Part shown: positions 1-64,000 of the stretch, piece after piece
Layout: each line of letters starts with the position of its first letter
Numbering within the stretch: position 1 is the stretch's first letter
Assembly: GCA_021737275.1 (NCBI GenBank)
Contig: JAIPEE010000001.1
Location: forward strand, 115,686 to 179,685
Source: Desulfobacterales bacterium
GTDB lineage: Bacteria > Desulfobacterota > Desulfobacteria > Desulfobacterales > JAIPEE01
Length of the DNA: 64,000 bases
Direction of reading: 5' to 3'
Made by a program: the position numbers and the translations under genes
Notes under the pieces: generated by a model
Databases searched by the model: none
What the model was told of the DNA's origin: nothing
What the model saw: the letters and a program-made list of their open reading frames with translations, nothing else

Positions 1-2180
1 AATCGCATAGCCTCTTCTGCATTATTTTTCAGTAATGTATCAAATCGCTGAGCAGAAGGCATGTAATAGCGCTGTTCATACTCTCCCAGCATCCTGAGGC
101 TGCAGCACCGCTTCATGGCCATGGCCATGGATGCCTTCATCATCTTGAGCCATGCCTGTGGATATTCACCGTTTTTACGGTCATAAAAACAGGGGATTAC
201 ATCATTTTCCAGAACATTATAAAGCGCCTGGCTTTCAACGGAATCCTGGTATCCGCAATCTTGATATTCCTCACCATTTCCAATCCGCCAGCCGTTTTCA
301 GCATTATATTCTTCATCCCACCAGCCGTCGAGGATACTGACATTAAGCACACCGTTAATGGCCGCCTTCATGCCCGATGTGCCGCATGCTTCGTAAGGCC
401 GCCGTGGTGTATTCAACCATACATCCGCACCCTGGACCAGGTGCTGAGCCAGATTCATGTCATAATCTTCAAGAAACACAATCCTGTGACGAATTGAAAT
501 TTTTCTGGCAAACTGAATAAGGCGCTTAATCAGCTCTTTCCCCTCATTATCTCTGGGATGCGCTTTACCGGCAAAGATAAACTGAACCGGTGTTTTTTCC
601 GATGTCAGTATGGCTTCAAACCGATCAGGGTCCTGTAAAAGTAAATTGGCCCGCTTATAGGTCGCAAAGCGCCTTGCAAATGCGATGGTCAGCACATCCT
701 GATCAAACACAGAACCGGCGGCCTCCATCATCGACCGCGGTGCATTTCTTTTCCCGTATTGTTGTATCATTATCTTCCGGCAATATCGGATCAGACGCAG
801 TCGACTCATCTCATGGGCCCGCCACAACTCTTCTTCATAGATGTCATTTACCCGCCGGCTGTTCGTCGGATCCAGTGAACAGGAATTCCACTGGGGTCCT
901 ATATAGCGTTCAAAAAGCTGGGCATTTTCCTGTGAGATCCAGGTAGGAATATGTACACCATTGGTTATATGCTCAATCGGTGTCTCATCTTCAGCTAAAT
1001 CGGGCCAGACATGTGCCCACATTTTGCGGGCTACTTTCCCATGCAGTTTACTGACACCATTGCGGTGCTCAGCCATCTGGAGCGCCAGAATAAACATGGA
1101 TACCGGCGCATCCGGCCCGGCGCCTGTTCCCTGCCCCCAGGAGAGGATTTCCGCTTCTGTAGTATTGAGTCTTTCAACAAGATCTCTTATTACCGGTTTA
1201 ACCATATCCACCGGAAATTCATCATGCCCGGCGGGAACCGGTGTATGAGTAGTAAAGATGGTTGACCTCGGTACAATTTCCAGAGCTGCCTTTAACGTAA
1301 TATTATTAAGAGACATCGCCTGGGCGACACGTTCAAGCCCTGCAAATGCACTGTGCCCCTCATTCATATGGCAAACCTTTGCTCGTAGGCCCAGTTTTTC
1401 AAGCAACCGCATACCACCGATACCCAGAAGTGCTTCCTGAGATAAACGAACCTTCGGATCTCCGGCATATAACCGCCCTGTAATATCTCTGATTTCCTGA
1501 GAATTTTCCGCAAGATTTGTGTCAAGCAGATAAAGGGGGATACAACCGATTTTAAGTATCCAGATAGATGCCTTCATTTTGCCGATTGGTCCATTTACAT
1601 TTACATGAATGTCTTTACCAAAAGCATCTTTTACCCGGACCATGGGCAGATAAAAAATATCGGTTTCAGGATACTCCTCCTGCTGCCAGCCGCTTTGATC
1701 CATAAACTGGCGAAAGTATCCATGCCGGTATAAAATACCAAGACCCACCAGCGGCAGCTTACGGTTGGACGCCGCCTTCAAATGATCTCCGGCCAGAATA
1801 CCCAGCCCCCCTGCAAACAACGGCAGACTTTGATGGATACCAAACTCCATGGAAAAATAGGCAATGACATCAGATTTTTCAAAAGGTGGTTCCGGGTCAG
1901 CTAAATCACAAACCTCCTGCCTGAAACGTTTTTTCACCCGATTCAGATGTCCCATATAGCCGTCATCCTGGGATAATTCTTCAAATCGTTTCTGGGAAAT
2001 GGTCGTCAGAAATCTGATTGGATTTGGTCCGGAATCCTCCCATTTTTTGGGGCCTATGCGCCTGAATAACTCGTTGGCTTCCTGATCCCACGACCACCAG
2101 AGATTTCTTGAAAGTGTCTCCAGAAAAATAAGATCATCCGGTATGTTCGGAAACACTTGGTATAACTGCATACGATTCAT
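1..2180 (-). CDS. glgP: alpha-glucan (glycogen/maltodextrin) phosphorylase, GT35 family; the 3' end lies beyond the window start
   Basis: Absent from the ORF track because it runs off the window edge. Hand translation of the minus strand from ATG 2180-2178 gives MNRMQLYQVFPNIPDDLIFLETLSRNLWWSWDQEANELFRRIGPKKW. The same frame at bases 3-179 reads ...RKNGEYPQAWLKMMKASMAMAMKRCCSLRMLGEYEQRYYMPSAQRF. Both are typical of bacterial alpha-glucan phosphorylases. No complete minus ORF is listed in between, so the frame stays open. Confidence 0.8.
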   Translation of the reverse strand, partial: MNRMQLYQVFPNIPDDLIFLETLSRNLWWSWDQEANELFRRIGPKKWEDSGPNPIRFLTTISQKRFEELSQDDGYMGHLNRVKKRFRQEVCDLADPEPPFEKSDVIAYFSMEFGIHQSLPLFAGGLGILAGDHLKAASNRKLPLVGLGILYRHGYFRQFMDQSGWQQEEYPETDIFYLPMVRVKDAFGKDIHVNVNGPIGKMKASIWILKIGCIPLYLLDTNLAENSQEIRDITGRLYAGDPKVRLSQEALLGIGGMRLLEKLGLRAKVCHMNEGHSAFAGLERVAQAMSLNNITLKAALEIVPRSTIFTTHTPVPAGHDEFPVDMVKPVIRDLVERLNTTEAEILSWGQGTGAGPDAPVSMFILALQMAEHRNGVSKLHGKVARKMWAHVWPDLAEDETPIEHITNGVHIPTWISQENAQLFERYIGPQWNSCSLDPTNSRRVNDIYEEELWRAHEMSRLRLIRYCRKIMIQQYGKRNAPRSMMEAAGSVFDQDVLTIAFARRFATYKRANLLLQDPDRFEAILTSEKTPVQFIFAGKAHPRDNEGKELIKRLIQFARKISIRHRIVFLEDYDMNLAQHLVQGADVWLNTPRRPYEACGTSGMKAAINGVLNVSILDGWWDEEYNAENGWRIGNGEEYQDCGYQDSVESQALYNVLENDVIPCFYDRKNGEYPQAWLKMMKASMAMAMKRCCSLRMLGEYEQRYYMPSAQRFDTLLKNNAEEAMR

Positions 2181-2192
2181 AGTTTACACCTT

Positions 2193-2501
2193 TTAAGTAA
2201 TAATTACTGAATTTTCGGTATCACTGAACAATGACTTGATATACTTGTCGGCGCACCAGTCGTTTTCCCATGTATGTTCATCAATGAGATAACGGAATTC
2301 GTACTGCCTGTCCGGCTCAAGGTCCATTGTAATTTTAAATTCACCGTTTTTCAGCTTTTTCATGGGGCTGGCCTTTTTATCCCAGTTATTGAACTCTCCG
2401 ACAAGAAAAACCCTTTTGGCAGCCGAAGCGGCCTCTTTAGGCAATCTAAACGTTGCCTTGCAAACAGAATTTGATTTAACATACTGTTTTTTTATGCTCA
2501 T
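2193..2501 (-). CDS. stand-alone CBM48 / AMPK-beta-type glycogen-binding domain protein
   Basis: 102 aa. VFLVGEFNNWDKKASPMKKLKNGEFKITMDLEPDRQYEFRYLIDEHTWENDW fits the CBM48 (isoamylase N-terminal) pattern. It sits between glgP and the debranching-type gene. Confidence 0.7.
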   Translation of the reverse strand: MSIKKQYVKSNSVCKATFRLPKEAASAAKRVFLVGEFNNWDKKASPMKKLKNGEFKITMDLEPDRQYEFRYLIDEHTWENDWCADKYIKSLFSDTENSVIIT

Positions 2502-2532
2502 GGTGTCCTCCTTGAATACTATTTTTAATGAT

Positions 2533-5500
2533 CTATAATTTTAAAATTTTTTCCCATACTCTCACAAATTCGCTACAGCCCCATGCCTGGGCATCACATC
2601 CGCGCGGTGTATGGGGATAATCGCCATCCACTATTTCAGGCATATGCCCGATGCATCCCTTTTCCATCAGACCTGTTCCGCTGCAGAGAAATGACAGAGC
2701 CGTCACTTTTGCATTTTCTCCGTAAGCCAATGCCCAGGCCTCACAAAACACAGGGAAAATCCAGGTCCAGGCCGTACCATTATGATAAGCCGGCTTTCTG
2801 CTTCTGTCCTCATCCCCTTCATACTTTCCCTGATACGGGTTTTCAGGATCATTGAGCAACTCACCGTTTCGAACAACCGGTAGCGGCCGCTTTACCGGAC
2901 GGTCAGCAAGGCTTCGGATGGCTCCCGGCACCAGCAGTTCCTGGCATGCATCAAGAATACGTCTGCAGTAACTTTTTTCTGAAACAGCGCCCAGTGCGAT
3001 TACAAAAAGCTGATTGGGTCGAAGTGCATCATCCGGTTCAGCATTCTCTGCAGATATTCCGGATTCAGCATGCAGGCAATCGGACAGAAAACCATATTCC
3101 TCCTGCCAGAAAAATTTTATAATTGATGCCTGAACATTCTGGGCCATCGCCTGCCACGGATTACTTTTATTTGTTGCGTCAATCCTGGATAACAACGAAA
3201 GTGCACCGAACCACAAGGCCTGTATCTCTATGGGATAGCCTTCTCTTGGGGATCCGGCGGGGTGGTTGGTATCCATCCATGTAAAATGAGACGGGCTGAA
3301 AATCAGGCAGGATTCATGATCCATATGTATACCGTTTGAGGTACCGTTGATCATGGCATTTCCAATAGAGACAAGAATTTCCCTGACAGTTCTGCGGCCG
3401 CATGCTTCTTCAAGAAACGTTTCCTTTTGTTCGGCTGCCAAAACATCATTACATGCTGTAAAAAACCATAACTGGGCATCAGATGTATCCCTGTTGCCGA
3501 TATCATTGCCTCTGATCATATTAGGCAACGTACCGTTCTCCTCAAACTGCCCAAACAGTTTTAATACAGCCTTGGCCTCATCAACCTGCCCGGCAGCAAT
3601 CATTCCTCTTGAAAAAATTATGGCATCCCTTCCCCAATCCAGAAACCACGGATAACCGGCTATAACTGATTTCAACCCGTCCCTATCCACTATGAAATCC
3701 TGCATAGCTATTTTCATAACATGAACAGGTATCTGTTCCGAATCCACCGGATCAACACAAAAACCATGCTTGTTATAATTCTTAAAGTTCAATGCCGTGT
3801 GTTCATTTTCTGAACATATGATCTTCGCTACAAGACTGATCGTTTTATCCCCCTGCAGAAATGCAGAAAAATAACCGGGACTGAAAAGATCCGAATCAGG
3901 ATCAAGTCCTCGTGATGCTTCAAAGGGATGAAAAACCATATACTGCCATTCCGGTGCCGTGCTAAATTCTCCGGAAGATATCTCCATCATCATAATTCTG
4001 TCTTCACTACGCCTAAAGGTAAACCCTTTGTCCAACGCTTTAACTGAACCCGGCCAGATCGACTCCGGCCCCATAAAAGCTTTTGTCGTATCGTGAAAAC
4101 TGCGATCCTCAATATCAGGCCTTATAATCAACTGGATCGCTTCATGATCCGGAAGGCGGCCTTCAAATTCTTCTGACCGCTGCCGGTAAAAATCCAGTTG
4201 AATGCAATTTTCCCCCGTAATCATTTTTGTCATTATGAAAAAGGAGATGTGGCCCCCCTGGCCGGTAGGTATATTATAATGCCAACAGCCGTGGCCATCC
4301 ATATCCCGATAAAAAGTATCAAAACTGCTAAAATCCACCTCATGTGAAAAACCCTGAAATACTAGCCATAATCTGCACCGGGCCAACATTATCCAACGAT
4401 CTTCAGGATATTGTCTGTTCAGATTCCCTGCCAGCAACGCATCATACCGGCTCTGCAGTTTGCCCCACGAAACTGCGGCCCGCATCATCCCTCCCCTGTG
4501 ATTTGATGCCAGGAAGATCATATTATCAACAACATCCTGCCTGTTGTATCTGCTTTTTACCCGGATATCCTTTTCATTGGCCAGATACATCACGGCGCTC
4601 TCTTCGTGAATAATTGAATCCGAATTAAAAACCGTCAATTTAAGCGTATATTCCTTATGATCTGTTTCAGGCTTCAGAGGCATAAAAAGTATAAAATGAT
4701 TATTGTCAGGCTGATAAAAGCTCTCGTCCAAAACTATTGTATGATACCGATTTTTCAACAACCTTGCCCGAAAAGGAAACGGGCACTGAATCATCAGGAA
4801 GTGGTCCGGCGGTACCATAACCTTTCGTCTGATATCACGGGGCCATTGCCACCTTATTACCCTTGATTCCTCACTTGTCGTATTCATTGCCCTGCAAAAT
4901 ACCTCCGGCTCCCTGACAAGTTCGGATATTGCTTTTTCCGTATCAAACTCTCCCAGATCACAAATTCCATTATAAATTTTAAATATTTCCAAAGCCCTGA
5001 CACGCAAGCGCTGCTGGACCAGTCGAATCGGCAGATCTTTTCCGCCCTCGTATCGGGTAATCATACTGAGTTCTTCTTCATCCGTAGTCAGGCAAAATAC
5101 CTGGCCGGCTTCAAGATCCAGAAAGCTTTGTGTATTAATCTGATTTATCTGAACAGCCCTGCCTGTTACAAGATCTGTAAAAATACCGTGCCCGGACGGC
5201 ATCTGACAAGTTTCCCATGAAACACGATTTATCGCGTTATCATCGAGGTTTACCGCTATCAATACTTTCTTGCCCGATGGGTGGTGATGCCGAAGCATGG
5301 CAATACTGTTGTTGTCATTCGTCTGAATCAATCTTAATTCGACTTGATTCTGAAAAGCCGGATGGAATTTTAAAATGGTATTTAACCGACGGATATGTGC
5401 TACCTGATTGTTTTCCGCACCCCAGTTCAGGGATCTTGACTGATGGACGTCGATCTTCTCCGTTGCAAGCCACTCAACACCATTAGCAAAACCGAAGGCC

Positions 5501-6834
5501 CCATTAATGGAAGTTAACGCGCATAATGCCGTCCGCATCCTTGCATAATTTTCTGATTTTACGGCCAGCCTCGGATTATCATGGGTTTCGGCAAAGTGAA
5601 CAAGTACGCCGTCTCCTTCAAATATCCTGAATGCATCCGGCAGATAATTTACTATCTGCTTTTGATCATAATTTTGAAATAGTTCGGAATAAACCCAGTT
5701 AAAACCGGCCTCATCCAGAATTTTTTTTGAAACGGATATTTTTCCACCCAGCCCTTCGAGGAAAAATACAGTGTCTGGAAACTGTCTTCGAACACATGCC
5801 ACAATATATTTCCATGCCGGAATCGGAATCATGTAACCGGCATCACACCGGAATCCATCCACACCCCTGTCACACCATGTCAAAAATACATTGGCCATGT
5901 GAACCCAGAGTCCCTTGTGAGAATAATCAAGACGGGTCAAATCTGCCCAGACAACGCCCCATGCACCAGGCGCCTCAATTTTCCCCTCCTCATTTCTGAC
6001 CAGCCATTCCGGGTGTGAACCATGCAGCGTGGCGGCCCAACCTGAATGGTTAATGGCCACATCTATAAAAAGCTTTGCACCACGGGCATGTATTTTATCG
6101 ACAAGCTCACAAAACTGTTCAACAGGTGTTGCGCTTGAGTCAAACTCAGCAAGTGCCGGATCCACAGATCTGAAACTTAATGCCGCATAGGGGCTTCCAA
6201 ATCGGCCCATTCTACCGTAAGTTGTAGGCGTCGGATGTACAGGGAGCAGATGAATAATTCTGCACCCGAGTTCATATATTATAAAATCCAGTTCGTTAAT
6301 CAAATCCCTGAACTTTCCGGATGGCGGAATCACTGAATATCCATTTTCATCCAACACCTTAACCCAATTCTCTTTTTCAGCATCCAGGATCCCCTGCCCT
6401 GCTTTATTAGGACCAAACTGACGGACAAAGGCATTATAAATCGTGTTTGCACAGCAGGTATCTGCGGGCTCCACATTAATGACGGCATTAGGGCCTTCAG
6501 GCCACACCGGGTCATCTTCACCCTCTTTTAAAAAGAGGCATTTGGCTTCAAAGTGCCCGGTTTCACAAAGCGGCAGGGTGATAGTATAGAGTAGATCCTC
6601 TTTTCTTACCATCGGGATATCAAACCAATCCCCACAAAGTGGCGGTTTTGAAATCGCTAACTCGTTTATGATCTCCTCTCTGATAATAGCGGCCTGACCG
6701 ATATTTGTCCGAAGCCACGCCCGGCCATCCATCTGTTCAGGCAGGGAAAGAGTAAAGGTGATGGTATCACCCATGAACGTCAGAAGATGTTTTCCAGGCT
6801 CCGGATCTTGAATATACTGACTTGAAACAACCAT
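2533..6834 (-). CDS. large fusion protein: N-terminal GH13 alpha-amylase-family catalytic domain plus C-terminal amylo-alpha-1,6-glucosidase (GDE_C-type) domain; glycogen debranching-type enzyme
   Basis: 1433 aa. GH13 conserved regions FIDVAINHSG, GVDGFRCDAGYMIP, FFLEGLGG and FAETHDNPR lie in the first ~470 aa. The C-terminal third (GYPWFLDWGRDAIIFSRG, GTLPNMI, YPIEIQALWF, YHNGTAWTW) looks like the six-hairpin GDE_C glucosidase. The stop codon is TAG. Confidence 0.75.
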   Translation of the reverse strand: MVVSSQYIQDPEPGKHLLTFMGDTITFTLSLPEQMDGRAWLRTNIGQAAIIREEIINELAISKPPLCGDWFDIPMVRKEDLLYTITLPLCETGHFEAKCLFLKEGEDDPVWPEGPNAVINVEPADTCCANTIYNAFVRQFGPNKAGQGILDAEKENWVKVLDENGYSVIPPSGKFRDLINELDFIIYELGCRIIHLLPVHPTPTTYGRMGRFGSPYAALSFRSVDPALAEFDSSATPVEQFCELVDKIHARGAKLFIDVAINHSGWAATLHGSHPEWLVRNEEGKIEAPGAWGVVWADLTRLDYSHKGLWVHMANVFLTWCDRGVDGFRCDAGYMIPIPAWKYIVACVRRQFPDTVFFLEGLGGKISVSKKILDEAGFNWVYSELFQNYDQKQIVNYLPDAFRIFEGDGVLVHFAETHDNPRLAVKSENYARMRTALCALTSINGAFGFANGVEWLATEKIDVHQSRSLNWGAENNQVAHIRRLNTILKFHPAFQNQVELRLIQTNDNNSIAMLRHHHPSGKKVLIAVNLDDNAINRVSWETCQMPSGHGIFTDLVTGRAVQINQINTQSFLDLEAGQVFCLTTDEEELSMITRYEGGKDLPIRLVQQRLRVRALEIFKIYNGICDLGEFDTEKAISELVREPEVFCRAMNTTSEESRVIRWQWPRDIRRKVMVPPDHFLMIQCPFPFRARLLKNRYHTIVLDESFYQPDNNHFILFMPLKPETDHKEYTLKLTVFNSDSIIHEESAVMYLANEKDIRVKSRYNRQDVVDNMIFLASNHRGGMMRAAVSWGKLQSRYDALLAGNLNRQYPEDRWIMLARCRLWLVFQGFSHEVDFSSFDTFYRDMDGHGCWHYNIPTGQGGHISFFIMTKMITGENCIQLDFYRQRSEEFEGRLPDHEAIQLIIRPDIEDRSFHDTTKAFMGPESIWPGSVKALDKGFTFRRSEDRIMMMEISSGEFSTAPEWQYMVFHPFEASRGLDPDSDLFSPGYFSAFLQGDKTISLVAKIICSENEHTALNFKNYNKHGFCVDPVDSEQIPVHVMKIAMQDFIVDRDGLKSVIAGYPWFLDWGRDAIIFSRGMIAAGQVDEAKAVLKLFGQFEENGTLPNMIRGNDIGNRDTSDAQLWFFTACNDVLAAEQKETFLEEACGRRTVREILVSIGNAMINGTSNGIHMDHESCLIFSPSHFTWMDTNHPAGSPREGYPIEIQALWFGALSLLSRIDATNKSNPWQAMAQNVQASIIKFFWQEEYGFLSDCLHAESGISAENAEPDDALRPNQLFVIALGAVSEKSYCRRILDACQELLVPGAIRSLADRPVKRPLPVVRNGELLNDPENPYQGKYEGDEDRSRKPAYHNGTAWTWIFPVFCEAWALAYGENAKVTALSFLCSGTGLMEKGCIGHMPEIVDGDYPHTPRGCDAQAWGCSEFVRVWEKILKL

Positions 6835-6998
6835 AGCACAAAGATACCTCGAAATAGTAAAGGCGTGTGTTGAAAATAATATGTTTTTAATAGTATTGAA
6901 AGGGATTTTCAGTTTGTGCCCAATTGTAATTTTATAAGGCAGATAAGGGTATAAGTCAAAGAAAAATATATGACTTCATCATTTTTCAGTAGCAAAAA

Positions 6999-7988
6999 TC
7001 AGGCACCAAGGGATACAAATGACAGAAAAATTATATATCCGACATAAATACCAAGAAGAATAATTGCCTTGGCCCTGCCGATAGTATGAACTTTTCTCAT
7101 CATGAACCAGGGAAGGAAACTCACAAACAGCATAACCAGGTAGTCGACAAGCATGCCGCTTTCAAAAAATCCGCCGGGAATCTCAACCGGACGGATCAGG
7201 GTTGCCAGCCCAAGAACGCCGAGTATATTAAATACATTACTGCCGACCAGATTACCAATACTGATATCCATCTCTTTTCTGACAGCTGCAATTACGGATG
7301 TAGCAAGTTCGGGAAGCGATGTACCCAGTGCAACAATGGTAAGGCCGATAAATTTTTCGCCAACGCCCATCACCTTCATTATCTTTACAGCAGAATCGAC
7401 CAGCAGGTCAGCCCCGATAACAACTCCGGCAATGCCGGTAACAATCATTGTAATCTGTTTTGATCTCGAACTTATATATTCTTTTTCCGTTTCATCAGCA
7501 ATAATCGGCGGTACATCTGAAGCTGAAACGTCGCCCAGCATCCTTTTTGCGCCAAAATAATTATAACAAATATAGATAATCAGCCCTGTAAAAAGAACCG
7601 CCCCTTCAATCCTGCCAATTTTCGAGTTCCATGAAATAAACATCAGAAACAGTGAGACCCCGAGCATAATCGGGATGTCACGTTTTACAACACCCTTCTG
7701 GCTTGTAATGGGATTGATAAATGCGGCAAGGCCAAGCACCAGGGCTATATTACAAATATTACTGCCGATTACATTACCGACAGCAATCATACTTTTACCT
7801 TTAAATGAAGAGATGACACTGATGACCATTTCAGGTGCGGATGTTCCAAATGCAACAACAGTAAGTCCAATCAAAAGAGGCGCAAGTCCCAAACTTTTGG
7901 CGAGACTTGATGAGCCCTTAACCAGCCACTCTGCACCGTAATAAAGAAGTACAACACCGATCGCAAATAAAACAATATCCAACAGCAT
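6999..7988 (-). CDS. Ca2+/Na+ antiporter, CaCA (YrbG-type) family
   Basis: Two alpha-repeats, GNVIGSNICNIALVLG and GNLVGSNVFNILGVLG, and a multi-TM profile. The ORF track extends to 8135, but the first 49 codons are non-membrane. I prefer the start at MLLDIVLFAIG (7988). Confidence 0.8.
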   Translation of the reverse strand: MLLDIVLFAIGVVLLYYGAEWLVKGSSSLAKSLGLAPLLIGLTVVAFGTSAPEMVISVISSFKGKSMIAVGNVIGSNICNIALVLGLAAFINPITSQKGVVKRDIPIMLGVSLFLMFISWNSKIGRIEGAVLFTGLIIYICYNYFGAKRMLGDVSASDVPPIIADETEKEYISSRSKQITMIVTGIAGVVIGADLLVDSAVKIMKVMGVGEKFIGLTIVALGTSLPELATSVIAAVRKEMDISIGNLVGSNVFNILGVLGLATLIRPVEIPGGFFESGMLVDYLVMLFVSFLPWFMMRKVHTIGRAKAIILLGIYVGYIIFLSFVSLGA

Positions 7989-8150
7989 AAAGAGATCTCC
8001 ACATTTAACACATTGATTTAAATATTTTTTTCTATCTTTAACGGAAAATGAATTCGGGTGCAATGGGAAAACCTCAGGTAAGATATTGAACTTTGAATAT
8101 TCATGCTTATTTTTGTTCTGACTGACAATTGGCAATAGATATGAGGTATT

Positions 8151-8543
8151 ATGATATTATTTATAAAATGGGTCGTACTGACCATAGCCGTTCTGGCAAC
8201 ATCCTATCTTTTTGACGGTATCCAGGTTACCGGTTTCCTTTCTGCTTTATCAGCAGCTGCAATCCTTGGCCTTTTGAATACTTTTTTCAGACCTTTTCTG
8301 CTGATCATAACGCTGCCGATCAATATGCTCAGCATGGGACTATTTACATTTGTCATCAATGCGCTGATGCTCGTAATGGCATCCGGTGTGATTCCCGGTT
8401 TTCATGTCAGTGGTTTCTGGAGTGCTGTTTTCGGATCTCTGATGATCAGTATTGTCAACTGGGCATTAAGTTCCTTTGTCCAGGAAAAAGGTATTATTCA
8501 AAAATTTGATGAATTGCAGCGTAAAAACAGGCGGTTCAGATAA
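8151..8543 (+). CDS. DUF360 / phage holin family 4-like small membrane protein
   Basis: 130 aa with 4 predicted TM helices. LLNTFFRPFLLIITLPINMLSMGLFTFVINALML is characteristic of the YvlD/DUF360 family. Confidence 0.6.
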   Translation: MILFIKWVVLTIAVLATSYLFDGIQVTGFLSALSAAAILGLLNTFFRPFLLIITLPINMLSMGLFTFVINALMLVMASGVIPGFHVSGFWSAVFGSLMISIVNWALSSFVQEKGIIQKFDELQRKNRRFR

Positions 8544-8555
8544 TTTGATTTGGGA

Positions 8556-9041
8556 TTAAGATCTCAGACTTTCATATAATGCAATTCCCACTGCGGTAGA
8601 TAAATTCAGACAACGGATCTCATCAGTAATCGGGATATGGTAGGTCAATTCCGGATACGTAGAGAGGATAGATTTCGGCAGCCCTTTTGTTTCAGAGCCA
8701 AATATCAGAAACTGCCGTTTTTGATGAGGTATTTCCCAAAACGGCGTTGACCCATTTTTGGTAAACAGCGCTATTTCCGATTTATCAGGTTTCATGTTTT
8801 TGAGAAACACTTCAAATTTTTCCCATACATGCAGTTTTATTTTATGCCAGTAATCCAGTCCCGCTCGTTTGACTTCTTTGCTGTCTATTGAAAATCCAAG
8901 CGGTTTAATCAAATGAAGGGTCGCATCCGCCCCGAGACAGGTTCTGCCAATATTACCGGTGTTCCAATGTACCTCAGGTGCAACCAGCACCACATGGCGC
9001 TCCTGATCCGTAAATAATGTCTTTTTATAAGAACCCTTCAT
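8556..9041 (-). CDS. trmL: tRNA (cytidine/uridine-2'-O)-methyltransferase TrmL (SpoU/TrmH class)
   Basis: 161 aa. NTGNIGRTC, LIFGSETKGLP and IRCLNLSTAVGIALYE are SpoU knot motifs. The size matches TrmL. Confidence 0.8.
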   Translation of the reverse strand: MKGSYKKTLFTDQERHVVLVAPEVHWNTGNIGRTCLGADATLHLIKPLGFSIDSKEVKRAGLDYWHKIKLHVWEKFEVFLKNMKPDKSEIALFTKNGSTPFWEIPHQKRQFLIFGSETKGLPKSILSTYPELTYHIPITDEIRCLNLSTAVGIALYESLRS

Positions 9042-9349
9042 GATGTTTTCTTACCGCATTGTGGACAATATTTAAACTTTCCATCCAGACGGCTACCGCA
9101 AAAAACACAACGGCCTTTATCCATTTCTCCACCTGCAGGGTCTACACCAAAGCCCGTAATCTCACGTTCACACCTTTCACACATCAGGTAGGAATCTCCC
9201 TTTTTCACTCTGAAAAGCGGGATAAAAAACAGATTGAAATAGTAATCCGTTCTTTTAAAATATGCCTGCGACAACCCGCAAACAGGACACTGCTGTGACT
9301 GTTTATCTATGACTGTTGTTTTGGGTGAAACGCCGGCAATGATGAACAT
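9038..9349 (-). CDS. zinc-ribbon domain protein
   Basis: 103 aa with CPVCG...CERCE and CVFCG...CPQCG cysteine pairs. There is a 4-nt overlap with trmL. Confidence 0.5.
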   Translation of the reverse strand: MFIIAGVSPKTTVIDKQSQQCPVCGLSQAYFKRTDYYFNLFFIPLFRVKKGDSYLMCERCEREITGFGVDPAGGEMDKGRCVFCGSRLDGKFKYCPQCGKKTS

Positions 9350-9519
9350 GGATTCTCCATAAAATAATTTCTTTAGTATATTATAAGAAAATACATTTCA
9401 GTCAACAACCCGATTTATAATGAACGACATCCGGTCATATTTTCTATTGATCAATGCCCCTTATATAAGTTAAACAATTAATGTTATTATCTTTTTGAAT
9501 CTAACCGGGAGTATCGGAC

Positions 9520-10365
9520 ATGATCATTGATTTTCATACACATATTTTCCCAAAAAAAATTCGCAGCAACCGTGAAAAATTTTTTAATAATGAACCTGAA
9601 TTCAAACTACTGTATGAATCCCCCAAATCAAAAATGGTCGGCGCTGCTGACATGATTCTGAACATGGATGAAACCGGTGTTGATAAGGCCGTTATCTTCG
9701 GGTTCCCGTGGCACAGTTATGATACATTCAGGCTTAACAACGATTTCATCATGGAGTCGGTTGATCGTTATCCTGATCGCTTTATCGGCATGTGTTGTCT
9801 TGACCCTTTCCATGAAAAGGCTGAACAAGAGACTATACGTTGTATTCAGGGTGGCCTTTCGGGTGTTGGCGAACTGGCATTTTATGAGTCGGGCTTCGAT
9901 GGTTACACCTTGAATAAGCTTGCACCCATAATGAAAATCTGCCTTGAAAAGAATCTGCCGATTCTAATTCACACAAATGAACCGGTAGGTCATAAATATC
10001 CGGGAAAAGCACCCATCACTCTGCTGGAGATTGAAAATCTTGCCGTTCGTTTTCCAGACAATAATATTGTCCTGGCACACTGGGGCGGCGGCATTTTTTT
10101 CTTTAACCTGTTGAAAAAAGTGATGAAGGAACATCTTAAAAATATCTATTTTGATACAGCAGCATCACCCTATTTATATGATGCATCCATATATCGTCTG
10201 GCAATGGAAATTGCCGGAGAGGGTAAAATTCTTTTTGGCAGTGATTATCCGTTAATCTGCCCCAAAAGATATTTTAATGAATTTGAAAAATCAGGGTTAA
10301 CTGATGAGCAGATATCCCGAATATCAGGTATAAATGCAGCAAAAATATTAAATATAGGGCTTTAA
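9520..10365 (+). CDS. amidohydrolase-2 family (TIM-barrel metal-dependent hydrolase)
   Basis: N-terminal MIIDFHTHIFP, then HWGGG and GSDYP motifs typical of PF04909-type amidohydrolases. Confidence 0.7.
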   Translation: MIIDFHTHIFPKKIRSNREKFFNNEPEFKLLYESPKSKMVGAADMILNMDETGVDKAVIFGFPWHSYDTFRLNNDFIMESVDRYPDRFIGMCCLDPFHEKAEQETIRCIQGGLSGVGELAFYESGFDGYTLNKLAPIMKICLEKNLPILIHTNEPVGHKYPGKAPITLLEIENLAVRFPDNNIVLAHWGGGIFFFNLLKKVMKEHLKNIYFDTAASPYLYDASIYRLAMEIAGEGKILFGSDYPLICPKRYFNEFEKSGLTDEQISRISGINAAKILNIGL

Positions 10366-10416
10366 CGTATAATTGATCTTTTAATAATCACGATTTTAAA
10401 AAATATCGATTTTTCC

Positions 10417-10445
10417 TTGCACTTGATGCCGTGCTCAATTAAAAT
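10417..10445 (+). promoter_or_regulatory. putative sigma-70 promoter (TTGCAC-17 nt-TAAAAT)
   Basis: -35 ttgcac at 10417-10422, a 17-nt spacer, and -10 taaaat at 10440-10445. It lies upstream of the GYD gene. Confidence 0.35.
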
Positions 10446-10593
10446 AGGTCTATAATCACTTTAGATTTATTGAAATATTTTCCTTAGGGTTAAAACCCTT
10501 GTTTTCCTCCAACTATTACAGCAGCACATTTGTCGTTGAATAATTTCCGGGCATTGACTATCTATCAATGCTAACTTTACCTGGGAGGTGGCT

Positions 10594-10881
10594 ATGCAAA
10601 CTTTTATCATTCTCAGTAATTTTGCCCCTGATGCATTCAAGGACCCGAAGGCGTTCAAACAACTTTCTTTAACAGTATCGGAAAAAATTAAAAATGAATG
10701 CCCGGGCGTTGTCTGGAAAAACAGCTATACCACGCTGGGCCGATTTGATGTAATTAACATTGTAGAGTCGGATGATACCAATCAGGTAGAAAAAGCAGCT
10801 ATGCTCATTCGCTCATATGCCAATTCAACGACTGAAACCCTGATTGCCACACCCTGGAAAGACTTTCTTGATTCACTGTAA
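10594..10881 (+). CDS. GYD domain protein
   Basis: About 95 aa. LGRFDVINIVESDD...AAMLIRSYANSTTETL fits the GYD family. ATG 10594 follows GGGAGG; the ORF-track GTG at 10588 is an alternative start. Confidence 0.6.
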   Translation: MQTFIILSNFAPDAFKDPKAFKQLSLTVSEKIKNECPGVVWKNSYTTLGRFDVINIVESDDTNQVEKAAMLIRSYANSTTETLIATPWKDFLDSL

Positions 10882-11010
10882 AACGTAACACCGTTTTTGA
10901 TGTAAAGTTGTGATGCTTTCTGCACTTTGTAATGTTCTGCAATTTATGATGCTGTTGAACATCAAGCGTATATATTATAAATAAAAATTTAAGTTACTGA
11001 AGATTCTTGA

Positions 11011-12030
11011 ATGGAAACAATACTTTTTGACCGGTTAGCGAAACAGGGCCATGATTTTTTAGGCGCAAGATATCCCATTATCTGTGGCGCGATGACATGG
11101 GTGAGTGATCCCAACCTTGTTGCATCTGTTTGTAATGCAGGGGGGTTTGCCTGGCTGGCTGGCGGAAACACACCGGTTGAGATTCTTGAAAAACAGATAC
11201 TTGATACCCGTAAACTGACGGACAAGCCATTTGGCATCAACCTTATTACCATTGCGCCTCTCTATAAAAAACATCTTGAATTGATGCAAAAACTTAAACC
11301 GTCTTTTATAAATTTTGCCGGCAGTTTTCCACGCCGAAAAGAAGTGACAGCAGCCAAAGAAACCGGCGCAAAAGTGTTATGCTTTGCCTCAACCCATTCC
11401 ATTGCCTTGCGCATGATAGATTATGGTGCAGATGCGCTCATTCTTGAAGGCATGGAGGCTGGCGGCCATGTCGGGCATGTTGCCCTTTCCATCCTTCTCC
11501 AGCAGGTACTGTTTGAGGTATCTGAGGTACCGGTTTTTGTTGGCGGCGGAATTGCAACCGGAAAGATGTGTGCCCATCTTTTTTTGATGGGTGCTGCCGG
11601 AATTCAAATGGGCACTCGTTTTGCCATGGCCAAAGAAAGCTGTGCTCATAAAAATTTTAAGGATTCTTTTGTAAAAGCCCGTGCACGAGATGCCGTATCA
11701 ACACCCCGGTTTGACAGTCGCCTGCCCGTTGTTGCTGTAAGAGCACTCAGAAATAAAGACACTGATGAGTTTGGTAAAATTCAGCTTAAACTGCTTTCCC
11801 AATTGGATAAAAATGACATAACAAAGGAAATTGCACAGCAGAAAGTGGAAGAGTTCTGGATGGGCAAACTCCGCGATGCGGTTATTGACGGCGATGTTTC
11901 ACATGGTTCTCTTATGGCGGGGCAATCTGTCGGACTGGTTGACAAAGAGATGAGTGTGACGGATATTATCAACGAACTTGTCACGGATACTGAAAAAGAA
12001 CTTCAAAAAGTCAGCAGGATGGTTAAATAA
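11011..12030 (+). CDS. nitronate monooxygenase / FabK-like FMN-dependent oxidoreductase (NMO family)
   Basis: ARYPIICGAMTWVSDPNLVASVCNAGGFAWLAGG and EGMEAGGHVGH motifs. Confidence 0.7.
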   Translation: METILFDRLAKQGHDFLGARYPIICGAMTWVSDPNLVASVCNAGGFAWLAGGNTPVEILEKQILDTRKLTDKPFGINLITIAPLYKKHLELMQKLKPSFINFAGSFPRRKEVTAAKETGAKVLCFASTHSIALRMIDYGADALILEGMEAGGHVGHVALSILLQQVLFEVSEVPVFVGGGIATGKMCAHLFLMGAAGIQMGTRFAMAKESCAHKNFKDSFVKARARDAVSTPRFDSRLPVVAVRALRNKDTDEFGKIQLKLLSQLDKNDITKEIAQQKVEEFWMGKLRDAVIDGDVSHGSLMAGQSVGLVDKEMSVTDIINELVTDTEKELQKVSRMVK

Positions 12031-12317
12031 TCACCTGTTGCGCGCATTGTATGTACCTCAAGCAACTCTGTACTTTTTTTGTTTGTAAAAGTTTTTATAA
12101 TGCCGCCTGCCATTTTTCGAATTTTATCCTACATCATTTTATGTCTATACTTTGGTACAAAAACCATATGATATTTACATTCCCATCTTACGTGTGATAA
12201 TGAGCGTCTTGAAAGCTTATGGGTATCTCTAAAAATTTTAAATTCACTTCGAGTGCAAGACTTGTGAAAATGTTAAAATGACATAACTGCTTTATAGTAA
12301 AAGCAGCTGGAAATAAT

Positions 12318-13211
12318 ATGACAACCAAATCTCAAATAATAAAATCGGATGTTTATTTTCTTATCACTGCTGCTACCTGGGGATTTGCATTTGTTGCCCA
12401 GCGGCTTGGCATGGAGTATGTTGGACCGTTTACTTTTAATGGTGCACGGTTTTTTCTTGGTACAATTTCCCTGCTTCCCCTGCTTTTTTTCAGAAGAAAT
12501 CCTAAACAAAAAAAGACGGATAGTTCCCCTGTACAGGGTAAAAAATATTATATTATCGGCAGCGGCCTTGCCGGCCTGATACTCTTCCTGGGCGCTTCAT
12601 TTCAGCAGGCAGGACTGGTATATACCACAGCCGGAAAAGCCGGTTTTATAACAGGGCTATATGTTATTATTGTGCCGGTTATCTCTCTTCTTCTTGGCAA
12701 ACGATTCAGATACGGCACCTGGACAGGAGCTATTCTGGCAACTATTGGTCTTTACCTTCTTACCGTTTCAGGTAAATTTTCAATCAACCTCGGCGATTTT
12801 CTTGTTCTTTGCAGTGCAATTTTCTGGGCTGCCCACGTTCTTCTGATTGGTCGCCTCTCTTTAAGGGTTGATCCCATAAAAATAGCCGTTTTCCAATTTG
12901 CCGTCTGCGCCTGCCTCAGTACGATTACCGCTTTTATTTTTGAACATGTGATGCTCCAGAATATTATTAAAGCGCTTATTCCTATCATGTATGCCGGCTT
13001 TCTTTCTGTTGGAATTGCATATACGCTCCAGATTGTTGCACAGCAATATGCCAATCCGACTCATGCAGCCATCATGTTGAGCCTTGAAGCTGTTTTTGCA
13101 GTAGCCGGGGGCTGGATTTTCCTGAATGAAGCACTTTCCGTTCGAAATATCATTGGGTGCCTTCTGATGTTAGCCGGCATGCTCATATCACAGTTGACAC
13201 CACGTAAATAA
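12318..13211 (+). CDS. EamA/DMT family transporter
   Basis: 297 aa, ~10 TM helices, and a duplicated EamA-like architecture. Confidence 0.7.
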   Translation: MTTKSQIIKSDVYFLITAATWGFAFVAQRLGMEYVGPFTFNGARFFLGTISLLPLLFFRRNPKQKKTDSSPVQGKKYYIIGSGLAGLILFLGASFQQAGLVYTTAGKAGFITGLYVIIVPVISLLLGKRFRYGTWTGAILATIGLYLLTVSGKFSINLGDFLVLCSAIFWAAHVLLIGRLSLRVDPIKIAVFQFAVCACLSTITAFIFEHVMLQNIIKALIPIMYAGFLSVGIAYTLQIVAQQYANPTHAAIMLSLEAVFAVAGGWIFLNEALSVRNIIGCLLMLAGMLISQLTPRK

Positions 13212-13347
13212 AGGCTGACGGCTTTCGCTTGCTTGCCTCAAGGAATATATTGTGCTATTTAAAAAATTAAATATGGCATATATGGATTTTACCTGAAAAA
13301 ATTATCCTCTGAGTTATAAATTGTACAACCATAAACATGGTGAATAT

Positions 13348-13776
13348 ATGGAAAAATTTCTTCACAGGTTTGAACACACCATTGTAATTTTCCTCCTCGT
13401 AATGATGATCATTGTCGTGCTGCTCAGCACAATCGAACTCGCTGTGATTTTGACAAATGAGATGATTGCGCCGCCATTTATGTTGATTGGCATTGATAAT
13501 ATGCTGGCTATCTTCGGTTTTTTTATGATGATTTTAATCGGCCTGGAATTGATTGAAACAATCAAAATATATCTTTCCGAAGAAGTGATTCATGTCGAAA
13601 TCATCAGCCTGGTTGCAATTATTGCAATTACCCGGAAAATCATTATTCTGGACGTGAAGAAGATGGATCCGTTGATGGTACTAGGCATATCAGCTTTAGT
13701 CATTTCACTGTGCACCGGTTATTATCTGCTCAAAAAAGGACTTTATTATAATACCAAACCAAAAAAAAATGATTAA
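13348..13776 (+). CDS. PsiE-like (phosphate-starvation-inducible E family) membrane protein
   Basis: 4-TM protein with IGLELIETIKIYL and ITRKIIILD segments resembling PsiE. The first in-frame ATG is at 13348; the ORF track starts at TTG 13321. Confidence 0.45.
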   Translation: MEKFLHRFEHTIVIFLLVMMIIVVLLSTIELAVILTNEMIAPPFMLIGIDNMLAIFGFFMMILIGLELIETIKIYLSEEVIHVEIISLVAIIAITRKIIILDVKKMDPLMVLGISALVISLCTGYYLLKKGLYYNTKPKKND

Positions 13777-13901
13777 TATCCTGATATGCAGTCAACTGAA
13801 TTTGTATTTTGTTAAAATGGCTCCAAAATCCTGATCAACACAATAGCCAAAATACCGGCATTTTTATAACGCTCTTAAACCTTTTTCCGGAGAAATTAAC
13901 T

Positions 13902-14123
13902 ATGAATTATAAACTCCTTTTTTCTTCAATCCTCGCAGGGCTGGTTGTTATTTTCATCATTCAAAATATTGCGGTTACTGAAATCAAATTTCTTTTCTGG
14001 AAATTTGCCATGTCCAGATCATTGATGTTTTTCTTCCTTTTGCTGGTTGGCTTTGTTATCGGATGGCTGCTGAACAGCTATCGAAGACATAAAAAAACCT
14101 CATATAATCTATCTCAAAAATAA
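13902..14123 (+). CDS. LapA-domain (DUF1049) small membrane protein
   Basis: MNYKLLFSSILAGLVVIFIIQN...LLLVGFVIGWLLNSYRRHKK: two TM helices plus a basic tail. GGAGA lies 8 nt upstream of ATG 13902. Confidence 0.5.
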   Translation: MNYKLLFSSILAGLVVIFIIQNIAVTEIKFLFWKFAMSRSLMFFFLLLVGFVIGWLLNSYRRHKKTSYNLSQK

Positions 14124-14132
14124 AGGCTATAT

Positions 14133-14630
14133 ATGCAACGTTATTCAACTTACCCCTTTCCCGGAAAAAGATATATTACAGGGCAGGGCTTACATCCTAA
14201 AAATGATCCTGATGGTTTCCAAGTCCCAGCTTTTCTATCTTCAGGCGGTTTTGATGAAATATCCTGGCAAAACTCTACAGCATACCGGTATGCTGTAGAT
14301 TTGTTTAATAACGGATTCTGGTGGGAAACCCATGAAACACTGGAAGCCTTATGGAATGAAGTCGGCAAAAAAACATCAACCGGCATTTTTATAAAGGGTT
14401 TGATCCAGATATCTGCCGCACTGCTTAAAAAATTACAGAAGCCTGATGAAGTTAATTTTTCAATTGCAGATAAAGGCTTTCAAAAGGCACAATCAAAATC
14501 CGGCATTTTCATCGGATTGGATGTGGATTTGTTTTTGAAAAACGTACGGGCTTTTCTGTCGGGTCAATGCAGTGAGCCGCCTGTGATTAAGCTCATTGGC
14601 GCAGAACCTGCACAGGGTAAGAACATTTAA
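14133..14630 (+). CDS. DUF309 domain protein
   Basis: FNNGFWWETHETLEALW matches the DUF309 signature. Confidence 0.5.
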   Translation: MQRYSTYPFPGKRYITGQGLHPKNDPDGFQVPAFLSSGGFDEISWQNSTAYRYAVDLFNNGFWWETHETLEALWNEVGKKTSTGIFIKGLIQISAALLKKLQKPDEVNFSIADKGFQKAQSKSGIFIGLDVDLFLKNVRAFLSGQCSEPPVIKLIGAEPAQGKNI

Positions 14631-14648
14631 TTATATGAAGTAAAAAAT

Positions 14649-15032
14649 ATGCGTATTTTACATACAATGATAAGGGTCGGTGATCTTGACCGTTCAATTA
14701 AATTCTATACGGAAGTGCTTGAGATGAAGTTACTTCGCAAAAAGGATTATCCGGATGGTAAATTTACACTGGCCTTTCTGGGGTATGGTGATGAGTCAAA
14801 GACTACCGCCATTGAGCTTACCTACAACTGGAGTGTGAATCAATATGATATTGGTACCGCCTTTGGTCATATTGCACTTGAGGTTGATGATGTATATAAG
14901 GCAACAAAAGAAATTAAAAGCCGCGGCGGTAAAATTATCCGTGATGCCGGACCCATGAATGCGGGCACAACTATCATCGCTTTTGTTGAGGATCCTGATG
15001 GCTACCAGATCGAATTAATCGGTAAAAAGTAA
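14649..15032 (+). CDS. gloA: lactoylglutathione lyase (glyoxalase I)
   Basis: 127 aa. [29 protein letters not shown]...GHIALEVDD...[13 protein letters not shown] is near-canonical GloA. Confidence 0.9.
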
Positions 15033-15063
15033 AATATATCAATTTTTAAAACCTCAATGACGG

Positions 15064-15543
15064 GTGACTTTCAAAATGAAATTTAAACAGGTAGATAGTG
15101 CCGATATAGATGAACGTATTATGAATTTACTTCTTTACGCGGATCCTTCAAAAGATATGATAAAAAACTATCTTCCAAAAGGAATTTGTATTGTCGGGAA
15201 ATATCGGAGAAAACCGATTGGTGTAGCTGTTCTTTTAAAGGTTTCTTCAGCGGTCTGGGAATTAAAAAATATCGCCATAGCGAAAGACTACCAGGGCAAA
15301 GGGCATGGTAAAGAACTTTTGCAAAAGACCCTTGAAGAAGCTAAAGGCCGAAATGCGGAATCTATTGAGGTCGGTACGGGAAATTCAAGCATTGACCAAC
15401 TCGCATTTTACCAGAAACAGGGCTTTCGCATTTCCGAAGTCATCCCTGATTTCTTTACAGATCATTATGAAGAAGAGATAATTGAAAACGGAATTGTCTG
15501 CAGGGATATGATTCGGCTTTATATGGATTTACTTTCCGAATAA
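15064..15543 (+). CDS. GNAT family N-acetyltransferase
   Basis: IAIAKDYQGKGHGKELL...AFYQKQGF is an acetyl-CoA binding motif (Q/RxxGxG/A). ATG 15076 is an alternative start. Confidence 0.75.
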   Translation: MTFKMKFKQVDSADIDERIMNLLLYADPSKDMIKNYLPKGICIVGKYRRKPIGVAVLLKVSSAVWELKNIAIAKDYQGKGHGKELLQKTLEEAKGRNAESIEVGTGNSSIDQLAFYQKQGFRISEVIPDFFTDHYEEEIIENGIVCRDMIRLYMDLLSE

Positions 15544-15609
15544 TATCAGCCTGTAATTTTACTAAAAACGTTTTCATGCGATAATTGACATAAGCATTTC
15601 CGCTTGCAG

Positions 15610-16641
15610 TTATTGTGTTGCCAGATCCTTCCCGGGCCTTATCTCTTTTTCAAAATTTATCTCCTGCCAGGCTGAATGCATTCCAGCCTTTTCATAAAGC
15701 CGTGTTGCACCGGTTAAACTTTCCGAGTCCACATCAAGGGACACCTTATATATTTCACGCTGAAAAAGTTCACGAAAAACATAATGTAGCAGAGCCAGGG
15801 CGATTCCTTTTTGGCGCCATTCTTTTACGACACCAACTACTTCAATGTAAGCCATTTCAGTGTCTTCAGGAATTGATGGTGTACATACCAATTGGGCCAC
15901 CATTTCATTACCGGCCATTGCTGCAAAAACCAGGGATGGATCAAAATTGGGTTTATGCTTTTCCCAATGTTCAAGTTCCTCAACTAACGCATCAACTGAC
16001 TGTTCAACAAAACCCCAATGGTCTCTGAATATTTCAATTTGAGCTTGTGCATAAACACGGTTGAATTCATTCTTTCTCATTGCCATATTATCTCCGGAAA
16101 CTACTGATAAGCCTTCAGGAAAATCGGGCTCTGGCGGTAATGATTTTATTTCTCGCTCCATTCTTGAAAAATAACGTACTGCCTGATACCCATTTCTCTC
16201 CAGAAAATTTCGGCCTGTTATATCTGTTACCGGTTTATATTGGTCCAAAACAATCCGGGTATTATCCGGCGCTTTGGGTATTGATAATTCTGCACGTGCT
16301 TCGAGCCAGCAAATAAAATAAGCGCCAATACCTTTTCCCATAAATTCAGGGTGCACAAATACACTGCTTTCGAGCTTCACAAAAGGATCCCTGTCTTCTA
16401 CATATGCGAGGCCAACCATTATGTTGTCCTTTGTAAAGACAGTACATGAATCTCTTTCCAGTTTCATGATTGGCGATTTCCATAGATGGAGAAGCTCTCC
16501 CGCATCACTACCTGGCTTTCCGCTCATTTCAACCCAGTATTTATTTTCGAGATTTACCGCATCATCTATGTCATTGAGAGTTGCGGCTCTGATAATATAA
16601 TTTTCTAATTTAGAATTGATTGTATTGTTCAGATTTTGCAC
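15610..16641 (-). CDS. two-domain GNAT family acetyltransferase
   Basis: 343 aa with two GNAT cores: VHPEFMGKGIGAYF and VVKEWRQKGIALALL...LYEKAGM. Confidence 0.7.
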   Translation of the reverse strand: MQNLNNTINSKLENYIIRAATLNDIDDAVNLENKYWVEMSGKPGSDAGELLHLWKSPIMKLERDSCTVFTKDNIMVGLAYVEDRDPFVKLESSVFVHPEFMGKGIGAYFICWLEARAELSIPKAPDNTRIVLDQYKPVTDITGRNFLERNGYQAVRYFSRMEREIKSLPPEPDFPEGLSVVSGDNMAMRKNEFNRVYAQAQIEIFRDHWGFVEQSVDALVEELEHWEKHKPNFDPSLVFAAMAGNEMVAQLVCTPSIPEDTEMAYIEVVGVVKEWRQKGIALALLHYVFRELFQREIYKVSLDVDSESLTGATRLYEKAGMHSAWQEINFEKEIRPGKDLATQ

Positions 16642-16849
16642 GTTTTCCTCACTTTCAGGTGTTCATAACAGGTGCATTTTAGAAAAATAATTACCAGAGC
16701 ATATACATTCAGTCAAATATGAGGATACCCCGCTTGCCTTATTTTTAAATTTATGTTAACAAATCTATAACTTAATTATCTATAGAGCAAATCTGATACA
16801 ATAGTGCCATCCAAACATAAAAATTATCAATCATCTGAGGATTTTTTGA

Positions 16850-17077
16850 ATGGAACGAAAAGAAGGCATGCCGCTGTGGGTTTTTTTTGGATTATCCAGT
16901 ATCAATACCAGAAAAGGAGCTTTAACTCTTTTTGGGGTATCTTTGATTTTAACTATCCTTTGTTTTCCCTACTCTTACTTTAGAAATGAATGGAGTTGGG
17001 TTGTCTGGATGGCTCCTTTACCGATTTACTACTGGTTCTGTATAAGGTGGATCGATAAAAAATCCAATTGGAATTAA
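16850..17077 (+). CDS. small hypothetical membrane protein
   Basis: 75 aa, 2 predicted TM helices, no recognisable family. Confidence 0.35.
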   Translation: MERKEGMPLWVFFGLSSINTRKGALTLFGVSLILTILCFPYSYFRNEWSWVVWMAPLPIYYWFCIRWIDKKSNWN

Positions 17078-17086
17078 TAACGTATT

Positions 17087-17734
17087 ATGAAACCCGGATT
17101 AGTAATATTTGATTGCGATGGCGTGCTTGTCGATAGTGAACCGATTGCAAGTCGGATTTTTTGCGACCTGGTTAATGAAGCCGGTCTTGCTATAACGTAT
17201 GAGCAAACTGTTCAGGATTTCGAAGGCATCTCGGACGAAGACTGCATTAAAATCGTTGAAGAACGTTTAGGCAGGCCTTTACCTGATAATTTCATGGATC
17301 AGCATGACAAAAAACTATTCGAAGCTTTTTTCAACGACCTGAAACCGATTGAAGGTATTCATGGTGCATTAAATCAAATCTCAATTCCAACCTGTGTCGC
17401 CTCCAGCGGGCCTCATAAAAAAATGAACGTATCATTGAAAATTACTAATTTGAAATCATTTTTCGAAGGAAAAATATTTAGTGCCACCGAAGTAAAGCGA
17501 GGAAAACCCCATCCTGACCTTTTTCTCTATGTCGCAAATAAAATGGGTGTTGCGCCTGACGCCTGTGTTGTAGTAGAAGACTCTGTATTTGGTGTCAGGG
17601 CCGGTATTGCTGCCGGCATGACTGTTTTGGGATATGCGGCTCGCACAACGTCTGATAGTCTGTCTGCTGAAGGTGCCGTCACATTTAAAAAAATGAATAA
17701 CCTCCCCAATTTACTCATGGACATTGTCGGATAG
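17087..17734 (+). CDS. HAD-superfamily hydrolase (beta-phosphoglucomutase/phosphatase subfamily IA)
   Basis: The DxD motif in VIFDCDGVLVDSE, then VASSG, KPHPD and VVEDSVFGVRAG motifs. The stop is TAG, with an in-frame TAA 3 codons later. Confidence 0.8.
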   Translation: MKPGLVIFDCDGVLVDSEPIASRIFCDLVNEAGLAITYEQTVQDFEGISDEDCIKIVEERLGRPLPDNFMDQHDKKLFEAFFNDLKPIEGIHGALNQISIPTCVASSGPHKKMNVSLKITNLKSFFEGKIFSATEVKRGKPHPDLFLYVANKMGVAPDACVVVEDSVFGVRAGIAAGMTVLGYAARTTSDSLSAEGAVTFKKMNNLPNLLMDIVG

Positions 17735-17788
17735 CCTAATTTTTAAGATGACTTCTAATTAAAACTTAAAATTAACGATAGAGGAATT

Positions 17789-18280
17789 ATGGTTGAAAAT
17801 GGAAAAAAAACACCCATCTTTACACTGCCGGATCAAAACAATAACAACGTCGCCTTAAAGGATTTTAACGGAAAATGGATTGTTCTATATTTTTACCCTA
17901 AGGATAATACACCGGGCTGTACTAACGAAGCTATTGATTTTACCTCACTGACCAAACAGTTTAATAAGTTAAATGCCGTTATCATTGGTGTCAGCCCTGA
18001 TAGTTCCGAGTCGCACCGTAAATTCATTGAAAAATATGAACTAAAAATTCTGCTGCTGAGCGATATAAAAAAAGCAGTCCTGAAAAAATACGGCGCATGG
18101 GGGATCAAAAAGAATTATGGAAAGGAATACGAAGGGGTCATCCGTTCTACTTTTCTTATATCTCCTTCAGGTAACATTGCCGAGAAATGGACTAATGTCC
18201 GCGTGAGAATAAAAAGAAAAAGTGATGAAGTCAGGCATGCAGATATTGTTTTTGATCGTCTGAAAGCTTTATCATCGTAA
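17789..18280 (+). CDS. bcp: thioredoxin-dependent thiol peroxidase (Bcp-type peroxiredoxin)
   Basis: YFYPKDNTPGCTNEA is the PxxxTxxC peroxiredoxin active site. 163 aa. Confidence 0.85.
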   Translation: MVENGKKTPIFTLPDQNNNNVALKDFNGKWIVLYFYPKDNTPGCTNEAIDFTSLTKQFNKLNAVIIGVSPDSSESHRKFIEKYELKILLLSDIKKAVLKKYGAWGIKKNYGKEYEGVIRSTFLISPSGNIAEKWTNVRVRIKRKSDEVRHADIVFDRLKALSS

Positions 18281-18360
18281 TAACTAATGTATGCATATCC
18301 GACAACTTTCTTAGCCGGAAACACACGATGACATATTTGCAAAATAATTTACCAGGAAGG

Positions 18361-18459
18361 AAAATGAGAGCAGTCACTTTTTTTATTTTCAGCGTTTGAT
18401 TAGAGTTTTTTATGTTTTTCTTCAATAAAAAAAGTTGTCAATCAGACTGCTCTCATTTT
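18361..18459. repeat. 15-bp perfect inverted repeat (aaaatgagagcagtc / gactgctctcatttt) separated by 69 nt
   Basis: The arms are at 18361-18375 and 18445-18459, in the convergent gap between bcp and the Spy/ZraP-like gene. T-runs follow both arms. Confidence 0.6.
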
Positions 18460-18528
18460 TGGGGAAAGCAACAAATTATATTTCTGAGGTCCGCTTTTTA
18501 GAAAAGTGAATCTCAATATTTTAAATGA

Positions 18529-19032
18529 TCAGCGGCAACCCATTCTTTCGCCACCGCCGTGGCCTTTATTAAAGCCGATCATCATAAAACCCTGACCTGC
18601 ATTGGGGCAAAATTCTCGCATTTCCAAATGATGTACTAACCGTTTTTGGGCAAATTTTGCTTCAAGATCAGACAACGCCTTTTGTATTTCAGATGCTTTT
18701 TTCACATCCGGATTCTTTTTTACAAGCTCACTTTTAAGTTCAAAATTCTTGGATTGAATATTCCGGCGAAGATCTTCGGTATCTTTAAAAAAACCTTCCC
18801 GTGCATCACGTAATGCCTTGAGTTCCTCTTCCGACAAGCCGGCAAATTTTCCATCCTTACAAAAACCTCTCTGATGATAACCCTGTGCGTTATCTCTGTT
18901 CATACTTTGATCTTCCATCATACCATGATGACCCGACCCCATATCCCAGCCGGCAAATGCATTAACACCAAAACCGGTTATGGCAATAACGGCTACAACA
19001 GCCATTACTTTTTTAAAATTGCTTTTTTTCAT
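18529..19032 (-). CDS. periplasmic Spy/CpxP/ZraP-family protein (heavy-metal/envelope-stress chaperone-like)
   Basis: Signal peptide, a His/Met-rich stretch (GSGHHGMMEDQSM), and LSEEELKALRDAREGF plus coiled helices as in the ZraP/Spy (LTxxQ-type) family. Confidence 0.6.
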   Translation of the reverse strand: MKKSNFKKVMAVVAVIAITGFGVNAFAGWDMGSGHHGMMEDQSMNRDNAQGYHQRGFCKDGKFAGLSEEELKALRDAREGFFKDTEDLRRNIQSKNFELKSELVKKNPDVKKASEIQKALSDLEAKFAQKRLVHHLEMREFCPNAGQGFMMIGFNKGHGGGERMGCR

Positions 19033-19100
19033 TCCTGTTTCTCCTTTTTATTCATTTTTTTGAAAATCTGTGATTTGCACATTGTTTTTATTTCTTATAT

Positions 19101-19116
19101 TGCAAGGCACGAGCCA
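19101..19116 (-). promoter_or_regulatory. sigma-54 (-24/-12) promoter upstream of the Spy/ZraP-like gene
   Basis: The minus strand reads TGGCTCGTGCCTTGCA. This gives TGGC and TTGCA with the exact consensus spacing of TGGCACG-N4-TTGCW. It lies ~70 nt upstream of ATG 19032, which is preceded by GGAG. Confidence 0.6.
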
Positions 19117-19503
19117 ATTCATATTATTTATTTCATATATTTTTTAATTACCTGTTATTACAATATATTTTTAATTTTAAAATGTTTTCCCACAACGTTT
19201 TCGACTGATGAACAGCCATTTAAGCCTTTTCCGGATTGTATAATAAGTACCCATTTATTTTAATCCAATGCCCTATCTGTATAAAAAATATACACTTGCT
19301 CTGTGCATTTATTATTTAGTGCCACACAATTTAATTTATCATAATGTTTCCATAAAAAACCAACGGTTGAATTTTTGTGTTATTCAAGTTAAAATAAAAT
19401 TTTTTCAACGTTCCGAAAAACAATTTACATAAAGATACTTACTTTTTTTAAGATCCGATCATTTCTACCTGAATTATTAACATATTATTGATGGAGGTTC
19501 CCC

Positions 19504-20181
19504 ATGTTAGTTAAAAACTGGATGACCGCGCCCGCCATTACACTTGAGCAGAGTGACTCCATGGAAAAAGCAATTAAACTCTTGAAGCAACATAATGTCC
19601 GGATGCTTCCGGTTATGGTGAAAGAGAAACTTTGCGGAATAATCACGGACAGGGATATTAAACGTGCCTCTGCATCCGATGCAACCACATTGGATATTCA
19701 TGAATTGCTCTTTCTGCTTTCAAAGATCAAAATAAAAGATATTATGACAAAGAACCCGATTGTCATCCCATACAATCACACCATTGAGGAAGCTGCGGCA
19801 CTTCTTCTGGAAAACAGGATTTCAGGTGCACCGGTTATCGGACCGGATAATAAAATTGCGGGAATTATTACACAGACTGATATTTTCAGAGCACTAATTA
19901 CATTAACAGGGTTTAGAAACAAGGGAATCATGCTGGCTGTTGAGGTTGAAGATAAACCCGGCTCTATAAAAGAAGTTGCTGATATTATTAGAAAATATAA
20001 AGGCCGTATTTCAAGCATCCTGAGCTCCGCTGAAAATGCTCCCAAGGGGCTTAAAAAAGTCTATATCCGAACCCATTGTTTATCGAGAAAAACCTTTCCA
20101 GAAGTCAGAAAAGAGATCAATAAGATAGCAACACTGATGTATATGGTGGATCACAGGGAAGATATCAGAGAAATATACTGA
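19504..20181 (+). CDS. CBS-pair plus ACT domain protein (AcuB-like)
   Basis: Two CBS motifs (MLPVMVKEKLCGIITDRDI, GAPVIGPDNKIAGIITQTDI) followed by an ACT-like C-terminus. Confidence 0.7.
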   Translation: MLVKNWMTAPAITLEQSDSMEKAIKLLKQHNVRMLPVMVKEKLCGIITDRDIKRASASDATTLDIHELLFLLSKIKIKDIMTKNPIVIPYNHTIEEAAALLLENRISGAPVIGPDNKIAGIITQTDIFRALITLTGFRNKGIMLAVEVEDKPGSIKEVADIIRKYKGRISSILSSAENAPKGLKKVYIRTHCLSRKTFPEVRKEINKIATLMYMVDHREDIREIY

Positions 20182-20200
20182 TTTCATAAAAGGACCTCAC

Positions 20201-20530
20201 ATGGGAAATAATGATTTTAACAGGCAGGATCGAAGAAATTATTCCAGAATTATTTACCAGCCCGGAAATCGGGCCAGTCTCATTATGGGTAGCCGGATCT
20301 TTGAAGTTATGGACATTACAGAAAGCGGCGTCAGATTTATAAATGAAAATCCTTTACCCCCGGAAACAGCTATCTCAGGGTCAATTCTCTTTTTAAATGG
20401 CGAGATGGTTGATATTGAAGGTAAGGTTGAATGGCAGGAAGAGGGTGAAGTCGGCATGAGTCTTTCAGCGCTTATCCCCTCCCAAATTCTAAAGCAGGAA
20501 TCCCGACACCTTATTGTTCATTCTGATTGA
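20201..20530 (+). CDS. PilZ domain protein (putative c-di-GMP receptor)
   Basis: RRNYSR is an RxxxR motif. DITESG is a D-x-S/T-x-x-G-like motif at the appropriate spacing. Confidence 0.55.
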   Translation: MGNNDFNRQDRRNYSRIIYQPGNRASLIMGSRIFEVMDITESGVRFINENPLPPETAISGSILFLNGEMVDIEGKVEWQEEGEVGMSLSALIPSQILKQESRHLIVHSD

Positions 20531-20939
20531 TTCCAGTCTGAAGTCCGGCGGCTTTTTGTTCACTGATTAATTCATTCCAAAAACCTTTATGGATAGGGTG
20601 TACCTGTTTTACATCAACATTTACAATGAGATTGTCTGCTAACTCTTCGGTGTTAACCAGAAACATGGAATGTTTTTTGCGCCACTCTTTTCTTAACCAG
20701 GTTCTATGGATCATATCATAATCATTATTCCCACCAACCAGTATAAGCATCCGGGGGCCATACTGTGTTTTGACTTGCCAGTGGTGATAAATGGTCGGGA
20801 AACCATCATTGGCCGGGGCATATTTTTCTTCATACTCTTCTTCAAACAACTCTACAAATTCCGCAGCAAATGCAGATGGTAAAGAGATTAGAGCCAGGCT
20901 GATCAGAGAAAGAATAACTGTTTTTATAATTTTTATCAT
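20511..20939 (-). CDS. hypothetical secreted protein
   Basis: 142 aa. Signal peptide ...LPSAFA/AEF. No recognisable family. Confidence 0.4.
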   Translation of the reverse strand: MIKIIKTVILSLISLALISLPSAFAAEFVELFEEEYEEKYAPANDGFPTIYHHWQVKTQYGPRMLILVGGNNDYDMIHRTWLRKEWRKKHSMFLVNTEELADNLIVNVDVKQVHPIHKGFWNELISEQKAAGLQTGINQNEQ

Positions 20940-21184
20940 ATTTTGATACCAATAATGAAGTTAATGTTTTATATGTAATCGGCATTTTCTTAAAAATTCT
21001 TTATCAGATTTTGATAACTATTGAAAATTATATTCTTTATTTGTTATTGCAAAATTTAAATTAATTAGATAAAAAACTGATAATGTCACTATCAATGCTA
21101 TATTGCCCCCCGGGTTAGGTATCTTGGAATATTTTGATCGAACAGAGACCCATATGTCTAAAATAGTTTTGTTAGAGGATTGAT

Positions 21185-21667
21185 ATGAAATATAACGGCA
21201 ATCAGAAAAACATTAAAATATATATCGACAAGGAAGGTTTTTCTGCAATCACCTGCCCGGAATGCAATTTTGTTAAACGAGCGGATATCTCAAAGTTTAA
21301 AGGAATATCAAAACCACTTAAGGTTAAATGTAAATGTGGTGTAAACTTTACCTGTACAATCGAGTTCAGGCAGTTTTTTAGAAAAGCATCGAAGCTCGCC
21401 GGTGAATTTACGGTAGTAGGCAAGCGCTCTATAGTTCGTATACTTATTGAGGATGTTTCTCAACAGGGTCTTGGTTTTTCATTAATAGAACCCTGTGAAA
21501 TCGCTTTGGACGACTTACTTGATGTTACATTTACACTTGATAACCGCCACAGAACAGTTATCAGAAAACGGGTGATTATAAGGTCTATCCGGGAAAAATT
21601 TATTGGATGTGAGTATACGGAAAAAAGTGGATATGACAAGGAGCTAAGGTTTTACCTGATGCCTTAA
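21185..21667 (+). CDS. zinc-ribbon plus PilZ domain protein (putative c-di-GMP receptor)
   Basis: CPECN...CKCG ribbon, then RQFFR (RxxxR) and DVSQQG (DxSxxG). Confidence 0.6.
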   Translation: MKYNGNQKNIKIYIDKEGFSAITCPECNFVKRADISKFKGISKPLKVKCKCGVNFTCTIEFRQFFRKASKLAGEFTVVGKRSIVRILIEDVSQQGLGFSLIEPCEIALDDLLDVTFTLDNRHRTVIRKRVIIRSIREKFIGCEYTEKSGYDKELRFYLMP

Positions 21668-21719
21668 ATATCTATCTGAAAAAAAATTATCGTTTCCAAT
21701 CCCGCATCGACGGAATTTT

Positions 21720-22649
21720 TTATTTCAGGAAACGTTCAACACGTTTTTTTATTTCTCCAATCTGATTCATACCAACCCAGTTCATCTCTTTATCTGCCCT
21801 GAACCATGTAAATTGACGTTTTGCATATCTTCGGGTATCCCTTTTCATCAAGTCAACTGACTGATCCCAAGAATATTTTCCTGCAATAAAGTCCGCCATA
21901 TGTTTGTAGCCTATTGACTGCATTGATTTGAGCTCAGCGGAATAGCCCATTTCAATAAGACGCTTCACCTCATCGAGCAATCCTTCATCAATCATGATAT
22001 CCACGCGTTGATTAATTCGCTCATAAAGATCTACCCGATCCATATGAAGACCAATTTTCAAAACTTTGTATGGTTCATCGGAAAAAGCATGCGCCCTGTA
22101 AAGTTCAGCAGCCGTTTTTCCTGTTATTTCATAAATTTCAAGAGCCCGGGTAATTCTGTAAGTATCATTGATATGCAATTTAACAGCTGTTTCAGGATCG
22201 CACGCCTGAAGCCTTTTAAATAATTTTCCAGCCCCCTGTTCATCTGCCTCTTTTTTTAATTTCGCCCGAATTTGCTCATCTGCAGGTGCGCCCTCGAACA
22301 AACCATGTACCAGCGCTTTTATATAAAGCCCTGTTCCACCGACAAGAAACGGCACCTTGCCCTCTCCAGCCAGTTTATCTATGCACAGGCTTGCCATCTT
22401 GTTGAAACGGGCCGCATCAAACGGTTCATCCGGATCAGCAACATCTATCATATGATGGTGAATCCTTGCCTGCTCACCTGCTGTGGGCTTGGCCGTCCCA
22501 ATATCCATGTATCTGTAAACCTGCATGGAATCAGCGCCAATAATCTCACCATTGAAATATTCTGCCGCCTCAATACCTGCAGAAGTTTTGCCAATGCCGG
22601 TAGGGCCACAGATTACAATCAGATCAGGTTTTGTTTGCTGATTATTCAT
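21720..22649 (-). CDS. miaA: tRNA dimethylallyltransferase
   Basis: ICGPTGIGKTS P-loop and DSMQVYRYMDIGTAKP. 309 aa. Confidence 0.9.
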   Translation of the reverse strand: MNNQQTKPDLIVICGPTGIGKTSAGIEAAEYFNGEIIGADSMQVYRYMDIGTAKPTAGEQARIHHHMIDVADPDEPFDAARFNKMASLCIDKLAGEGKVPFLVGGTGLYIKALVHGLFEGAPADEQIRAKLKKEADEQGAGKLFKRLQACDPETAVKLHINDTYRITRALEIYEITGKTAAELYRAHAFSDEPYKVLKIGLHMDRVDLYERINQRVDIMIDEGLLDEVKRLIEMGYSAELKSMQSIGYKHMADFIAGKYSWDQSVDLMKRDTRRYAKRQFTWFRADKEMNWVGMNQIGEIKKRVERFLK

Positions 22650-22738
22650 AAAATCTTTTTCATATAAAATAATAAAAGCGGCAACCTTTTTTTAGGCTGC
22701 TATTTTCATTATTTATAAATGACTGAAACAATAACCAA

Positions 22739-22772
22739 TAAAAAAGGCTGTTCCGAAAAATCAGAACAGCCT
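22739..22772 (-). terminator. rho-independent terminator after the rubrerythrin-like/flx-hdr unit
   Basis: The minus strand has AGGCTGTTC (22772-22764) ... GAACAGCCT (22753-22745), followed by TTTTTT. Confidence 0.6.
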
Positions 22773-22820
22773 AATCATTATATTTAATATACCTTACCGT
22801 ATCACAGCAGAGAATGGATT

Positions 22821-23291
22821 TTATAACATTTCATTTAATTGCCGCAAGTGACTTCTCTCTTCTTCAATACACTGGACGATAAATTTCTTTTCACTTTCCG
22901 GAACAAATTCACGCATTTCCATGAAGAACAGGATAGATTCCTTTTCAAAACCCATGGCCATGCGAATAGCATTTTTACGAGTTTTAATCAGATCTTTCAT
23001 CTCATCCAGATCACCATCCCGAAAAAGCGGATGTGAATCAACAAGTGCATTCAGATAGCTCAGGAACTCTTCTTCATTTGACCTTGCCGGCATTTCTACT
23101 TTGCCCAGCCTTTCATAAAGTTTTTCAAACAGTGCTTTATGTTTCACCTCTTCACGGGCAAGATGCTCAAATGCCTTACGGGTAGTTGAATCCTCTGCCT
23201 GATCAGCCAGATACAGATAAAATTTTTCGCCGCGCTTTTCAATCTCTACGGCAGCCAGTACTATATCATTTGCCTTGAATAAATCGGCCAT
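22821..23291 (-). CDS. rubrerythrin/ferritin-like diiron four-helix-bundle protein
   Basis: Repeated E...ExxH-type helices (EIEKRGEKFY, AREEVKHKALFE, EKESILFFMEM, EEERSHLRQL). Confidence 0.6.
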   Translation of the reverse strand: MADLFKANDIVLAAVEIEKRGEKFYLYLADQAEDSTTRKAFEHLAREEVKHKALFEKLYERLGKVEMPARSNEEEFLSYLNALVDSHPLFRDGDLDEMKDLIKTRKNAIRMAMGFEKESILFFMEMREFVPESEKKFIVQCIEEERSHLRQLNEML

Positions 23292-23309
23292 ATTTTCCTC
23301 CCCTGATTA

Positions 23310-24143
23310 TTAAAGTTCGTTTGGCAACTGTTTTAACTGTTCATACGTATATGCCGGGCCATCCTTACAAACATAACTACCACCGATATTACAACGGCCG
23401 CAAATGCCAACACCGCATTTCATGCGCTTTTCAAGAGTTGTAACAATCTGGTTATCTTCAAAACCCAGTTTTTTTAACGCCTGAAGTGTAAATTTAATCA
23501 TAATCGGTGGACCACAAGTAACAGCCACACAGTTTTCCGGAGATGGATTCATTTCCAAAAGCACATTAGGAATTAGGCCGACCCTATGTTTCCAATCGGG
23601 AAACTCTACATCAATGGTGAGGGTTGTATCCAGATCTTTACGGGAAAACCATTCATCCAGTTCATAGCTGTAAGCCATATCATTAGGTGATCGGGCGCCG
23701 TAAAGAAGTGAAATATTACCATAGTCTTTACGATTATCCAGCATATAGAGCAAAAGTGTCCGAAGGGGGGCCATACCAATACCACCACCAACAAAAATAA
23801 TATCCTTGCCCTTCATATCTTCATACGGAAAACATTTGCCAAGAGGTGCGCGAACACCAATCTGATCTCCTGCTTCCAGTGAATGCAGCTTGGTGGTTAC
23901 TTCACCTGTCCGCATAACGCTGAACTGAAGATAGTCCATACGAGTCGGGGGTGAATTGATAACAAAAGTTGATTCTCCGACACCAAAGACGGATAGCTGA
24001 CCTACCTGACCCGGCTCAAAAGTAAAATTTTTCATTTTTTCCGTGTCGTTAAGCGTCACACGAAAGGTTTTAATATTGTGTGTCTCTTCAATGACCTCAT
24101 TAATTGTGGCCATTTCAGGCAGATACGGATTATTCATTGACAT
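23310..24143 (-). CDS. flxA: FlxA-type FAD/NAD(P)H-binding oxidoreductase with C-terminal 2Fe-2S site
   Basis: PyrK/AsrB-like fold: RMDYLQFSV, FVGGGIGMAPL and a C-terminal CGVGICGRCN cluster. The ORF track starts at 24233, inside flxB. I prefer ATG 24143, 7 nt after AGGAG; ATG 24149 and 24137 are also possible. Confidence 0.7.
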   Translation of the reverse strand: MSMNNPYLPEMATINEVIEETHNIKTFRVTLNDTEKMKNFTFEPGQVGQLSVFGVGESTFVINSPPTRMDYLQFSVMRTGEVTTKLHSLEAGDQIGVRAPLGKCFPYEDMKGKDIIFVGGGIGMAPLRTLLLYMLDNRKDYGNISLLYGARSPNDMAYSYELDEWFSRKDLDTTLTIDVEFPDWKHRVGLIPNVLLEMNPSPENCVAVTCGPPIMIKFTLQALKKLGFEDNQIVTTLEKRMKCGVGICGRCNIGGSYVCKDGPAYTYEQLKQLPNEL

Positions 24144-25215
24144 CTTCATACTCCTGTGCCGATTTAACGATTTCACGGATATCAACAGCAGCGGGACAAC
24201 TCTTGATACAACGTCCGCAGCCGCAGCAGGCAATCACCTTGTCGTGCAGCGATGGGTAATAGCTGAATTTATGCCCCACTCTGTTTTTCAGTCGATTCGC
24301 TTTACTGGTTCTGGGGTTGTGACCACTGGCCTCCATGGTAAACATATTGGACATACATGTATCCCATGTCCGTATCCGTTTACCTGATTTCCCGGCGGTT
24401 TCATCTGTGATATTGAAACAGTAGCAGGTGGGACAAAGATATGTACATGTCCCGCAGCTGATGCACTTGGCCGACATATCAAACCAGAATTCATCATTAT
24501 CAAAAAGTTCAATCAGTTTTTCACGGGCAATACTAAAGTCATCCGCATCGCCGAGCAGCTCCATTGATTTCTGAATAACAGCTTCAGCCTCTCCGGCCTT
24601 ATCGGCGCCGGATGTCAAAAGATCCGACTGCAACAGTTCTGCACCATGCTCTGTAACCGCTTCTGCAACATATCCGCCATCCACCGGTATCAAGATTACA
24701 TCTGATCCGGTTGTATCTGCAGGTCCACCGCCAACACTGGTACAAAAGCAGGTGGTTTCCGGTGCAGCACAGGCAATTGATACAAACAGGGTATTGTCAC
24801 GACGCCCAATAAAGTAGGGGTCCTTTACGTCTTCCGTTTCATATACCCGGGTAAAAATTGATTTGCCACGGGCACCACAGGGTCTGGAGCCGAAAACAAC
24901 GACTTTTTCTTCCGGCAGTGTTTCGGTCAGTTCAAGTTTGGGCTGTGCGTCACTATCGCCCTCGCCGTCTCCTTCTGTTTTTGCAACCGGGGCCTGCTTA
25001 AAGGTCATCAGGGTTTCAGTGCGGGGGAAAGTCGCATCCTTTGGAGAAATCGTAGGCATGCGTGTAAGTTCCAGTCTGCAGTCCTTTCTATAAGGACGAT
25101 ATATGACGGCATCCCCTTCACAAACCGGCACAAGTACCTTACGACCTCCTGCCAGTCCCTCAATAAAAGGGATCACGGATTCATTTTTTAAAAATTTCTT
25201 TTCGCTCATTACCAT
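24130..25215 (-). CDS. flxB: FlxB-type iron-sulfur protein (AsrA / hydrogenase-beta-like)
   Basis: CISCGTCTYLCPTCYCF and CCGCGRCIKSCP ferredoxin motifs. The position matches flxB of hdrCBA-flxDCBA. Confidence 0.65.
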   Translation of the reverse strand: MVMSEKKFLKNESVIPFIEGLAGGRKVLVPVCEGDAVIYRPYRKDCRLELTRMPTISPKDATFPRTETLMTFKQAPVAKTEGDGEGDSDAQPKLELTETLPEEKVVVFGSRPCGARGKSIFTRVYETEDVKDPYFIGRRDNTLFVSIACAAPETTCFCTSVGGGPADTTGSDVILIPVDGGYVAEAVTEHGAELLQSDLLTSGADKAGEAEAVIQKSMELLGDADDFSIAREKLIELFDNDEFWFDMSAKCISCGTCTYLCPTCYCFNITDETAGKSGKRIRTWDTCMSNMFTMEASGHNPRTSKANRLKNRVGHKFSYYPSLHDKVIACCGCGRCIKSCPAAVDIREIVKSAQEYEDVNE

Positions 25216-26168
25216 TCCCTCTCAGGTATGTTGTCTTCTTCCACCTTGAATGTCAAAAGTGGCGGTTTGCCCTGCGGGTCAATTCCGGCTTCGTATTCAA
25301 AAACGTCCCGAACGCCCTTGTTCATTTGTCTTCTGAGCAGCATCAGGGGGATATCCATGGGGCATGCTCGTTCACATTCGCCACATTCAACACAACGTCC
25401 GGTCAGATGCATGACGTGGATCATCTGAAACATCCAGTTATCCGCCGTATCATTTTCCTGGCTGATCCAGTGGGGATCTCTGGTCACAGCCACACAGTGA
25501 TCTCTACAGACACACATGGGACATGCATTACGGCAGGCATAACACCGGACACACCGGCTCATCTCCTGCTTCCAGAATGCAAACCGATCTTCCAGAGACA
25601 TTTTTTCAAATTCAGCATCGGATATGTGTTCCGGTTCAATACCATTTTGCCGATCGTCGGGCGTACCGATAAAATGATCAAAAAGCAATGCATTTGGATA
25701 TTTGCAGGTATCACATTTGTCCATCCGCACTTCAGAAAACTTAAGCTGATGGTCGGTTTCACCGGCAGTGATCGTAATAATGCCGCTGTCGAAAACCACC
25801 TTCCGAATCTGCCCCAGATCACCTATTTTTTTTCGGATCTTGTTCAGGTTGACAACACCGTCACATTTCAGACCAAAAATGGTTATATTATCCTTATTGA
25901 TCAGCTTTTCCTGCAACAACTCAATAACTGCCCGACTGTCGCATCCCTTAACCACAATACCCACCTTCTTGTCTTTAAGGCCCGGCAGATAAGTTGCCAG
26001 GTTATGGGCACACAGAGGGCCGATTATCAAGCGCTCAACATCTTCAGGTTTTCTTATAAATAAAGGAGTAGCATTCAGGGCATCATATCCCTGTTCCCAG
26101 CCGATAACCACATCCAGCTCCGGCAATGCTCCCAAAATTTTTGTTTTCAGTTCTTCAAGGCCTGTCAC
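25209..26168 (-). CDS. flxC: FlxC-type 4Fe-4S protein
   Basis: CVRCYACRNACPMCVC and CVECGECERACP motifs. Confidence 0.65.
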   Translation of the reverse strand: MTGLEELKTKILGALPELDVVIGWEQGYDALNATPLFIRKPEDVERLIIGPLCAHNLATYLPGLKDKKVGIVVKGCDSRAVIELLQEKLINKDNITIFGLKCDGVVNLNKIRKKIGDLGQIRKVVFDSGIITITAGETDHQLKFSEVRMDKCDTCKYPNALLFDHFIGTPDDRQNGIEPEHISDAEFEKMSLEDRFAFWKQEMSRCVRCYACRNACPMCVCRDHCVAVTRDPHWISQENDTADNWMFQMIHVMHLTGRCVECGECERACPMDIPLMLLRRQMNKGVRDVFEYEAGIDPQGKPPLLTFKVEEDNIPEREW

Positions 26169-26195
26169 CTTGTCCTCCTTACGTTATGGGCTATA

Positions 26196-26690
26196 CTATT
26201 TATGACAACCGCATCCGGAACCTGCTTCTACCTGGCTCTGAAGTTTGGCCATTTCCGCATCAGTGAGCGGTGCTGCGAGCAATGGGGATGGCCCCAGTTT
26301 GTGAATACGGTCAGTAAAAGTTTGTACAACATGCTGCCACCTGGGCGCTTCCGAAGCAGAAACCCAAGTATATTCAAACCGATCCGGATCAATTCCGGTG
26401 ACCGGCAAAAACCGTTTCAGCAATTCAAGGCGACGCCGGGCATAGTAGTTTCCTTCAGCATAGTGACAATCCCTGGGATGACACCCGGAAACCAGCACGC
26501 CATCCGCTCCACCCTGAAAGGCTTTCAAAATAAAGAGAGGATCGATTCGGCCTGAGCAGGGAACCTTAATAATTCTCAAATCCGTCGGTTGCTGAAACCG
26601 TCCCACACCGGCAGTATCTGCACCGGCATAGGAACACCAGTTACATAAAAATCCAATTATTCTTAGCTCTTTTCCATCATAGACGGGCAT
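26196..26690 (-). CDS. flxD: MvhD-like (methyl-viologen-reducing hydrogenase delta subunit family) protein, FlxD
   Basis: IIGFLCNWCSYAGADTAG...KVPCSGRIDP is the MvhD signature. 28-nt overlap with hdrA. The stop is TAG, with TAA 3 codons later. Confidence 0.8.
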   Translation of the reverse strand: MPVYDGKELRIIGFLCNWCSYAGADTAGVGRFQQPTDLRIIKVPCSGRIDPLFILKAFQGGADGVLVSGCHPRDCHYAEGNYYARRRLELLKRFLPVTGIDPDRFEYTWVSASEAPRWQHVVQTFTDRIHKLGPSPLLAAPLTDAEMAKLQSQVEAGSGCGCHK

Positions 26691-28639
26691 AAAGCTTTTA
26701 CCTCCGAAAGTATTTGATTATCCGTAAAATGCTGCAGCTGAATAGCTGACTGCGGGCAGGTTACCGAACACAGGCCACAACCCTGGCAGATGGTTTCAAT
26801 AACTTCTGCCTTGGCATTGCCAAAACGATCTTCGATTTCCTTAATCGCACCAAACGGACAGGTTTCGACACATTTATAACACCCGATACACCGGGCAGCA
26901 TTTACCAAAGCAGTCTGAGGATCTGATTCAAGCTGATCCTTGGAAAACAGGGCCAGAACTTTAGCGGCTGCAGCACTTCCCTGTCCTACTGAAGCCGGAA
27001 TATCTTTGGGGCCCTGACAGGCACCTGCCAGATAAACGCCGGCCGTATTGGTTTCTACCGGTTTCAGCTTGGGATGGCTCTCCATGTAAAAACCATACGT
27101 GTCATAAGATATTCTCAGTGTTTCAGCCAATTGCGGTGCACCAACAGCTGATTCTGCACCAACAGCCAGAACCACCAGATCGGCTTCCACTTCAACCTGT
27201 GAACCGGCAAGCGTATCAGCACCCCGGACAATAAGTTTATCACCTACCGGGTATACCATGGCGACACGACCCCTTATATACTCGGTTCCATACTCTTCGA
27301 TGCCCCGGCGGACAAACTCATCATAGGACTTACCCGGTGAACGGATGTCCATATAAAATACATAGGACTGTGAATCCGGGATATGATCCTTGGTCAAAAT
27401 AGCCTGTTTTGCTGTATACATACAACAGAATCCGGAGCAGTAGGGTCGGTTGACGGATTTGTCACGAGATCCCACGCACTGGATAAATACTATATTTTTA
27501 GGTTCCTTGCCATCAGAGGGGCGCTTGATATGACCGGTAGTGGGGCCTGAGGCACTCATTAATCGCTCATATTGCATAGAGGTAATCACATCCGGATATT
27601 TTCCTGCACCATACTCGGCATACTTTTTGAAATCAAACAGATCATAACCGGTCGCCGTAATAATGGCACCCACATTTTCAGTTATTATTTCATCTTTCAT
27701 CTCAAAATCGATAGCTTTGGTGGGGCATATTTTAGCACAGACACCACATTTCCCCTTTGTAAACTTCCGGCAGAAATCTGCATCGATCTTGGCCTTTTTC
27801 GGAATGGCCTGGGGAAACGGAATATTGATGGCTGTTGTAGTACCAATTCCTTCATTAAAATAGTCAAAAGACTTTTTGCTGGGACATTTTTCCATACACA
27901 GGCCGCAGCCGGTGCACTTTTCCCAATCAACAAAAGTTGCTTTTTTCTTAACCTTGATCTCAAAGTTACCCACATATCCACCCACCTCTTCAATTTCTGA
28001 ATAGGTATGAAGGGTAATGTTGGGATTCTGTGCAACGTCCACCATTTTAGGTCCCAGAACACAGCTTGAGCAGTCAACGGTTGGAAAGGTTTTATCCAGC
28101 TTCGCCATTTTGCCGCCGATACTGGTCGTTTTTTCAACCAGCACCACCTCCAGGCCGCCATCAGCACAATCAAGGGCTGCCTGAATGCCGGCTACGCCAC
28201 CACCGATAATAAGCACACGCTTATTGATATCAAATTTCTTGGATATCAACGGTTTGTCACGGCGGAGTTTTTCTGCCGCGATCATAACCAGATCAATCGC
28301 TTTGTTGGTGTTAAGTTCCTTATCCTTACCAACCCAGGATACATGCTCCCGGATATTAGCCATTTCGAACATATACTTGTTCAACCCGGCACGTTCTACG
28401 GCACGGCGGAAAGTAGGCTCATGCATACGCGGTGAGCAGGAAGCGACGACTACGCCTGTAAGCTTATGTTCCTTGACCGCCTCAATAATACCCTGCTGGC
28501 CCGGCTCTGAGCAGGCATACATCGTATCATCGGAATATACCACATCCGGGAAATCCTTTGCAGCGGCGGCCACTTTTTCACAATCCACGGTCCCCGCAAT
28601 ATTACTGCCGCAATGGCAGACAAATACACCTATTCTCAT
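26663..28639 (-). CDS. hdrA: heterodisulfide reductase subunit A-like flavoprotein
   Basis: 658 aa. VLIIGGGVAGIQAALDCADGG FAD-binding site plus several CxxCxxCxxxCP ferredoxin motifs. No in-frame TGA, so there is no Sec in this copy. Confidence 0.85.
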   Translation of the reverse strand: MRIGVFVCHCGSNIAGTVDCEKVAAAAKDFPDVVYSDDTMYACSEPGQQGIIEAVKEHKLTGVVVASCSPRMHEPTFRRAVERAGLNKYMFEMANIREHVSWVGKDKELNTNKAIDLVMIAAEKLRRDKPLISKKFDINKRVLIIGGGVAGIQAALDCADGGLEVVLVEKTTSIGGKMAKLDKTFPTVDCSSCVLGPKMVDVAQNPNITLHTYSEIEEVGGYVGNFEIKVKKKATFVDWEKCTGCGLCMEKCPSKKSFDYFNEGIGTTTAINIPFPQAIPKKAKIDADFCRKFTKGKCGVCAKICPTKAIDFEMKDEIITENVGAIITATGYDLFDFKKYAEYGAGKYPDVITSMQYERLMSASGPTTGHIKRPSDGKEPKNIVFIQCVGSRDKSVNRPYCSGFCCMYTAKQAILTKDHIPDSQSYVFYMDIRSPGKSYDEFVRRGIEEYGTEYIRGRVAMVYPVGDKLIVRGADTLAGSQVEVEADLVVLAVGAESAVGAPQLAETLRISYDTYGFYMESHPKLKPVETNTAGVYLAGACQGPKDIPASVGQGSAAAAKVLALFSKDQLESDPQTALVNAARCIGCYKCVETCPFGAIKEIEDRFGNAKAEVIETICQGCGLCSVTCPQSAIQLQHFTDNQILSEVKALCPSMMEKS

Positions 28640-28702
28640 CAGGATCTCTCCCTTAATATAATAAATAAAATGTTTTCAGTTATCTGTTGCATTTTGCACT
28701 CC

Positions 28703-29629
28703 TTACTTTTCGGCAGCCTCTTCCGTCACCTTTTCTACAGGCTTTTCAACAACCTTGCCAATCCTGGCAAGCGCTGTTTTTGGGCTGACAATCAACTTGT
28801 TAAGGCCCTGAATCCTGTAAGAGAGATCAAAGGCTTTTGCCATAAGCTGCGTAAAGTAAAAAACGGGGATATTATAATTGGTGCCGTTATCAGTGTTGAT
28901 CTGGCTCTGTCTCATATCCAGATTCATCTGACATAAAGGGCAGGCGGTTACCACTGCATCAACACCCAGTGATTCCGCAACCTCCAGAAGTTTTCCGGAA
29001 AGTTTGGAAACAATATCTCTCCGGGTAATGCCGTAAGATGCACCACAGCACTCCACTTTAAGGGGATACGGTATTACCTCGGCACCAAGCGCTTCCATCA
29101 GATGATCCATTGCCATAGGATGTTCAGGATCATCAAAATCCATAACTTCCGGCGGCCGGTTCATAATACAACCATAGTAGCAGGCAACCCTAAGTCCTTC
29201 CAACGGCTTTTTAACGCGTGCAGCAACAGCCTCGGTTCCTACGTTTTCATACAGAATCTGCAAAACGGATTTGGCCTCTACGTCATCCTCATAAGGAATA
29301 TCCAGCAGCGCATTGGTTTCAGCACGAAAGGATTCCTTGTGCATTTTGTGTTCGGCAACCTTCAGGTTTGTCAGACAGCTCGGACAAGGCGTCGTTACCT
29401 CGTTAAAACCCATTTTTGAAACAAGTGCCAGGTTCCGTGCAGAAAGGGCACAGGAAAGAACATGGTTAACCGTATGAGCCGGCGTAGATCCGCAACAGTT
29501 CCAGTCCGGGATTTCCACCAGATCAACGCCAAGTGCTTCGCAAATACCTAAGGTGGATAGATCATACTCTTTGGATGTGCCCTTGCCGGAACATCCCGGG
29601 TAATAGGGAATGGTCATTTGTGTAGTCAT
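28703..29629 (-). CDS. hdrB: heterodisulfide reductase subunit B (two CCG domains)
   Basis: Two CCG-domain motifs (WNCCGS..., ECCGAS...) with CPSC and CPLC. Confidence 0.85.
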   Translation of the reverse strand: MTTQMTIPYYPGCSGKGTSKEYDLSTLGICEALGVDLVEIPDWNCCGSTPAHTVNHVLSCALSARNLALVSKMGFNEVTTPCPSCLTNLKVAEHKMHKESFRAETNALLDIPYEDDVEAKSVLQILYENVGTEAVAARVKKPLEGLRVACYYGCIMNRPPEVMDFDDPEHPMAMDHLMEALGAEVIPYPLKVECCGASYGITRRDIVSKLSGKLLEVAESLGVDAVVTACPLCQMNLDMRQSQINTDNGTNYNIPVFYFTQLMAKAFDLSYRIQGLNKLIVSPKTALARIGKVVEKPVEKVTEEAAEK

Positions 29630-30219
29630 TTTCGCTGTCCCTCCCTGAACCGCTTGAAAATTTCAGCAATTTTGCCCCGCCCTTGAATCGGGTGGGGTTT
29701 AAAGGGCAGTTTTCCCTTAGGTAAAACCTTGGGGGCCAGATCCATATCGGTCCAGAAACGCCCTGTCTTTTTGACATAATTTGTCATGAGTCCCATTTCA
29801 AATACACGCCCATATTTTTCGACGGATTCAAGGAAGGTATCAACAAAGATTTTAACATTTTTCTCAGTTGCATATCCCTGTTCCCTGGCCATATGCCGCA
29901 GATGATCCATAACACCGGCAACATCAATATTATTCGGGCACCGGGTTGTACAGGACTGGCAGGTGGCGCAAAGCCATAAGGATCGGCATTTGAGAACGGT
30001 ATCACGCTGTCCAAGCTGAATCAGACGCATAATTTGGTTCACCGGAATGTCATAAGCAAACGTATAAGGACATCCGGCTGTACAGTTACCGCACTGGTAG
30101 CACTGGCTCATTATCTGGCCACTGCGCTCCTCAACTTCGGCGGTGAAGGCGGCATCAACAGATGCTATCTTGTATGTATTCATACCACTCACTACCTCTT
30201 TTTTATTAGATAAAAGCAT
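29626..30219 (-). CDS. hdrC: heterodisulfide reductase subunit C
   Basis: CYQCGNCTAGCP and CATCQSCTTRCP motifs. 4-nt overlap with hdrB. The start may be the internal MNTYK (30183). Confidence 0.8.
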   Translation of the reverse strand: MLLSNKKEVVSGMNTYKIASVDAAFTAEVEERSGQIMSQCYQCGNCTAGCPYTFAYDIPVNQIMRLIQLGQRDTVLKCRSLWLCATCQSCTTRCPNNIDVAGVMDHLRHMAREQGYATEKNVKIFVDTFLESVEKYGRVFEMGLMTNYVKKTGRFWTDMDLAPKVLPKGKLPFKPHPIQGRGKIAEIFKRFREGQRK

Positions 30220-30638
30220 ATAATACCCTCTGGTACATATTTTAAACGGTCGGTAAAAAACGACAGTAATCGGGCATAAAACACCCGTTAAAACAAAAAC
30301 TTAACACCAAACGATTTATAGTTTATATGAGTTCTGGTTACCGGAGATTATATTTGTAACCCGCCGAAAAAAATCCAGAAAGTCAGCAAAATCGATTTGT
30401 GTGGTTTTCCAGGTCCCAACCATTTTTGAAAAAAACCAGCTCCCCCATTAAAAAATATGAGCGGTAATGTCAAGACCTAAAAGCATTTTTCAATAATTTT
30501 CAAATCAGTTATGGTATGAGTCAAAACTTTATAAAGAGATCCGCAATCAATTGCATTTTTTCAAAGAAAGTCATGATAAACATACGAGGTTCCCTAATAT
30601 ACTTTAACTATAAGAATATATTGTATATTTAAATGATG

Positions 30639-30690
30639 GCGCTTTGAAACGAAAAAAGCGCCCAAACAAAAAAAGGCGCTTTTTAATTTT
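30639..30690. terminator. bidirectional terminator region with three GCGCC/GGCGC arms
   Basis: ggcgcttt (30639-46), aaagcgcc (30655-62) and ggcgcttttt (30675-84) can form alternative hairpins flanked by A- and T-runs on both strands. The region lies just downstream of the usp gene. Confidence 0.55.
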
Positions 30691-30717
30691 TGCTGCTGTT
30701 ATCGAAAAAAAATTATT

Positions 30718-31635
30718 TTATACCGTAATCCAGACCGCCTTGTTCTTGGCGACCTTAAAGATCTTTTCCCCTACACGTCCCAGCATAAATCTTTCCATAA
30801 ATGTCAGTCCACGATGTCCTGTCACAATGGTATCATATCCGGCTGAGGCAGATTTATCGATGATGGCTTCGGCCCTACTCTCATCATGGATCAACACATC
30901 TCCGCTTATCATATTTTCGGGAAAGCCGGATGCAATCAATCCGGCCCGAGTCTCATTCATCAGCGGCCTTATATCCTCCTTGTTTTCCGCCACCCACTCT
31001 GCCTCACCTTCCGATGGATAAACTCCCGGGGGAACAATCACATGACAAAGAAACATCTCCACCCTGCTTTTATCCACAAGAGATTCAACCGCAGCAAGGC
31101 TCCTTCTGGTACCCGCGGAATCATCGAATGCAACCAGCAGTTTATTAGCCTTGGGTGTCTCACTGACAACAATAAGCGGAATCTCACGGATCTTTCCAAG
31201 CACCCTGCTGGCAATGCTACCGAAAAAGATATCCTTCAGCTTACTGAGTCCGGTCCGTCCAACCACCACGGCATTGTAATTTTCCCTGGACTCAAGAATG
31301 ATATCCCTGGCAATACCCACTTTTTTTTGCTGAATCTTCAGTTCAATGCCATCTTCACTAAACCCGGCTTCAAGCAGAATAGCCTTTGCCTCTTCCATAA
31401 ACTCTGAAACATTCCTGTCTTGTTCTGCATGCCATGAATGAAGTTCTGTCATACTTGTCCTGACATCCACGTCACTTTCAAGTCCCCAGTAGGCATCAGA
31501 AACATCCGATTTTACATGAAAAAGGACCACCTTTGTCTCTGATGGAGGCATCAGTCCGCCGATATACCGTACGGCATTAAATGCCTGATTGGAACCATCT
31601 ATCGCAATTAAAATTTTATTACGACGCGCACTCAT
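30718..31635 (-). CDS. tandem universal stress protein (two UspA domains)
   Basis: 305 aa. Two Usp modules (ILIAIDGS..., VVGRTG...; LLVAFDDS..., VTGHRG...). Confidence 0.8.
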   Translation of the reverse strand: MSARRNKILIAIDGSNQAFNAVRYIGGLMPPSETKVVLFHVKSDVSDAYWGLESDVDVRTSMTELHSWHAEQDRNVSEFMEEAKAILLEAGFSEDGIELKIQQKKVGIARDIILESRENYNAVVVGRTGLSKLKDIFFGSIASRVLGKIREIPLIVVSETPKANKLLVAFDDSAGTRRSLAAVESLVDKSRVEMFLCHVIVPPGVYPSEGEAEWVAENKEDIRPLMNETRAGLIASGFPENMISGDVLIHDESRAEAIIDKSASAGYDTIVTGHRGLTFMERFMLGRVGEKIFKVAKNKAVWITV

Positions 31636-31927
31636 AACAGACCTCCTTTCAAGAAACCTTTAAGCATCGACACATTTGTATACATTCCATTTAAAAAAAG
31701 GTTGATACCGGTCCGGTTTAACCGGCGTGTTACTGACAGTGAAAATCGAACGGCTAAGGAAAATCTGAGTCTGAAATTAAGAAAAAAGCATTATGAAAAA
31801 ATATCCGGAATTCAGTTGAAATATTGTAATTAATTGTTAAGTTCAGGATACCATATTATTGAAAAGTGTCAAATATAATCGATACATATGGTGATTGAAT
31901 ATTTTGATTTTAATTTGTTTTTTAATA

Positions 31928-31956
31928 TTGACAACTATGGTCATATCATATATCAA
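31928..31956 (+). promoter_or_regulatory. putative sigma-70 promoter of dsrC (TTGACA-17 nt-TATCAA)
   Basis: ttgaca at 31928-31933, a 17-nt spacer, and tatcaa at 31951-31956. It is ~70 nt upstream of ATG 32024, which is preceded by AGGAGG. Confidence 0.45.
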
Positions 31957-32023
31957 CTGGACTTTTAAAAAAGGATATAATCCGCTGGTAATGCGGCAAC
32001 TATTATAATAGGAGGTTATTAAA

Positions 32024-32341
32024 ATGCCAGAAGTAGAATTTAATGGAGAGAAATTCGGTGTAGATGAAGACGGTTTTATCGATGACTATAAAAGTTGGAG
32101 TGAAAACTGGGTTCAGTACTGCAAAAAAGAAGAAGGTATCGATGAAATGACAGAAGAACATAACAAAGTAATCACCGTTCTTCGCGAGTACTATGAAAAA
32201 AATGGTATCGCACCGATGGTACGTGTTTTGTCAAAAGTTTCCGGCTTCAAACTGAAACACATCTATGAGCTTTTCCCGTCAGGTCCCGGTAAGGGAGCTT
32301 GTAAAATGGCCGGTCTTCCGAAACCGACTGGTTGCGTATAA
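32024..32341 (+). CDS. dsrC: DsrC (TusE/DsrC/DsvC family) with both C-terminal-arm cysteines
   Basis: 105 aa ending GACKMAGLPKPTGCV. There is a penultimate Cys and a second Cys 11 residues upstream, which is the hallmark of bona fide DsrC. Confidence 0.9.
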   Translation: MPEVEFNGEKFGVDEDGFIDDYKSWSENWVQYCKKEEGIDEMTEEHNKVITVLREYYEKNGIAPMVRVLSKVSGFKLKHIYELFPSGPGKGACKMAGLPKPTGCV

Positions 32342-32372
32342 TTCTCGCAATGACAGGAAGTACATTTCAAAA

Positions 32373-32406
32373 AAAGGCTTTGCGCATGTCGCAGGGCCTT
32401 TTTTAT
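32373..32406 (+). terminator. rho-independent terminator after dsrC
   Basis: AAAGGCTTTGCG-CATGT-CGCAGGGCCTTT stem (with G-U pairs) followed by TTTTAT. Confidence 0.65.
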
Positions 32407-32467
32407 TCTCAGCGCCATTATAGAAATTGTTTTCATGGAGTTTTGATTCCGGAAAGGATATTTCAAA

Positions 32468-32860
32468 ATGGTTCTTACCATAAAAACCGACGCTCAAACT
32501 TCTTTTGTTGATATTACATCAAAAATTCAGGATGCTGTGCAAAAATCTGATATCAGCAACGGGTTTTGTATGGTATATGTACCCCATACAACATCAGCAG
32601 TGACGATAAATGAAAGTGCCGACCCTGCTGTTCAGGCTGATATCCGGATGATATTAAACAAGATTGTCCCGTGGGAAGATAAATACCGCCATATGGAAGG
32701 TAACTCTCCAGCCCATGTCAAGGCAACACTTGTCGGCGCATCGGAACTGATTGCCATTGAAAATGGTCGCCTTTTGCTGGGAACCTGGCAGGGTATCTTC
32801 TTTTGTGAGTTTGATGGCCCCCGAACGAGAAAAATTCATGTAAACCTGATCAAAGGGTAA
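32468..32860 (+). CDS. yjbQ: YjbQ family (UPF0047; secondary thiamine-phosphate synthase-type) protein
   Basis: VPHTTSAVTINESADP and AHVKATLVG motifs. 130 aa. Confidence 0.8.
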   Translation: MVLTIKTDAQTSFVDITSKIQDAVQKSDISNGFCMVYVPHTTSAVTINESADPAVQADIRMILNKIVPWEDKYRHMEGNSPAHVKATLVGASELIAIENGRLLLGTWQGIFFCEFDGPRTRKIHVNLIKG

Positions 32861-32863
32861 TTT

Positions 32864-33322
32864 ATGGACGACATAGACCGATCGATACTAAACCGGATAC
32901 AATCGGATTTCCCAATTACATCACGCCCGTTTCTGTCCATTGCTGAAGAGCTCGGCCTTGATGAAGCGGATGTGATTAAACGAGTTTCCCAGCTTAAAGA
33001 AGATGACATTATCCGTCGTATCGGCGGAAATTTTTTTCCTGAAAAGCTTGGCCACGTCAGCACTCTCTGCGCAGCAAAGGTACCGGAAGATAAAATTGAT
33101 CTGTTTGCCAAAAAGGTTAACTGTTATCCGGGGGTTACACACAACTACCTGAGAGAAGATGATTATAATATCTGGTTTACCTTTATCTCGCCATCCAAAG
33201 AGGAAATTGAAAACAATCTCAAAGAAATTTCTGAAGATACCGGTGTGACGGAAATCTTAAACCTTCCTGCCACACGTGTGTTTAAAATCAAGGCACAGTT
33301 TGATGTAAAATCAGGATCATAA
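32864..33322 (+). CDS. Lrp/AsnC-type protein resembling siroheme decarboxylase subunit (AhbA/AhbB, NirDLGH family)
   Basis: DDIDRSILNRIQSDFPITSRPFLSIAEELGLDEADVIKRVSQLKEDDIIRRIG is the typical N-terminus of Ahb/NirD-like proteins. Only one subunit gene is present here. Confidence 0.6.
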   Translation: MDDIDRSILNRIQSDFPITSRPFLSIAEELGLDEADVIKRVSQLKEDDIIRRIGGNFFPEKLGHVSTLCAAKVPEDKIDLFAKKVNCYPGVTHNYLREDDYNIWFTFISPSKEEIENNLKEISEDTGVTEILNLPATRVFKIKAQFDVKSGS

Positions 33323-34128
33323 TGAAAAATATCCGCATCGCACTGGTTGTTTTCCGTTCTGTCGCCCATGACCCGAAATCAAATCTTGACCGTATGTATG
33401 CCCGGATAAAACAGGCAAAGGATAATGGTGCCGCCATTATCTGCTTTCCCGAGATGAATATTACCGGATATGGCATTGAAGCGGAAATTTTTGATGCAGC
33501 AGAAACTGTCCCGGGCCCTTCTTCAAAACGTCTTGCTCAACTGTCGAAAGAGTTGGACATTACCATCCTTGCCGGAATTGCTGAAAAAGAAGGCTCGGAA
33601 AATATTTATGCCACACATATGGTTATTACGCCTGATGGCGGCTCTAAAGTTTATCGCAAAGTTCATATTGCACCGCCTGAAAAAAACACTTTTTCTGCCG
33701 GAGACAATATTCCCGTTTTTGAATCTCATGGCATAAAATTCGGCGTCCAGCTCTGTTATGATGCTCATTTCCCTGAACTGACAACCCGGATGGCATTAAA
33801 AGGTGTGGATATTATTTTTATCCCCCATGCATCACCCAATGGTTCCACTGAAGGCAAGTTTAAATCATGGATGCGTCATCTCCCGGCAAGAGCCTTTGAC
33901 AACGGCATCTTCATCGCTGCATGTAATCAGGCCGGTGAAAATGAAAAGGGCAGGAACTTTCCCGGTATCGCTTTAGTTATCGGCCCGAATGGTGAGGTTA
34001 TTGAAAAAGATGACAGCGGCGAAGAGGGAATTCTGTTTGCAGATCTTAAGGCCGAAGCAATTTCACATGCAAGAGATCACCGCATGAGATACTTTTTGCC
34101 GAATCGGAGAGGTGATTTGTTTGATTAA
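33322..34128 (+). CDS. carbon-nitrogen hydrolase (nitrilase superfamily)
   Basis: E-K-C triad contexts: ICFPEM, YRKVHI and GVQLCYD. Confidence 0.75.
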   Translation: MKNIRIALVVFRSVAHDPKSNLDRMYARIKQAKDNGAAIICFPEMNITGYGIEAEIFDAAETVPGPSSKRLAQLSKELDITILAGIAEKEGSENIYATHMVITPDGGSKVYRKVHIAPPEKNTFSAGDNIPVFESHGIKFGVQLCYDAHFPELTTRMALKGVDIIFIPHASPNGSTEGKFKSWMRHLPARAFDNGIFIAACNQAGENEKGRNFPGIALVIGPNGEVIEKDDSGEEGILFADLKAEAISHARDHRMRYFLPNRRGDLFD

Positions 34129-34233
34129 TATGTATTTTCCAAAATCTTGAAATATTTTAATTGGCAGACGTAATATGCACTTTTGCCGGAGTGAAGATAT
34201 GGGCAAAAATTTTAGTTTACTTGTTTAATGTCA

Positions 34234-34959
34234 TTACACCGGCACCAGTCGGTATTTCTCTCCTGTCATTTCAACCTTTATTCTGAACATCACCATTGTT
34301 TCGGTCAGGGGGCGGCCGAAAAGAAAATCCATCATATCAGGATCCATGCCGGCCTTTTCAGCAACAAGACTTCGAATCTCCTTATCATAACGCAGCAATT
34401 CATCTATGGCAGCCAGTGCATCCTTTTGGGCCTCTTCACTTTTTAGTCTTGCCGCAAGAACACCAATTTTATGGTAATCACATCGTTTCTGGTGTGTCTC
34501 TATGATGTCCCAGATACCGCCAAATCCCTCAAGTAAGTCTTTTCTTGTGAGTCTCTCTTCATTATAAATCCGTTCAATCTCGCGTGTGTCCCAGCATTTT
34601 AATGCCCTGCATTCCACAGGACGGTGATCATAAATTTTACAAATATACTGTATGGGATCATAAAAAATACATGTCCATGTTATGCCAATTCCCCTGATCT
34701 TGACCAGGTCTGTCTTGACGGGAGCAAGGCGACCGGTGACATTATCCAGTGCCAGCTCACCTTTTCGAATGGTGTAAAGATATTTGGAAGGAATTTTCCC
34801 GGTTTCAATCAGGCCTTTGTCTTCCAAATGAAAAGAGGGCCCGCCCTTACGACAACAGGTGCCGCACCGTTTACAGTTCGGTCCGGCCATTTTATTGCGG
34901 TATATTTTACTTTTTATTTCAGGCAAGATTGTTCTCTTGGTTTCTATTGTTTTTTCCAT
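34234..34959 (-). CDS. YkgJ-family cysteine-cluster (UPF0153) protein
   Basis: CKRCGTCCRKGGP is a CxxCxxCC motif, with later conserved Cys residues. Confidence 0.6.
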   Translation of the reverse strand: MEKTIETKRTILPEIKSKIYRNKMAGPNCKRCGTCCRKGGPSFHLEDKGLIETGKIPSKYLYTIRKGELALDNVTGRLAPVKTDLVKIRGIGITWTCIFYDPIQYICKIYDHRPVECRALKCWDTREIERIYNEERLTRKDLLEGFGGIWDIIETHQKRCDYHKIGVLAARLKSEEAQKDALAAIDELLRYDKEIRSLVAEKAGMDPDMMDFLFGRPLTETMVMFRIKVEMTGEKYRLVPV

Positions 34960-35235
34960 AACTTACCAGACAGATCCTTTTGCGTCAATCCATACTCTTT
35001 TTTTTAATCGAAACAACGCGTGTGTCCATATTTTATAAACCATGATGTTACTATTGGTCGTTATTGGTTTGTTAGAATCTAATATTGCTAATATATTTTA
35101 TTTTTATTGACTATGAAGAACACTTTGTTTAGTCAAAGTTACCGAAAATAATTTTGATACCGGAAATATTTTTCAGGAAATATCCGTATTATGAAAATAT
35201 CAGACCGACACTGATATGCAATTTGTAAATAACAG

Positions 35236-35345
35236 CGCCGAACAAAGCTCATCTGCGGCACTGTTGGCGTTTTGTCGGAAACGTTCAGACACCTGGCCGG
35301 ATGCGATCACTACTGTACCTCTCCTCAGTCCGGACTTTCCGACAA
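35236..35345 (+). promoter_or_regulatory. structured intergenic element (three predicted stems), function unknown
   Basis: Stem a: cgccgaaca 35236-44 pairs with tgttggcg 35262-69, with one bulge. Stem b: ttgtcggaaa 35272-81 pairs with tttccgacaa 35336-45, a perfect 10 bp. Nested stem c: ccgga 35297-301 pairs with tccgg 35329-33. Confidence 0.3.
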
Positions 35346-35402
35346 ATTTCAACGATAAGAAGGTTGACAAGTAACGCCGGCTATATTAATTTGTCATAAT
35401 TG

Positions 35403-35500
35403 CAGGCTGAAGCCTGTGAAACAAATCTAACAACATAATCAAATCAAGCCATGAAGGTACTTGCACTACGAAAGTGCAATTTCTTTATGGCTTTTTTATT
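35403..35500 (+). promoter_or_regulatory. leader with UGAA-capped hairpin plus composite terminator-like hairpin immediately 5' of the nikK RBS (candidate attenuator or riboswitch expression platform)
   Basis: Hairpin caggc-tgaa-gcctg (35403-16). Outer stem aagccatgaag (35446-56) pairs with ctttatggctt (35483-93), enclosing ttgcact-acgaa-agtgcaa (35461-79), then a T-run and GGAGG (35501). No upstream plus-strand gene exists for it to terminate. Confidence 0.45.
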
Positions 35501-35509
35501 GGAGGAAAA

Positions 35510-36289
35510 ATGAAACGAACTTTAATTTTATTTGCTTTGATCGGTATTTTATCCTTATCTCCTTTGCCTGCCCGGGCACATTTCGGTATGCTCATTCCTT
35601 CCGACGAAATGGTGATGCAGCAGGATGATCGGACAGTGGATTTTCAACTCTCATTCTCTCATCCATTTGAGTTGGCCGGCATGCCTCTGGAAAAGCCAAA
35701 AGATTTTGGTGTAATGGTTAATGGCCGGCAAACCAACCTGCTGTCACAGCTTAAAGAGACTGAAGTGATGGGCCACAAAGCCTGGCGGACCCAATATAAC
35801 ATTAAGCACCCCGGTGTTTATATATTTTATATGGAACCTGAACCATACTGGGAACCGGCAGAAGACTGTTTCATTATCCATTACACCAAAACGGTTGTCA
35901 CTGCATTTGGAGACGATGAAGGTTGGGATGCGGAAATCGGACTCAAAACTGAAATCGTGCCGATATCAAAACCTTTTGGCCTTTATGCCGGTAATGTGTT
36001 CCAGGGAACCGTCAAGCTGGACGGCAAGCCTATACCTTACGCCGAAGTAGAGGTTGAATATTACAATAAAGATAGTAAATATAAGGCACCGACAGAATAT
36101 ATGGTTACACAGACCATTAAAGCGGACCGGAATGGTATTTTCACCTATGCTGCGCCATGGTTCGGATGGTGGGGGTTTGCCGCACTCAACACATCAGATA
36201 AAAAAATAAAATATGATAACGAGGAAAAAGATATTGAAATGGGTGCGGTGATCTGGGTAAATTTTATTGAACCAAAACTTATTCATTAA
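35510..36289 (+). CDS. periplasmic DUF4198 / NikK-like component of Ni/Co ECF-type transporter
   Basis: [26 protein letters not shown] is a signal peptide followed by His, as in NikK/CbiK-like proteins. ATG 35510 follows GGAGG. The ORF-track GTG 35474 lies inside the leader hairpin. Confidence 0.6.
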
Positions 36290-36315
36290 CATTTGCAAAA
36301 GTTGAAATCCGGGTT

Positions 36316-36338
36316 CCCTCTCCCTTGATGGGAGAGGG
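36316..36338. other. GC-rich 9-bp hairpin (ccctctccc-ttgat-gggagaggg) between nikK-like and cbiM/nikM
   Basis: Perfect 9-bp stem with no U-tract. It may act in differential expression or mRNA stability within the operon. Confidence 0.4.
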
Positions 36339-36442
36339 TCAGGGTGAGGGTAAACCATCTAAGCAACGGATCTGCTTCATCTCCCCCTGATTTTTTTCAT
36401 GACACCCAAAAACTTTATAGCGTATAGATAAGGGCTATTTTT

Positions 36443-37057
36443 GTGCATATATCTGAAGGAATATTATCCGGGCCGGTTCTGATTTCCGGTATGGCCATTG
36501 CCGCTGCCGGGACAGCTATCGGACTGAAAAAACTCAGAAATGAAGACATCGCCAAAACAGGTATGCTGGCGGCATCTTTTTTTGTGGCCTCATTGATACA
36601 TATCCCCATTGGCCCGGCCGGCGTCCATCTGATCCTGAGCGGCATTGTCGGTCTTTTGCTGGGGTGGGCAGCTTTTCCGGCTATACTCGTTGCATTAACG
36701 CTACAAGCCACCTTTTTCCAACACGGCGGCATAACAACACTTGGTGTTAATACAGTGATAATGGCTTTACCTGCCGTAGTCTGTCATTATCTTTTTGCGC
36801 CTCTGATCTGGAAGAATAAAACCATATCCGCGATAGGTGCCTTTGGTGCAGGTAGTATAGCCATTGTTCTTAATGCTGTGATCGCCGGTCTGGCACTTAT
36901 ATATACGGATGAAGGATTATTCAAAGCTGCTGCCCTGATTATGGGTGCCCACCTTCCAGTCATGATTATAGAAGGTATTATCAGTATCTTTTGTGTAGCC
37001 TTTTTAAAAAAAGTTCAACCCGCTCTATTACCCGGATTTAAGAGCATCAACAATTAA
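36443..37057 (+). CDS. CbiM/NikM substrate-capture (S) component of ECF Ni/Co transporter
   Basis: The GTG start gives the N-terminus MHISEGIL, which is the metal-ligating Met1-His2 end conserved in CbiM/NikM. 204 aa, multi-TM. Confidence 0.8.
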   Translation: MHISEGILSGPVLISGMAIAAAGTAIGLKKLRNEDIAKTGMLAASFFVASLIHIPIGPAGVHLILSGIVGLLLGWAAFPAILVALTLQATFFQHGGITTLGVNTVIMALPAVVCHYLFAPLIWKNKTISAIGAFGAGSIAIVLNAVIAGLALIYTDEGLFKAAALIMGAHLPVMIIEGIISIFCVAFLKKVQPALLPGFKSINN

Positions 37058-37068
37058 GGAGCAGCACT

Positions 37069-37746
37069 ATGAATATTATTTCCGCTATCTCTGAATATGC
37101 CATCCCCGCAAAAGTGGGAATCCGGAAACAGTGTAACGCCAAAGATACTTTTTATAAGCTGCCTTTTACAGCTTCATTAGTAATATTACTGTTTTTTTTC
37201 CCCAATATTGCATTTGCCCACAATGTCTCTATTTTTGCATGGGAAGAAGGTGATACCGTATATACCCAAAGTAAATTCAGCGGCGGCAAACGGGTTAAAG
37301 GTGGCACTATCATCGTAACCGATCCGAATAACAATGTACTTCTTGAGGGTAAAACCGATGATGGCGGTTTGTTCTCTTTTATCCGACCCGGCAGCGGTTT
37401 GCTGAAAATCAAGCTTGATGCCGGCTTGGGGCATGCCAACTACTGGGAACTTCCGGCGCTGGAAGCTGACGTAATAACCGACTCAAACATCGAATTACCG
37501 GAAACAATAAATGCCACTGAAAATAAAACGCTTACCGTTATAACACCTGATATTCAAAAAGAAATTGACATCGCTGTTGAAAAAGCGCTGGATAAAAGGC
37601 TCAAACCCATTATGCAGACACTGGCGGATAATCAGCAACAAGGACCGGACCTCAGAGATATTCTGGGCGGGCTTGGCTATATTTTAGGCCTGATGGGTAT
37701 GGCAGCTTATTTTAAATATAGAAAGCAAAATAATATAATAAAATGA
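37069..37746 (+). CDS. NikL-like accessory membrane-anchored protein
   Basis: N- and C-terminal TM helices flank a beta-sandwich-like segment (GGTIIVTDPNNNVLLEGKTDDGGLFSF). Its position between M and Q matches NikKMLQO-type operons. Confidence 0.45.
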   Translation: MNIISAISEYAIPAKVGIRKQCNAKDTFYKLPFTASLVILLFFFPNIAFAHNVSIFAWEEGDTVYTQSKFSGGKRVKGGTIIVTDPNNNVLLEGKTDDGGLFSFIRPGSGLLKIKLDAGLGHANYWELPALEADVITDSNIELPETINATENKTLTVITPDIQKEIDIAVEKALDKRLKPIMQTLADNQQQGPDLRDILGGLGYILGLMGMAAYFKYRKQNNIIK

Positions 37747-38498
37747 TAAACGAACCCTTTGCTGCCGGCACGTCAATTATACACAAACTTGGACCTCGCT
37801 ACAGGATTGTCATTGCTGTGCTGTATGCCTTTATTGTTGCAGTTTCCTATCAGTTTCCCGTGCTGATACTTTCTCTTTGCATCTCTGCAATTATGGCAGT
37901 TTGTGCCCAACTGAATTTCAGGGCGCTCGTTCAACGCCTTTTGTTAGTAAATGTGTTCATCCTGTTTTTCTGGATTGTTCTGCCCCTGACCGGTGGTGGT
38001 GATATCCAATTTTATGTTGGCCCCCTGCCGGTTTATAAGAACGGCATTTTAATGTCTGCCCGGATCACATTGAAATCAAATGCTATTTTACTTTCCCTGA
38101 TCTCCCTGATTGCCACTATGCCGTTTTCTGTAGCCGGACAAGCGCTGCATGCACTTAAAGTATCTGACAAAATCGTACACCTGCTTTTAATAAGTTATCG
38201 GTATATTTTTGTACTTGAGCAGGAGTACCGACGCCTTATTACAGCAGCCAGAATCCGCGGCTTCAAAGCCGGAAACAACATACATACATTAAAAACAGTA
38301 GCGTACCTGGCGGGCATGCTGCTGGTCCGCGCGGTACGTCGTGCAGAGCGCGTACATCAGGCTATGCTATGCAGGGGATTTAAAGGGAAATATTACTGCC
38401 TGGCATCATTTAAACCATCTTATGGGAACTGGATATTTACGACCTTTATGGCAATTATTATTATCTGTCTTGCTGTAATGGAATGGGGAAATATATGA
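37743..38498 (+). CDS. CbiQ/NikQ (EcfT-type) transmembrane component
   Basis: 251 aa, multi-TM, with the ARIRGF/...RAERVHQAMLCRGF C-terminal motifs typical of CbiQ. ATGA overlap with the upstream gene. Confidence 0.75.
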   Translation: MINEPFAAGTSIIHKLGPRYRIVIAVLYAFIVAVSYQFPVLILSLCISAIMAVCAQLNFRALVQRLLLVNVFILFFWIVLPLTGGGDIQFYVGPLPVYKNGILMSARITLKSNAILLSLISLIATMPFSVAGQALHALKVSDKIVHLLLISYRYIFVLEQEYRRLITAARIRGFKAGNNIHTLKTVAYLAGMLLVRAVRRAERVHQAMLCRGFKGKYYCLASFKPSYGNWIFTTFMAIIIICLAVMEWGNI

Positions 38499-39223
38499 CG
38501 GAAAGTAAAACGTTAATACATCTTGAGAATGTTTTTTTTGCTTACCCTGATGGCAGAGCTGTATTAAATAACCTGCAGTTCGACTTTTACAAAAATGATA
38601 AAATCGGCCTGATGGGTGCCAATGGCACCGGCAAAACAACGCTTTTCCACGTTATCATGGGACTTAGAAAACCGGATAAAGGATCTATCACACTTTTTGG
38701 CAAACCGGTTTCAAAGGAAAAACATTTTGCAAAGGTTCGCCATCGCATCGGTTTATTATTCCAGGATGCAGATGATCAATTATTTTGTCCCACTGTTCTG
38801 GAAGATGTCACTTTCGGACCACTGAACCTCGGACTTTCAAAAAAAGAAGCCACACGCATAGCAAAAGAGACATTAACATCATTAGGCCTGGCCGGTTATG
38901 AAGAACGGATTACCCACAAGCTGTCCGGTGGTGAGAAGAGAATGGTTTCCCTTGCTACTGTTCTGGCAATGAAACCGGAAGCACTTCTACTTGATGAGCC
39001 CACCACAGGTCTGGATGATCAGACCAAGGCGCGCCTCACAGAGGTGCTTCAAGTCCTGGATATCTCGCGCATTGTTATTTCTCACGATTTTGATTTTCTT
39101 TCCAAAGTAACTGAAGGTGTTTACCTGATGGAAGATGGAAAAATTATCACGGATGCTGATATTCATGTTCATCAGCATGTTCATGCGCATGCGCATGGGG
39201 CACATAGGCATGAACATAAATAA
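38483..39223 (+). CDS. CbiO/NikO ATPase component with His-rich C-terminal tail
   Basis: Walker A GANGTGKTT, signature LSGGEKR and Walker B LLLDEPT. It ends DADIHVHQHVHAHAHGAHRHEHK. Confidence 0.85.
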   Translation: MGKYMTESKTLIHLENVFFAYPDGRAVLNNLQFDFYKNDKIGLMGANGTGKTTLFHVIMGLRKPDKGSITLFGKPVSKEKHFAKVRHRIGLLFQDADDQLFCPTVLEDVTFGPLNLGLSKKEATRIAKETLTSLGLAGYEERITHKLSGGEKRMVSLATVLAMKPEALLLDEPTTGLDDQTKARLTEVLQVLDISRIVISHDFDFLSKVTEGVYLMEDGKIITDADIHVHQHVHAHAHGAHRHEHK

Positions 39224-39234
39224 ACCGATATCGG

Positions 39235-40254
39235 CTATTGGTGTGGAAAACCATTCTTATCAAAGGTTAAATCTGAAAATGCAAACATAAATTCATGTTC
39301 CTGGCTGCGGAAATGCCATTGATTCAGGTGGTTAAATCCTACCATCCGGCTAAGACTCGCAAAATCGAGCATCCAGCCATTCTCCCCTTTACGGAAAAAA
39401 TAAGGTGCACACTGCCGATTATTGACGGAGAATCGGATCACCGCAAGATTGCCCTCTTCATAGAGCTTGCCGTCATCTTTACATTTTATCAGATCCCGTA
39501 ATTCATTATCCTGCTGACCATCCGTTACCAGCCATTTTTCAAAAAACTTCCGTGTTTCCGGTGTATAAACTTCCAGATGAGGATCTTTAATATGATTTTC
39601 CAATATCGCCATGTATACTTCAAGTGTCAGTTGCGGTGTCGGCCGGCTCCCGAACATTTCTGCATTCTCGAGAGATTCTTTTCGGATACCTTCACTTCCG
39701 ATTTTTACGTCGGTTTTAGCGCCGGCACCACCTGACCAGTTATCTAAAACAGGCTTTTCCTCATCAGATATATAACCGGCATCATCAATCACTCCGAACG
39801 CTTTTGCAACAATCAGCTCTACAGTTGCCTCAATACCGGGCCCTACCTTTCCGGTCCGAAAAAAAGGTACCATCTGATCCCGCTCAATCCTTCCAATAAA
39901 GATATCCGTAAAAATGCCTTCAAGGTCATATCCTACTTCCATTCTGACCTGACCCCCGTGAGGATCAATAACCATCAAAACACCGTTGGCTCCGCGAGTA
40001 TTTTCACCCAGGTTATATTCATCGAACAGATCAATGGCAACCTGATCGATATCAGATGTGCCTTCTTTTAAAACGGTAACCTTAAGATGAATATCCAGCT
40101 TCTGAAACAGCTTTTCATAATAAGTGCTGATACGCCTGGTTTCATCGTCAGTTAATATTCCTGCACGATCATCAATAAATGCATTTGAAGCATCTTTACC
40201 GGAGCAACCGAGGATCAGTCCGGCAACCAAAATTGAGATACAAAAGTTTTTCAT
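39235..40254 (-). CDS. TPM-domain lipoprotein with extra C-terminal domain
   Basis: Lipobox LILGC/S. FIDDRAGILTDDETRRISTYYEKL resembles the start of a TPM (DUF477) domain. The stop is TAG. Confidence 0.5.
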   Translation of the reverse strand: MKNFCISILVAGLILGCSGKDASNAFIDDRAGILTDDETRRISTYYEKLFQKLDIHLKVTVLKEGTSDIDQVAIDLFDEYNLGENTRGANGVLMVIDPHGGQVRMEVGYDLEGIFTDIFIGRIERDQMVPFFRTGKVGPGIEATVELIVAKAFGVIDDAGYISDEEKPVLDNWSGGAGAKTDVKIGSEGIRKESLENAEMFGSRPTPQLTLEVYMAILENHIKDPHLEVYTPETRKFFEKWLVTDGQQDNELRDLIKCKDDGKLYEEGNLAVIRFSVNNRQCAPYFFRKGENGWMLDFASLSRMVGFNHLNQWHFRSQEHEFMFAFSDLTFDKNGFPHQ

Positions 40255-40304
40255 TTTATCAAAAGGATCTCTTATATGACAGGAAGTTAAACAACCAGAG
40301 ATAG

Positions 40305-40931
40305 TTATCGCTCTGTTGTAGCAAGTTTCAAGGCAAGTCCTATAAAAACCGTACCTGCAATCCGATTCATTATTTTCTGTACATTTTCTGATCGATTAAG
40401 CCATTGTCCCAAAGAACCGGCCAGCAAAGCAATACTGCCAAACACCAGTATCGTTGCGAAATTAAATATGCCGCCCAGCATTATGAGCTGCAAGGTTAAA
40501 GTGCCGCGTGCCGGATCTGCAAACTGTGGTAAAAAAGCTAAAAAGAAAATGGATACCTTGGGGTTGGTGATATTCATAATGATCCCGCGTCGATATAGTT
40601 TCCAAAAATCAGAATTACCGTTTTGGTCCGCTTTTATCTCTGTTGCTGATGAACGAAAGGCTTGCCATGCGAGATAAAGCAGATAGCCTGCACCAAAAAG
40701 TTTAAGTACTGTAAAAGCAATTGCAGACACCTGGAAAATAACGGCCACTCCGAATGCAACCGCCATGGTGTGGCCGACAAGCCCGGTACACAAACCAAGC
40801 GTCACAATCAGGCCCGACAGTTTTCCACGCAACGCTGATTGCGTCAAAACAAAGATATTATCCGGCCCTGGCGCAAGGGCAAGCAGAACAGATGCCATAA
40901 AAAATGTTGCCATAATTTCAATTGATATCAT
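40305..40931 (-). CDS. LysE/RhtB family amino-acid exporter
   Basis: 208 aa. N-terminal LAPGPDNIFVLTQSALRG is typical of LysE/RhtB. Confidence 0.75.
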   Translation of the reverse strand: MISIEIMATFFMASVLLALAPGPDNIFVLTQSALRGKLSGLIVTLGLCTGLVGHTMAVAFGVAVIFQVSAIAFTVLKLFGAGYLLYLAWQAFRSSATEIKADQNGNSDFWKLYRRGIIMNITNPKVSIFFLAFLPQFADPARGTLTLQLIMLGGIFNFATILVFGSIALLAGSLGQWLNRSENVQKIMNRIAGTVFIGLALKLATTER

Positions 40932-40958
40932 TATTAAATTTTCCTTTGAACTGACGCC

Positions 40959-41723
40959 TTAATACCGCAGTTTACATCCTTTTTGGAGCGTCACAAGTGT
41001 CAGTGTACTCACCAGGATAAAAAAGGCTGAAACAATAACCGCACTCACCATTACAGCGTGATCCGAAACGCCAAGGAAACCATATCGAAACCCGTCAATC
41101 ATATAAAAAAGCGGATTCAGCATGGAAACTTTTTGCCAGAAGCCCGGAAGAGATTTAATGGAGTAAAAAGATCCGCTCAGAAACGCCAGCGGCAGCACAA
41201 CAAAATTCTGAAACGCGGCAATGTGGTCCCATTTATCTGCCCATATGGCTGAAAGCAGGCCGAGAGAGCCCAAGACACCGCTGCCGATAAAAGCAAAAAA
41301 CAGAAGGATCCATATATTATAAATATCCGGTGTAATAAAAAAAACACAAATCAGAAATGCACTGATCCCCACCAGTACGCCCCTGACAATTGCCGCACAG
41401 GTATAGGCAATAAAAACTTCAAGGTTTGAAAGCGGCGCCAGCAGCATAAAAACAATGTTCCCGTTCAGTTTGGACTGGAAAAGGCTGGATGAATTATTGG
41501 CAAAGGCATTCTGGATTACCGACATCATCACCAGGCCGGGAACCAGAAAAAGAGTATATCCCACCCCGTCATAAATTTCCACATGCTCTGAAAGAACTGA
41601 TGCAAACACCAGAAGATACAGCAGTATCGTTATAACGGGCGTAACAATGGTCTGTATCGCCACTTTTAGAAACCGCCAAACTTCCTTGGAAAAAAGCGTA
41701 TACATCCCGCGCAGATTAATCAT
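40959..41723 (-). CDS. ABC-2 type transporter permease
   Basis: 254 aa, 6 TM helices, ABC-2 profile. 8-nt overlap with the ATPase gene. Confidence 0.7.
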   Translation of the reverse strand: MINLRGMYTLFSKEVWRFLKVAIQTIVTPVITILLYLLVFASVLSEHVEIYDGVGYTLFLVPGLVMMSVIQNAFANNSSSLFQSKLNGNIVFMLLAPLSNLEVFIAYTCAAIVRGVLVGISAFLICVFFITPDIYNIWILLFFAFIGSGVLGSLGLLSAIWADKWDHIAAFQNFVVLPLAFLSGSFYSIKSLPGFWQKVSMLNPLFYMIDGFRYGFLGVSDHAVMVSAVIVSAFFILVSTLTLVTLQKGCKLRY

Positions 41724-42636
41724 TATTCTCTCCTGTCAGTGATATAAAAATCTCTTCAAGCCCCGGCACTTCCGTTCGTAAATCGCTGAAAGAAACTTTG
41801 GCCGCATAAAGCGCCTCAAGAATATTCCCGATACGGTCCTTTTCCCTGTGGAGACGAAGTGTAACATTCCTGCCTTTAAAGGAAACGGCCATATCACGAA
41901 TCTTTTCCGGTAACGCCGAACTCGAATCCTTCAGTTCCAGATGCAGATAACTGTAGGGATAACGGGATAACAGGGATTTTGTGGTTTCATTGGCTATCAG
42001 TTTTCCATGATCGAGAATGGCAATCTTCTCACATAACGCCTCTGCCTCTTCAAGATAATGAGTTGTCAAAAGAATGGTGTGACCATCTCCATGAAGTTCC
42101 CTGGTAAACTCCCATAAAACCTTTCGAAGCTGAACATCCACACCTGCCGTCGGCTCATCCAGTACAACCACGCTGGGCTTATGGACAAGTGCCTGGGCAA
42201 TCAGCACGCGCCTTTTCATACCGCCGGAAAGTTTCATCATGTTTTCATCAGCTTTACCGCCAAGATCCAATCGTTCAAGCAGCTCGTCAATCCAGGGATA
42301 ATTTCCGGAACCGAGCCCGAAATAACCGGACTGAAGCCGAAGCATCTGCCTGGCCGAAAAAAACGGATCATAGGCCAGTTCCTGTGGTACGACACCAAGG
42401 GCATTTCTTGCCTTACGCCATTTTCGACGGACATCGTTTCCCATTACATCAATATTACCGTCACTGGCATGAGTCAGGCCGGCCATGATATTTATCAGCG
42501 TAGATTTTCCCGCACCATTGGGACCGAGAAGGCCGAAAAAACTGCCCTTGTCAATTGAAAAGTCCACATGGCTCAATGCTTTAAGAGAACCGTAATTCTT
42601 TGATATATCAGAAACCTTTACTGCCGGGATTGTCAA
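41716..42636 (-). CDS. ABC transporter ATP-binding protein (ABC-2/DrrA-like)
   Basis: GPNGAGKST, LSGGMKRR and VVLDEPTAG motifs. Confidence 0.85.
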   Translation of the reverse strand: MTIPAVKVSDISKNYGSLKALSHVDFSIDKGSFFGLLGPNGAGKSTLINIMAGLTHASDGNIDVMGNDVRRKWRKARNALGVVPQELAYDPFFSARQMLRLQSGYFGLGSGNYPWIDELLERLDLGGKADENMMKLSGGMKRRVLIAQALVHKPSVVVLDEPTAGVDVQLRKVLWEFTRELHGDGHTILLTTHYLEEAEALCEKIAILDHGKLIANETTKSLLSRYPYSYLHLELKDSSSALPEKIRDMAVSFKGRNVTLRLHREKDRIGNILEALYAAKVSFSDLRTEVPGLEEIFISLTGENND

Positions 42637-42756
42637 TTTTATAATCTCTCCATTTCTGTTTTTGTTTTTTGAAAACCAATAATGACATTATCATTTTAAA
42701 GTGACTTATGCCATATGTCCGGTAAAAAAAATTATATTGTTGAAAAGGTGGGGGGG

Positions 42757-42788
42757 ATCATAACCGGACCGGGACGTCCGGTTATGAT
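42757..42788 (-). terminator. 13-bp perfect hairpin downstream of the ATP-grasp::GNAT gene (possible terminator or operon boundary)
   Basis: atcataaccggac (42757-69) and gtccggttatgat (42776-88) with a 6-nt loop. On the minus strand it is followed by a C-run and then a T-rich tract, not an immediate U-tract. Confidence 0.35.
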
Positions 42789-42817
42789 ACTGATACGGAA
42801 GATCTTGTATTGCAGAT

Positions 42818-44452
42818 TTAAATTTTACCGGTTGATCGGGCTGTCAGCTCTTTTGTCGTCTTCCTGAATTCCTGTGGCAGCGTCTTACAGTAAACCATCT
42901 TGTTGTCTCCGGATGAATAGAAATCATTAAATGTCGCTTCAAGAAGATATCCATGCTTTTCGTAAAAAGCCCGTGTCCCTGAATACTGGGGTCTTGAGGC
43001 GGTTTCTACATATAGCCGTGAGCCACCGGCGGCCGAAACACTGTCTTCAACCTTTTGAAGCAGAATTTTTCCCAATCCTGCCCCCTGACAAGAAGGCTGA
43101 ACTGCAATCCAGAATAAATCATAGCTGGATGTTGTACACGCAACCGGCCCATAACACGAAAATCCCATAAGTGAATCTTGAAAATCTGCCAAAATAAAAT
43201 AATATCCGCTTTTACTTCCCCGCTGCAGAGAATCCTGAAGTATTTCACCGAGCACACTTTTTTCTGAAGGGAGAAAAAAGCCCGTATTATCAATCAGTGA
43301 ACGAACTTTAGAAACATCATCAGGATGAGGCTCATATCTCAGCATAATGCCATCCAACGAGAACTGCTGTGTTCCGGTATCCACAGAATCGGTTTGTGTA
43401 TCTGAGCGTTTGCTCTTACAGTATATATCTGGTGTTATGTATTCGCTTTTTGCTGAAAAAATAATTCGTTCAACAGCTTTCGCATATTTAATCCCGGCCA
43501 TATCAAGTGCAGCCGAAAAACCGGCATCTGGTGACAAACAGGGATTTGTATTTACTTCCAGTATCCATGGATTTCCTTTATGGTCCACCCGGAAATCAAC
43601 CCGGGCATACCCTTTCAACCCCATATTTTCCCAGCAACGTTTAGCCAGTGAAGTCATCGTTTTAAGTAATTCTTTGTCTTCGGCAGGGAAGTCAAATCGC
43701 CGGGGAGTATGGTGATATTCAAATGAACCCTCTTCCCATTTGGCCTTGTACCCGACAATGTGAAGCATATTTTCAGGATAATCTTCAAAAACAATTTCCG
43801 CTGGAGGCAATACCTGGACCTGACCGTTCTCATCCTGAAGCAGAGAGAGATTAAATTCACGCCCGTCAATATAACACTCAGCAAAGCACGCTCCCCCCAG
43901 GGATGGTGCATGTTTTTTCATAAGATCCAGAACGTCACGAATATTGCCATTTACTAACTTGTCTTCATCCAGACCCGACGAGGCATGATCACACAACGAT
44001 TTGATCAGCCAGCTGTTTTTTGAAAACGATCCGGCGCTTATTTCAGGCCGGTATATGCCCGGCAGGACCGGCGGCCAGGGCGGTATCCACTTGGGTGTCG
44101 GCAATCCGGTGGCCATCATCAGCTCCTTGGCCATTACCTTTTGAGAGGTAATTCTGATTGACTCAGCCGGCGAACCGGTATAACGCAACCCCATAGTGTC
44201 TAATAGTGACGGCACAACATCTATCAGGCGATCATGCCCTTCCAGTGATTCCACCAGGTTGAATACACAATCCGGTTTAGCTTTTTCCAGCGCATACTTT
44301 AATTCCAAAAGATTAAGATTGCAGGAAATACGGATTGCTTCATGACCCAGTTCTGTCAGTGCATCCGATACCGCATTAACCTGCATCAGTACATCCAGAT
44401 CATCCAGAGAGCTGTCCTCTTCAACAGCATTATAGACAACAACTATCCGCAT
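42818..44452 (-). CDS. fusion protein: Ddl-like ATP-grasp ligase (N-terminal ~330 aa) plus GNAT acetyltransferase (C-terminal ~160 aa)
   Basis: 544 aa. A pre-ATP-grasp/ATP-grasp region ends ...ARVDFRVDHKGNPWILEVNTNPCLSPDAG. The GNAT core is WIAVQPSCQGAGLGKILL...AFYEKHGY. Confidence 0.7.
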   Translation of the reverse strand: MRIVVVYNAVEEDSSLDDLDVLMQVNAVSDALTELGHEAIRISCNLNLLELKYALEKAKPDCVFNLVESLEGHDRLIDVVPSLLDTMGLRYTGSPAESIRITSQKVMAKELMMATGLPTPKWIPPWPPVLPGIYRPEISAGSFSKNSWLIKSLCDHASSGLDEDKLVNGNIRDVLDLMKKHAPSLGGACFAECYIDGREFNLSLLQDENGQVQVLPPAEIVFEDYPENMLHIVGYKAKWEEGSFEYHHTPRRFDFPAEDKELLKTMTSLAKRCWENMGLKGYARVDFRVDHKGNPWILEVNTNPCLSPDAGFSAALDMAGIKYAKAVERIIFSAKSEYITPDIYCKSKRSDTQTDSVDTGTQQFSLDGIMLRYEPHPDDVSKVRSLIDNTGFFLPSEKSVLGEILQDSLQRGSKSGYYFILADFQDSLMGFSCYGPVACTTSSYDLFWIAVQPSCQGAGLGKILLQKVEDSVSAAGGSRLYVETASRPQYSGTRAFYEKHGYLLEATFNDFYSSGDNKMVYCKTLPQEFRKTTKELTARSTGKI

Positions 44453-45461
44453 GGATGACCTCCTGCAGCTCAGGACCTGTCTTCACCCGTTTTATGGCTG
44501 ATGTCAGTATCCGGTCAATAAGCGTAATATATGGGATACCCAGTTTTGAACATAAAATCGGCAGATCGGAATGTTCCGGATGAAGCCCTGCCAGCGGATT
44601 AACTTCAATGAAGGACGGCGCGCTGTTTTCATCACACCGAATATCAACTCTTCCGCCGTCCCGGCAGCCAAGTACCCGCCATACAGAAAGTGCGAGGGCT
44701 TCCGCATCTGCAATAACAGGACTCATATCTGCCTTTACCAGCCTATACTCAACAAGTTCTTCACAACGCTCTTTATTAACATAAGAATATACATTCTTTT
44801 CAGCGCATGAAAGTAAAATGATCTCCAGGGTACCGACAACTTCGGCATCAGATCCGGTACCGATAATTCCTACCGTAAATTCACGTCCGGGCAAAAAACG
44901 CTCCACAATCAGGGGCGGTGTGTATTTTTCCAGAAGAAAACGACAAACATGGTCAAGTTGCTCCGGCTGATAAATGACCGAATTTTCTGTAATCCCTTTC
45001 CCTGTTCCTTCCGCAACAGGCTTTATAAAATAAGGCGGTTCAAATGTCACCCTGCCGGCATCTTCAATAGTATATATTTCATGAAACTCCGGTGTTGCCA
45101 GTCCTGCATCCCGGACCACCCGCTTGGTCATGCCTTTATGCAGGGAAAGTGCCATAACCAGAGGATCTGAAAAAGTATAGGGAATCCCATAAACATCCAG
45201 TATGGCAGGAATCTGGGCTTCACGGCCAATTCCCTTCAAACCCTCTGCGATATTAAAAACCAGGTCCCACCGATCTCCGCATGCAAGTCTTCCAATAAGC
45301 TCCTCAGCATTTCCAATAGGGTCTGCTTTGTGTCCAAGGCTTTCCAGGGCTTCTGCCAGCGATTCAATCGTATCCAACCGATCGAATTCGGCGGTTTCCT
45401 CTTCACTGTATCCCTTTGCCAGGTAAGCCTGGCGCAAATCATATGTCAGACCGATTTTCAT
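44430..45461 (-). CDS. D-alanine--D-alanine ligase-family ATP-grasp enzyme (substrates unknown)
   Basis: 343 aa. ...YFIKPVAEGTGKGI..., GREFTVGIIG and GGRVDIRCDENSAPSFIEVNPLAGL are ATP-grasp motifs. 23-nt overlap with the downstream fusion gene. Confidence 0.7.
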   Translation of the reverse strand: MKIGLTYDLRQAYLAKGYSEEETAEFDRLDTIESLAEALESLGHKADPIGNAEELIGRLACGDRWDLVFNIAEGLKGIGREAQIPAILDVYGIPYTFSDPLVMALSLHKGMTKRVVRDAGLATPEFHEIYTIEDAGRVTFEPPYFIKPVAEGTGKGITENSVIYQPEQLDHVCRFLLEKYTPPLIVERFLPGREFTVGIIGTGSDAEVVGTLEIILLSCAEKNVYSYVNKERCEELVEYRLVKADMSPVIADAEALALSVWRVLGCRDGGRVDIRCDENSAPSFIEVNPLAGLHPEHSDLPILCSKLGIPYITLIDRILTSAIKRVKTGPELQEVIHADSCCL

Positions 45462-45542
45462 TTTCCCCTCCGCTTAAAAATTAAAATCATATTTTTTTTA
45501 TTTTTGATGAGATCCGTATATTGCCCGATCCGGATACTTATG

Positions 45543-46853
45543 CTATAAAAAACCGTCATCATATCCGTCCGATCTGTCGGGATAACTGTAAAACTTATTT
45601 TTATAATTTTTAAAAATTATCTCTTCCTCATTACGGCTGCTGATATAATCCGGCATCAATGGAATTTTTCCACCGCCGCCGGGGGCATCTACCACGTATG
45701 TGGGCAGGGCATACCCGCTGGTGAAACCCCGTAAACCTTTGATAATTTCGAGACCTTTTGATATCGGCGTACGGAAATGGCCGGAACCCGCTATGGGGTC
45801 ACACTGATAGAGGTAGTAGGGACGTACACGCATTTTAAGAAGATGGTGAACCAGCGCTGTCATTGTTTCAACAGAATCATTGATACCTTTAAGTAAAACG
45901 GTCTGAGACCCAAGGGGTATTCCGGCATCTGCTAACATTTTACAGGCACGATAGGCTTCGGGTGTACACTCATCCGGGTGGGTAAAGTGGAGACTCATCC
46001 AGAGGGGGTGGAATTTTTTAAGCATTCGGACAAGTTCCGGTGTTATCCGCTGTGGGAGTACAGCCGGCACTTTTGTGCCGATCCGGATAATCTCCAGGTG
46101 AGGAATCTGCCTCAGGTTGCCGAGCAGCCAGGACAAACGTTCCTCATGCATCGTCAGCGGGTCACCGCCGGATACAATCACATCTCTTATGGCAGGTGTG
46201 TTTTTAATATACTCAAGGCCCTTTTTAAGAGAGTTCAAAGACAGATTCATCTTTCCGTTTCCTACTGCTCGTGAGCGGGTACAGTAACGGCAATAGGTTG
46301 AGCAGTAATCCGTTACCATGAACAGCGCTCTGTCCGGATACCGGTGAACGATGCCGGGTACGGGGCTCTGATCATCTTCGCATAGAGGATCATTGCTTTC
46401 GCAGGGCATATAATTATATTCATATTTCGTAGGCACAACTGACCGTCTTAACGGGTCCTGCGGATTATCCACAGCAAGCAAACTCATATAATACGGTGTA
46501 ATAGACAGCGGAAGCGACCTGTCTACAGAAATTGACTCCGCTTGTGAAAGCGTCAGATAACTTTTCAATTCATCAAGGCTGCGTATTGAATTTCGAATCT
46601 GCCAGCGCCAGTCATTCCATAATTTATTTGGTACTTCAGGGTAATATGTGCGTCTGAACAGAACTGTTTTGGGACTGCTTCCCGGTTTAAGTGGAATTTT
46701 TAGAGATGTTTTTTTACTTAACTGCAGACATGGCAGGACTACTTCATGCCGAGCTTCATCGGGCAATGGTATTTCAGAACTATCAGGAGGGTCCTCATCC
46801 TGCTCATCAGCAACATCTTTTTCCACGAACTTGACATCCATCAGTGGTGCCAT
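45543..46853 (-). CDS. kamA: lysine 2,3-aminomutase (KamA/AblA-family radical SAM, PLP-dependent)
   Basis: CSTYCRYCTRS radical-SAM site and VVDAPGGGGK PLP-lysine motif. Both Asp residues that bind the lysine epsilon-amine in Clostridium LAM are present (YQCD and VVDAPGGGGK contexts). There is a ~65-aa acidic/Pro-rich N-terminal extension. The stop is TAG. Confidence 0.85.
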   Translation of the reverse strand: MAPLMDVKFVEKDVADEQDEDPPDSSEIPLPDEARHEVVLPCLQLSKKTSLKIPLKPGSSPKTVLFRRTYYPEVPNKLWNDWRWQIRNSIRSLDELKSYLTLSQAESISVDRSLPLSITPYYMSLLAVDNPQDPLRRSVVPTKYEYNYMPCESNDPLCEDDQSPVPGIVHRYPDRALFMVTDYCSTYCRYCTRSRAVGNGKMNLSLNSLKKGLEYIKNTPAIRDVIVSGGDPLTMHEERLSWLLGNLRQIPHLEIIRIGTKVPAVLPQRITPELVRMLKKFHPLWMSLHFTHPDECTPEAYRACKMLADAGIPLGSQTVLLKGINDSVETMTALVHHLLKMRVRPYYLYQCDPIAGSGHFRTPISKGLEIIKGLRGFTSGYALPTYVVDAPGGGGKIPLMPDYISSRNEEEIIFKNYKNKFYSYPDRSDGYDDGFL

Positions 46854-47109
46854 CTTTATTTCTCCTTTTTGCGTCTGTCTTTTCGCCTTGGTCCGGTTTA
46901 TCTGATCCGGTTCGGGGGTAGGATCGAATCGCTGAAATGAATTAAGGTTCCGGTTGCCTTAACCTGTCAAGGCATATCCGTTTTCAGGTTTATGAAACCA
47001 ATGAACCTTTTTTAATATTAAATCAAGAAAAAAATGCAGGACGACAATTAATTTAACATACTGTAATTTAAATAAATATTTAAATAGTCAAATTTTTTTT
47101 TAAAGTACG

Positions 47110-47138
47110 TTGCAAACCCGGCTTCGGAAGTGTATTAT
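47110..47138 (+). promoter_or_regulatory. putative sigma-70 promoter of mtbB (TTGCAA-17 nt-TATTAT)
   Basis: ttgcaa at 47110-15, a 17-nt spacer, and tattat at 47133-38. This predicts a ~135-nt leader before GGGGAGG-ATG. Confidence 0.4.
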
Positions 47139-47280
47139 TTTTCCCGGCCTGAGAATAACATGGCGACTGTATTATTATGAACCGGCATCTTGCAAAATCA
47201 CCAACATGCGGATTTGGGTAAAACTCAAATGCGTATTAAACATATATTCAGCATAACAACCGGTTTTTAAGGGGAGGATC

Positions 47281-48696
47281 ATGATGAAGGATAATATTTT
47301 TACCAGAATGGGTGACGGTGAGCGCATTAAGATGTCTCTTCCCAAAGTTAAGGAAGAAATTGCAGCAGGCGTCCGGGATGCATCTGAAAGAGGTCAAATT
47401 CCTGAATTAAGCGCTGAAGAGCAGGAAAAGCTCTTTGATATACTGGCAGAATCAAGCCGCACGGTCAGTGTTGATCCCGGTGAAGAGGTCATTGTCACTG
47501 ATGACGGTGCTGCCATGTTGACCTATTGCGGCCCGGATGATAGCGGTGTCGGTATACCTATAAGCCGTGAAACAGCCCACCTGGTTTATGAAAGAGTATG
47601 TGCAGCAGATTCTTCGACTGCCGGCCATATTGATTTTAGTTTCAAACCGGCAAAAGCGGTCATCAATCATGAAATGAATGATTATTTTACGATTTCTCAG
47701 AAAACAACCATTCCTCTTTTCTATGGATCACAACCCAACATGGGACTTTACTTTCAGCCGGACGGCCCCTTCCCAAACCCGACGGAACTGATGCCCATGG
47801 GCAAGATTGATGAAGCGCTGGCATCAATGGAAAAAGCAGCCGAATATATGATTGATGATTTAGTATTTTTTGGTAAGGAGATGGCAGAAATCGGGTGTGA
47901 GGGACTTAACTTTGACACATCCGGTTCTGTCGGAGATGCTGATTTTTATGCCGCTCTCCAGTCTATACGGAATTTAAAAGAAGTGTTGCCTGATTTGCCC
48001 ATTATTATCGGCTCAGCATCTGAATTTATCATGGGCATGCACGGAAATATCGAGTTTGACGGCCGGCGTCTGGCCGGAATGTACCCGCACCAGCAGGCCC
48101 AGGTTGCTGAAGCGGCCGGCGCCAGCATATATGGAATGGCGGTAAATGTTGTTACAACGAAATCGTTTCCATGGAACCTTGCCCGTGCACTTACATTTAC
48201 CAAAGCAACTGTTGAGTCGTCTAACATTCCCGTACATCCCAATGTCGGGATGGGCGTATGCGGTATTCCCATGTTTGATCTCCCGCCCATTGATTGTACC
48301 TCGCGTGTAGCAAAAGCACTGGTACAAATCGGAAAAGCCGATGGATTGTAGGTTGGTGTCGGAGATCCTTTTGGTATGCCGATAACGCACATTATGGCAT
48401 CTGGAATGGGAGGTATGCGAACCGCAGGAGATCTTGTGGCATGGACGCAGATGACCCTTAAGATGAAAACTCAGGATGCAAAAAAATATGTTGCAGAGAA
48501 ACTCGGTATTGATGTCCTCAGTCTGACCGATGAAGATGTAATGCGCCCGCTCAGAGAGGAACTGGGTATTGGTGTTCTTACGGCTGTTGTAGGAAGGCCT
48601 GTCGGTATAACGGCTAAGTTAAAAATTTCCGAAATACTGGATATCAAAATAAATTCCGTACAGCGATTTAAAGAGCTGGTGGGATTAGCCATATAA
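47281..48696 (+). CDS. mtbB: dimethylamine:corrinoid methyltransferase with one in-frame UAG (predicted pyrrolysine at codon 357)
   Basis: ORFs 47281..48351 and 48376..48696 share one frame and are joined across TAG 48349-51: ...[40 protein letters not shown].... The whole 471-codon product resembles MtbB end to end (RMGDGERI, GVGIP, GHIDFSFKP, IPLFYGSQPNMGLYF, GMHGNIEFDGRRLAGMYPHQQA, NLARALTF). ATG 47284 is an equally good start. Confidence 0.85.
48349..48351 (+). other. in-frame amber codon, predicted pyrrolysine insertion site
   Basis: gat gga ttg TAG gtt ggt gtc gga gat cct. Conserved MtbB sequence continues directly after the TAG. Confidence 0.8.
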
Positions 48697-48932
48697 AATA
48701 TAATACATTTGTACTCAAACAATTCATATAATAAATGCTAAAGTAACATTTTCCCGAATAATAAATCGAGCTTATAACTATTAGTAATCTGTCCTAACTT
48801 AAGAGAGTTTAATAATAGAGAAAAGATATTTTTGTTGCCATGATATAAGCAAAACAAGAAGACTGTTTACAGACAAAGCACTGTACGGTATAAAGTTCGA
48901 ACAATTATTCAAAACAGGGAAAGGAGTAAATT

Positions 48933-50591
48933 ATGACCAATCTTACAGAAAAAAAAAGGAATTATTCAAGACCCTGGCTGATAATGGCAATTCTGGTGAT
49001 CAGCCTGTTTATGCTGATCGTTCAGACTGCGCCTGATGCCAGGGCGGAAAGTGAATTGCGCGTCGGCTGGCTGGCTGATGAAATGCTTTCATCACTCGCA
49101 TGTAATGATGCCTGGCAGTATGAAACAATGGGATGCATGTTATGGCAGCTGCTTTATGATCAGGTCTGGTTCTATGGCCCACCACCGCAATACAAACATT
49201 TTCTCAGCGCAATTACAAGCTATGAAACCGAGGATAACATTAATTTCAGATTTCATGTCAGGCAGGGTATGACCTTTCATGACGGCAAACCGGTAACAGC
49301 AAAAGATTTTGCGTTTACCTTTGAACACCTTCCGGTATCCAACCCGATCTGGGCTTATAACAGTTCAACAATTGTACCCAACTCAGCTGTTGTTGTTGAT
49401 GATTATACTCTTGATTTTACAATGAAATTGCTGCTTACGCCCAAATATCCGCCTTTTGACTGGTTTCCTGTTCTACCGGAGCACCTCTGGCGGCGTTACA
49501 AGTTTGATATTGAAAAATTTAAAAACTCAAAAGCTATTGGATCCGGACCGTTTATGCTGGACTCATTTGAAGCCGGGAAATACGCATCCTTTAAAAAATT
49601 CGAGGGCTACTGGGATAAAAAACCGAGAGTTGATAAAATTGTTTTTAAAACATACGGCGGCTCGGATGCGCTGGGTATGGCCATTAAACGCGGTGAAATT
49701 GATATGATGGGTTATGGCGGTGTGAGTCCTTTATCTGCAAAACTGCTGGAAAAAGTAGAAAATGTAAAACTGATTGTTTCACCTGGAATTGAAGTTAAAA
49801 CGTTGACATTTAATATGTTTCCGGAGGGCCCCTTACAGGACCTGACTGTCAGAAAAGCCTTTGTTCATGCTATTAATAAAAAACGTATTGTCGACATGGT
49901 TTATCATGGTCAGGCTGATGAACAAGACAGTTTTATCTATCCGGAACTTGCCAATTACAATCCCAACCTGCCAAAATATGAATTCAACATTGAAACATCC
50001 AAACAACTGCTTGATGAAGGTGGCTATACAGATTCAGATGGTGATGGCTTCAGAAATGATCCGAATTCAGGTAAAAATCTGGAATTCAAGTTTCTGACAT
50101 CCTCCAATGATACGGCAGGAGTTAAAATGGCAACCCTTATCAGAGAGCAGATGAAAGAAATCGGTGTCGGCATCACAATCAATGTTGTAGACATAGATAC
50201 CTTTTATGATCTGGTATACTACCCTCAAAATCCGGTATGGGATATCTCTTTTGTCTCAGAAGAACCCGGACCATATGCCAACTGGATATGGGAATTCATG
50301 AGAAGCTGGAATGATGAATGGGCCATGGGATGGAATACATCATACTATGATAATCCGGAGTTTGACAAGATACTGAATACTTTCAATTCTTCAGCAGATC
50401 TGGAGAAAGCAAAAGCCCTTTGTCATCAAATGCAGTTAATAATGGCAACGGAACTGCCCTATTACGTCATCTGCAGACCGCACACAATTGATCCGGTCCG
50501 GACAGACAAGCTGACTGGTTATGTCTCATATATGGGCGGTGTATCCAACTGGATCAATCCGTTATCTTATTTTAACGTTCATCCTAAATAA
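48933..50591 (+). CDS. ABC transporter substrate-binding protein, family 5 (peptide/nickel/opine type), orphan
   Basis: 552 aa with an N-terminal anchor/signal and an SBP_bac_5-like length and profile (e.g. FHDGKPVTAKDFAFTFE). No cognate permease or ATPase is adjacent. Confidence 0.7.
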   Translation: MTNLTEKKRNYSRPWLIMAILVISLFMLIVQTAPDARAESELRVGWLADEMLSSLACNDAWQYETMGCMLWQLLYDQVWFYGPPPQYKHFLSAITSYETEDNINFRFHVRQGMTFHDGKPVTAKDFAFTFEHLPVSNPIWAYNSSTIVPNSAVVVDDYTLDFTMKLLLTPKYPPFDWFPVLPEHLWRRYKFDIEKFKNSKAIGSGPFMLDSFEAGKYASFKKFEGYWDKKPRVDKIVFKTYGGSDALGMAIKRGEIDMMGYGGVSPLSAKLLEKVENVKLIVSPGIEVKTLTFNMFPEGPLQDLTVRKAFVHAINKKRIVDMVYHGQADEQDSFIYPELANYNPNLPKYEFNIETSKQLLDEGGYTDSDGDGFRNDPNSGKNLEFKFLTSSNDTAGVKMATLIREQMKEIGVGITINVVDIDTFYDLVYYPQNPVWDISFVSEEPGPYANWIWEFMRSWNDEWAMGWNTSYYDNPEFDKILNTFNSSADLEKAKALCHQMQLIMATELPYYVICRPHTIDPVRTDKLTGYVSYMGGVSNWINPLSYFNVHPK

Positions 50592-50616
50592 GAAATATCC
50601 GGAAATAAACAAAAAA

Positions 50617-50653
50617 ACAGGCGCTTTCTGAAAAAAAAAGCGCCTGTTTTTTT
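50617..50653 (+). terminator. rho-independent (potentially bidirectional) terminator
   Basis: acaggcgcttt (50617-27) pairs with aaagcgcctgt (50637-47), followed by TTTTTT. An A-run precedes it. Confidence 0.75.
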
Positions 50654-50852
50654 ATATTGATCCGCTTCACCTATTGATCAAATGTCTTTTGGATCTTTCA
50701 ATATCCCCAAGTTTGCCAGTCACGGAAAAATCACATAAAATCCAAAAAATATAATGACGTTACTATACTGTGATTGATAAAAGGATAGCAAATAAGCACG
50801 TTAACACTTATTCTTGACAGAAAACAGATAATTTAATATGGAGATGGTATCT

Positions 50853-50960
50853 TCTGTCTGAAGACAGATAAAATAAAAAATCAAATATAATAACGTTAAA
50901 GCCACGAAGGCCCACTGATTTCTTTTTTAAGAAACGGTTCTTTTGCGGCTTTTTTGTTTT
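50853..50960 (+). promoter_or_regulatory. leader paralogous to 35403-35500: UGAA-capped hairpin, AATCAAAT box, composite terminator-like hairpin, T-run, RBS
   Basis: tctgtc-tgaa-gacaga (50853-68) and aatcaaat (50879-86). Outer stem aagccacgaagg (50899-910) pairs with cttttgcggctt (50940-51), with one mismatch and two G-U pairs. It encloses tttctt-tttt-aagaaa. A T-run and GGAGGAAAAATG follow. Confidence 0.45.
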
Positions 50961-50970
50961 TGGAGGAAAA

Positions 50971-52080
50971 ATGAACAAAACAGCATTATTGATATGGCTT
51001 TGTCTGCTTTTGCTTATGTTCTCAGCATCAACGGAAGCCCGGGCTGAAAAGCAGATCACGGATGCCGCCGGTAAAATAATTGTCATCCCCGAAAAAGTGG
51101 ATCATATCATCTGCTCCGGTTCCGGATGCCTCAGACTTGTGACCTACTTAGGGGCCCAGGATCTTGTGGTGGGGGTGGATGACATTGAAAACCTTAATAA
51201 TAAATTCGATGCCCGCCCTTACTCTCTTGCCAACCCTCAATTTAAAGACCTTCCGGTTTTTGGCGGGTTTCGGGGGCAAGACGTTCCTGAAAAAATCATC
51301 AGCCTTCCCACCCTGCCCCAAGTGATTTTTAAAACCTATGCATCTTCGGGATATGACCCGACCAAGCTTTCAAAAAAAACCGGGATCCCCGTCATCACAC
51401 TTGAATATGGAGATCTCGCCCACAACAGGAAGGACTTTTATACGGCCCTGACCATTCTGGGCCGTGCGCTGGACAGAGAAACCCGTGCCGGGGAATTGAT
51501 TGCCTTTTTCGATGGCCAGATTAAGGAGTTGGAAAACCTGACAAAAAACGTTCCTAACGCCTGGAAAAAGACTTGTTTTGTGGGCGGCATCGCCTTTAAG
51601 GGACCCCACGGTTTCCAATCCACGGAACCTCAGTATCCACCCTTCCAATTCATCAATGCCGAAAATATAGCAAAACCTGCCGACAATGCAAAAAAACTTC
51701 GACAGTGCAATTTTTCCAAAGAAAAAATCCTGACCATGAACCCCGAAGTGCTTTTTCTTGATCTTTCCACCCTCCAGATGGGTGAAGATCAGGGTGGCCT
51801 TTACGAGCTCAGAAACGACCTTGTCTACCGGGAGCTGACTGCCGTGCAAAATGGAAATGTATTCGGGGTACTGCCCTATAACTGGTATAGTCAGAACTCC
51901 GGATCCATTCTGGCCGACGCCTGGTTTATCGGCAAGATTCTTTATCCGAAACAATTTATGGACATCGTTCCCGAAAAAAAAGCGGACGAAATTTATACCT
52001 TTCTTCTGTCAAAACCGATGTTCAAACAGATGAACACATCCTTTAAGCAGATGGTGTTTAAACAGATCGACTTGAATTAG
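50971..52080 (+). CDS. periplasmic binding protein of iron-siderophore/cobalamin-type ABC importer (Peripla_BP_2; BtuF/FecB-like)
   Basis: Signal peptide, then ...IICSGSGCLRLVTYLGAQDLVVGVD..., typical of class III SBPs. It is followed by FecCD-type permease and ATPase genes. The stop is TAG. Confidence 0.7.
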   Translation: MNKTALLIWLCLLLLMFSASTEARAEKQITDAAGKIIVIPEKVDHIICSGSGCLRLVTYLGAQDLVVGVDDIENLNNKFDARPYSLANPQFKDLPVFGGFRGQDVPEKIISLPTLPQVIFKTYASSGYDPTKLSKKTGIPVITLEYGDLAHNRKDFYTALTILGRALDRETRAGELIAFFDGQIKELENLTKNVPNAWKKTCFVGGIAFKGPHGFQSTEPQYPPFQFINAENIAKPADNAKKLRQCNFSKEKILTMNPEVLFLDLSTLQMGEDQGGLYELRNDLVYRELTAVQNGNVFGVLPYNWYSQNSGSILADAWFIGKILYPKQFMDIVPEKKADEIYTFLLSKPMFKQMNTSFKQMVFKQIDLN

Positions 52081-52088
52081 GAGCAGGT

Positions 52089-53159
52089 ATGCATTTTGAC
52101 AACGGCGGCGTACCCGGGGAATACATACGCTATACATTGGAAAAATTTCTGTTTATTGTTCTGGCCCTGGCAACCCTTATCCTGATCATCACTGCCAGTA
52201 TTTCACTGGGCGCTGTACACATCAAGTTCACGGACGTGTTCAACACCCTTTTGAAAAACAACGTGATCAAACAATTTGATCTTATCATATGGAATATACG
52301 GGTGCCCCAGACCCTGACGGCAGTGGTCGCAGGCGCAGGCCTTGCCGGATCCGGCACCGTTATGCAATCTGTGTTAAGAAACCCCATAGCTTCGCCTTTT
52401 ACCCTCGGCATCGCCCATGCCGCAGCATTCGGAGCAGCCTTTTCAGTAATGATCCTGGGATCAGGCGTTATGTCAGGCACCCTTGGAGATGCCGTCAACA
52501 TCTCCAGCCCGATGCTTACCCTCATGTCCGCCTTTGCCTTTTCCATGGGAACCGCCTGCCTTATCACCTGTATTGCAAAAATTAAAAACTCATCTCCTGA
52601 AGTCATGGTCCTTACCGGTGTGGCACTGGGAGCTTTGTTCACGGCCGGCACTATGCTGCTCCAGTTTTTTGCCGATGATGTCCAGCTTGCCGCCATGGTC
52701 TTCTGGACTTTTGGAGATACGGCCAGAACAGACTGGAACGATCTTGCCTTCCTGTCCGTAATCACAATCCCGGTCATGATATATTTTCTGGCCAATTCAT
52801 GGAATTACAATGCCATGGATATCGGCGATGAAACCGCCAAAGGATTGGGGGTGCGGGTCGAAATGGTAAGACTCTCCGGCATGATGGCGGCCTCCCTTGT
52901 CACATCGGTCATCATCTCCTTTGCCGGAATCATCGGATTCATAGGGCTTGTGGCCCCCCATATTGTCAGAAGAATCATTGGAGATGATCACCGTTTTCTC
53001 ATGCCTGCATCCATCCTGACCGGGGCCATTGTCCTGACAGCATCGGATATTGCAGCCAGGCTGGTGCTTTTACCCCATGTCCTGCCCGTTTCCATTTTCA
53101 CTTCCTTTCTGGGCGCACCCGTATTTATATATCTTATTATCAAGGGGAATAAAAAATGA
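52089..53159 (+). CDS. FecCD/BtuC-family ABC permease
   Basis: 356 aa, ~10 TM helices. RNPIASPFTLGIAHAAAFGAA and GFIGLVAPHIVRR motifs. Confidence 0.85.
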   Translation: MHFDNGGVPGEYIRYTLEKFLFIVLALATLILIITASISLGAVHIKFTDVFNTLLKNNVIKQFDLIIWNIRVPQTLTAVVAGAGLAGSGTVMQSVLRNPIASPFTLGIAHAAAFGAAFSVMILGSGVMSGTLGDAVNISSPMLTLMSAFAFSMGTACLITCIAKIKNSSPEVMVLTGVALGALFTAGTMLLQFFADDVQLAAMVFWTFGDTARTDWNDLAFLSVITIPVMIYFLANSWNYNAMDIGDETAKGLGVRVEMVRLSGMMAASLVTSVIISFAGIIGFIGLVAPHIVRRIIGDDHRFLMPASILTGAIVLTASDIAARLVLLPHVLPVSIFTSFLGAPVFIYLIIKGNKK

Positions 53160-53944
53160 TACTTGATGTGAATAAACTTGCCTTTACCTACAAGCGCCAT
53201 GACATCCTCAACGATATCGGTTTTACCATTCAGCAAGGAGAAATCACCGTCATCCTCGGCCCCAACGGCGTAGGGAAAACCACCCTGCTTAAATGCCTCA
53301 ACGGCATCCTCTCTCCCCAAGAAGGTAATATCCTTATCAAGGATAAAAATATCAGAACCATGACCATCAAAGAGATAGCCCGGCAGGTCGCCTATGTGGC
53401 TCAGAAAAGTGACGCGGCCGGAATAACCGTTTTTGATGCCGTGCTCATGGGCAGAAAGCCCCATATCAATTACAGGGCCGGGAAAGCAGATCTCAAAAAG
53501 GTGGATGCGGTCATCCGCCACCTGAACCTTTCCGGGATCAGCCTGAAATACCTGAATCAGTTAAGCGGAGGAGAACTTCAAAAGGTCTGCATTGCAAGGG
53601 CCCTGGTTCAGGAGACAGACCTTCTGCTTATGGATGAACCCACTGCAAGCCTGGACCTGAAAAACCGGATCCATATACTGGAACTGATCCGACACATTAT
53701 TAAAGGCCACCATATAGCGGCGGTCATGACCATGCACGATCTGAACACCGCCATGAGATATGCGGACAAGTATATTTTTTTAAAGGACCGAACCATCTAT
53801 TCGGCCGGAGATATCCGGGATGTCACCCCTGAAATGGTGGAAGAGGTTTACGGTATCAGGGTCGACATCATGCATCACAAAGGGCTTCCGGTAGTCATTC
53901 CCGTAAACGGTTCCGATATTCCCGGAACAAAACAGGCAGCCTGA
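53156..53944 (+). CDS. ABC ATPase (FecE/BtuD-like)
   Basis: GPNGVGKTT, LSGGELQK and LLMDEPTASLD motifs. ATGA overlap with the permease gene. Confidence 0.85.
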   Translation: MILDVNKLAFTYKRHDILNDIGFTIQQGEITVILGPNGVGKTTLLKCLNGILSPQEGNILIKDKNIRTMTIKEIARQVAYVAQKSDAAGITVFDAVLMGRKPHINYRAGKADLKKVDAVIRHLNLSGISLKYLNQLSGGELQKVCIARALVQETDLLLMDEPTASLDLKNRIHILELIRHIIKGHHIAAVMTMHDLNTAMRYADKYIFLKDRTIYSAGDIRDVTPEMVEEVYGIRVDIMHHKGLPVVIPVNGSDIPGTKQAA

Positions 53945-53964
53945 TTTTTAAAAAAGGAGCGATT

Positions 53965-54510
53965 ATGAATTATGAACAGCACAACCGGCCTGAAATGAAT
54001 CTTGTACCTGTGGGACTTGTCAAAAGCCCCATTAAAACCCCCAGTATCAAGATTTCCAAAGATAACCTTGAGCTGAAACCGTCTGTGGAAGAACTAAAAA
54101 AACTGCAAAAGGAAATTGATAACACCATAAGTGAGATACTGATATTTAAAAAGTGGGAACCCCTGCTTAAAGGGATAGACGGTTTTTCCCATATTCTGGT
54201 ATTATACTGGCCCCACCTCATTGACCCTGAAAAACGAAAGCTTGAGCAGGTGCATCCCATGGGAAGAGAAGAGATCCCGATACAGGGCATTTTTGCCACC
54301 TGCAGCCCTGCCAGGCCCAACCCGGTACTGGTTTCCGCAGTCCAGCTGATCCGTCAGGAAAAAAACAAATTGATCGTCAAAGGATTTGAAGCCGTTGACA
54401 ACAGCCCGATCATTGATATCAAACCGTATTCCGTCCATTATATGAAAAAAGAAAATCTCAGGTTTCCGAAATGGATGAGAAAGATCTATAAGGAATTTGG
54501 AATTGATTAG
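53965..54510 (+). CDS. TsaA/TrmO-family (UPF0066) SAM-dependent methyltransferase-like protein
   Basis: GFSHILVLYWPH, RPNPVLVSAV and PIIDIKPY motifs. The stop is TAG. Confidence 0.7.
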   Translation: MNYEQHNRPEMNLVPVGLVKSPIKTPSIKISKDNLELKPSVEELKKLQKEIDNTISEILIFKKWEPLLKGIDGFSHILVLYWPHLIDPEKRKLEQVHPMGREEIPIQGIFATCSPARPNPVLVSAVQLIRQEKNKLIVKGFEAVDNSPIIDIKPYSVHYMKKENLRFPKWMRKIYKEFGID

Positions 54511-54806
54511 GAAACAACTCATAAAGATAATATGATATATAGGCCGGCAAAAAAATACATGAAGCTGCCCAACCGGATATATATGGATCGTCGGATAATA
54601 ATGACTCTCCAAATACAAGTGAGCATGCTAATGTCATTGAAAATACGGTAAAACAAAATATTGCCCCCGGTTTTATGGCTTCTTTTTTATGGTTGACAGC
54701 ATTCAAGATAAATCAGATGCTATCCGATGTTTGTTTGGCACACAATCGTAATCACGTTAACAATATTTTATCATGTTCATATTTAACCTGAACGGAAAGG
54801 GAAACG

Positions 54807-56216
54807 ATGGAACCTTATCTGCGTGCACTTGCCGACTCAAAGTACGCTTCATTCTGGCTTGATCAGGATGATCGCCCGGAAACACTTTCTCCATTAACCG
54901 GTGATGAGTGTTGCCGTTTACTTATTGTAGGCGGCGGCTTCACCGGCTTATGGGCGGCACTTCAGGCCAAAGAGCGTATGCCCGATCTGGATATTATCCT
55001 TATCGAATCAACCACTATCGGGGACGGCGCTTCAGGACGTAATGGCGGTATGCTAAGTGATGCACTTAGCCATGGCGACTCAAACGCCGAATATCACTTT
55101 CCGGGCGAAGTCGACCTTATTGATAAACTGGGCATTCGCAACCTTGAAGAATTGTTAGGCAGTCTTGAACGATATAATATTGATGCGCGATATGACAATG
55201 TAGGCCATATGACGGTCGCTATTAATGAAGGTCAGGTTGTGAAATTACGACAAAAATATGAACGAAAAAAGGCGGCCGGGGCAGATAATTTATGGCTGAA
55301 CCAAAATGAAGTCCGGAAAGCAGTAAATTCTCCGATGTTTCTGGCAGGTACCTGGTGGCGTGATAGCCAGGGTGGCACCGTTGACCCGGCCCGTCTTTGC
55401 TGGGGACTTAAAGAGACAATTCTCTCTTTGGGCGTTCGCATTTTTGAAGGCACTTCACTGATTGATATGGCCCCCCATGAATCAGGCATGAAGGCAACCT
55501 GTGCAAATGGGACCATAACCTGTGATAAGATTCTGATGGGCACCAACGGTTTTCCAAATCCAATTCGCCGGATACGAAAAACAGCTATTCCCGTATGGGA
55601 TTACCAGATGGTAACAGAACCGTTGACTCCTGCTCAACTTGAATCAATTTCCTGGGGAACGGGGCGACACTATGCGCTATCTGATGCGTCTAATATGTTT
55701 CATTATTTCCGCATGACACAGGACAAGCGTATCACCTGGGGAGGCGGCGGTTCCGTATGTTATTTCTATGGCAATCGTACCGACCAGGGAGTTGCTGATG
55801 ACCGGGGCCGTTTTGAGGGCTTGTCCAGAAGTTTTTTTAAAACATTCCCACAACTTGAAGGTCTTCGTTTTACCCATCGATGGAGCGGAATCATCGCCTC
55901 AACAACCCGTTTTTGTATGGTGCCCGGCGTCGACTATGACGGGCGAGTGTCATGGGCTATCGGTTATACCGGCCTGGGCGTTGGTGCGAGCCGGTTTGGA
56001 GCCCGAATTGGCTTTGAATTACTCGGTTATCAACCCAGTGAGATTCTTGATATGCAATTTGTCAGAAAGAAAGCCATAAACTGGCCTCCGGAGCCAATAC
56101 GCTGGATTGGCGTAACCATGAGCCGCCATGCCATGACAAAAGCCGATGCCAACAATGGAAAGCGCGGCCTCTGGCTGAAAATTCTGGATAAGTTGAATTT
56201 AGGTTTTGCGTGCTAA
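54807..56216 (+). CDS. FAD-dependent oxidoreductase (DadA / gamma-glutamylputrescine oxidase-like family)
   Basis: LLIVGGGFTGLWAALQAKE dinucleotide fold. 469 aa. Confidence 0.7.
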   Translation: MEPYLRALADSKYASFWLDQDDRPETLSPLTGDECCRLLIVGGGFTGLWAALQAKERMPDLDIILIESTTIGDGASGRNGGMLSDALSHGDSNAEYHFPGEVDLIDKLGIRNLEELLGSLERYNIDARYDNVGHMTVAINEGQVVKLRQKYERKKAAGADNLWLNQNEVRKAVNSPMFLAGTWWRDSQGGTVDPARLCWGLKETILSLGVRIFEGTSLIDMAPHESGMKATCANGTITCDKILMGTNGFPNPIRRIRKTAIPVWDYQMVTEPLTPAQLESISWGTGRHYALSDASNMFHYFRMTQDKRITWGGGGSVCYFYGNRTDQGVADDRGRFEGLSRSFFKTFPQLEGLRFTHRWSGIIASTTRFCMVPGVDYDGRVSWAIGYTGLGVGASRFGARIGFELLGYQPSEILDMQFVRKKAINWPPEPIRWIGVTMSRHAMTKADANNGKRGLWLKILDKLNLGFAC

Positions 56217-56339
56217 TTTCTGATACCAATATAAAATTGGGATAACCGACTGTTCCATATCAAAAAAACCTGGGGCATGCCTTGATTCCTGAGATTTTGA
56301 TAAGTTTTCTCAATATTCAAGGCCTGCCTCCTTTTCTTC

Positions 56340-56765
56340 TTATTTACTTCGTTCGCCCAATTCCTGACAAAATCTTAAAAGATAGCCGTCAGGATCCTGA
56401 ACAAGAAATTGTTTCTGCCCCGAGAATAGCTTGCCAATGTCATACCATGATTCGTCCATATCCTTATATAAAGATATGCCGGCTTTCTTCAGGCGATCAT
56501 AAACCTCTTGTACATCACTCACTTCTATCTGGAAATTAACCCCTCTTCCAAAGGGTTTCTCCATTTCCCCTACAAGCCACGCATCATCTCTCAACTGTTC
56601 AATCATCAACTGTGCCTTGTTATATTCCAGGTATGCAAAGTCAGGGTCAGATCTCTGAAATTTCAGATGAAAACCAATCACATTCAGATAAAAATCTAAA
56701 GACTTTTCAAAGTCGGTGACGACCACCTCGGGAACCATGGGACTCCAATATTCTATAGTATTCAT
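56340..56765 (-). CDS. VOC (glyoxalase/bleomycin-resistance) family protein
   Basis: 141 aa. A beta-alpha-beta-beta-beta module pattern ending VQDPDGYLLRF. Confidence 0.6.
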   Translation of the reverse strand: MNTIEYWSPMVPEVVVTDFEKSLDFYLNVIGFHLKFQRSDPDFAYLEYNKAQLMIEQLRDDAWLVGEMEKPFGRGVNFQIEVSDVQEVYDRLKKAGISLYKDMDESWYDIGKLFSGQKQFLVQDPDGYLLRFCQELGERSK

Positions 56766-56930
56766 AGGTGTCTCTTATTGAAAATATGGGTCTGCCGTAA
56801 TTTGTTCATTTCTTTAATAAGCTTACCGCCAAAGCCCCTGCTATGCATATCTGCCAAAACAGCAAGCAGGGAGAGTATTCAGTACGACCCTTGTGTTTCA
56901 TGCTTTGGGGGCATGCGGTTGTAAGAAGCA

Positions 56931-57728
56931 CTACGCCACAAACAAAAGAAACCGCAAGACTTCGAAATAATTATCGGCTTCAAATTCCACCACATAAGGG
57001 GCCGTTAGTTTGGCACCGGGATAAAAGGCATTGCGATAGGCATTATAATGATCTTTATAGCGTATCTCGACTGTAAAATTCGGCGGTAAATCTATTGACC
57101 GACAGGCCGGTTTTGCCTGCAGGGCCAGTGTCACTTCCTCCCGGATACGGTTCACCGCAACATCGGGATGAATGCTGATCGTTGATTCTCCGATTCCTTC
57201 CTTAACTGCGACAGTCCGAATACCGGATACGAAGTTATGCACTTCATCGCAGAGCCCCTTATCACCCGATACAAATACGATCGGCACCTTGAGCATGGCG
57301 GCAGTATAACCGTTTAGGATAAATTCGGAAGCTTGGTGATCATTGACCCGGATATCGACCACACCGGTCATCAGTGTATGGCTCAGAGGATTGGCGGCAG
57401 TGCCCGAGCCGGAATGGTAGCCAATCAGAACAATTCCATCAAATGTTTCATCCAGTTCCTGTAGCATCATGTATGGATGCCCGCTCCAGCCCCGGATTAA
57501 TTTCACCTCCGGAGGTAATTGAGAAGCAATCAGATTTCTACCGGAATCGTGGGCATCTTTAACCCAGATTTCCGTGGCACCGGCGTTCAAAGCGCCCTCA
57601 CAAGCTGCCCGGACTTCTGCTGTCATTTGTTCTTGAGCTATTTTATGGTCAGGCTTGTGAAGTTTCGCTTCATCCCAGACTGTCACACCTGTCACACCTT
57701 CAATGTCTGCACTGATATAAACTTTCAT
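56931..57728 (-). CDS. dppA: M55 family metallopeptidase (D-aminopeptidase DppA-like)
   Basis: MKVYISADIEGVTGV N-terminus and HSGSG... motifs. 265 aa. The stop is TAG. Confidence 0.75.
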   Translation of the reverse strand: MKVYISADIEGVTGVTVWDEAKLHKPDHKIAQEQMTAEVRAACEGALNAGATEIWVKDAHDSGRNLIASQLPPEVKLIRGWSGHPYMMLQELDETFDGIVLIGYHSGSGTAANPLSHTLMTGVVDIRVNDHQASEFILNGYTAAMLKVPIVFVSGDKGLCDEVHNFVSGIRTVAVKEGIGESTISIHPDVAVNRIREEVTLALQAKPACRSIDLPPNFTVEIRYKDHYNAYRNAFYPGAKLTAPYVVEFEADNYFEVLRFLLFVA

Positions 57729-57745
57729 CTTTTCGTTCCCAAGAA

Positions 57746-59560
57746 TTAAGGTGCGGTTCTATTCTTTTCTCTTTTATCCATCATTTCCCTGACTTTAACA
57801 GCTATCTCTTTTTTTGAAAAAGGTTTCGATATGAAACATACACCCTTTTCCAGTACGCCACGGTGAGCAATTACGTCAGCCGTATAGCCGGACATAAAAA
57901 GTGTTTTGAGTCCGGGATAGTGACTTTGGAGCTGATTTGCCAAATCACGGCCATTCATTTCGGGCATGACGACATCAGTTATAAGAAGATGAATTTTACC
58001 GGCGTGTTCTTTGGCCAAAGTCATGGCTTTACCCGGATTGGTTGTGGACAGAACAGTATACCCCAGACTTTCAAGTGTTTTTTCCACAAGTTTCAGGATA
58101 GAATTATTATCTTCAACCAGTAATATCGTCTCACCCCGGCTTAATGGGTTTTCGGATACACCTTCGCGATCTGCTTCGAGAGAGCGCTTCTTATGCCGGG
58201 GCAGATAAATTTTGATGGCCGTTCCTTTTTCCGGTTCACTTTGTACATTTATGAATCCGTTATTCTGTTTGACAATGCCATAAACAGTTGCCATTCCAAG
58301 CCCGGTCCCCTTACCAATATCTTTTGTTGTAAAAAATGGCTCAAAAACCTTATCAAGAATTTCTGCCGGCATACCTCTCCCATCATCGCTTACGGCAAGC
58401 ATTACATACTCACCTGGAATAAATCCGGCATGATCGGCGCAGTAAGTTTTATCGAAGCTAATCTTCTCAGTTTGGATTGAAATTTTCCCCACATCGGATA
58501 TCGCATCCCGGGCGTTAATACAAAGATTTGCAAGGATTTGGTCAATCTGGGAGGGGTCTATTTTAACAAATCCTTTTTCCCCGGGCATCCAGGTAAGATT
58601 GATATCTTCTCCAATTAGTCGTTGAAGCATTTTGAGCATATTTGCTACAGTTTTGTTCAAGTCAAGTACCCTGGGAGCTATGGTTTGTTGACGGGCAAAA
58701 GCCATTAATTGCCGTGTAATGTTTGTCGAACGCATTGCAGCTGTAATAATTTCCTTGATATTACTATACAGAGGGTCACCTTGCTTAACCTTTTCCAGGG
58801 CCAGTTCCGAATATCCGAGTATGATACTGGATATATTGTTGTAGTCATGTGCTACCCCCCCTGCTAGCCGTCCTATGGATTCCATCTTCTGAGCCTGTAT
58901 AAACTGAGCTTGCAGATTTTTGCGTTCAGTGATATTTCGTCCAATACTCAATACACCAACCAATCGATGGTCATTCCCATATATCGGTGTTTTTATTGTT
59001 TCCAGAATTTCATGATGCCCATCTTCTGCAAAAGTAATTTCCTCTTCATTTATAATGGCTTTTCCTTTAGCAATTACCTCTTTATCATGCTTAAGAAAAA
59101 AATCCGCTAATTCTTTATCTACAAAATCATAATCTGTTTTTCCTACAATTTCCCTTTCTTTTGCACCAAAAAAACTTTCAAACCTCGAATTGCAGTAAAG
59201 ATATACCCCATTGGGATCTTTCAACCATATTAAATCAGGAATTGAACGTATCAATGTTTTGAACTTCTCTTCGTTTTCTATGAGTAATGCCTCTGCTTTT
59301 TTCCTTCTTGAAAGAAATACGGCAACGATAAGGCCGCTAACCAAACATGCAAAAGCGAACGAAAGCCGGACAAACAAAGAGTGCATGGGAACTCTTAAAA
59401 ATAGTGATTCCAATAAAGTTTCAGGACCCTCCAGCACCAGAAAAGATAAATTCTGATGGAAAAAAATGAACTCGAAATATCCGTCGATAAACCAGAATAA
59501 CAACCCGGCCACAATGGCGACAGAAAGAGCATTAATATATACTTTAGCAGTTTTATTCAT
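57746..59560 (-). CDS. hybrid sensor histidine kinase/response regulator (TM-PAS-HisKA-HATPase-REC)
   Basis: PAS ([20 protein letters not shown]), H-box [26 protein letters not shown] ATPase motifs, and a C-terminal receiver (ILLVEDN...[13 protein letters not shown]). Confidence 0.85.
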
Positions 59561-59579
59561 AAAAGCCGTATTAACTCCA

Positions 59580-60737
59580 TTAAGGCGTTTCTATTTTATC
59601 GTAAACAATTCCGGTAATCTTCATTAAATTTACAGGAGGATTATAACCAATGCGCCTGGCTGTTTCCAGATTGATTGCCAGCGTAAGCTCCTCTTTCAAT
59701 ACCTGGTTTAAATCTCCGGGTTTTACACCATTAAAAATTTGGACAATACTTTCTGCGTAGAATCGGCCGGGCAGTTTGAAATTTTCCCTCCCCACACTCA
59801 GCAGCACCCCATTTCTAACATGTGTTATCCCCCAGTTAGACCAGGTTCGGACATTGTACCTGGAAAGCACCGCCAACGGTATTGATATGTTTTCAGGATC
59901 AGCCCCCCGATGCGCCGCAAAATAGAATGCATCTATATCCGGCGCTAATTTTTCAGCACATGCAACGTAAGCCCTGACAGCCTCATCCTCGGATATATTC
60001 ATGTCCGGAGCAATACACTCATGAAGTTCAAAACCTCTCTCTTTTGCAACTATCCTCAAATCCTCCAGGTTTGAATAAGCTCTTCCATCCGTCGTATCCT
60101 CATAAATGATCCCAAGCCGGGCAAACCTGATGATGTCGTGAAACAATCGTATCTGCCTCCTGTAGCGTGTCGGATCACACTCTGCAATGACATGATCAAA
60201 ACCGGAATTTTCCGCACTTTTTATAATACCGGCTGTAATGGGATCGGAGGTTGACATGACAATAGTGGGCACACTGTGGCTGTTATTTGCCAAGTCCAGC
60301 CCGGCCCAGGTTCCGAGAGCAAGTATCAGATCTATCTTTTTATCACAAAGGTAATCCAGACATTCACGTCTGTTTTTTTCTCGTAAACCGTCTTCCCAAC
60401 TTGAAGACCAGAAGGCATCTTCTACAAAGTCGAGATAGCTGCTCTTGACATTATGAGACAACCAGCTCCACAAAATTTCTGCATCATCTGTATTTTGTAA
60501 CGCCGGTAGCTCAAATTTTTTGATCCATCCCAAATCTGCAAGGCTTTTCATTGTTTCTATCAAGGTTTCCTGATAATCCGGCCATGGTCCACCTTCATAG
60601 TATCCGATGCGCCATTTTTTTCCGTTGTTTAATGTGGGTGATGTTTTTGCAGCGACAGCATCTGTCAGGAAAACTAATAGAAAAAATACAGATATGACGG
60701 ACATTAAGATCAGGCTTGGATTTACTTTTTTTCTCAT
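59580..60737 (-). CDS. periplasmic ABC-type substrate-binding-like protein (COG2984-like), probably a sensor partner of the adjacent kinase
   Basis: The signal peptide begins at MRKKVNPSLILMSV (60737). The periplasmic-binding-fold length fits. A 20-nt gap separates it from the kinase gene. Confidence 0.45.
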   Translation of the reverse strand: MRKKVNPSLILMSVISVFFLLVFLTDAVAAKTSPTLNNGKKWRIGYYEGGPWPDYQETLIETMKSLADLGWIKKFELPALQNTDDAEILWSWLSHNVKSSYLDFVEDAFWSSSWEDGLREKNRRECLDYLCDKKIDLILALGTWAGLDLANNSHSVPTIVMSTSDPITAGIIKSAENSGFDHVIAECDPTRYRRQIRLFHDIIRFARLGIIYEDTTDGRAYSNLEDLRIVAKERGFELHECIAPDMNISEDEAVRAYVACAEKLAPDIDAFYFAAHRGADPENISIPLAVLSRYNVRTWSNWGITHVRNGVLLSVGRENFKLPGRFYAESIVQIFNGVKPGDLNQVLKEELTLAINLETARRIGYNPPVNLMKITGIVYDKIETP

Positions 60738-61004
60738 CTTGACCTCATGCATTATAAAAGAGTTATGGGTCAAAGCATGTTAATTAATATTTAATATCAT
60801 TTATTCTTTAATTGTTCAATGACTGGTTCACGCCTCTCTACTATATAGCGGAACGCAGACCTGCCGCCATGGTTTTATGGGATACGTTTTTTGTAGGTTC
60901 TGAAGCCGCTTTATTCAGGAAAGGCCACAATATTGGCTCACCATCTAAAAAAGGAAGTAGTCTTACATTAAGTTTTTTTGATTTTTCCTGGTACCATATT
61001 TATT

Positions 61005-61946
61005 TTAAACCATACAAGCCTTATAAATTTCTTCAATATGACGTTGATCCGACCCACAACAACCACCCAGAATGTTTAAATGCGGCAACCTTTCTTTCAG
61101 CGCCTTATACTGCTGCCCAAACTCTTCCGGATTTCCCTCATCAAAGTCATCGGCCGCTTCCATCTCGGCATGACTCCGTGTAGAGGCATTTGCCCTGATT
61201 CCCCGGATTCTTTCAAGCCAGGGTTCACCAGAAACCAATATTCCCTCAAAATGGGTCGGATGAGCACAGTTAATCATATAATAAAGTGGTAAATTGTCTG
61301 TCGCCTTATCCGTTTTTTCGATGGCTTCCTTCAGGGTCAGGCCGCAATCCAGGTTTCCATCTGTCTCAACTGCAAAAGAGATCACCACCGGCATATTTAA
61401 TGATTTTGCTGCATGACATACCCCGATAGCCTCTTCCGTATTGGTTAAGGTACAGGCTGTTACAAAGTCCGCATCTGTTTCGCTGAATATTTTTAGTTGT
61501 GCAAAATGATACTTTTCAGCTTCTTTCTCACTCATCATTTCTCCCGGAATATAGCCATCTATTCGTGGTCCTATACTGCCGCAAATAACAATTTTATTTT
61601 TTTCAGTTTCAAAGCGGTTTCTCATTTCAAGGAGTACTTTAATTGCTTTTCGGTTTGCATTGCCCAAAGCCTCTCTTGAATATCCAAGTTTTTCACCCCA
61701 ATCGGAACTGGCACGGAAAGTGACACTTTCAAAAATGAAATTCACATTATATTTTTCAACTAATTCTCCATAAGAAGAATAGTAGTTGCGAAGATGCTCA
61801 CACCCTTCATCATTTTTGTAAAGGTCAAAGGCGGCAAATTCAGGCAAATCAAGACCGTATTTAAAGATAAGGGTGGTTTCCGGCCCACCCTCCATTAAGA
61901 ACATATCTCCATTCAACTGGGGTAAATTTTTTCTGTACTTAAACAT
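61005..61946 (-). CDS. homocysteine S-methyltransferase-family (Pfam S-methyl_trans) protein
   Basis: Zn-thiolate motif cysteines: ICGSIGP and C-terminal ILGGCCGS. The start is placed at MFKYRKNL after GGAGGG. Confidence 0.7.
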   Translation of the reverse strand: MFKYRKNLPQLNGDMFLMEGGPETTLIFKYGLDLPEFAAFDLYKNDEGCEHLRNYYSSYGELVEKYNVNFIFESVTFRASSDWGEKLGYSREALGNANRKAIKVLLEMRNRFETEKNKIVICGSIGPRIDGYIPGEMMSEKEAEKYHFAQLKIFSETDADFVTACTLTNTEEAIGVCHAAKSLNMPVVISFAVETDGNLDCGLTLKEAIEKTDKATDNLPLYYMINCAHPTHFEGILVSGEPWLERIRGIRANASTRSHAEMEAADDFDEGNPEEFGQQYKALKERLPHLNILGGCCGSDQRHIEEIYKACMV

Positions 61947-62295
61947 TTTCCCTCCAATCAATCCCATAAACATTTACGCATGAATCACAGGACATTTTTT
62001 ACACAAATAAATCAATTCAAAATATATAATGCCCGAAATTTTTGATAAAGCAACATAAGAAATTACGGTTATTTTCATTGTACAGCCCCTTTAACATTAA
62101 CAGGCTGATCTTACATAAAACTATTGTCAGACCGGGAATAAATTGCCTTGTTTATTAAATTAGCCGGGTTAAAAAAATCTGTATTTCTTGTAACATACTA
62201 AAATCTATTAGATAATCACCATAGAGATGTTCTGGCATCTAATTTGCTTATTATTAATGATGAACAAATTTCTTTTAACGTTTGGAGGAAAACAA

Positions 62296-62430
62296 ATGGA
62301 ATATCTGACGGCGTCGGGCGTATGCCTTGCCCTTCTTGTGGGCAGTATCATCTATGAAGCCCGTAGAATGAAAATAGAAAACAGAAAGATCATGGACCGG
62401 ATCATGAATCTTTATCAGAACCACAAGTGA
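62296..62430 (+). CDS. small single-TM protein upstream of the stator genes
   Basis: 44 aa, MEYLTASGVCLALLVGSIIYEARRMK..., with GGAGG 7 nt upstream. The ORF track starts earlier, at 62227. Confidence 0.35.
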   Translation: MEYLTASGVCLALLVGSIIYEARRMKIENRKIMDRIMNLYQNHK

Positions 62431-62453
62431 GGCTATAAAACAGGTACTTATAA

Positions 62454-63296
62454 ATGAACAATAAATTACCGATTCCAACTGATCAGCCGGATACGGAGAA
62501 GTCTTCCTTTTACGGAAGCATAGACAGCGCCCGGAGTCTCTATGAATATGAAAAGCTGTTTTCCGGTCCGCGCGAACAAAAGCAGCGCCGAATGATCTGG
62601 TCCATTGCGTGGTCCGATTTAATGATGACCATGTTCATATTCTTTGCGGTCCTTTATATATACCAGGTTGCCAATCGTGATTTTTCATTTGGAAGAAATG
62701 TTGATGTACAGGCCATGCCTGAGGCGACGACTCAAACTATTTCGCAACCTGAAATCAACAATATTGAAACTGCACCGGATGCCGACCCTTCCATAATTGC
62801 CGAAAAAAACAGCGATACTTTAAGGGTTCAGCAACTTTCAGATATCGGTACGGTCGAACTGCTTGATGACAGTGCTGTCCGGGTTGTTCTGCCGGCAGAT
62901 CTTTTGTTTGATCCGGGCCGGGCCGAATTACAACCACGCTCCATTGATGCATTGCATGAAATTGCAGATGTTCTTTTTCTGACGGACTATAAAATTAATG
63001 TAGTGGGACATACCGATGACATCCCCATCCATTCAGAAAAGTTCTCCACAAACTGGGAGCTTTCAGCTTTCCGTGCCTGTGTGGTCGCCCGGTTCTTAAT
63101 TGAAGAGCGGCATCTTTCACCCAAAAGATTCTATATCAGTGGATATTCTTACTATGAGCCCCTTAAACCCAATGACAGTAAAGACAATCGTGCTGTCAAC
63201 AGGCGGGTAGAACTCATTCTGACAAAGGATAAACCGGCTGCTGACATACAAGAAAATATTACAACTGATAACTGGCAGGCAAAGATCAATAATTAA
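62454..63296 (+). CDS. motB: MotB/OmpA-family stator protein
   Basis: WSIAWSDLMMTMFIFFAVLY is the conserved Asp plug/TM region. The C-terminal OmpA-like domain has NWELSAFRA...NRRVELIL. Confidence 0.75.
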   Translation: MNNKLPIPTDQPDTEKSSFYGSIDSARSLYEYEKLFSGPREQKQRRMIWSIAWSDLMMTMFIFFAVLYIYQVANRDFSFGRNVDVQAMPEATTQTISQPEINNIETAPDADPSIIAEKNSDTLRVQQLSDIGTVELLDDSAVRVVLPADLLFDPGRAELQPRSIDALHEIADVLFLTDYKINVVGHTDDIPIHSEKFSTNWELSAFRACVVARFLIEERHLSPKRFYISGYSYYEPLKPNDSKDNRAVNRRVELILTKDKPAADIQENITTDNWQAKINN

Positions 63297-63342
63297 ATCA
63301 ATGGCCCGGTTTAATCATTGGCTTTAAACAGGAGAGATCATA

Positions 63343-64000
63343 ATGGCATCATCCACCCATAGAACCGGAATAAGAAACTTTAAAACCTTTGCCCGATATA
63401 ACCGAAACATACTTGGCCTTTGCGGCTTTCTACTTCTTTTTTGTGGCGGTTTTTTTATTCACGGCAATATTGGCCTTTTTTTTAACTTTGCCGGTTTTTT
63501 AATTGTCATCGGCGGTACTTTTGCCGCAGCCCTGATCAGTTTTGGTTTTAACCGGCTGGCCATTGTTTACAAAGTTCTCCGGACTTCATTCAAGACCCGT
63601 GAAAAGACACCCAATGAAATTGTAGAAATACTGGTTGATCTCTCTTTAAAAAGCAAAGTACAAGGATTATTGTCACTCCAGGAAGATGAAGAGGAATCTA
63701 CCGTTCTTTTTCTGAGACGCGCCCTTGGATACCTGGTAGATGCTTATCCGCCGCAACAAATAAAAGATCTTCTTATTACCGAGATCCACTTTTTCAGAAC
63801 ACGGCGGGAAGAGAGCGAACGAGTCCTCAGGACACTTGCGGACATCAGTCCGGCCTTTGGTCTCATTGGAAGCGTGGTAGGCCTTATGGGGATGCTGGCC
63901 GGTATAGGGGATACAACAACCATACTGGCAACGATTCCCATCGCATTAACATCCACATTGTATGGCGTACTGTTTGCCAACTTTATATTTTCACCCTTTG
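63343..64000 (+). CDS. motA: MotA/TolQ/ExbB-family proton channel protein; the 3' end lies beyond the window
   Basis: Hand translation from ATG 63343 (after GGAGAG) gives MASSTHRTGIRNFKTF...SPAFGLIGSVVGLMGML...ALTSTLYGVLFANFIFSPF. The frame is open to the window edge. Confidence 0.7.
   Translation, partial: MASSTHRTGIRNFKTFARYNRNILGLCGFLLLFCGGFFIHGNIGLFFNFAGFLIVIGGTFAAALISFGFNRLAIVYKVLRTSFKTREKTPNEIVEILVDLSLKSKVQGLLSLQEDEEESTVLFLRRALGYLVDAYPPQQIKDLLITEIHFFRTRREESERVLRTLADISPAFGLIGSVVGLMGMLAGIGDTTTILATIPIALTSTLYGVLFANFIFSPF

Follow-up and report, generated by a model that had tools for sequence, protein, structure and literature searches.

Two leaders in front of metal importer operons

The window, a stretch of 64,000 nucleotides from a Desulfobacterales genome, contains two importer operons, each headed by a leader of the same layout (Table 1). 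The first operon is of the NikKMLQO type, its gene at 37069-37746 belonging to the NikL family (NCBIfam NF058648), and the second encodes a NiuBDE-like importer. From 5' to 3', both leaders have TTGACA, the hairpin P1, capped by a UGAA loop, and a linker; AAGCCAYGAAGG comes next and is followed by an inner hairpin, a 3' arm that pairs, a U-run and a ribosome-binding site. The initial annotation had pointed to an ordered set of shared elements in front of the two operons. Indeed, the UGAA-capped 5' hairpin, and the near-identical stem arm that encloses an inner hairpin and is followed by a U-run, are present in both leaders, which have folding z-scores of -4.9 and -3.7. The perfect TTGACA, located exactly 39 nt 5' of P1 in both cases, was absent from that annotation.

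Within the window, AAGCCAYGAAGG with at most one mismatch occurs at the two leader sites only (0.61 expected), as does the 14-mer GGAGGAAAAATGAA at the translation start (0.12 expected). The 14-mer had been listed among the shared elements; it is identical in the two leaders and unique to them in the window, but it is not conserved in other leaders and so lies outside the motif. The octamer AATCAAAT, also proposed as a shared element, is not part of the motif: it is present at chance frequency (12 copies in the window versus 10.6 expected), its distance to the stem differs between the two leaders, and it is absent from other leaders.

Between promoter and first gene, both leaders have a G+C-containing stem with an immediate U-run, as found in intrinsic-terminator attenuators. 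The free energies of the two terminator domains are -22 and -19 kcal/mol, and GGAGG begins 4-9 nt after the end of the U-run. As claimed earlier, no upstream co-directional gene needs termination at leader 1, where the preceding gene (34234-34959) is divergent, and the gene ahead of leader 2 (48933-50591) has a separate terminator, namely its own hairpin at 50609-50655. The location of the U-run just before the ribosome-binding site supports the earlier view of the leaders as conditional attenuators, where the conditionality itself is what we infer.

Table 1. Features of the two leaders and the operons behind them (positions in the window)
Feature	Position	Strand	Basis or remark
Leader 1 -35 box TTGACA	35364..35369	+	direct reading; 39 nt upstream of P1
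Leader 1 P1, 5'-terminal hairpin UUGCAGGC-UGAA-GCCUGUGA	35400..35419	+	RNAfold; pairs covary in the family
Leader 1 linker	35420..35445	+	unstructured; sequence not conserved
Leader 1 terminator 5' arm AAGCCAUGAAGG	35446..35458	+	AAGCCATGAAGG at 35446-35457
Leader 1 P2, alternative mini-hairpin GCC-AUGAA-GGU within 5' arm	35448-35458	+	
Leader 1 P3, inner hairpin UUGCACU-ACGAA-AGUGCAA	35461..35479	+	folding; P3 covaries in the family
Leader 1 terminator 3' arm UCUUUAUGGCUU and U-run	35482..35497	+	direct reading and folding
Leader 1 Shine-Dalgarno GGAGG and nikK ATG (35510)	35501..35512	+	
Operon 1: DUF4198/NikK, CbiM/NikM, NikL-family, CbiQ/NikQ, ABC ATPase/NikO	35510..39223	+	Pfam
Leader 2 -35 box TTGACA	50814..50819	+	39 nt upstream of P1
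Leader 2 P1 UCUGUC-UGAA-GACAGA	50853..50868	+	folding
Leader 2 terminator 5' arm (AAGCCACGAAGG at 50899-50910)	50899..50911	+	
Leader 2 P2 GCC-ACGAA-GGC within 5' arm	50901-50911	+	
Leader 2 P3, inner hairpin lacking an NGAA loop	50914..50938	+	folding
Leader 2 terminator 3' arm CUUUUGCGGCUU and U-run (UUUUUUGUUUUU)	50940..50961	+	direct reading and folding
Leader 2 Shine-Dalgarno GGAGG and ATG (50971)	50962..50973	+	
Operon 2: Peripla_BP_2 binding protein, FecCD permease, ABC ATPase, TrmO_N-domain protein (NiuBDE-like importer)	50971..54510	+	Pfam
Shared 14-mer GGAGGAAAAATGAA at translation start	35501-35514 and 50962-50975	+	

A covarying leader family and its downstream genes

We found the leader upstream of 64 of 80 orthologous nikK operons in Desulfobacterales and relatives, and a covariance model confirmed approximately 130 further metagenomic copies, including one from a gut Firmicute. 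The roughly 200 confirmed copies, all except the two in the window from other genomes and metagenomes, belong to two phyla, Desulfobacterota and Bacillota (an Agathobaculum relative). Cultured carriers include Desulfonema magnum 4be13 (NZ_CP061800.1, leader at 1350-1474 of locus L005) and Desulfocicer vacuolatum DSM 3385. The two leaders are genuine members of a widespread family of structured RNA, not described before, that fronts nickel-uptake genes in sulfate reducers and at least one gut Firmicute. The idea of a common cis-regulatory RNA on the two metal importers, put forward from the window alone, is thereby supported, and the further homologues and compensatory changes that it called for in relatives do exist. 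Literature searches on the leader itself or on candidate partners gave no description of the leader, and RNA control goes unmentioned in a study that compares nickel homeostasis among cable bacteria.

The helices were assessed in an alignment of 67 protein-anchored leaders and in an independent second set of 81. For the 20 modelled pairs of P1, the outer stem and P3, 88.7% of the cells were paired, whereas the shuffles gave 75% and the slid controls 38-46%; this was replicated in the second set. The six pairs modelled for P1 all show covariation in both alignments, two-sided compensatory changes are found at every P1 pair and every P3 pair in both sets, and RNAalifold gives the same helices unaided; across the family, the outer stem is 91% paired. 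The loops of P1 are AGAA (15), UGAA (13), AAGAA (6) and others, including ACGAA, and 30 of 60 leaders have a P3 loop with GAA as its last three bases. The linker varies between 27 and 69 nt in length and is not conserved in sequence. A TTGAC is present at most 60 nt upstream of P1 in 124 of 144 leaders, in most of those at a distance of 37-44 nt.

These data bear on two readings that do without a regulatory RNA. The likeness of the two leaders might be a coincidence of generic terminators and strong ribosome-binding sites, as could be suspected from the chance frequency of the octamer and from the 14-mer not being conserved elsewhere. This is refuted by the covariance model R2, made independently from metagenomic sequences only, which gives the window leaders 69.6 and 53.7 bits and the next match in the 64 kb 19.8 bits, and by the covariation among some 200 family members, so that we regard a chance resemblance as practically negligible. 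Alternatively, the P1 palindrome could be a DNA operator for a repressor acting at the transcription start, with the likeness of the leaders reflecting protein-DNA control. P1 does lie at about +2 to +20, the usual operator position, but its stem sequence varies freely with pairing kept (pair column 2/29 is GC in 17, UA in 15, AU in 8 and CG in 7 sequences), its stems include G-U wobble, which is meaningless in duplex DNA, and the conserved CCACGAAGG would be left unexplained. We consider an operator at P1 very improbable.

Comparison with Rfam agrees with the earlier statement that the leaders could be assigned to no known riboswitch class. A scan of the window at gathering threshold returned PYLIS_2 only, with no match to the leaders, and no Rfam 15 family fits either leader (E<=10) or any of 17 further leaders (E<=1). 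The best sub-threshold matches on the leader, SpF11 (27 bits, threshold 54), TEG147 (22, threshold 56) and trpB (20, threshold 59), do not recur among the 17 other leaders and are a generic 'hairpin plus terminator' likeness. The cobalamin riboswitch (RF00174) gave no match on either leader in a search that works, since it detects a true cobalamin riboswitch, separate from the leader, at locus L044 (79 bits).

The first genes after 99 metagenomic leaders encode NikK (37), NikM (at least 15), porins (about 8), an ECF S-component (5), a TonB-dependent receptor (4) and FecCD (4), others being a NikA-like binding protein, TonB, FmdE and methyltransferases. Modules of the operon 2 type with TrmO_N, SAM-methyltransferase or FmdE genes are also found behind the leader at two other loci (L104 and L163), and a DUF3842-CooT gene pair is preceded by it as well. 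The downstream genes form a set for nickel acquisition and trafficking, comprising NikKMLQO, the NiuBDE-like importer with TrmO_N, NikA-like proteins, TonB-dependent receptors, porins and DUF3842-CooT. The initial annotation had left the choice between transition metals and corrinoids. Nickel is favoured because the leader is found on CooT, NikL-family, NikA-like and NiuBDE-like genes, and the corrinoid alternative loses ground because the cobalamin riboswitch is a separate element.

For two kinds of genes behind the leader, namely those for an ECF S-component with a P-loop protein and those for methyltransferases, a role in nickel metabolism is not obvious.

The terminator 5' arm and its mini-hairpin

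The two strands of the terminator differ in conservation. The 5' arm, CCACGAAGG, is nearly invariant, whereas wobble pairs and mismatches are tolerated in the 3' strand opposite. Across the 67 protein-anchored leaders CCAYGAAGG is nearly invariant, and within it C97, C98, A99, G101, A102 and A103 are nearly invariant with variable 3' partners: G101 faces C in 40 and U in 25 sequences, and A102 and A103 face a mismatched base in 13/67 and 20/67, respectively.

The same 5' arm is able to fold on itself as a mini-hairpin of 3 bp, P2 (NCC-ACGAA-GGN'), whose loop is of the type seen in P1 and often in P3. The P2 loop is ACGAA in 52/67 and AUGAA in 8/67 leaders. Its N:N' pair is A-U in 31, G-C in 23, G-U in 10 and something else in 3 sequences, that is, a standard pair in 64/67, with slid controls reaching at most 51% paired. 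Leaders with A at N have U at N' in 31/33 cases and U at N'', the corresponding base of the terminator 3' arm, in 33/33; in those with G at N, N' and N'' are each U or C. P2 is supported by a single covarying pair and by two C-G pairs that do not vary, a signal that sequence kinship may inflate. P2 uses the terminator 5' arm, and the two structures are mutually exclusive. On its own P2 has a free energy of -1.1 and -2.5 kcal/mol in the two window leaders, and the terminator fold differs from the P2-forced fold by 12.6 and 11.1 kcal/mol. In the Agathobaculum-like loci, hairpins of the P2 type are found in the absence of a terminator (CCGCC-ACGAA-GGCGG, GCC-AUGAA-GGC and GCCCUC-AGAA-GAGGGC). The key conserved element is the 5' arm with its capacity to form a mini-hairpin of its own, not the helix as such.

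Two other possible roles of these segments were rejected. A 20-codon ORF for a leader peptide is opened only by the AUG variant of P2, the one present in leader 1, most copies having ACG there, and no conserved complementarity was found by which P1 could act as an antiterminator through long-range pairing with either terminator arm.

Proposed attenuation and comparison with known systems

Switching is most likely achieved by conditional passage of the built-in terminator. We propose, with about even confidence, that the leader is a transcription attenuator of approximately 100 nt, in which an effector dependent on nickel status binds the NGAA loops, stabilises P2 and prevents termination. Transcription of the leader would start at a sigma-70-type promoter of its own, and read-through would be the only way to express the operon, because the U-run ends approximately 5-25 nt ahead of the ribosome-binding site, a spacing too short for a second promoter. 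The transcript could adopt either of two folds. One would consist of P1 and the intrinsic terminator, in which NCCACGAAGG and YYUUYGUGGN'' form the outer stem around P3, with the U-run behind it. In the other, the 5' arm would fold on itself as P2, so that the loop C-(N)NGAA-G is common to P1, P2 and often P3. During transcription P2 would be the first of the two to form but would be only marginally stable, and an effector on the NGAA loops could keep it closed until RNA polymerase has cleared the U-run, a logic akin to ANTAR or HutP antitermination. Without effector the terminator would prevail, being 11-13 kcal/mol more stable. The effector-bound state would thus be the ON state, and since the controlled genes are for nickel acquisition, the effector would most likely be active at nickel scarcity. 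An apo-form RNA-binding protein is the candidate we favour, a starvation metabolite being less likely. Against this reading stands the loop of P3, which is of the NGAA type in roughly half of the leaders only and not in the second leader of the window.

All-against-all BLAST clustering of the ORFs of all loci revealed no recurrent RNA-binding family near the leaders, and no ANTAR-domain protein is encoded among the neighbouring genes; the recurrent neighbours are transporter genes, argS synteny, DUF3842 and similar. DUF3842 was rejected as an RNA-binding effector, its AlphaFold model (pLDDT 77) suggesting a Rossmann-like and not an RNA-binding fold, with UbiX, FtsZ, USP and NAD-binding domains as top PDB matches (E approximately 1e-4 to 1e-3). 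The fold of CooT has been called Sm-like, and CooT may be entertained as a candidate effector. It may also be mentioned that at several loci DUF3842 is the first gene behind the leader, like hutP in its operon.

The ANTAR dual-hexaloop motif consists of two hairpins, the second within the terminator stem, whose hexaloops have A1 and G4, and extending the linker by 20 nt abolishes function in the case of EutV (PMC8934654). Like the targets of EutV, NasR and AmiR, the leader has an upstream hairpin and a second small hairpin in the terminator 5' arm, the folding of which excludes the terminator, and the loops of both hairpins are of one type. Unlike in ANTAR elements, these loops are of 4-5 nt, end in GAA, are closed by C-G and do not conform to the A1/G4 hexaloop; the linker is not short and constrained but far above what ANTAR systems tolerate, which speaks against the mechanism proposed above; a third hairpin often has the same loop; and the regulon is one of nickel uptake. 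The guanidine-II (mini-ykkC) riboswitch comprises two short hairpins with conserved ACGR loops closed by C-G and a variable linker. The leader resembles it in its short hairpins, conserved C-G-closed loops and a linker variable in length and sequence, and the P2 loop ACGAA equals ACGA plus one base. The loops of P1 and P3, however, are NGAA instead of ACGR, and pairing between the loops is impossible. One of the hairpins lies within a terminator, which serves as the platform, the genes have no relation to guanidine, and there is no match to RF01068 at E<=10. With the HMP-PP (thiS) riboswitch, a terminator-embedded aptamer, the leader shares conserved nucleotides inside the terminator stem and a competing local fold, but not sequence, structure, gene set or an Rfam match. 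The NiCo (czcD) riboswitch, a four-way junction that turns on exporters, is likewise an RNA element linked to nickel and cobalt homeostasis, whereas the leader is a hairpin-linker-terminator on importers and does not match its Rfam family. In H. pylori, NikR controls NiuBDE, FrpB4 and TonB, and the genes behind the leader are of the kinds found in NikR regulons (NikKMLQO, a FecCD-type nickel ABC importer, TonB-dependent receptors and TonB). In contrast to the DNA operator of NikR, the leader is a transcribed RNA structure, and the operator known from delta-proteobacteria, GTGTTAC-N13/14-GTAACAC (PMC545781), was not found in 80 upstream regions with up to three substitutions allowed.

A ligand could also be sensed by the RNA directly. 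The leader would then be a riboswitch with a small aptamer embedded in the terminator, after the manner of the HMP-PP (thiS) class or of guanidine-II with its two hairpins, the NGAA loops of P1, P2 and P3 gathering around a small molecule or metal ion, either Ni2+ or Co2+, whose bound state would have to favour the terminator, or a metabolite of nickel shortage that turns expression on through P2. Several observations are consistent with this. The leader occurs in two phyla and on different expression platforms, a terminator and tandem free hairpins by a possibly sequestered Shine-Dalgarno in the Agathobaculum relative, which is more typical of ligand binding than of a lineage-specific protein. 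As in guanidine-II, the linker is variable and the few conserved nucleotides belong to loops. ECF S-component genes, some of which follow the leader, are classic riboswitch targets, and the neighbouring genes did not yield a partner protein. On the other hand, the recognised, P2-folded state is ON, the wrong sign for direct sensing of Ni2+ on importers, conserved internal loops or junctions that could form a pocket are lacking, the P1 loops vary (UGAA, AGAA, AAGAA, ACGAA), the P3 loop is optional, and loop-loop pairing of the guanidine-II type is ruled out as the loops are not self-complementary. We therefore hold a ligand-sensing RNA to be possible but rather unlikely. Still less probable, in our opinion, is a constitutive structure without any sensing, where P1 serves as a 5' stabiliser and a leaky terminator sets a fixed low expression or frees a trans-acting small RNA of approximately 100 nt, with nickel control exerted elsewhere, e.g., at the promoter. 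Promoter, hairpin, linker, terminator and U-tail are the layout of a small-RNA gene, with P1 at the extreme 5' end of the transcript, and the weak Rfam likenesses are all to small RNAs of this layout. A fixed terminator, however, needs neither an invariant 5' arm opposite a variable 3' arm, nor a second, exclusive N:N' pairing, nor one loop type on three hairpins. Moreover, the linker, where the seed of a small RNA would be expected, is not conserved, and neither a NikR box nor a conserved DNA motif resembling an operator is present in the 80 upstream regions.

Nickel uptake is controlled by DNA-binding repressors, NikR and others, and to our knowledge the only nickel-related RNA switch is NiCo, on exporters. 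Tentatively, and with the odds against it, the leader may represent a new riboswitch class and the first known RNA sensor of nickel import, that is, a minimal aptamer of two or three NGAA-loop hairpins, one of them hidden in the terminator, that binds a nickel-status ligand directly; equally novel, the leader may serve as RNA target for a nickel-responsive family of antiterminator proteins that replaces NikR in Desulfobacterales and some Clostridia. With a motif of only approximately 100 nt and hosts in culture, the hypothesis is directly testable. The regulon also offers a functional handle on DUF3842, on the TrmO_N and FmdE proteins beside FecCD importers and on the ECF S-component paired with a P-loop protein. 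Being present on the whole nickel-acquisition set, from ECF and ABC importers and outer-membrane receptors to the CooT chaperone with its DUF3842 partner, the leader would add RNA-level control of nickel import in organisms that rely heavily on nickel enzymes, namely complete-oxidising sulfate reducers, partners of alkane-oxidising archaea and a gut Firmicute.

Two leaders in the window and their relatives

The window derives from a Desulfobacterales MAG. Operon 1 encodes DUF4198/NikK, CbiM/NikM, a NikL-family subunit (NCBIfam NF058648), CbiQ/NikQ and an ABC ATPase, and operon 2 a Peripla_BP_2 binding protein, a FecCD permease, an ABC ATPase and a TrmO_N-domain protein. When both upstream regions were read, the ordered set of elements claimed in the initial annotation was present in each, with exactly 39 nt from the -35 box to the 5' hairpin P1 in leaders 1 and 2 alike. 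In the whole window, AAGCCAYGAAGG (0.61 expected) and the 14-mer GGAGGAAAAATGAA (0.12 expected) are found at the two leader sites only. The shared octamer AATCAAAT has to be dropped as a motif element, since 12 copies in the window versus 10.6 expected point to chance. Folding z-scores against shuffled sequence were -4.9 for leader 1 and -3.7 for leader 2.

Coordinates of leader elements (window positions) and of the Agathobaculum-like hairpins
Feature	Position	Basis
Leader 1 TTGACA	35364-35369	sequence read
Leader 1 P1, UUGCAGGC-UGAA-GCCUGUGA	35400-35419	sequence read
Leader 1 linker	between P1 and AAGCCAUGAAGG	
Leader 1 AAGCCAUGAAGG	35446-35457	sequence read
Leader 1 inner hairpin P3	35461-35479	
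Leader 1 3' arm UCUUUAUGGCUU and U-run	35482-35497	
Leader 1 GGAGG; ATG	35501; 35510	
Leader 2 TTGACA	50814-50819	sequence read
Leader 2 P1, UCUGUC-UGAA-GACAGA	50853-50868	
Leader 2 AAGCCACGAAGG	50899-50910	sequence read
Leader 2 P3	50914-50938	
Leader 2 3' arm and U-run	50940-50961	
Leader 2 GGAGG; ATG	50962; 50971	
Agathobaculum-like hairpins	L205 5878-5965 and 4330-4385; also L206-L208	

As had been proposed, leader 1 has no upstream co-directional gene to terminate, the neighbouring gene being divergent, and the gene preceding leader 2 has a separate hairpin terminator (50609-50655). The latter gene, a NikA-like SBP_bac_5 gene adjoining leader 2 (gene plus terminator, 48933-50655), ends in this strong bidirectional hairpin and has no leader of its own, unlike the SBP_bac_5 genes in metagenomic loci. 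Elsewhere in the window, an in-frame stop near 48352 interrupts mtbB (dimethylamine methyltransferase, 47281-48696) and is followed directly by an Rfam PYLIS_2 match (98.5 bits, 48349-48448), so the host is a pyrrolysine-using member of the Desulfobacterales. The minus strand of 42818-46853 carries a lysine-2,3-aminomutase-like radical SAM gene, two D-Ala-D-Ala-ligase-like ATP-grasp genes and a GNAT domain, and may be a beta-lysine or osmolyte-type cluster.

A covariance-model search for further copies, as the initial annotation suggested, revealed a leader family beyond the two paralogues. The same architecture was visible by eye upstream of orthologous nikK genes (80 loci, one genome per species), and with model R1 (alignment A3), built from 40 of these upstream regions, 64 of the 80 loci were identified as carrying the leader. 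Desulfonema magnum, Desulfocicer vacuolatum, Desulfobacula, Desulfosarcinaceae, Desulfococcaceae and Desulfatiglandales are among the hosts; among the 80 loci, the model found no leader at the nikK orthologues of Desulfuromonadales and Desulfarculaceae. A metagenome scan with a DNA pattern, independent of genes, gave at least 120 loci, and about 100 of the matches listed were confirmed at ≥35 bits. Model R2, built from metagenomic copies only, recovered both window leaders (69.6 and 53.7 bits; next best window site, 19.8 bits). These results uphold the reading as a common cis-regulatory RNA, and the leaders constitute a new family of leader RNA.

No Rfam 15 family matches the leaders, in agreement with the earlier view that they fit no known riboswitch class; a true cobalamin riboswitch in one locus (L044), detected by the same search, provides the positive control. 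That riboswitch (L044 1791-2069, 79 bits) lies just downstream of a nikK-nikL pair controlled by the leader, so the two kinds of RNA control are distinct and can occur next to each other. Two leader copies precede neighbouring operons in L022 (529-620, 1376-1471) and L162 (519-625, 1878-1971), and also in L164, L158, L202 and L092, so regulon members cluster.

Structure and the invariant terminator arm

In alignment A4 (67 sequences), 88.7% of the cells in the modelled pairs were paired, as against 75.4% with shuffled columns and 38-46% with slid partners, and each of the six P1 pairs, like every P3 pair, had compensatory changes. The independent alignment A5 gave the same picture of pairing and covariation, and RNAalifold recovered P1, the outer stem and P3 unaided. 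TTGAC lies within 60 nt upstream of 124/144 leaders, mostly 37-44 nt before P1, which places P1 at the transcript 5' end.

The 5' strand of the outer stem is almost invariant, with CCACGAAGG intact in 52/67 sequences and nearly all exceptions being C-to-U at one position, whereas the 3' strand varies wherever wobble or mismatch permits: the partner of G101 is C in 40 and U in 25 sequences, and a non-pairing base faces A102 in 13 and A103 in 20 (A4). What is constrained is therefore the sequence of the 5' arm rather than the helix. This arm can form a mini-hairpin, NCC-ACGAA-GGN' (P2), in which N:N' is A-U in 31, G-C in 23, G-U in 10 and non-pairing in 3 sequences (n=67), while in the terminator N:N'' is A-U in 33, G-C in 27, G-U in 6, U-G in 1 and never unpaired. 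With A at N, N' is U in 31/33 and N'' in 33/33 sequences; with G at N, each is U or C. A base that has to pair with two mutually exclusive partners should leave just such a pattern.

The P2 loop with its closing pair, C-ACGAA-G, is of the same type as P1, whose loops are AGAA, UGAA, AAGAA, ACGAA and others, closed by C-G in 39/45 sequences. P3 has this loop type in about half of the leaders, and GAAG occurs in the inner region of 27/60 sequences (4.7 expected). In leader 1, a U variant in the P2 loop makes an AUG and a 20-codon ORF (35451-35513), which crosses the terminator and stops at a UGA overlapping the nikK start (AUGA); it is probably incidental, because most family members have ACG there.

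The finding is real and was essentially rightly interpreted. Three other readings, namely chance similarity, a DNA operator, and a constitutive leader or small RNA, are contradicted by the one-sided conservation of the outer stem, by the wobble pairing and swapped stems of P1, and by the scores of the independent model.

Controlled genes and hairpins without a terminator

Among the matches listed, the first gene behind 99 confirmed metagenomic leaders encodes NikK (37), NikM/CbiM (15, plus 2 N-terminal fragments), beta-barrel porins (about 8), an ECF S-component (5), a TonB-dependent receptor (4), FecCD (4), NikA-like SBP_bac_5 (2-4), SAM methyltransferases (2), TonB (1) or FmdE (1). The operon 2 type recurs under a leader in L104 (leader-FecCD-ABC-Peripla_BP_2-methyltransferase-TrmO_N) and L163 (leader-FmdE-FecCD-ABC-Peripla_BP_2). 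A fixed DUF3842-CooT pair carries the leader when standing alone (L209, 45 bits; L211; L213) and is also found inside nik operons (L212, L083). The two genes overlap (L209 4001-4610, L212 4001-4613, L213 4001-4604, L083 864-1473), and DUF3842 is 70-80% identical across Desulfobacterales, with Cys61 and His123 invariant.

CooT is a nickel chaperone. H. pylori imports nickel through NiuBDE, a Peripla_BP_2/FecCD-type system, and regulates TonB-dependent receptors and TonB by NikR. Against this background, the controlled genes resemble a nickel regulon of the NikR type. Where delta-proteobacteria have NikR, their nik operons carry the DNA box GTGTTAC-N13/14-GTAACAC (PMC545781), whereas none of the 80 nikK upstream regions contains it.

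One leader from a human gut metagenome (L118) precedes an ECF S-component gene whose closest named relatives are from Agathobaculum (Bacillota). In Agathobaculum-like genomes, three tandem hairpins (CCGCC-ACGAA-GGCGG, GCC-AUGAA-GGC and GCCCUC-AGAA-GAGGGC) stand before the same gene, in a region lacking a terminator; its Shine-Dalgarno may pair with an upstream GCUCC, a predicted fold that is not significant. A long hairpin with the cap GCC-AGAA-GGC closes the 5' UTR of the DUF3842 gene there. None of these copies (L205-L208) is detected by the covariance models. They support the view that the functional unit is a hairpin whose loop is C-(N)NGAA-G, and show that this unit can be coupled to different expression platforms. 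An ECF S-component recurs together with a 350-420-aa protein (L133 316-2110, L205 4837-6582), the C-terminal half of which has a weak PRK/uridine-kinase-like P-loop domain; both genes are under the same RNA signature.

A proposed antitermination mechanism

Only a few bases separate the U-run from the ribosome-binding site, and the operons are therefore made only by read-through. The computed terminator fold is more favourable by 11-13 kcal/mol in the two window leaders, whose P2 alone has marginal computed energies of -1.1 and -2.5 kcal/mol. The terminator is thus predicted to win at equilibrium, and P2, its only conserved competitor, is too weak alone. We therefore propose an effector that would recognise NGAA loops and stabilise P2 while the RNA is being transcribed, with P1 as tethering site, P2 as decisive site and P3 as optional third site.

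The main alternative is that the leader RNA senses a ligand directly. In its favour, the leader is spread over two phyla, the expression platform is variable, and a protein partner was looked for and not found: clustering of neighbour genes gave no candidate trans factor. DUF3842, the only recurrent uncharacterised neighbour, was rejected as such a factor on its Rossmann-like model; because of that model, it may instead be an unrecognised nickel-trafficking protein.

The proposed effector-dependent antitermination follows the same logic as ANTAR, and the general contest of terminator and antiterminator hairpin is already familiar; neither Rfam 15 nor the literature searched covers the leader sequence, loop signature, regulon or effector. 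Because the recognised state would be ON and the genes are importers, the effector would be active under nickel shortage, which makes a protein acting in its metal-free state, or a starvation metabolite, more likely than direct Ni2+ binding.

Follow-up and report, generated by a model that had tools for sequence, protein, structure and literature searches.

A conserved aminomutase, ATP-grasp and acetyltransferase module of anaerobic bacteria and its putative N-acetylated beta-lysine product

Beta-lysine is the building block of several described systems. AblA and AblB, found in methanogens and some bacteria, form N-epsilon-acetyl-beta-lysine, EpmB and EpmA are responsible for beta-lysylation of EF-P, and streptothricins combine beta-lysine chains with self-resistance by N-acetylation. 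Related chemistry is found in PylB and PylC, and in Ngg, which comprises an N-terminal GNAT and a C-terminal ATP-grasp domain and acts with its partner AsnO in making N-acetylglutaminylglutamine amide (NAGGN). Here, we describe a locus that shares elements with each of these systems. It lies in a 64,000-nt stretch of DNA from a Desulfobacterales bacterium (hereafter, the window), whose genome is of the sulfate-reducer type.

Three genes on the minus strand of the window encode, in this order, a KamA-family radical-SAM/PLP aminomutase (45543-46853, 436 aa, domains LAM_C and Radical_SAM in Pfam/NCBIfam), an ATP-grasp ligase of the Ddl fold (44430-45461, 343 aa, Dala_Dala_lig_C at 6.3e-21; hereafter, ligase A), and an ATP-grasp::GNAT fusion (42818-44452, 544 aa, Dala_Dala_lig_C and, at residues 408-502, Acetyltransf_1/7/10). 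The fusion consists of a ligase domain (ligase B, residues 1-338, 43439-44452, delimited by HMM, alignment and structure model), a linker (residues 339-364, 43361-43438, from pLDDT and alignment), and a GNAT N-acyltransferase domain (residues 365-544, 42821-43360, from HMM and the match to 2R7H). An earlier note on this DNA described three tightly packed, co-directional genes; the ORFs match it exactly, with a gap of 81 nt between the aminomutase and ligase A genes and an overlap of 23 nt between ligase A and the fusion, and both Pfam and NCBIfam agree with its domain assignments. The trio is adjoined by mtbB with a PYLIS element, and the host uses pyrrolysine. This adjacency looks coincidental, as the module occurs in many lineages with no pyrrolysine use known.

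The earlier note left room for the three genes being found together in this genome alone, and this is not the case. Our comparison covered 80 genome loci, which represent seven or more phylum-level groups; partner counts were limited to loci with enough flank. Ligase A occurs together with ligase B in 65 of 70 loci, and for KamA the count is 56 of 62. Members of Desulfobacterota, Planctomycetota, Lentisphaerae, Bacteroidota, Clostridia, Gamma- and Alphaproteobacteria, and Krumholzibacteria contribute to this set, and the trio is both syntenic over many phyla and tied together by gene fusions. A few loci in Kiritimatiellia, Lentisphaerales and one Clostridia carry ligase B-GNAT with neither KamA nor ligase A nearby. 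Between the aligned portions of the two ligases the median gap is ∼25 nt, and in the cultured Desulfonema limicola a four-gene operon is fully overlapping. The two ligases are fused to each other in P0159. Ligase B and the GNAT are fused in 36 of the 80 loci and encoded separately elsewhere, so the fusion is lineage-specific; in ∼25 other loci the two genes are parted by one in-frame stop codon at the linker, whose residues 339-362 have pLDDT below 50 and show no conservation in the alignment. Some lineages insert an acetylpolyamine-amidohydrolase (APAH) domain, and some loci have GNAT-APAH-GNAT fusions. The added deacetylase is nearest to acetylpolyamine amidohydrolases (6PHR, 4.9e-75), enzymes whose substrates are N-acetylated aminoalkyl chains; N-epsilon-acetyl-beta-lysine is a similar compound. 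Moreover, the distance matrices of the three proteins correlate pairwise (r = 0.67-0.75, Mantel p = 0.001), which may partly reflect species phylogeny. The trio is a conserved module kept by many anaerobic bacteria, and it is self-contained, since the genes flanking it are not conserved across the loci.

Classification of the aminomutase by HMM places it in the KamA family only. The sole model it passed was TIGR00238 (348.9 bits, cut-off 199.2), with the Pfam domain LAM_C at 72.4 (cut-off 26.7). It failed the AblA/KamA equivalog TIGR03820 (487.4 bits, cut-off 525.4), covering model positions 5-361 of 417, and was also below the cut-offs of EpmB (243.4 and 369.3 bits, respectively), the glutamate enzyme (417 and 650) and the arginine enzyme (368 and 600). 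The active site described in the earlier note was confirmed in every part when the enzyme was aligned with 2A5H, a lysine 2,3-aminomutase of solved structure (475 bits, constant offset of 59). The Fe-S cysteines C184, C188 and C191 within CSTYCRYCTRS correspond to C125, C129 and C132, and K396 in GGGGK corresponds to the PLP lysine K337. R193, D352 and D389 correspond to Arg134, Asp293 and Asp330, which bind the substrate, the two Asp residues specifying lysine. All seven residues are invariant among 30 homologs. Judged by its sequence, the enzyme has a lysine-type active site. It is, however, a short form without the ∼50 C-terminal amino acids of the clostridial enzyme, stopping 10 residues beyond the counterpart of 2A5H residue 367, where the core ends. 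The C-terminal domain forms an inter-subunit zinc site from Cys268 and a C-terminal Cys triad; in the window protein this domain is missing, and the Cys268 position is occupied by Ser. Because of the AblA score below the cut-off and the missing C-terminal domain, the stereochemistry and lysine as the substrate are still putative.

The C-terminal part of the fusion has the domain signature (Acetyltransf_1, 39.8 bits, cut-off 20.7), the fold, and the Q/R-x-x-G-x-G/A motif of the GNAT family, the acyl-CoA motif being QGAGLGKILL with conserved QGAGLG. It falls in one family with DDE_3044 from Desulfovibrio G20 (PDB 2R7H, 135 bits), and its model matches this structure with TM 0.96 and rmsd 1.0 Å. 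We tried and rejected its identification as AblB (TIGR03827, 20.8 bits, cut-off 205.1). The best match among named GNAT models was RimI, at 41 bits and under the cut-off of 86.4.

Both ligases scored under every Ddl model cut-off: against NF002378 (cut-off 243), the best Ddl model for ligase A, they reached 137.6 (A) and 108 bits (B), and against TIGR01205 (cut-off 245.65), 104.9 and 91.3, respectively. In the numbering of E. coli DdlB, assigned from a sequence alignment at ∼20-25% identity, the ATP/Mg catalytic residues K97, K144, E180, E187, K215, R255, D257, E270 and N272 are unchanged in all 30 sequences compared for each ligase family. By contrast, at the D-Ala-binding positions E15, S150, Y216, S281 and L282, ligase A has Ala, Thr, Glu, Ser and an invariant Asp, and ligase B has Asp, Ala, Trp, Ala and Gly. 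Ligase B has further changes of E68 to Leu, Y210 to Val, and G276 to Cys; its structure model is confident and has Ddl as the top structural matches (TM ∼0.79). Hence, as far as the alignments tell, both ligases are catalytically intact with altered substrate pockets, and an identity as D-Ala-D-Ala ligases is rejected on the low scores together with the family-specific changes of D-Ala-binding residues. Both proteins are acidic (pI ∼4.8-5.0), which is consistent with cationic substrates. Still, the GNAT alone could account for N-epsilon-acetyl-beta-lysine, as the earlier note allowed, and the ligases could be unrelated to the other genes, e.g., paralogs of the cell-wall D-Ala-D-Ala ligase placed here by chance. 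Database entries do label both 'D-alanine-D-alanine ligase', the aminomutase resembles AblA most, and the cluster includes a GNAT. We consider this highly improbable. It is largely refuted by the synteny of the ligases with KamA and the GNAT over phyla and by the fusions that join them with one another and with the GNAT, and the Ddl scores, the replaced D-Ala-binding residues in both proteins and the failure of the GNAT against the AblB model also speak against it.

The N-terminal extension of ∼65 aa in the aminomutase, pointed out in the earlier note, is real, as a strong Shine-Dalgarno sequence, AAAGGAGA, stands ahead of the ATG at 46853, and residues 1-68 (46650-46853, minus strand) are upstream of the first residue aligned to 2A5H. 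The tail (pI 4.99) is acidic in its first half and basic in the second, and the AlphaFold pLDDT is below 50 over residues 1-55. KamA homologs of all sampled phyla have an extension of similar length. Its short linear motif comprises a stretch of acidic residues and then E/D-P-P-S/G/D, and reads ADEQDEDPPDSS in the window (residues 15-26, 46776-46811, minus strand). Of 47 cluster-linked KamA homologs, 44 carry the E-P-P motif, which lies 41-94 aa ahead of the core start WNDWxWQ (46-70 aa in all but two), and among 30 database homologs P22 is invariant, while D19 and P23 are conserved in at least 90%. The acidic E-P-P tail probably docks the aminomutase to partner proteins. By analogy, it might also be a built-in carrier or docking arm, with a ligase tethering beta-lysine to a tail carboxylate or with the tail clamping the ligases onto KamA, but we think this improbable. 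Were it true, the pathway would run on an enzyme-borne intermediate, similar to the amino-group carrier LysW, and the GNAT and the amidohydrolase would provide protection and release.

Alternatively, a ligase would place beta-lysine or lysine on a protein carboxylate such as a Glu of the KamA tail, following the logic of LysX/LysW or RimK, and the GNAT and the deacetylase would act on the tethered species. ATP-grasp enzymes include protein modifiers, and release by an amidohydrolase would parallel LysK/ArgE; the disordered tail with its conserved acidic motif, a trait specific to cluster-linked KamA, and RimI as the best named match of the GNAT fit this scheme as well. However, the ligases are of the Ddl type rather than the RimK/LysX type and have kept residues binding small-molecule carboxylates (K215 and R255 in both, S281 in ligase A), the GNAT does not reach the RimI cut-off, and the neighborhood has no conserved candidate target gene. 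In addition, the counterparts of R134 and of the two Asp residues are retained in the KamA active site, an indication that the substrate is free lysine. A protein- or carrier-linked system thus seems quite unlikely.

Another possibility is that the module makes oligo- or poly-beta-lysine or an exported bioactive beta-lysine peptide, as streptothricins would suggest. Acetylation would then protect the producer itself or keep the compound in a pro-form; where present, the deacetylase of the APAH type would activate or recycle it, and neighboring exporters would secrete it. In the window, the trio is followed on the same strand by an ABC-2 exporter pair and a LysE exporter; an MFS gene is located inside the cluster in one locus (L048), and an EamA gene after the cluster in another (L060). 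Moreover, two ligases with differing acceptor pockets could start and then extend a chain. On the other hand, no transporter family occurs in more than two of 47 same-strand neighbors of the module, the fusion and the ABC gene are separated by 181 nt with promoter-like matches, and the module appears to be long-held and widely retained, unlike a sporadic antibiotic cluster. Such a product is therefore unlikely, although it merits some weight.

We slightly favor a self-contained biosynthetic operon that converts lysine to beta-lysine, forms two ATP-dependent amide bonds and N-acetylates an amine, yielding a small acetylated beta-lysine product. The KamA-type enzyme, with its intact lysine-type active site, would convert free L-lysine to beta-lysine (3,6-diaminohexanoate). 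Each ligase would then form one ATP-dependent amide bond through an acyl-phosphate. The acidic residues in the nucleophile pocket of ligase A suggest a cationic acceptor such as beta-lysine, and the widened pocket of ligase B, a larger one such as the first product. The GNAT would use an acyl-CoA, probably acetyl-CoA, to acylate a free amine, most likely the terminal (epsilon) aminopropyl-type amine, and this acetylation may be reversible in lineages with the added APAH domain. The predicted product is a small beta-lysine-containing, N-acetylated di- or tripeptide or amide, most likely serving as a cytoplasmic compatible solute or a polyamine-like metabolite of anaerobes. For an osmolyte role, one locus adjoining a trehalose synthase/phosphatase gene is anecdotal support, while occurrence of the module in freshwater syntrophs counts against it. 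Within the literature searched, we found no description of such a system. Given the synteny, the active sites, the non-AblB GNAT and this negative search, an undescribed pathway of beta-lysine formation, two ligations and N-acetylation, as proposed in the earlier note, is the best-supported reading. The proposal is supported in part: its product is derived by inference, the fusion it emphasized is lineage-specific, and acetylation, because some lineages insert the APAH domain, may be a passing or reversible step and not a trait of the final product.

Like AblA/AblB, the module has a gene for a KamA-family lysine-type aminomutase next to a GNAT gene, and AblA is the top-scoring named model for the former. 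Unlike AblA, the window enzyme scores below the cut-off, lacks the C-terminal domain and has an N-terminal tail that is conserved; the GNAT is from a family other than AblB (20.8 vs. 205.1 bits), and two obligatory ATP-grasp ligases are added, with an APAH domain in some lineages. The short KamA without the clostridial C-terminal domain is similar to EpmB, although it scores 243 vs. 369 bits against that model, and its partners are ATP-grasp ligases, not a LysRS paralog; in the annotated flanks, which comprise ∼10 kb on the downstream side of the trio and everything upstream as far as the end of the window, there is no EpmA/tRNA-synthetase-like gene. The partners thus differ from those in both systems, as had been claimed. 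The proposed likeness to Ngg/AsnO holds for the logic, a GNAT fused to an ATP-grasp enzyme for a small N-acetylated peptide, and not for the architecture, as the domain order in the window, ATP-grasp followed by GNAT, is reversed. Furthermore, the window ligase is Ddl-like, the building block comes from an aminomutase, and the same flanks carry no AsnO-type amidotransferase. As in PylB/PylC, a radical-SAM lysine rearrangement would precede formation of an amide bond to the rearranged diamino acid by a Ddl-like ATP-grasp enzyme; however, the window radical-SAM enzyme, unlike PylB, is of the PLP-dependent KamA family, and a PDB sequence search at E ≤ 0.001 brought up no PylC chain. Finally, the ligases have their fold in common with the Ddl/VanA family, along with its entire ATP/Mg catalytic machinery, and differ from Ddl in their scores below the cut-offs and in the family-specific replacement of E15, S150, Y216, S281 and L282, with Ser kept at S281 in ligase A.

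The three genes of the module lie on the minus strand and encode the aminomutase KamA (45543-46853, 436 aa, matching the LAM_C and Radical_SAM models), ligase A (44430-45461, 343 aa, Dala_Dala_lig_C), and the fusion of ligase B with a GNAT acyltransferase domain (42818-44452, 544 aa), which matches Dala_Dala_lig_C and, at residues ∼408-502, GNAT models. The ORFs, their sizes, the 81-nt gap between KamA and ligase A, and the 23-nt overlap of ligase A with the fusion gene were all recovered as described in the earlier note, which had claimed three co-directional, closely packed genes. The Pfam and NCBIfam matches likewise agree with the claimed KamA-family enzyme, two Ddl-like ATP-grasp domains, and C-terminal GNAT. 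A protein identical to the fusion is on record (P0001) from a Desulfobacterales MAG (contig of run SRR12088349). Rfam gave no regulatory RNA over positions 42500-47400 (threshold E ≤ 1), and no plausible sigma-54 promoter was found 5' of KamA, where matches were no commoner than chance; matches in the sigma-70 promoter and terminator scans were also at the chance level.

Scanning one genome per species yielded at least 582 relatives of the fusion, and 80 loci were kept. Ligase A is located upstream in 65 of the 70 loci with enough flanking sequence, and KamA in 56 of 62, almost always in the order KamA, A, B, GNAT; the synteny of the three genes is kept across genomes. Taxon labels of the MAG records assign the complete sets to Desulfobacterota, Planctomycetota, Lentisphaerae, Bacteroidota, Clostridia, Gamma- and Alphaproteobacteria, and Krumholzibacteria. 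The two ligases abut essentially always (median 25 nt between the aligned stretches), and the three proteins have correlated pairwise distances (r = 0.67-0.75, Mantel p = 0.001). In the flanks, nothing recurs except a deacetylase fusion, seen in 12 loci, and a small CxxCxxCC protein, seen in 5, and a self-contained pathway is the best-supported reading of the module. It is found widely among sulfate reducers, syntrophs, planctomycetes, and Bacteroidales of anoxic habitats. The fusion protein matches ∼1,100 clusters at 50% identity (E ≤ 1e-30), a number that may include non-orthologous ATP-grasp or GNAT proteins, as the whole fusion served as the query.

The small CxxCxxCC (PF03692) gene is situated between KamA and ligase A (loci L002, 207-725; L011, 6497-6994; L019, 6418-6999; L056, 7253-7930; L065, 7412-7930). 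The CxxCxxCC gene of the window (34234-34959, minus strand) was rejected as a counterpart, as it is not orthologous to those linked to the cluster. Antisense "C4" ORFs of GC-rich loci and 704-aa "long grasp" ORFs in L059 and L072 were discarded as ORF-calling artefacts.

A true fusion of ligase B and GNAT is found in 36 of the 80 loci. In ∼25 loci, the two are neighboring genes in the same frame with a single stop between them (L019, L022, L026, L029, L031-L033, L038, L040-L043, L045, L049, L051-L054, L058, L060, L064, L068, L079). The stop may be TGA, TAG, or TAA. Together with the fused loci, this suggests repeated fusion or fission through point mutation. Ligases A and B are themselves fused in P0159 and in several proteins of 640-730 aa. 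In 12 loci (L038, L043, L046, L056, L061, L063, L067, L075-L078, L080), GNAT forms the C-terminus of a GNAT-deacetylase-GNAT protein, labeled "C3," which carries acetyltransferase and deacetylase on one chain and whose middle domain has its nearest matches among acetylpolyamine amidohydrolases (6PHR, 4.9e-75). Some Desulfobacterales, Desulfohalobiaceae, and Bacteroidales have this protein in place of the simple GNAT; the cultured Desulfonema limicola (L084; CP061799.1, 2798128-2815453) has a four-gene version with all genes overlapping and the three-domain protein at 11324-13597 of the locus. That some lineages have a deacetylase of the polyamine type suggests that the acetyl group can be removed again, and agrees with its placement on the terminal aminoalkyl amine of a beta-lysine unit.

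Aligned with the solved lysine 2,3-aminomutase 2A5H (475 bits; residue numbers shifted by a constant 59 from the Fe-S motif on), KamA keeps the Fe-S cysteines C184, C188, and C191, as well as R193 (R134 of 2A5H), D352 and D389 (D293 and D330), and the PLP lysine K396. All these residues are invariant among 30 database homologs. The alignment agrees with the radical-SAM cysteines, PLP lysine, and both lysine-specifying Asp residues claimed earlier. Classification by curated models placed the enzyme in the KamA family, the sole model passed, and not with AblA (487 bits, cut-off 525, the closest), glutamate aminomutases (417, cut-off 650), arginine aminomutases (368, cut-off 600), or EpmB (243, cut-off 369). 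The shortfall against the AblA model reflects the missing C-terminal domain, as the chain stops 10 residues past the core; given this absence, KamA appears to represent a separate short-form clade with a lysine-type pocket.

The acidic N-terminal extension of KamA, put at ∼65 aa in the earlier note, is supported by a strong ribosome-binding site preceding the ATG at 46853, with 68 residues ahead of the core. The tail is predicted to be disordered (AlphaFold pLDDT <50 for residues 1-55). A tail of about the same length is present in ligase-adjoining KamA homologs from every phylum sampled, and 44 of the 47 cluster-linked homologs (loci L004-L081) carry in this tail an acidic run followed by E/D-P-P-S/G/D (46776-46811, minus strand, in the window), 41-94 and mostly 46-70 residues N-terminal of the WNDWxWQ core start. 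This motif is the single conserved element of the tail, and it behaves like a putative short linear binding motif. Its conservation makes a protein- or carrier-tethered pathway on the KamA tail attractive; however, Ddl-type ligases and the lack of a conserved target gene argue against tethering.

Both ligases are likely active, because in the paralog families mapped onto E. coli DdlB (30 sequences per family), every catalytic residue for ATP/Mg (K97, K144, E180, E187, K215, R255, D257, E270, and N272) is kept in 30/30 sequences of both. The D-Ala-binding positions have changed in conserved, family-specific ways. In ligase A, Y216 is replaced by Glu and L282 by an invariant Asp, with S281 retained, and the Glu and Asp would make the nucleophile pocket acidic; in ligase B, Y216, S281, and L282 have become Trp, Ala, and Gly, respectively, which would widen the pocket. 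The Ddl model scores of both are far under the cut-offs. The acidity of the ligases (pI ∼4.8-5.0) and of the ligase A pocket would fit a cationic substrate.

In its AlphaFold model (mean pLDDT 81), the fusion consists of a Ddl-like domain, a linker disordered in the model (residues 339-362), and the GNAT domain. With this model, Foldseek returned Ddl structures for the ligase domain and 2R7H for GNAT (TM 0.96). The latter is a structural-genomics entry for DDE_3044 of Desulfovibrio G20 and has no known function. The AblB model gives GNAT only 20.8 bits against a cut-off of 205; GNAT is thus not AblB-like, which bears out the claimed difference from the AblA+AblB partner set. Plain N-acetyl-beta-lysine synthesis, with the Ddl paralogs unrelated to it, is contradicted by this non-AblB GNAT, the replaced D-Ala residues, the fusions, and the synteny.

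Downstream of the operon (39235-42636, minus strand) are genes for an ABC ATPase, an ABC-2 permease, a LysE-family exporter, and a TPM-domain lipoprotein, an arrangement not kept in related loci. Exporters that lie near the module here and in a few other loci would agree with an exported or polymeric beta-lysine product, but they are not conserved beside it; as the flanks vary between loci, the ABC-2 and LysE exporters are not established members of the system. Upstream of the aminomutase and divergent from it, mtbB (dimethylamine methyltransferase; 47281-48696, plus strand) is broken by an in-frame stop and has a pyrrolysine insertion element (48349-48448, Rfam RF02509, 98.5 bits); therefore, the host Desulfobacterales probably decodes pyrrolysine. 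The adjacency of mtbB and the aminomutase does not recur among other loci. Elsewhere, the window encodes a CbiM/CbiQ/ABC-type cobalt or nickel uptake cluster with DUF4198 and HI_1622_C proteins (35474-39223, plus strand), a family-5 solute-binding protein (48933-50591), a periplasmic-binding-protein/FecCD/ABC uptake system followed by a TrmO-like gene and a DAO-family oxidoreductase (50971-56216, plus strand), a very long ORF of 1433 aa (2533-6834, minus strand), and a protein with no identical record by exact look-up (26663-28639). The region 8000-22000 has a G+C content of 0.36-0.41, compared to 0.45-0.48 in its flanks, and may have been acquired.

Domain identities, intact catalytic residues, synteny, and fusions are direct observations, and the best-supported reading is a pathway for which we infer substrates, order, product, and physiological role: lysine would be converted to beta-lysine, two ATP-dependent amide bonds would be formed one after the other, and acyl-CoA would acylate an amine. 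The sole pointer to osmolyte synthesis, and no more than a hint, is a fused trehalose-6-phosphate synthase/phosphatase gene directly upstream of one module copy (alignment A2; probably L018, 631-2829, or L043, 2457-4664). As the module is carried by the cultured Desulfonema limicola and Desulfovibrio alaskensis G20, the prediction is directly testable. If true, it would provide a function for 2R7H and for thousands of genes mislabeled "D-alanine-D-alanine ligase."

No description of a KamA and ATP-grasp system was found in the literature searched, where co-mentions of aminomutase and ATP-grasp were judged by title and abstract, consistent with the lack of a match to a described pathway claimed earlier. 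A Pelobacter match concerned canonical ablAB, a different system, and a match to Dde_3047 an unrelated phosphatase; a paper on sigma-54 had no bearing on the module. The enzyme families are all known, while this literature describes neither their combination nor the tail motif nor the deacetylase variant. To our knowledge, the known fates of beta-lysine are few, that is, osmolyte, EF-P modification, lysine fermentation, and some antibiotics; to these, the pathway, if true, would add a new class of beta-lysine metabolites built by ATP-grasp enzymes.

Follow-up and report, generated by a model that had tools for sequence, protein, structure and literature searches.

A solitary mtbB gene with an in-frame amber codon, predicted to encode pyrrolysine, in a Desulfobacterales metagenome-assembled genome

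The 64-kb stretch of DNA analyzed here (the window) carries an mtbB gene with one internal amber codon, and sequence comparison makes it very likely that this is a functional Pyl-type gene of a marine-type Desulfobacterales metagenome-assembled genome (MAG), whose UAG would be decoded by Pyl machinery encoded elsewhere in the genome. An amber-interrupted mtbB of this kind is recognizable from the raw sequence, and the features that define it are the following.

47281..48696, + strand: mtbB, dimethylamine:corrinoid methyltransferase, a single recoded open reading frame (ORF) of 471 codons plus stop
47273..47277, + strand: Shine-Dalgarno-like GGAGG, with spacers of 3 nt to ATG 47281 and 6 nt to ATG 47284
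48349..48351, + strand: in-frame TAG (UAG), predicted pyrrolysine codon, number 357 counted from ATG 47281 and number 356 from ATG 47284
48352..48693, + strand: C-terminal part of mtbB, 114 codons after the UAG, matched by PF09505 as a fragment
48349..48448, + strand: match to Rfam RF02509 PYLIS_2 ("pyrrolysine insertion sequence mtbB"), 98.5 bits, model positions 1 to 100 of 100

The translation of 47281-48696 (+ strand) contained a single internal stop among its 472 codons, the TAG at 48349-48351 (codon 357), and ended with a TAA stop (48694-48696); no second stop or frameshift was observed in it. The two entries into which the ORF list divided the gene, 47281..48351 and 48376..48696, share one frame, and the TAG is separated from the ATG at 48376 by only eight sense codons (VGVGDPFG), in agreement with the arrangement described in an earlier reading of the sequence alone (the sequence-only reading). 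The same reading had taken the joined product for MtbB along its whole length, and profile comparisons bore this out. Thus, the 471-amino-acid product matched Pfam PF09505 (Dimeth_Pyl) with an E value of 9.1e-184, covering profile positions 4 to 462 of 463, and NCBIfam TIGR02368 with 518.5 bits (query residues 7 to 465 on profile positions 6 to 464 of 466), the latter being an equivalog model with a cutoff of 369.1 bits. Codon 357 fell on position 356 of the TIGR02368 profile, which is consistent with the number that we take to be that of the Pyl residue in Methanosarcina MtbB (356). No relative of the mtbB product was found by sequence in the PDB.

The true start of mtbB is probably the second ATG, at 47284, given that the GGAGG is better spaced from it and that the alignments of the relatives begin at residue 2 of the product, their N-terminal fragments being 355 amino acids long. 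Both the Logan gene call and the relatives begin at this second Met, and a start there makes the predicted Pyl residue number 356. In GenBank, the gene appears as two "hypothetical proteins," K9L30_00780 (MCF8067098.1; 356 amino acids) and K9L30_00785 (MCF8067099.1; 106 amino acids), an entry that is a mis-annotation.

A set of 80 loci from relatives was obtained by scanning the GTDB representatives, one genome per species. The codon homologous to the internal TAG could be read in 79 of these bacterial loci, and in all 79 it was TAG. In the relatives, the frame after the TAG ran for 110 to 117 codons and conserved the motif [IV]G[VT]GD..GM..H....MGG.RT.GDLV. When the full-length products were aligned (74 sequences), the X of the window mtbB occupied a single column, with X in all of them. 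The PYLIS_2 model (gathering score, 36) aligned ungapped, with its positions 1 to 3 on the UAG at 48349, and was the only Rfam family that reached its gathering score in the window. Judging from these alignments, TAG 48349 sits at the Pyl codon of the MtbB family, the column to which the sequence-only reading had assigned it. Close relatives carrying a sense codon, beside signs of decay in this copy, had been envisaged as an argument against recoding; instead, the 79 readable loci all carried TAG and the present copy was intact.

The RNA structure itself gave weak support to the PYLIS_2 match. The Rfam structure, mapped onto 76 sequences, had 74% of its cells paired versus 32 to 41% for slid controls. 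The 100-nt fold starting at the UAG was not unusual in stability (minimum free energy z-score, -0.71), the only clear compensatory change was at pair 75:90, and the region doubles as coding sequence of high conservation; the match probably reflects, for the most part, coding conservation. The Rfam model is assumed here to originate from the paper by Theil Have et al.

On comparative grounds, mtbB is not decaying, and purifying selection acts on it both before and after the TAG, in concordance with the proposal that the sequence is conserved straight across it. Near-invariant columns were defined by an invariance of 97% or more across the 73 other sequences of the alignment, which gave 107 columns. 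The window mtbB kept 106 of these (76 of 77 before the TAG and 30 of 30 after it), a retention equal to or better than that of most relatives, and its identity to them in tblastn was about 63% before the TAG and 64 to 69% after it. In a neighbor-joining tree rooted on the Firmicutes, the root-to-tip distance of the gene was 0.369, versus a median of 0.372, so that no relaxed evolution is apparent. For its part, the GC content of mtbB showed no anomaly with respect to the neighboring genes and hence gave no signal of horizontal transfer.

In the same tree, the window mtbB formed a solitary deep branch beside the group of loci L033, L050, and L045 to L057. It was the deepest-branching copy of the set and had the longest terminal branch, its best identity being 63.8%, while every other sequence had its nearest neighbor at 68% identity or more. 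Identities to the sampled non-Firmicute relatives ranged from 56 to 64%. A terminal branch of this length is expected if the close relatives of the genome are missing from the species-representative set.

The sequence-only reading had also stated that neither partner nor pyl genes accompany mtbB in the 64 kb, and none was detected in the 47 kb that precede the gene or the approximately 24 kb that follow it. ARAGORN found no tRNA in the 64-kb window; in the positive control, a scan of 26 relatives' loci, it detected tRNA-Pyl(CUA) in 19, and the 10 non-Firmicute loci of that scan accounted for 9 of these. A pylT covariance model built from 18 pylT genes of relatives rendered, with filters off, a best match of 10.8 bits (E value, 2.9) in the window and its downstream extension. 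The proteins encoded next to mtbB in the relatives (51 MtbC-type, 24 PylSc, 23 PylB, 23 PylC, and 20 PylD queries) were compared by tblastn with the six frames of the window, and no MtbC, MttB-family, PylS, PylB, PylC, PylD, or RamA gene was found in it, the exception being a match to PylC at the level of the ATP-grasp superfamily (E value, 9e-5). A Pfam scan of the window ORFs of at least 150 amino acids revealed no B12-binding domain, URO-D/MtaA-type methyltransferase, RamA, class II aminoacyl-tRNA synthetase, or PylB, PylC, or PylD, and a further 8.9 kb (approximately) downstream (L082) contained nothing relevant. With a PylSc profile made from eight Desulfobacterota-type sequences, none of the best 120 of 4,210 matches was tied to this MAG, as none of these 120 is recorded from both NCBI and Logan, the two sources that most proteins of the MAG share.

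No other pair of long ORFs split by a single TAG was found in the window. TAG is the stop codon of 8 of the 52 window genes and thus still an ordinary stop, a count that is uninformative on TAG avoidance. If it is decoded as Pyl, UAG is thus ambiguous in this genome, not reassigned, which is the usual situation in bacteria, and its read-through must be partial or context dependent.

The ORFs of the 80 relatives' loci were clustered and named with NCBIfam, and each family was counted as the number of loci that have it within 10 kb of mtbB. MttB-family genes were present in 69 loci; in 49 of these they included a Pyl-type fragment ending at TAG and in 27 the uninterrupted, non-Pyl type. An MtbC-type corrinoid protein (TIGR02370/NF041607) was encoded in 36 of the 80 loci, PylSc in 24, PylB in 23, PylC in 23, PylD in 20, and a RamA/AcsV-type activase in 16. 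That the Pyl machinery travels with the mtbB family, as these counts of pyl genes indicate, supports the functional reading of the window gene. Among the non-Firmicute loci, an MtbC-type gene lay within the available flank in 17 of 61, so that a locus with no mtbC next to mtbB is, in itself, common there. Four relatives' loci showed no partner gene at all, every one of them being cut by a contig end 60 bp or less upstream of mtbB, and all the relatives with both flanks available had at least one partner within 10 kb. The window mtbB was the only partnerless copy among approximately 77 with informative flanks, and its solitary position is genuinely unusual compared with the relatives.

The genes and signals that do surround mtbB in the window are as follows.

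42818-46853, - strand: three divergent genes upstream of mtbB, coding for a KamA-family radical-SAM aminomutase, a Ddl-like ATP-grasp protein, and an ATP-grasp::GNAT fusion
48933..50591, + strand: SBP_bac_5 solute-binding protein gene (PF00496; E value, 8e-74), directly downstream of mtbB
50611..50653, bidirectional: intrinsic-terminator-like hairpin with a 17-bp stem and A and T runs at its sides

No canonical terminator was found in the 236-nt spacer between mtbB and the SBP_bac_5 gene, and the two genes are possibly cotranscribed. The hairpin at 50611-50653, with a fold z-score of -6.24 and none of 200 shuffles folding as well, would end such an mtbB-SBP unit. Homologs of the SBP_bac_5 protein (43 to 46% identity) are encoded near mtbB in three loci of the sister clade (L045, L055, and L056), and in L045 the surroundings of mtbB comprised uninterrupted MttB-family genes, a GCV_T folate-binding protein, saccharopine dehydrogenases, and an amine oxidase. 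Further downstream of the window mtbB, a Btu/Fhu-type ABC importer, a TrmO-like protein, and a DAO-family oxidoreductase are encoded, and a CbiMNQO cobalt transporter lies upstream of it; a search ahead of the Btu-like and Cbi transporters revealed no cobalamin riboswitch. At a distance of 12 kb from mtbB there is a PF02574 homocysteine-S-methyltransferase-like gene, and the window also contains an HdrA/MvhD/HdrBC-type cluster. The MiaA encoded on the GenBank MAG contig of the window, which is 263,529 bp long, is MCF8067071.1.

The product of the KamA-family gene (MCF8067097.1) was closest to lysine 2,3-aminomutase AblA, with a score of 487 bits, below the cutoff of 525, and the trio is followed by genes for an ABC-2 exporter and a LysE exporter. 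Superficially, the cluster mirrors the logic of PylB (a radical-SAM lysine mutase) and PylC (an ATP-grasp ligase). An assignment of these upstream genes as PylB and PylC was rejected: they are KamA (AblA-like) and Ddl-like, they matched no PylB or PylC model, true PylC reached only the E value of 9e-5 given above, and no relative has such genes beside mtbB. Homologs of the KamA, ATP-grasp, DAO, and TrmO proteins were encoded beside mtbB in none of the 80 relatives. The cluster would serve an unrelated pathway, whose compound may be a beta-amino-acid or an N-acetyl-peptide (osmolyte-like).

Several observations count against a functional gene: the lack of any pyl, corrinoid, RamA, or MttB-family gene in the 64 kb plus about 8.9 kb downstream, the status of only partnerless copy among approximately 77, and the use of TAG as the stop of 8 of the 52 window genes. 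In an unlikely alternative, a relocated or horizontally acquired mtbB was left stranded in a genome whose Pyl machinery was lost or never present, the TAG terminating translation to leave a nonfunctional 355-amino-acid fragment. Surroundings unlike those of every relative with both flanks available, the longest terminal branch of the set with its low best identity, and the two hypothetical proteins in GenBank are all in accordance with such a relic. However, all but one of the near-invariant columns have been kept across the two sides of the TAG, no extra stops or frameshifts have accumulated, the root-to-tip distance is that of the family median, the composition is not anomalous, and the long branch is what a species-representative set lacking close relatives would produce. 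It is also quite unlikely that the gene is a divergent orphan paralog, a Pyl methyltransferase for another secondary amine that would work with SBP_bac_5 or the neighboring amine-metabolism genes and with no classical TMA/DMA operon. The deep solitary branch and a context unique among the relatives would suit such an enzyme, as would the SBP_bac_5 gene that follows with no canonical terminator between and that has homologs near mtbB in the three sister-clade loci, where mtbB accompanies non-Pyl MttB-family, GCV_T, and amine oxidase genes. Against this stand the retention of almost all the family-invariant residues, an argument for unchanged chemistry and substrate, the score above the equivalog cutoff, and the complete absence, beside mtbB in the 80 relatives, of homologs of the KamA, ATP-grasp, DAO, and TrmO proteins. 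A related and very unlikely reading places the solitary mtbB outside classical methylamine catabolism, recruited together with SBP_bac_5 to another amine substrate or pathway. In its extreme version, which shares that very low probability, the divergent cluster of KamA-like, ATP-grasp, and ATP-grasp::GNAT genes would replace pylBCD and supply a lysine-derived residue, canonical pylBCD being absent.

The remaining alternatives dispense with pyrrolysine or with the stop codon itself. It is highly improbable that translation terminates at the TAG and begins anew at ATG 48376, so that polypeptides of 355 and 106 amino acids form a split enzyme free of Pyl. An ATG does follow the TAG after eight codons, a GGAG precedes this ATG by 11 nt, and gene callers predicted both pieces; nevertheless, the invariant Gly-Asp of the family motif is what the GGAGAT codes for, and the Met is part of a GM dipeptide that is conserved in the non-Firmicute relatives and absent from the Firmicute copies, so both signals are explained by protein conservation. 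Such a product would, moreover, be devoid of the catalytic Pyl and of eight conserved residues. Least credible is a false stop codon created by sequencing or assembly, for which nothing speaks beyond the general possibility of such errors in a metagenome-assembled genome. The same DNA with the same TAG was present in both the GenBank MAG contig and an independent Logan assembly of SRR12088349, and the TAG of 79 out of 79 homologs effectively refutes the artifact.

Under the preferred reading, that of a functional Pyl-type mtbB, we infer the insertion of Pyl, the presence of pyl genes elsewhere in the genome, and the substrate of the enzyme. Translation would start, probably, at ATG 47284, and UAG 48349 would be read as pyrrolysine by Pyl-tRNA(CUA) and PylS, with PylBCD for the biosynthesis of the amino acid, all encoded elsewhere in the genome. 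The predicted product would have approximately 470 amino acids and about 51 kDa. By analogy with characterized methylamine methyltransferases, the Pyl side chain would bind and activate dimethylamine, and the methyl group would then be passed to the Co(I) of a cognate corrinoid protein encoded at another locus. Also by analogy, a second methyltransferase would transfer the methyl group from the corrinoid protein to tetrahydrofolate. For related Desulfobacterales, oxidation via the reverse Wood-Ljungdahl pathway, coupled with sulfate reduction, has been proposed (PMC8318568), and the methyl group may have the same fate here.

Several known systems can be compared with the window gene. The Firmicute mtbB genes (Emergencia timonensis, Anaerovoracaceae, and Clostridia MAGs; L062 to L080) have the same TAG codon and the conserved C-terminal segment, but they are only 44 to 47% identical to it. 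Their clusters are compact and contain mtbB, mtbC, a RamA/AcsV-type activase, pylSc, pylB, pylC, pylD, and pylT, whereas the window is devoid of all these partners. Among the archaea, MtbB1 to MtbB3 of Methanosarcina barkeri are reportedly dimethylamine methyltransferases. They fit the same TIGR02368 model, with a single amber codon about three-quarters of the way along, and PYLIS_2 aligns from the UAG. In M. barkeri, mtbB and mtbC form operons, in contrast to the solitary bacterial gene described here, and MtbA delivers the methyl group to coenzyme M for methanogenesis, while in a sulfate reducer tetrahydrofolate is the expected acceptor.

Further systems are those of the Desulfobacterales. 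The delta-1 symbiont of Olavius algarvensis, of Desulfobacterales type, has six Pyl-MtbB and two MttB genes together with pylT, pylSn, pylSc, and pylBCD (Zhang and Gladyshev 2007, PMC1976440), and a cosmopolitan marine group of Desulfobacterales carries Pyl-MttB and Pyl-MtbB (Kivenson et al. 2021, PMC8318568). The sequence-only reading had inferred a Desulfobacterales-type host, correctly, since the source is a Desulfobacterales MAG. It had considered an isolated mtbB in such a host notable on the grounds that pyrrolysine decoding was documented in few bacterial lineages, and here only one half of the argument survived: the isolation is real and unusual compared with the relatives, but the host is not notable, such systems having already been published (PMC1976440, PMC8318568). 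Moreover, 58 of the best 80 genomic matches came from Desulfobacterota-type and other non-Firmicute MAGs, with labels such as Desulfobacterales, Desulfobacteraceae, Desulfosarcina, Thermodesulfobacteriota, Myxococcota, Gemmatimonadota, Aminicenantes, and similar. In the protein database, a profile search rendered 4,210 clusters similar to PylSc, the bacterial-type PylS, which likewise speaks against few lineages, and the MtbB clusters numbered approximately 1,000, with truncation at 355 amino acids in nearly all of them.

The new element is modest, namely, a deep-branching member of the family (64% identity or less), fully unlinked and mis-annotated in GenBank. The gene adds one more Pyl-MtbB, unusually divergent and unlinked, to an already large marine Desulfobacterota set, and a new question would arise only if the genome turned out to have no pyl genes. 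Marine Desulfobacterota with Pyl-MtbB are thought to compete with methanogens for methylamines. The genomes of the Olavius delta-1 symbiont and of the Deltaproteobacteria-bbl group (PMC1976440, PMC8318568) share with the window the gene family, the position of the UAG, the host order, and the presumed route of the methyl group to tetrahydrofolate feeding sulfate reduction. In those genomes, mtbB is clustered with mttB, a corrinoid protein gene, and often pylT, pylS, and pylBCD, whereas the window mtbB is unlinked. The GC content is similarly low, at 42.8% in the window and 41% in the bbl MAGs (PMC8318568).

Among the 80 relatives' loci from species-representative genomes, dimethylamine methyltransferase genes (mtbB) with a TAG at the pyrrolysine codon were found in MAGs labelled Myxococcota, Gemmatimonadota, Aminicenantes, Acidobacteriota, Phycisphaerales and Spirochaetaceae, with Desulfobacterota and Clostridia likewise among the hosts. 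In several of these loci, pylT and pylS/B/C/D lay no more than 10 kb from mtbB. Judged by these labels and the nearby pyl genes, and allowing for possible binning errors, the range of pyrrolysine in bacteria looks much wider than the few lineages in which the sequence-only reading took its decoding to be documented.

In GenBank, the mtbB of the window is recorded as two separate proteins, and both the pyrrolysine recoding and the family name are absent from their annotation:

47281-48351: K9L30_00780 (MCF8067098.1), 356 aa, "hypothetical protein"
48376-48696: K9L30_00785 (MCF8067099.1), 106 aa, "hypothetical protein"

The conservation of ACnGCCGGAGATCTGGTn (48421-48440, +73 to +92 after the UAG) among 76 bacterial mtbB genes extends to synonymous sites. 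Within this stretch, two third codon positions, in alignment columns 75 and 90, show covariation (CG 17, AU 16, UA 14, UG 10 and GC 7). Together, the covariation and the synonymous-site conservation hint at a small conserved hairpin inside the region matching PYLIS_2 (Rfam RF02509); support for the remaining Rfam structure was weak in the same 76 genes.

The gene next after mtbB encodes a binding protein, with no Opp/Dpp-type permease genes adjoining it:

48933-50591, plus strand: SBP_bac_5 binding protein
50611-50653: strong bidirectional terminator, closing the SBP_bac_5 gene

Homologues with 43 to 46% identity occur near mtbB in three sister-clade loci, L045 (homologue at 1727-3373), L055 and L056. 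In L045, mtbB also neighbours uninterrupted non-pyrrolysine MttB-family genes, GCV_T, saccharopine dehydrogenases and an amine oxidase.

Divergent from mtbB lies a cluster that was linked to it in none of the 80 relatives:

40305-46853, minus strand: KamA-family radical-SAM aminomutase (AblA-like, 487 bits, under the equivalog cut-off); Ddl-like ATP-grasp; ATP-grasp::GNAT fusion (544 aa); ABC-2 exporter pair; LysE exporter

The cluster resembles a pathway dedicated to a beta-amino-acid-derived compound, either an N-acetylated peptide or a compatible solute. The KamA and ATP-grasp genes of the cluster were rejected as PylB and PylC.

The orphan mtbB is also flanked by cobalt- or corrinoid-themed genes (no cobalamin riboswitch was detected):

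36443-39223, plus strand: CbiM/CbiQ/ABC-ATPase cobalt importer
50971-53944, plus strand: Btu/Fhu-type periplasmic-binding/FecCD/ATPase importer
61005-61973, minus strand: PF02574 homocysteine-S-methyltransferase-like protein, which could in principle accept corrinoid-borne methyl groups

Farther upstream is an Hdr-type cluster, of a kind reported from sulfate reducers, whose ORFs showed no in-frame TGA or TAG split; a glycogen-metabolism block occupies the window start:

23310-30219, minus strand: HdrA-like (658 aa), MvhD (FlpD) and HdrB-C-like (CCG, 4Fe-4S) proteins, with NAD-binding and FrhB-like subunits
3-2183, minus strand: ORF of at least 727 aa running off the window start, possibly a glucan phosphorylase
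2196-6834, minus strand: rest of the glycogen block, including a 1,433-aa alpha-amylase/glycogen-debranching (GDE_N/GDE_C) fusion protein
Within the glycogen block, minus strand: small ORF
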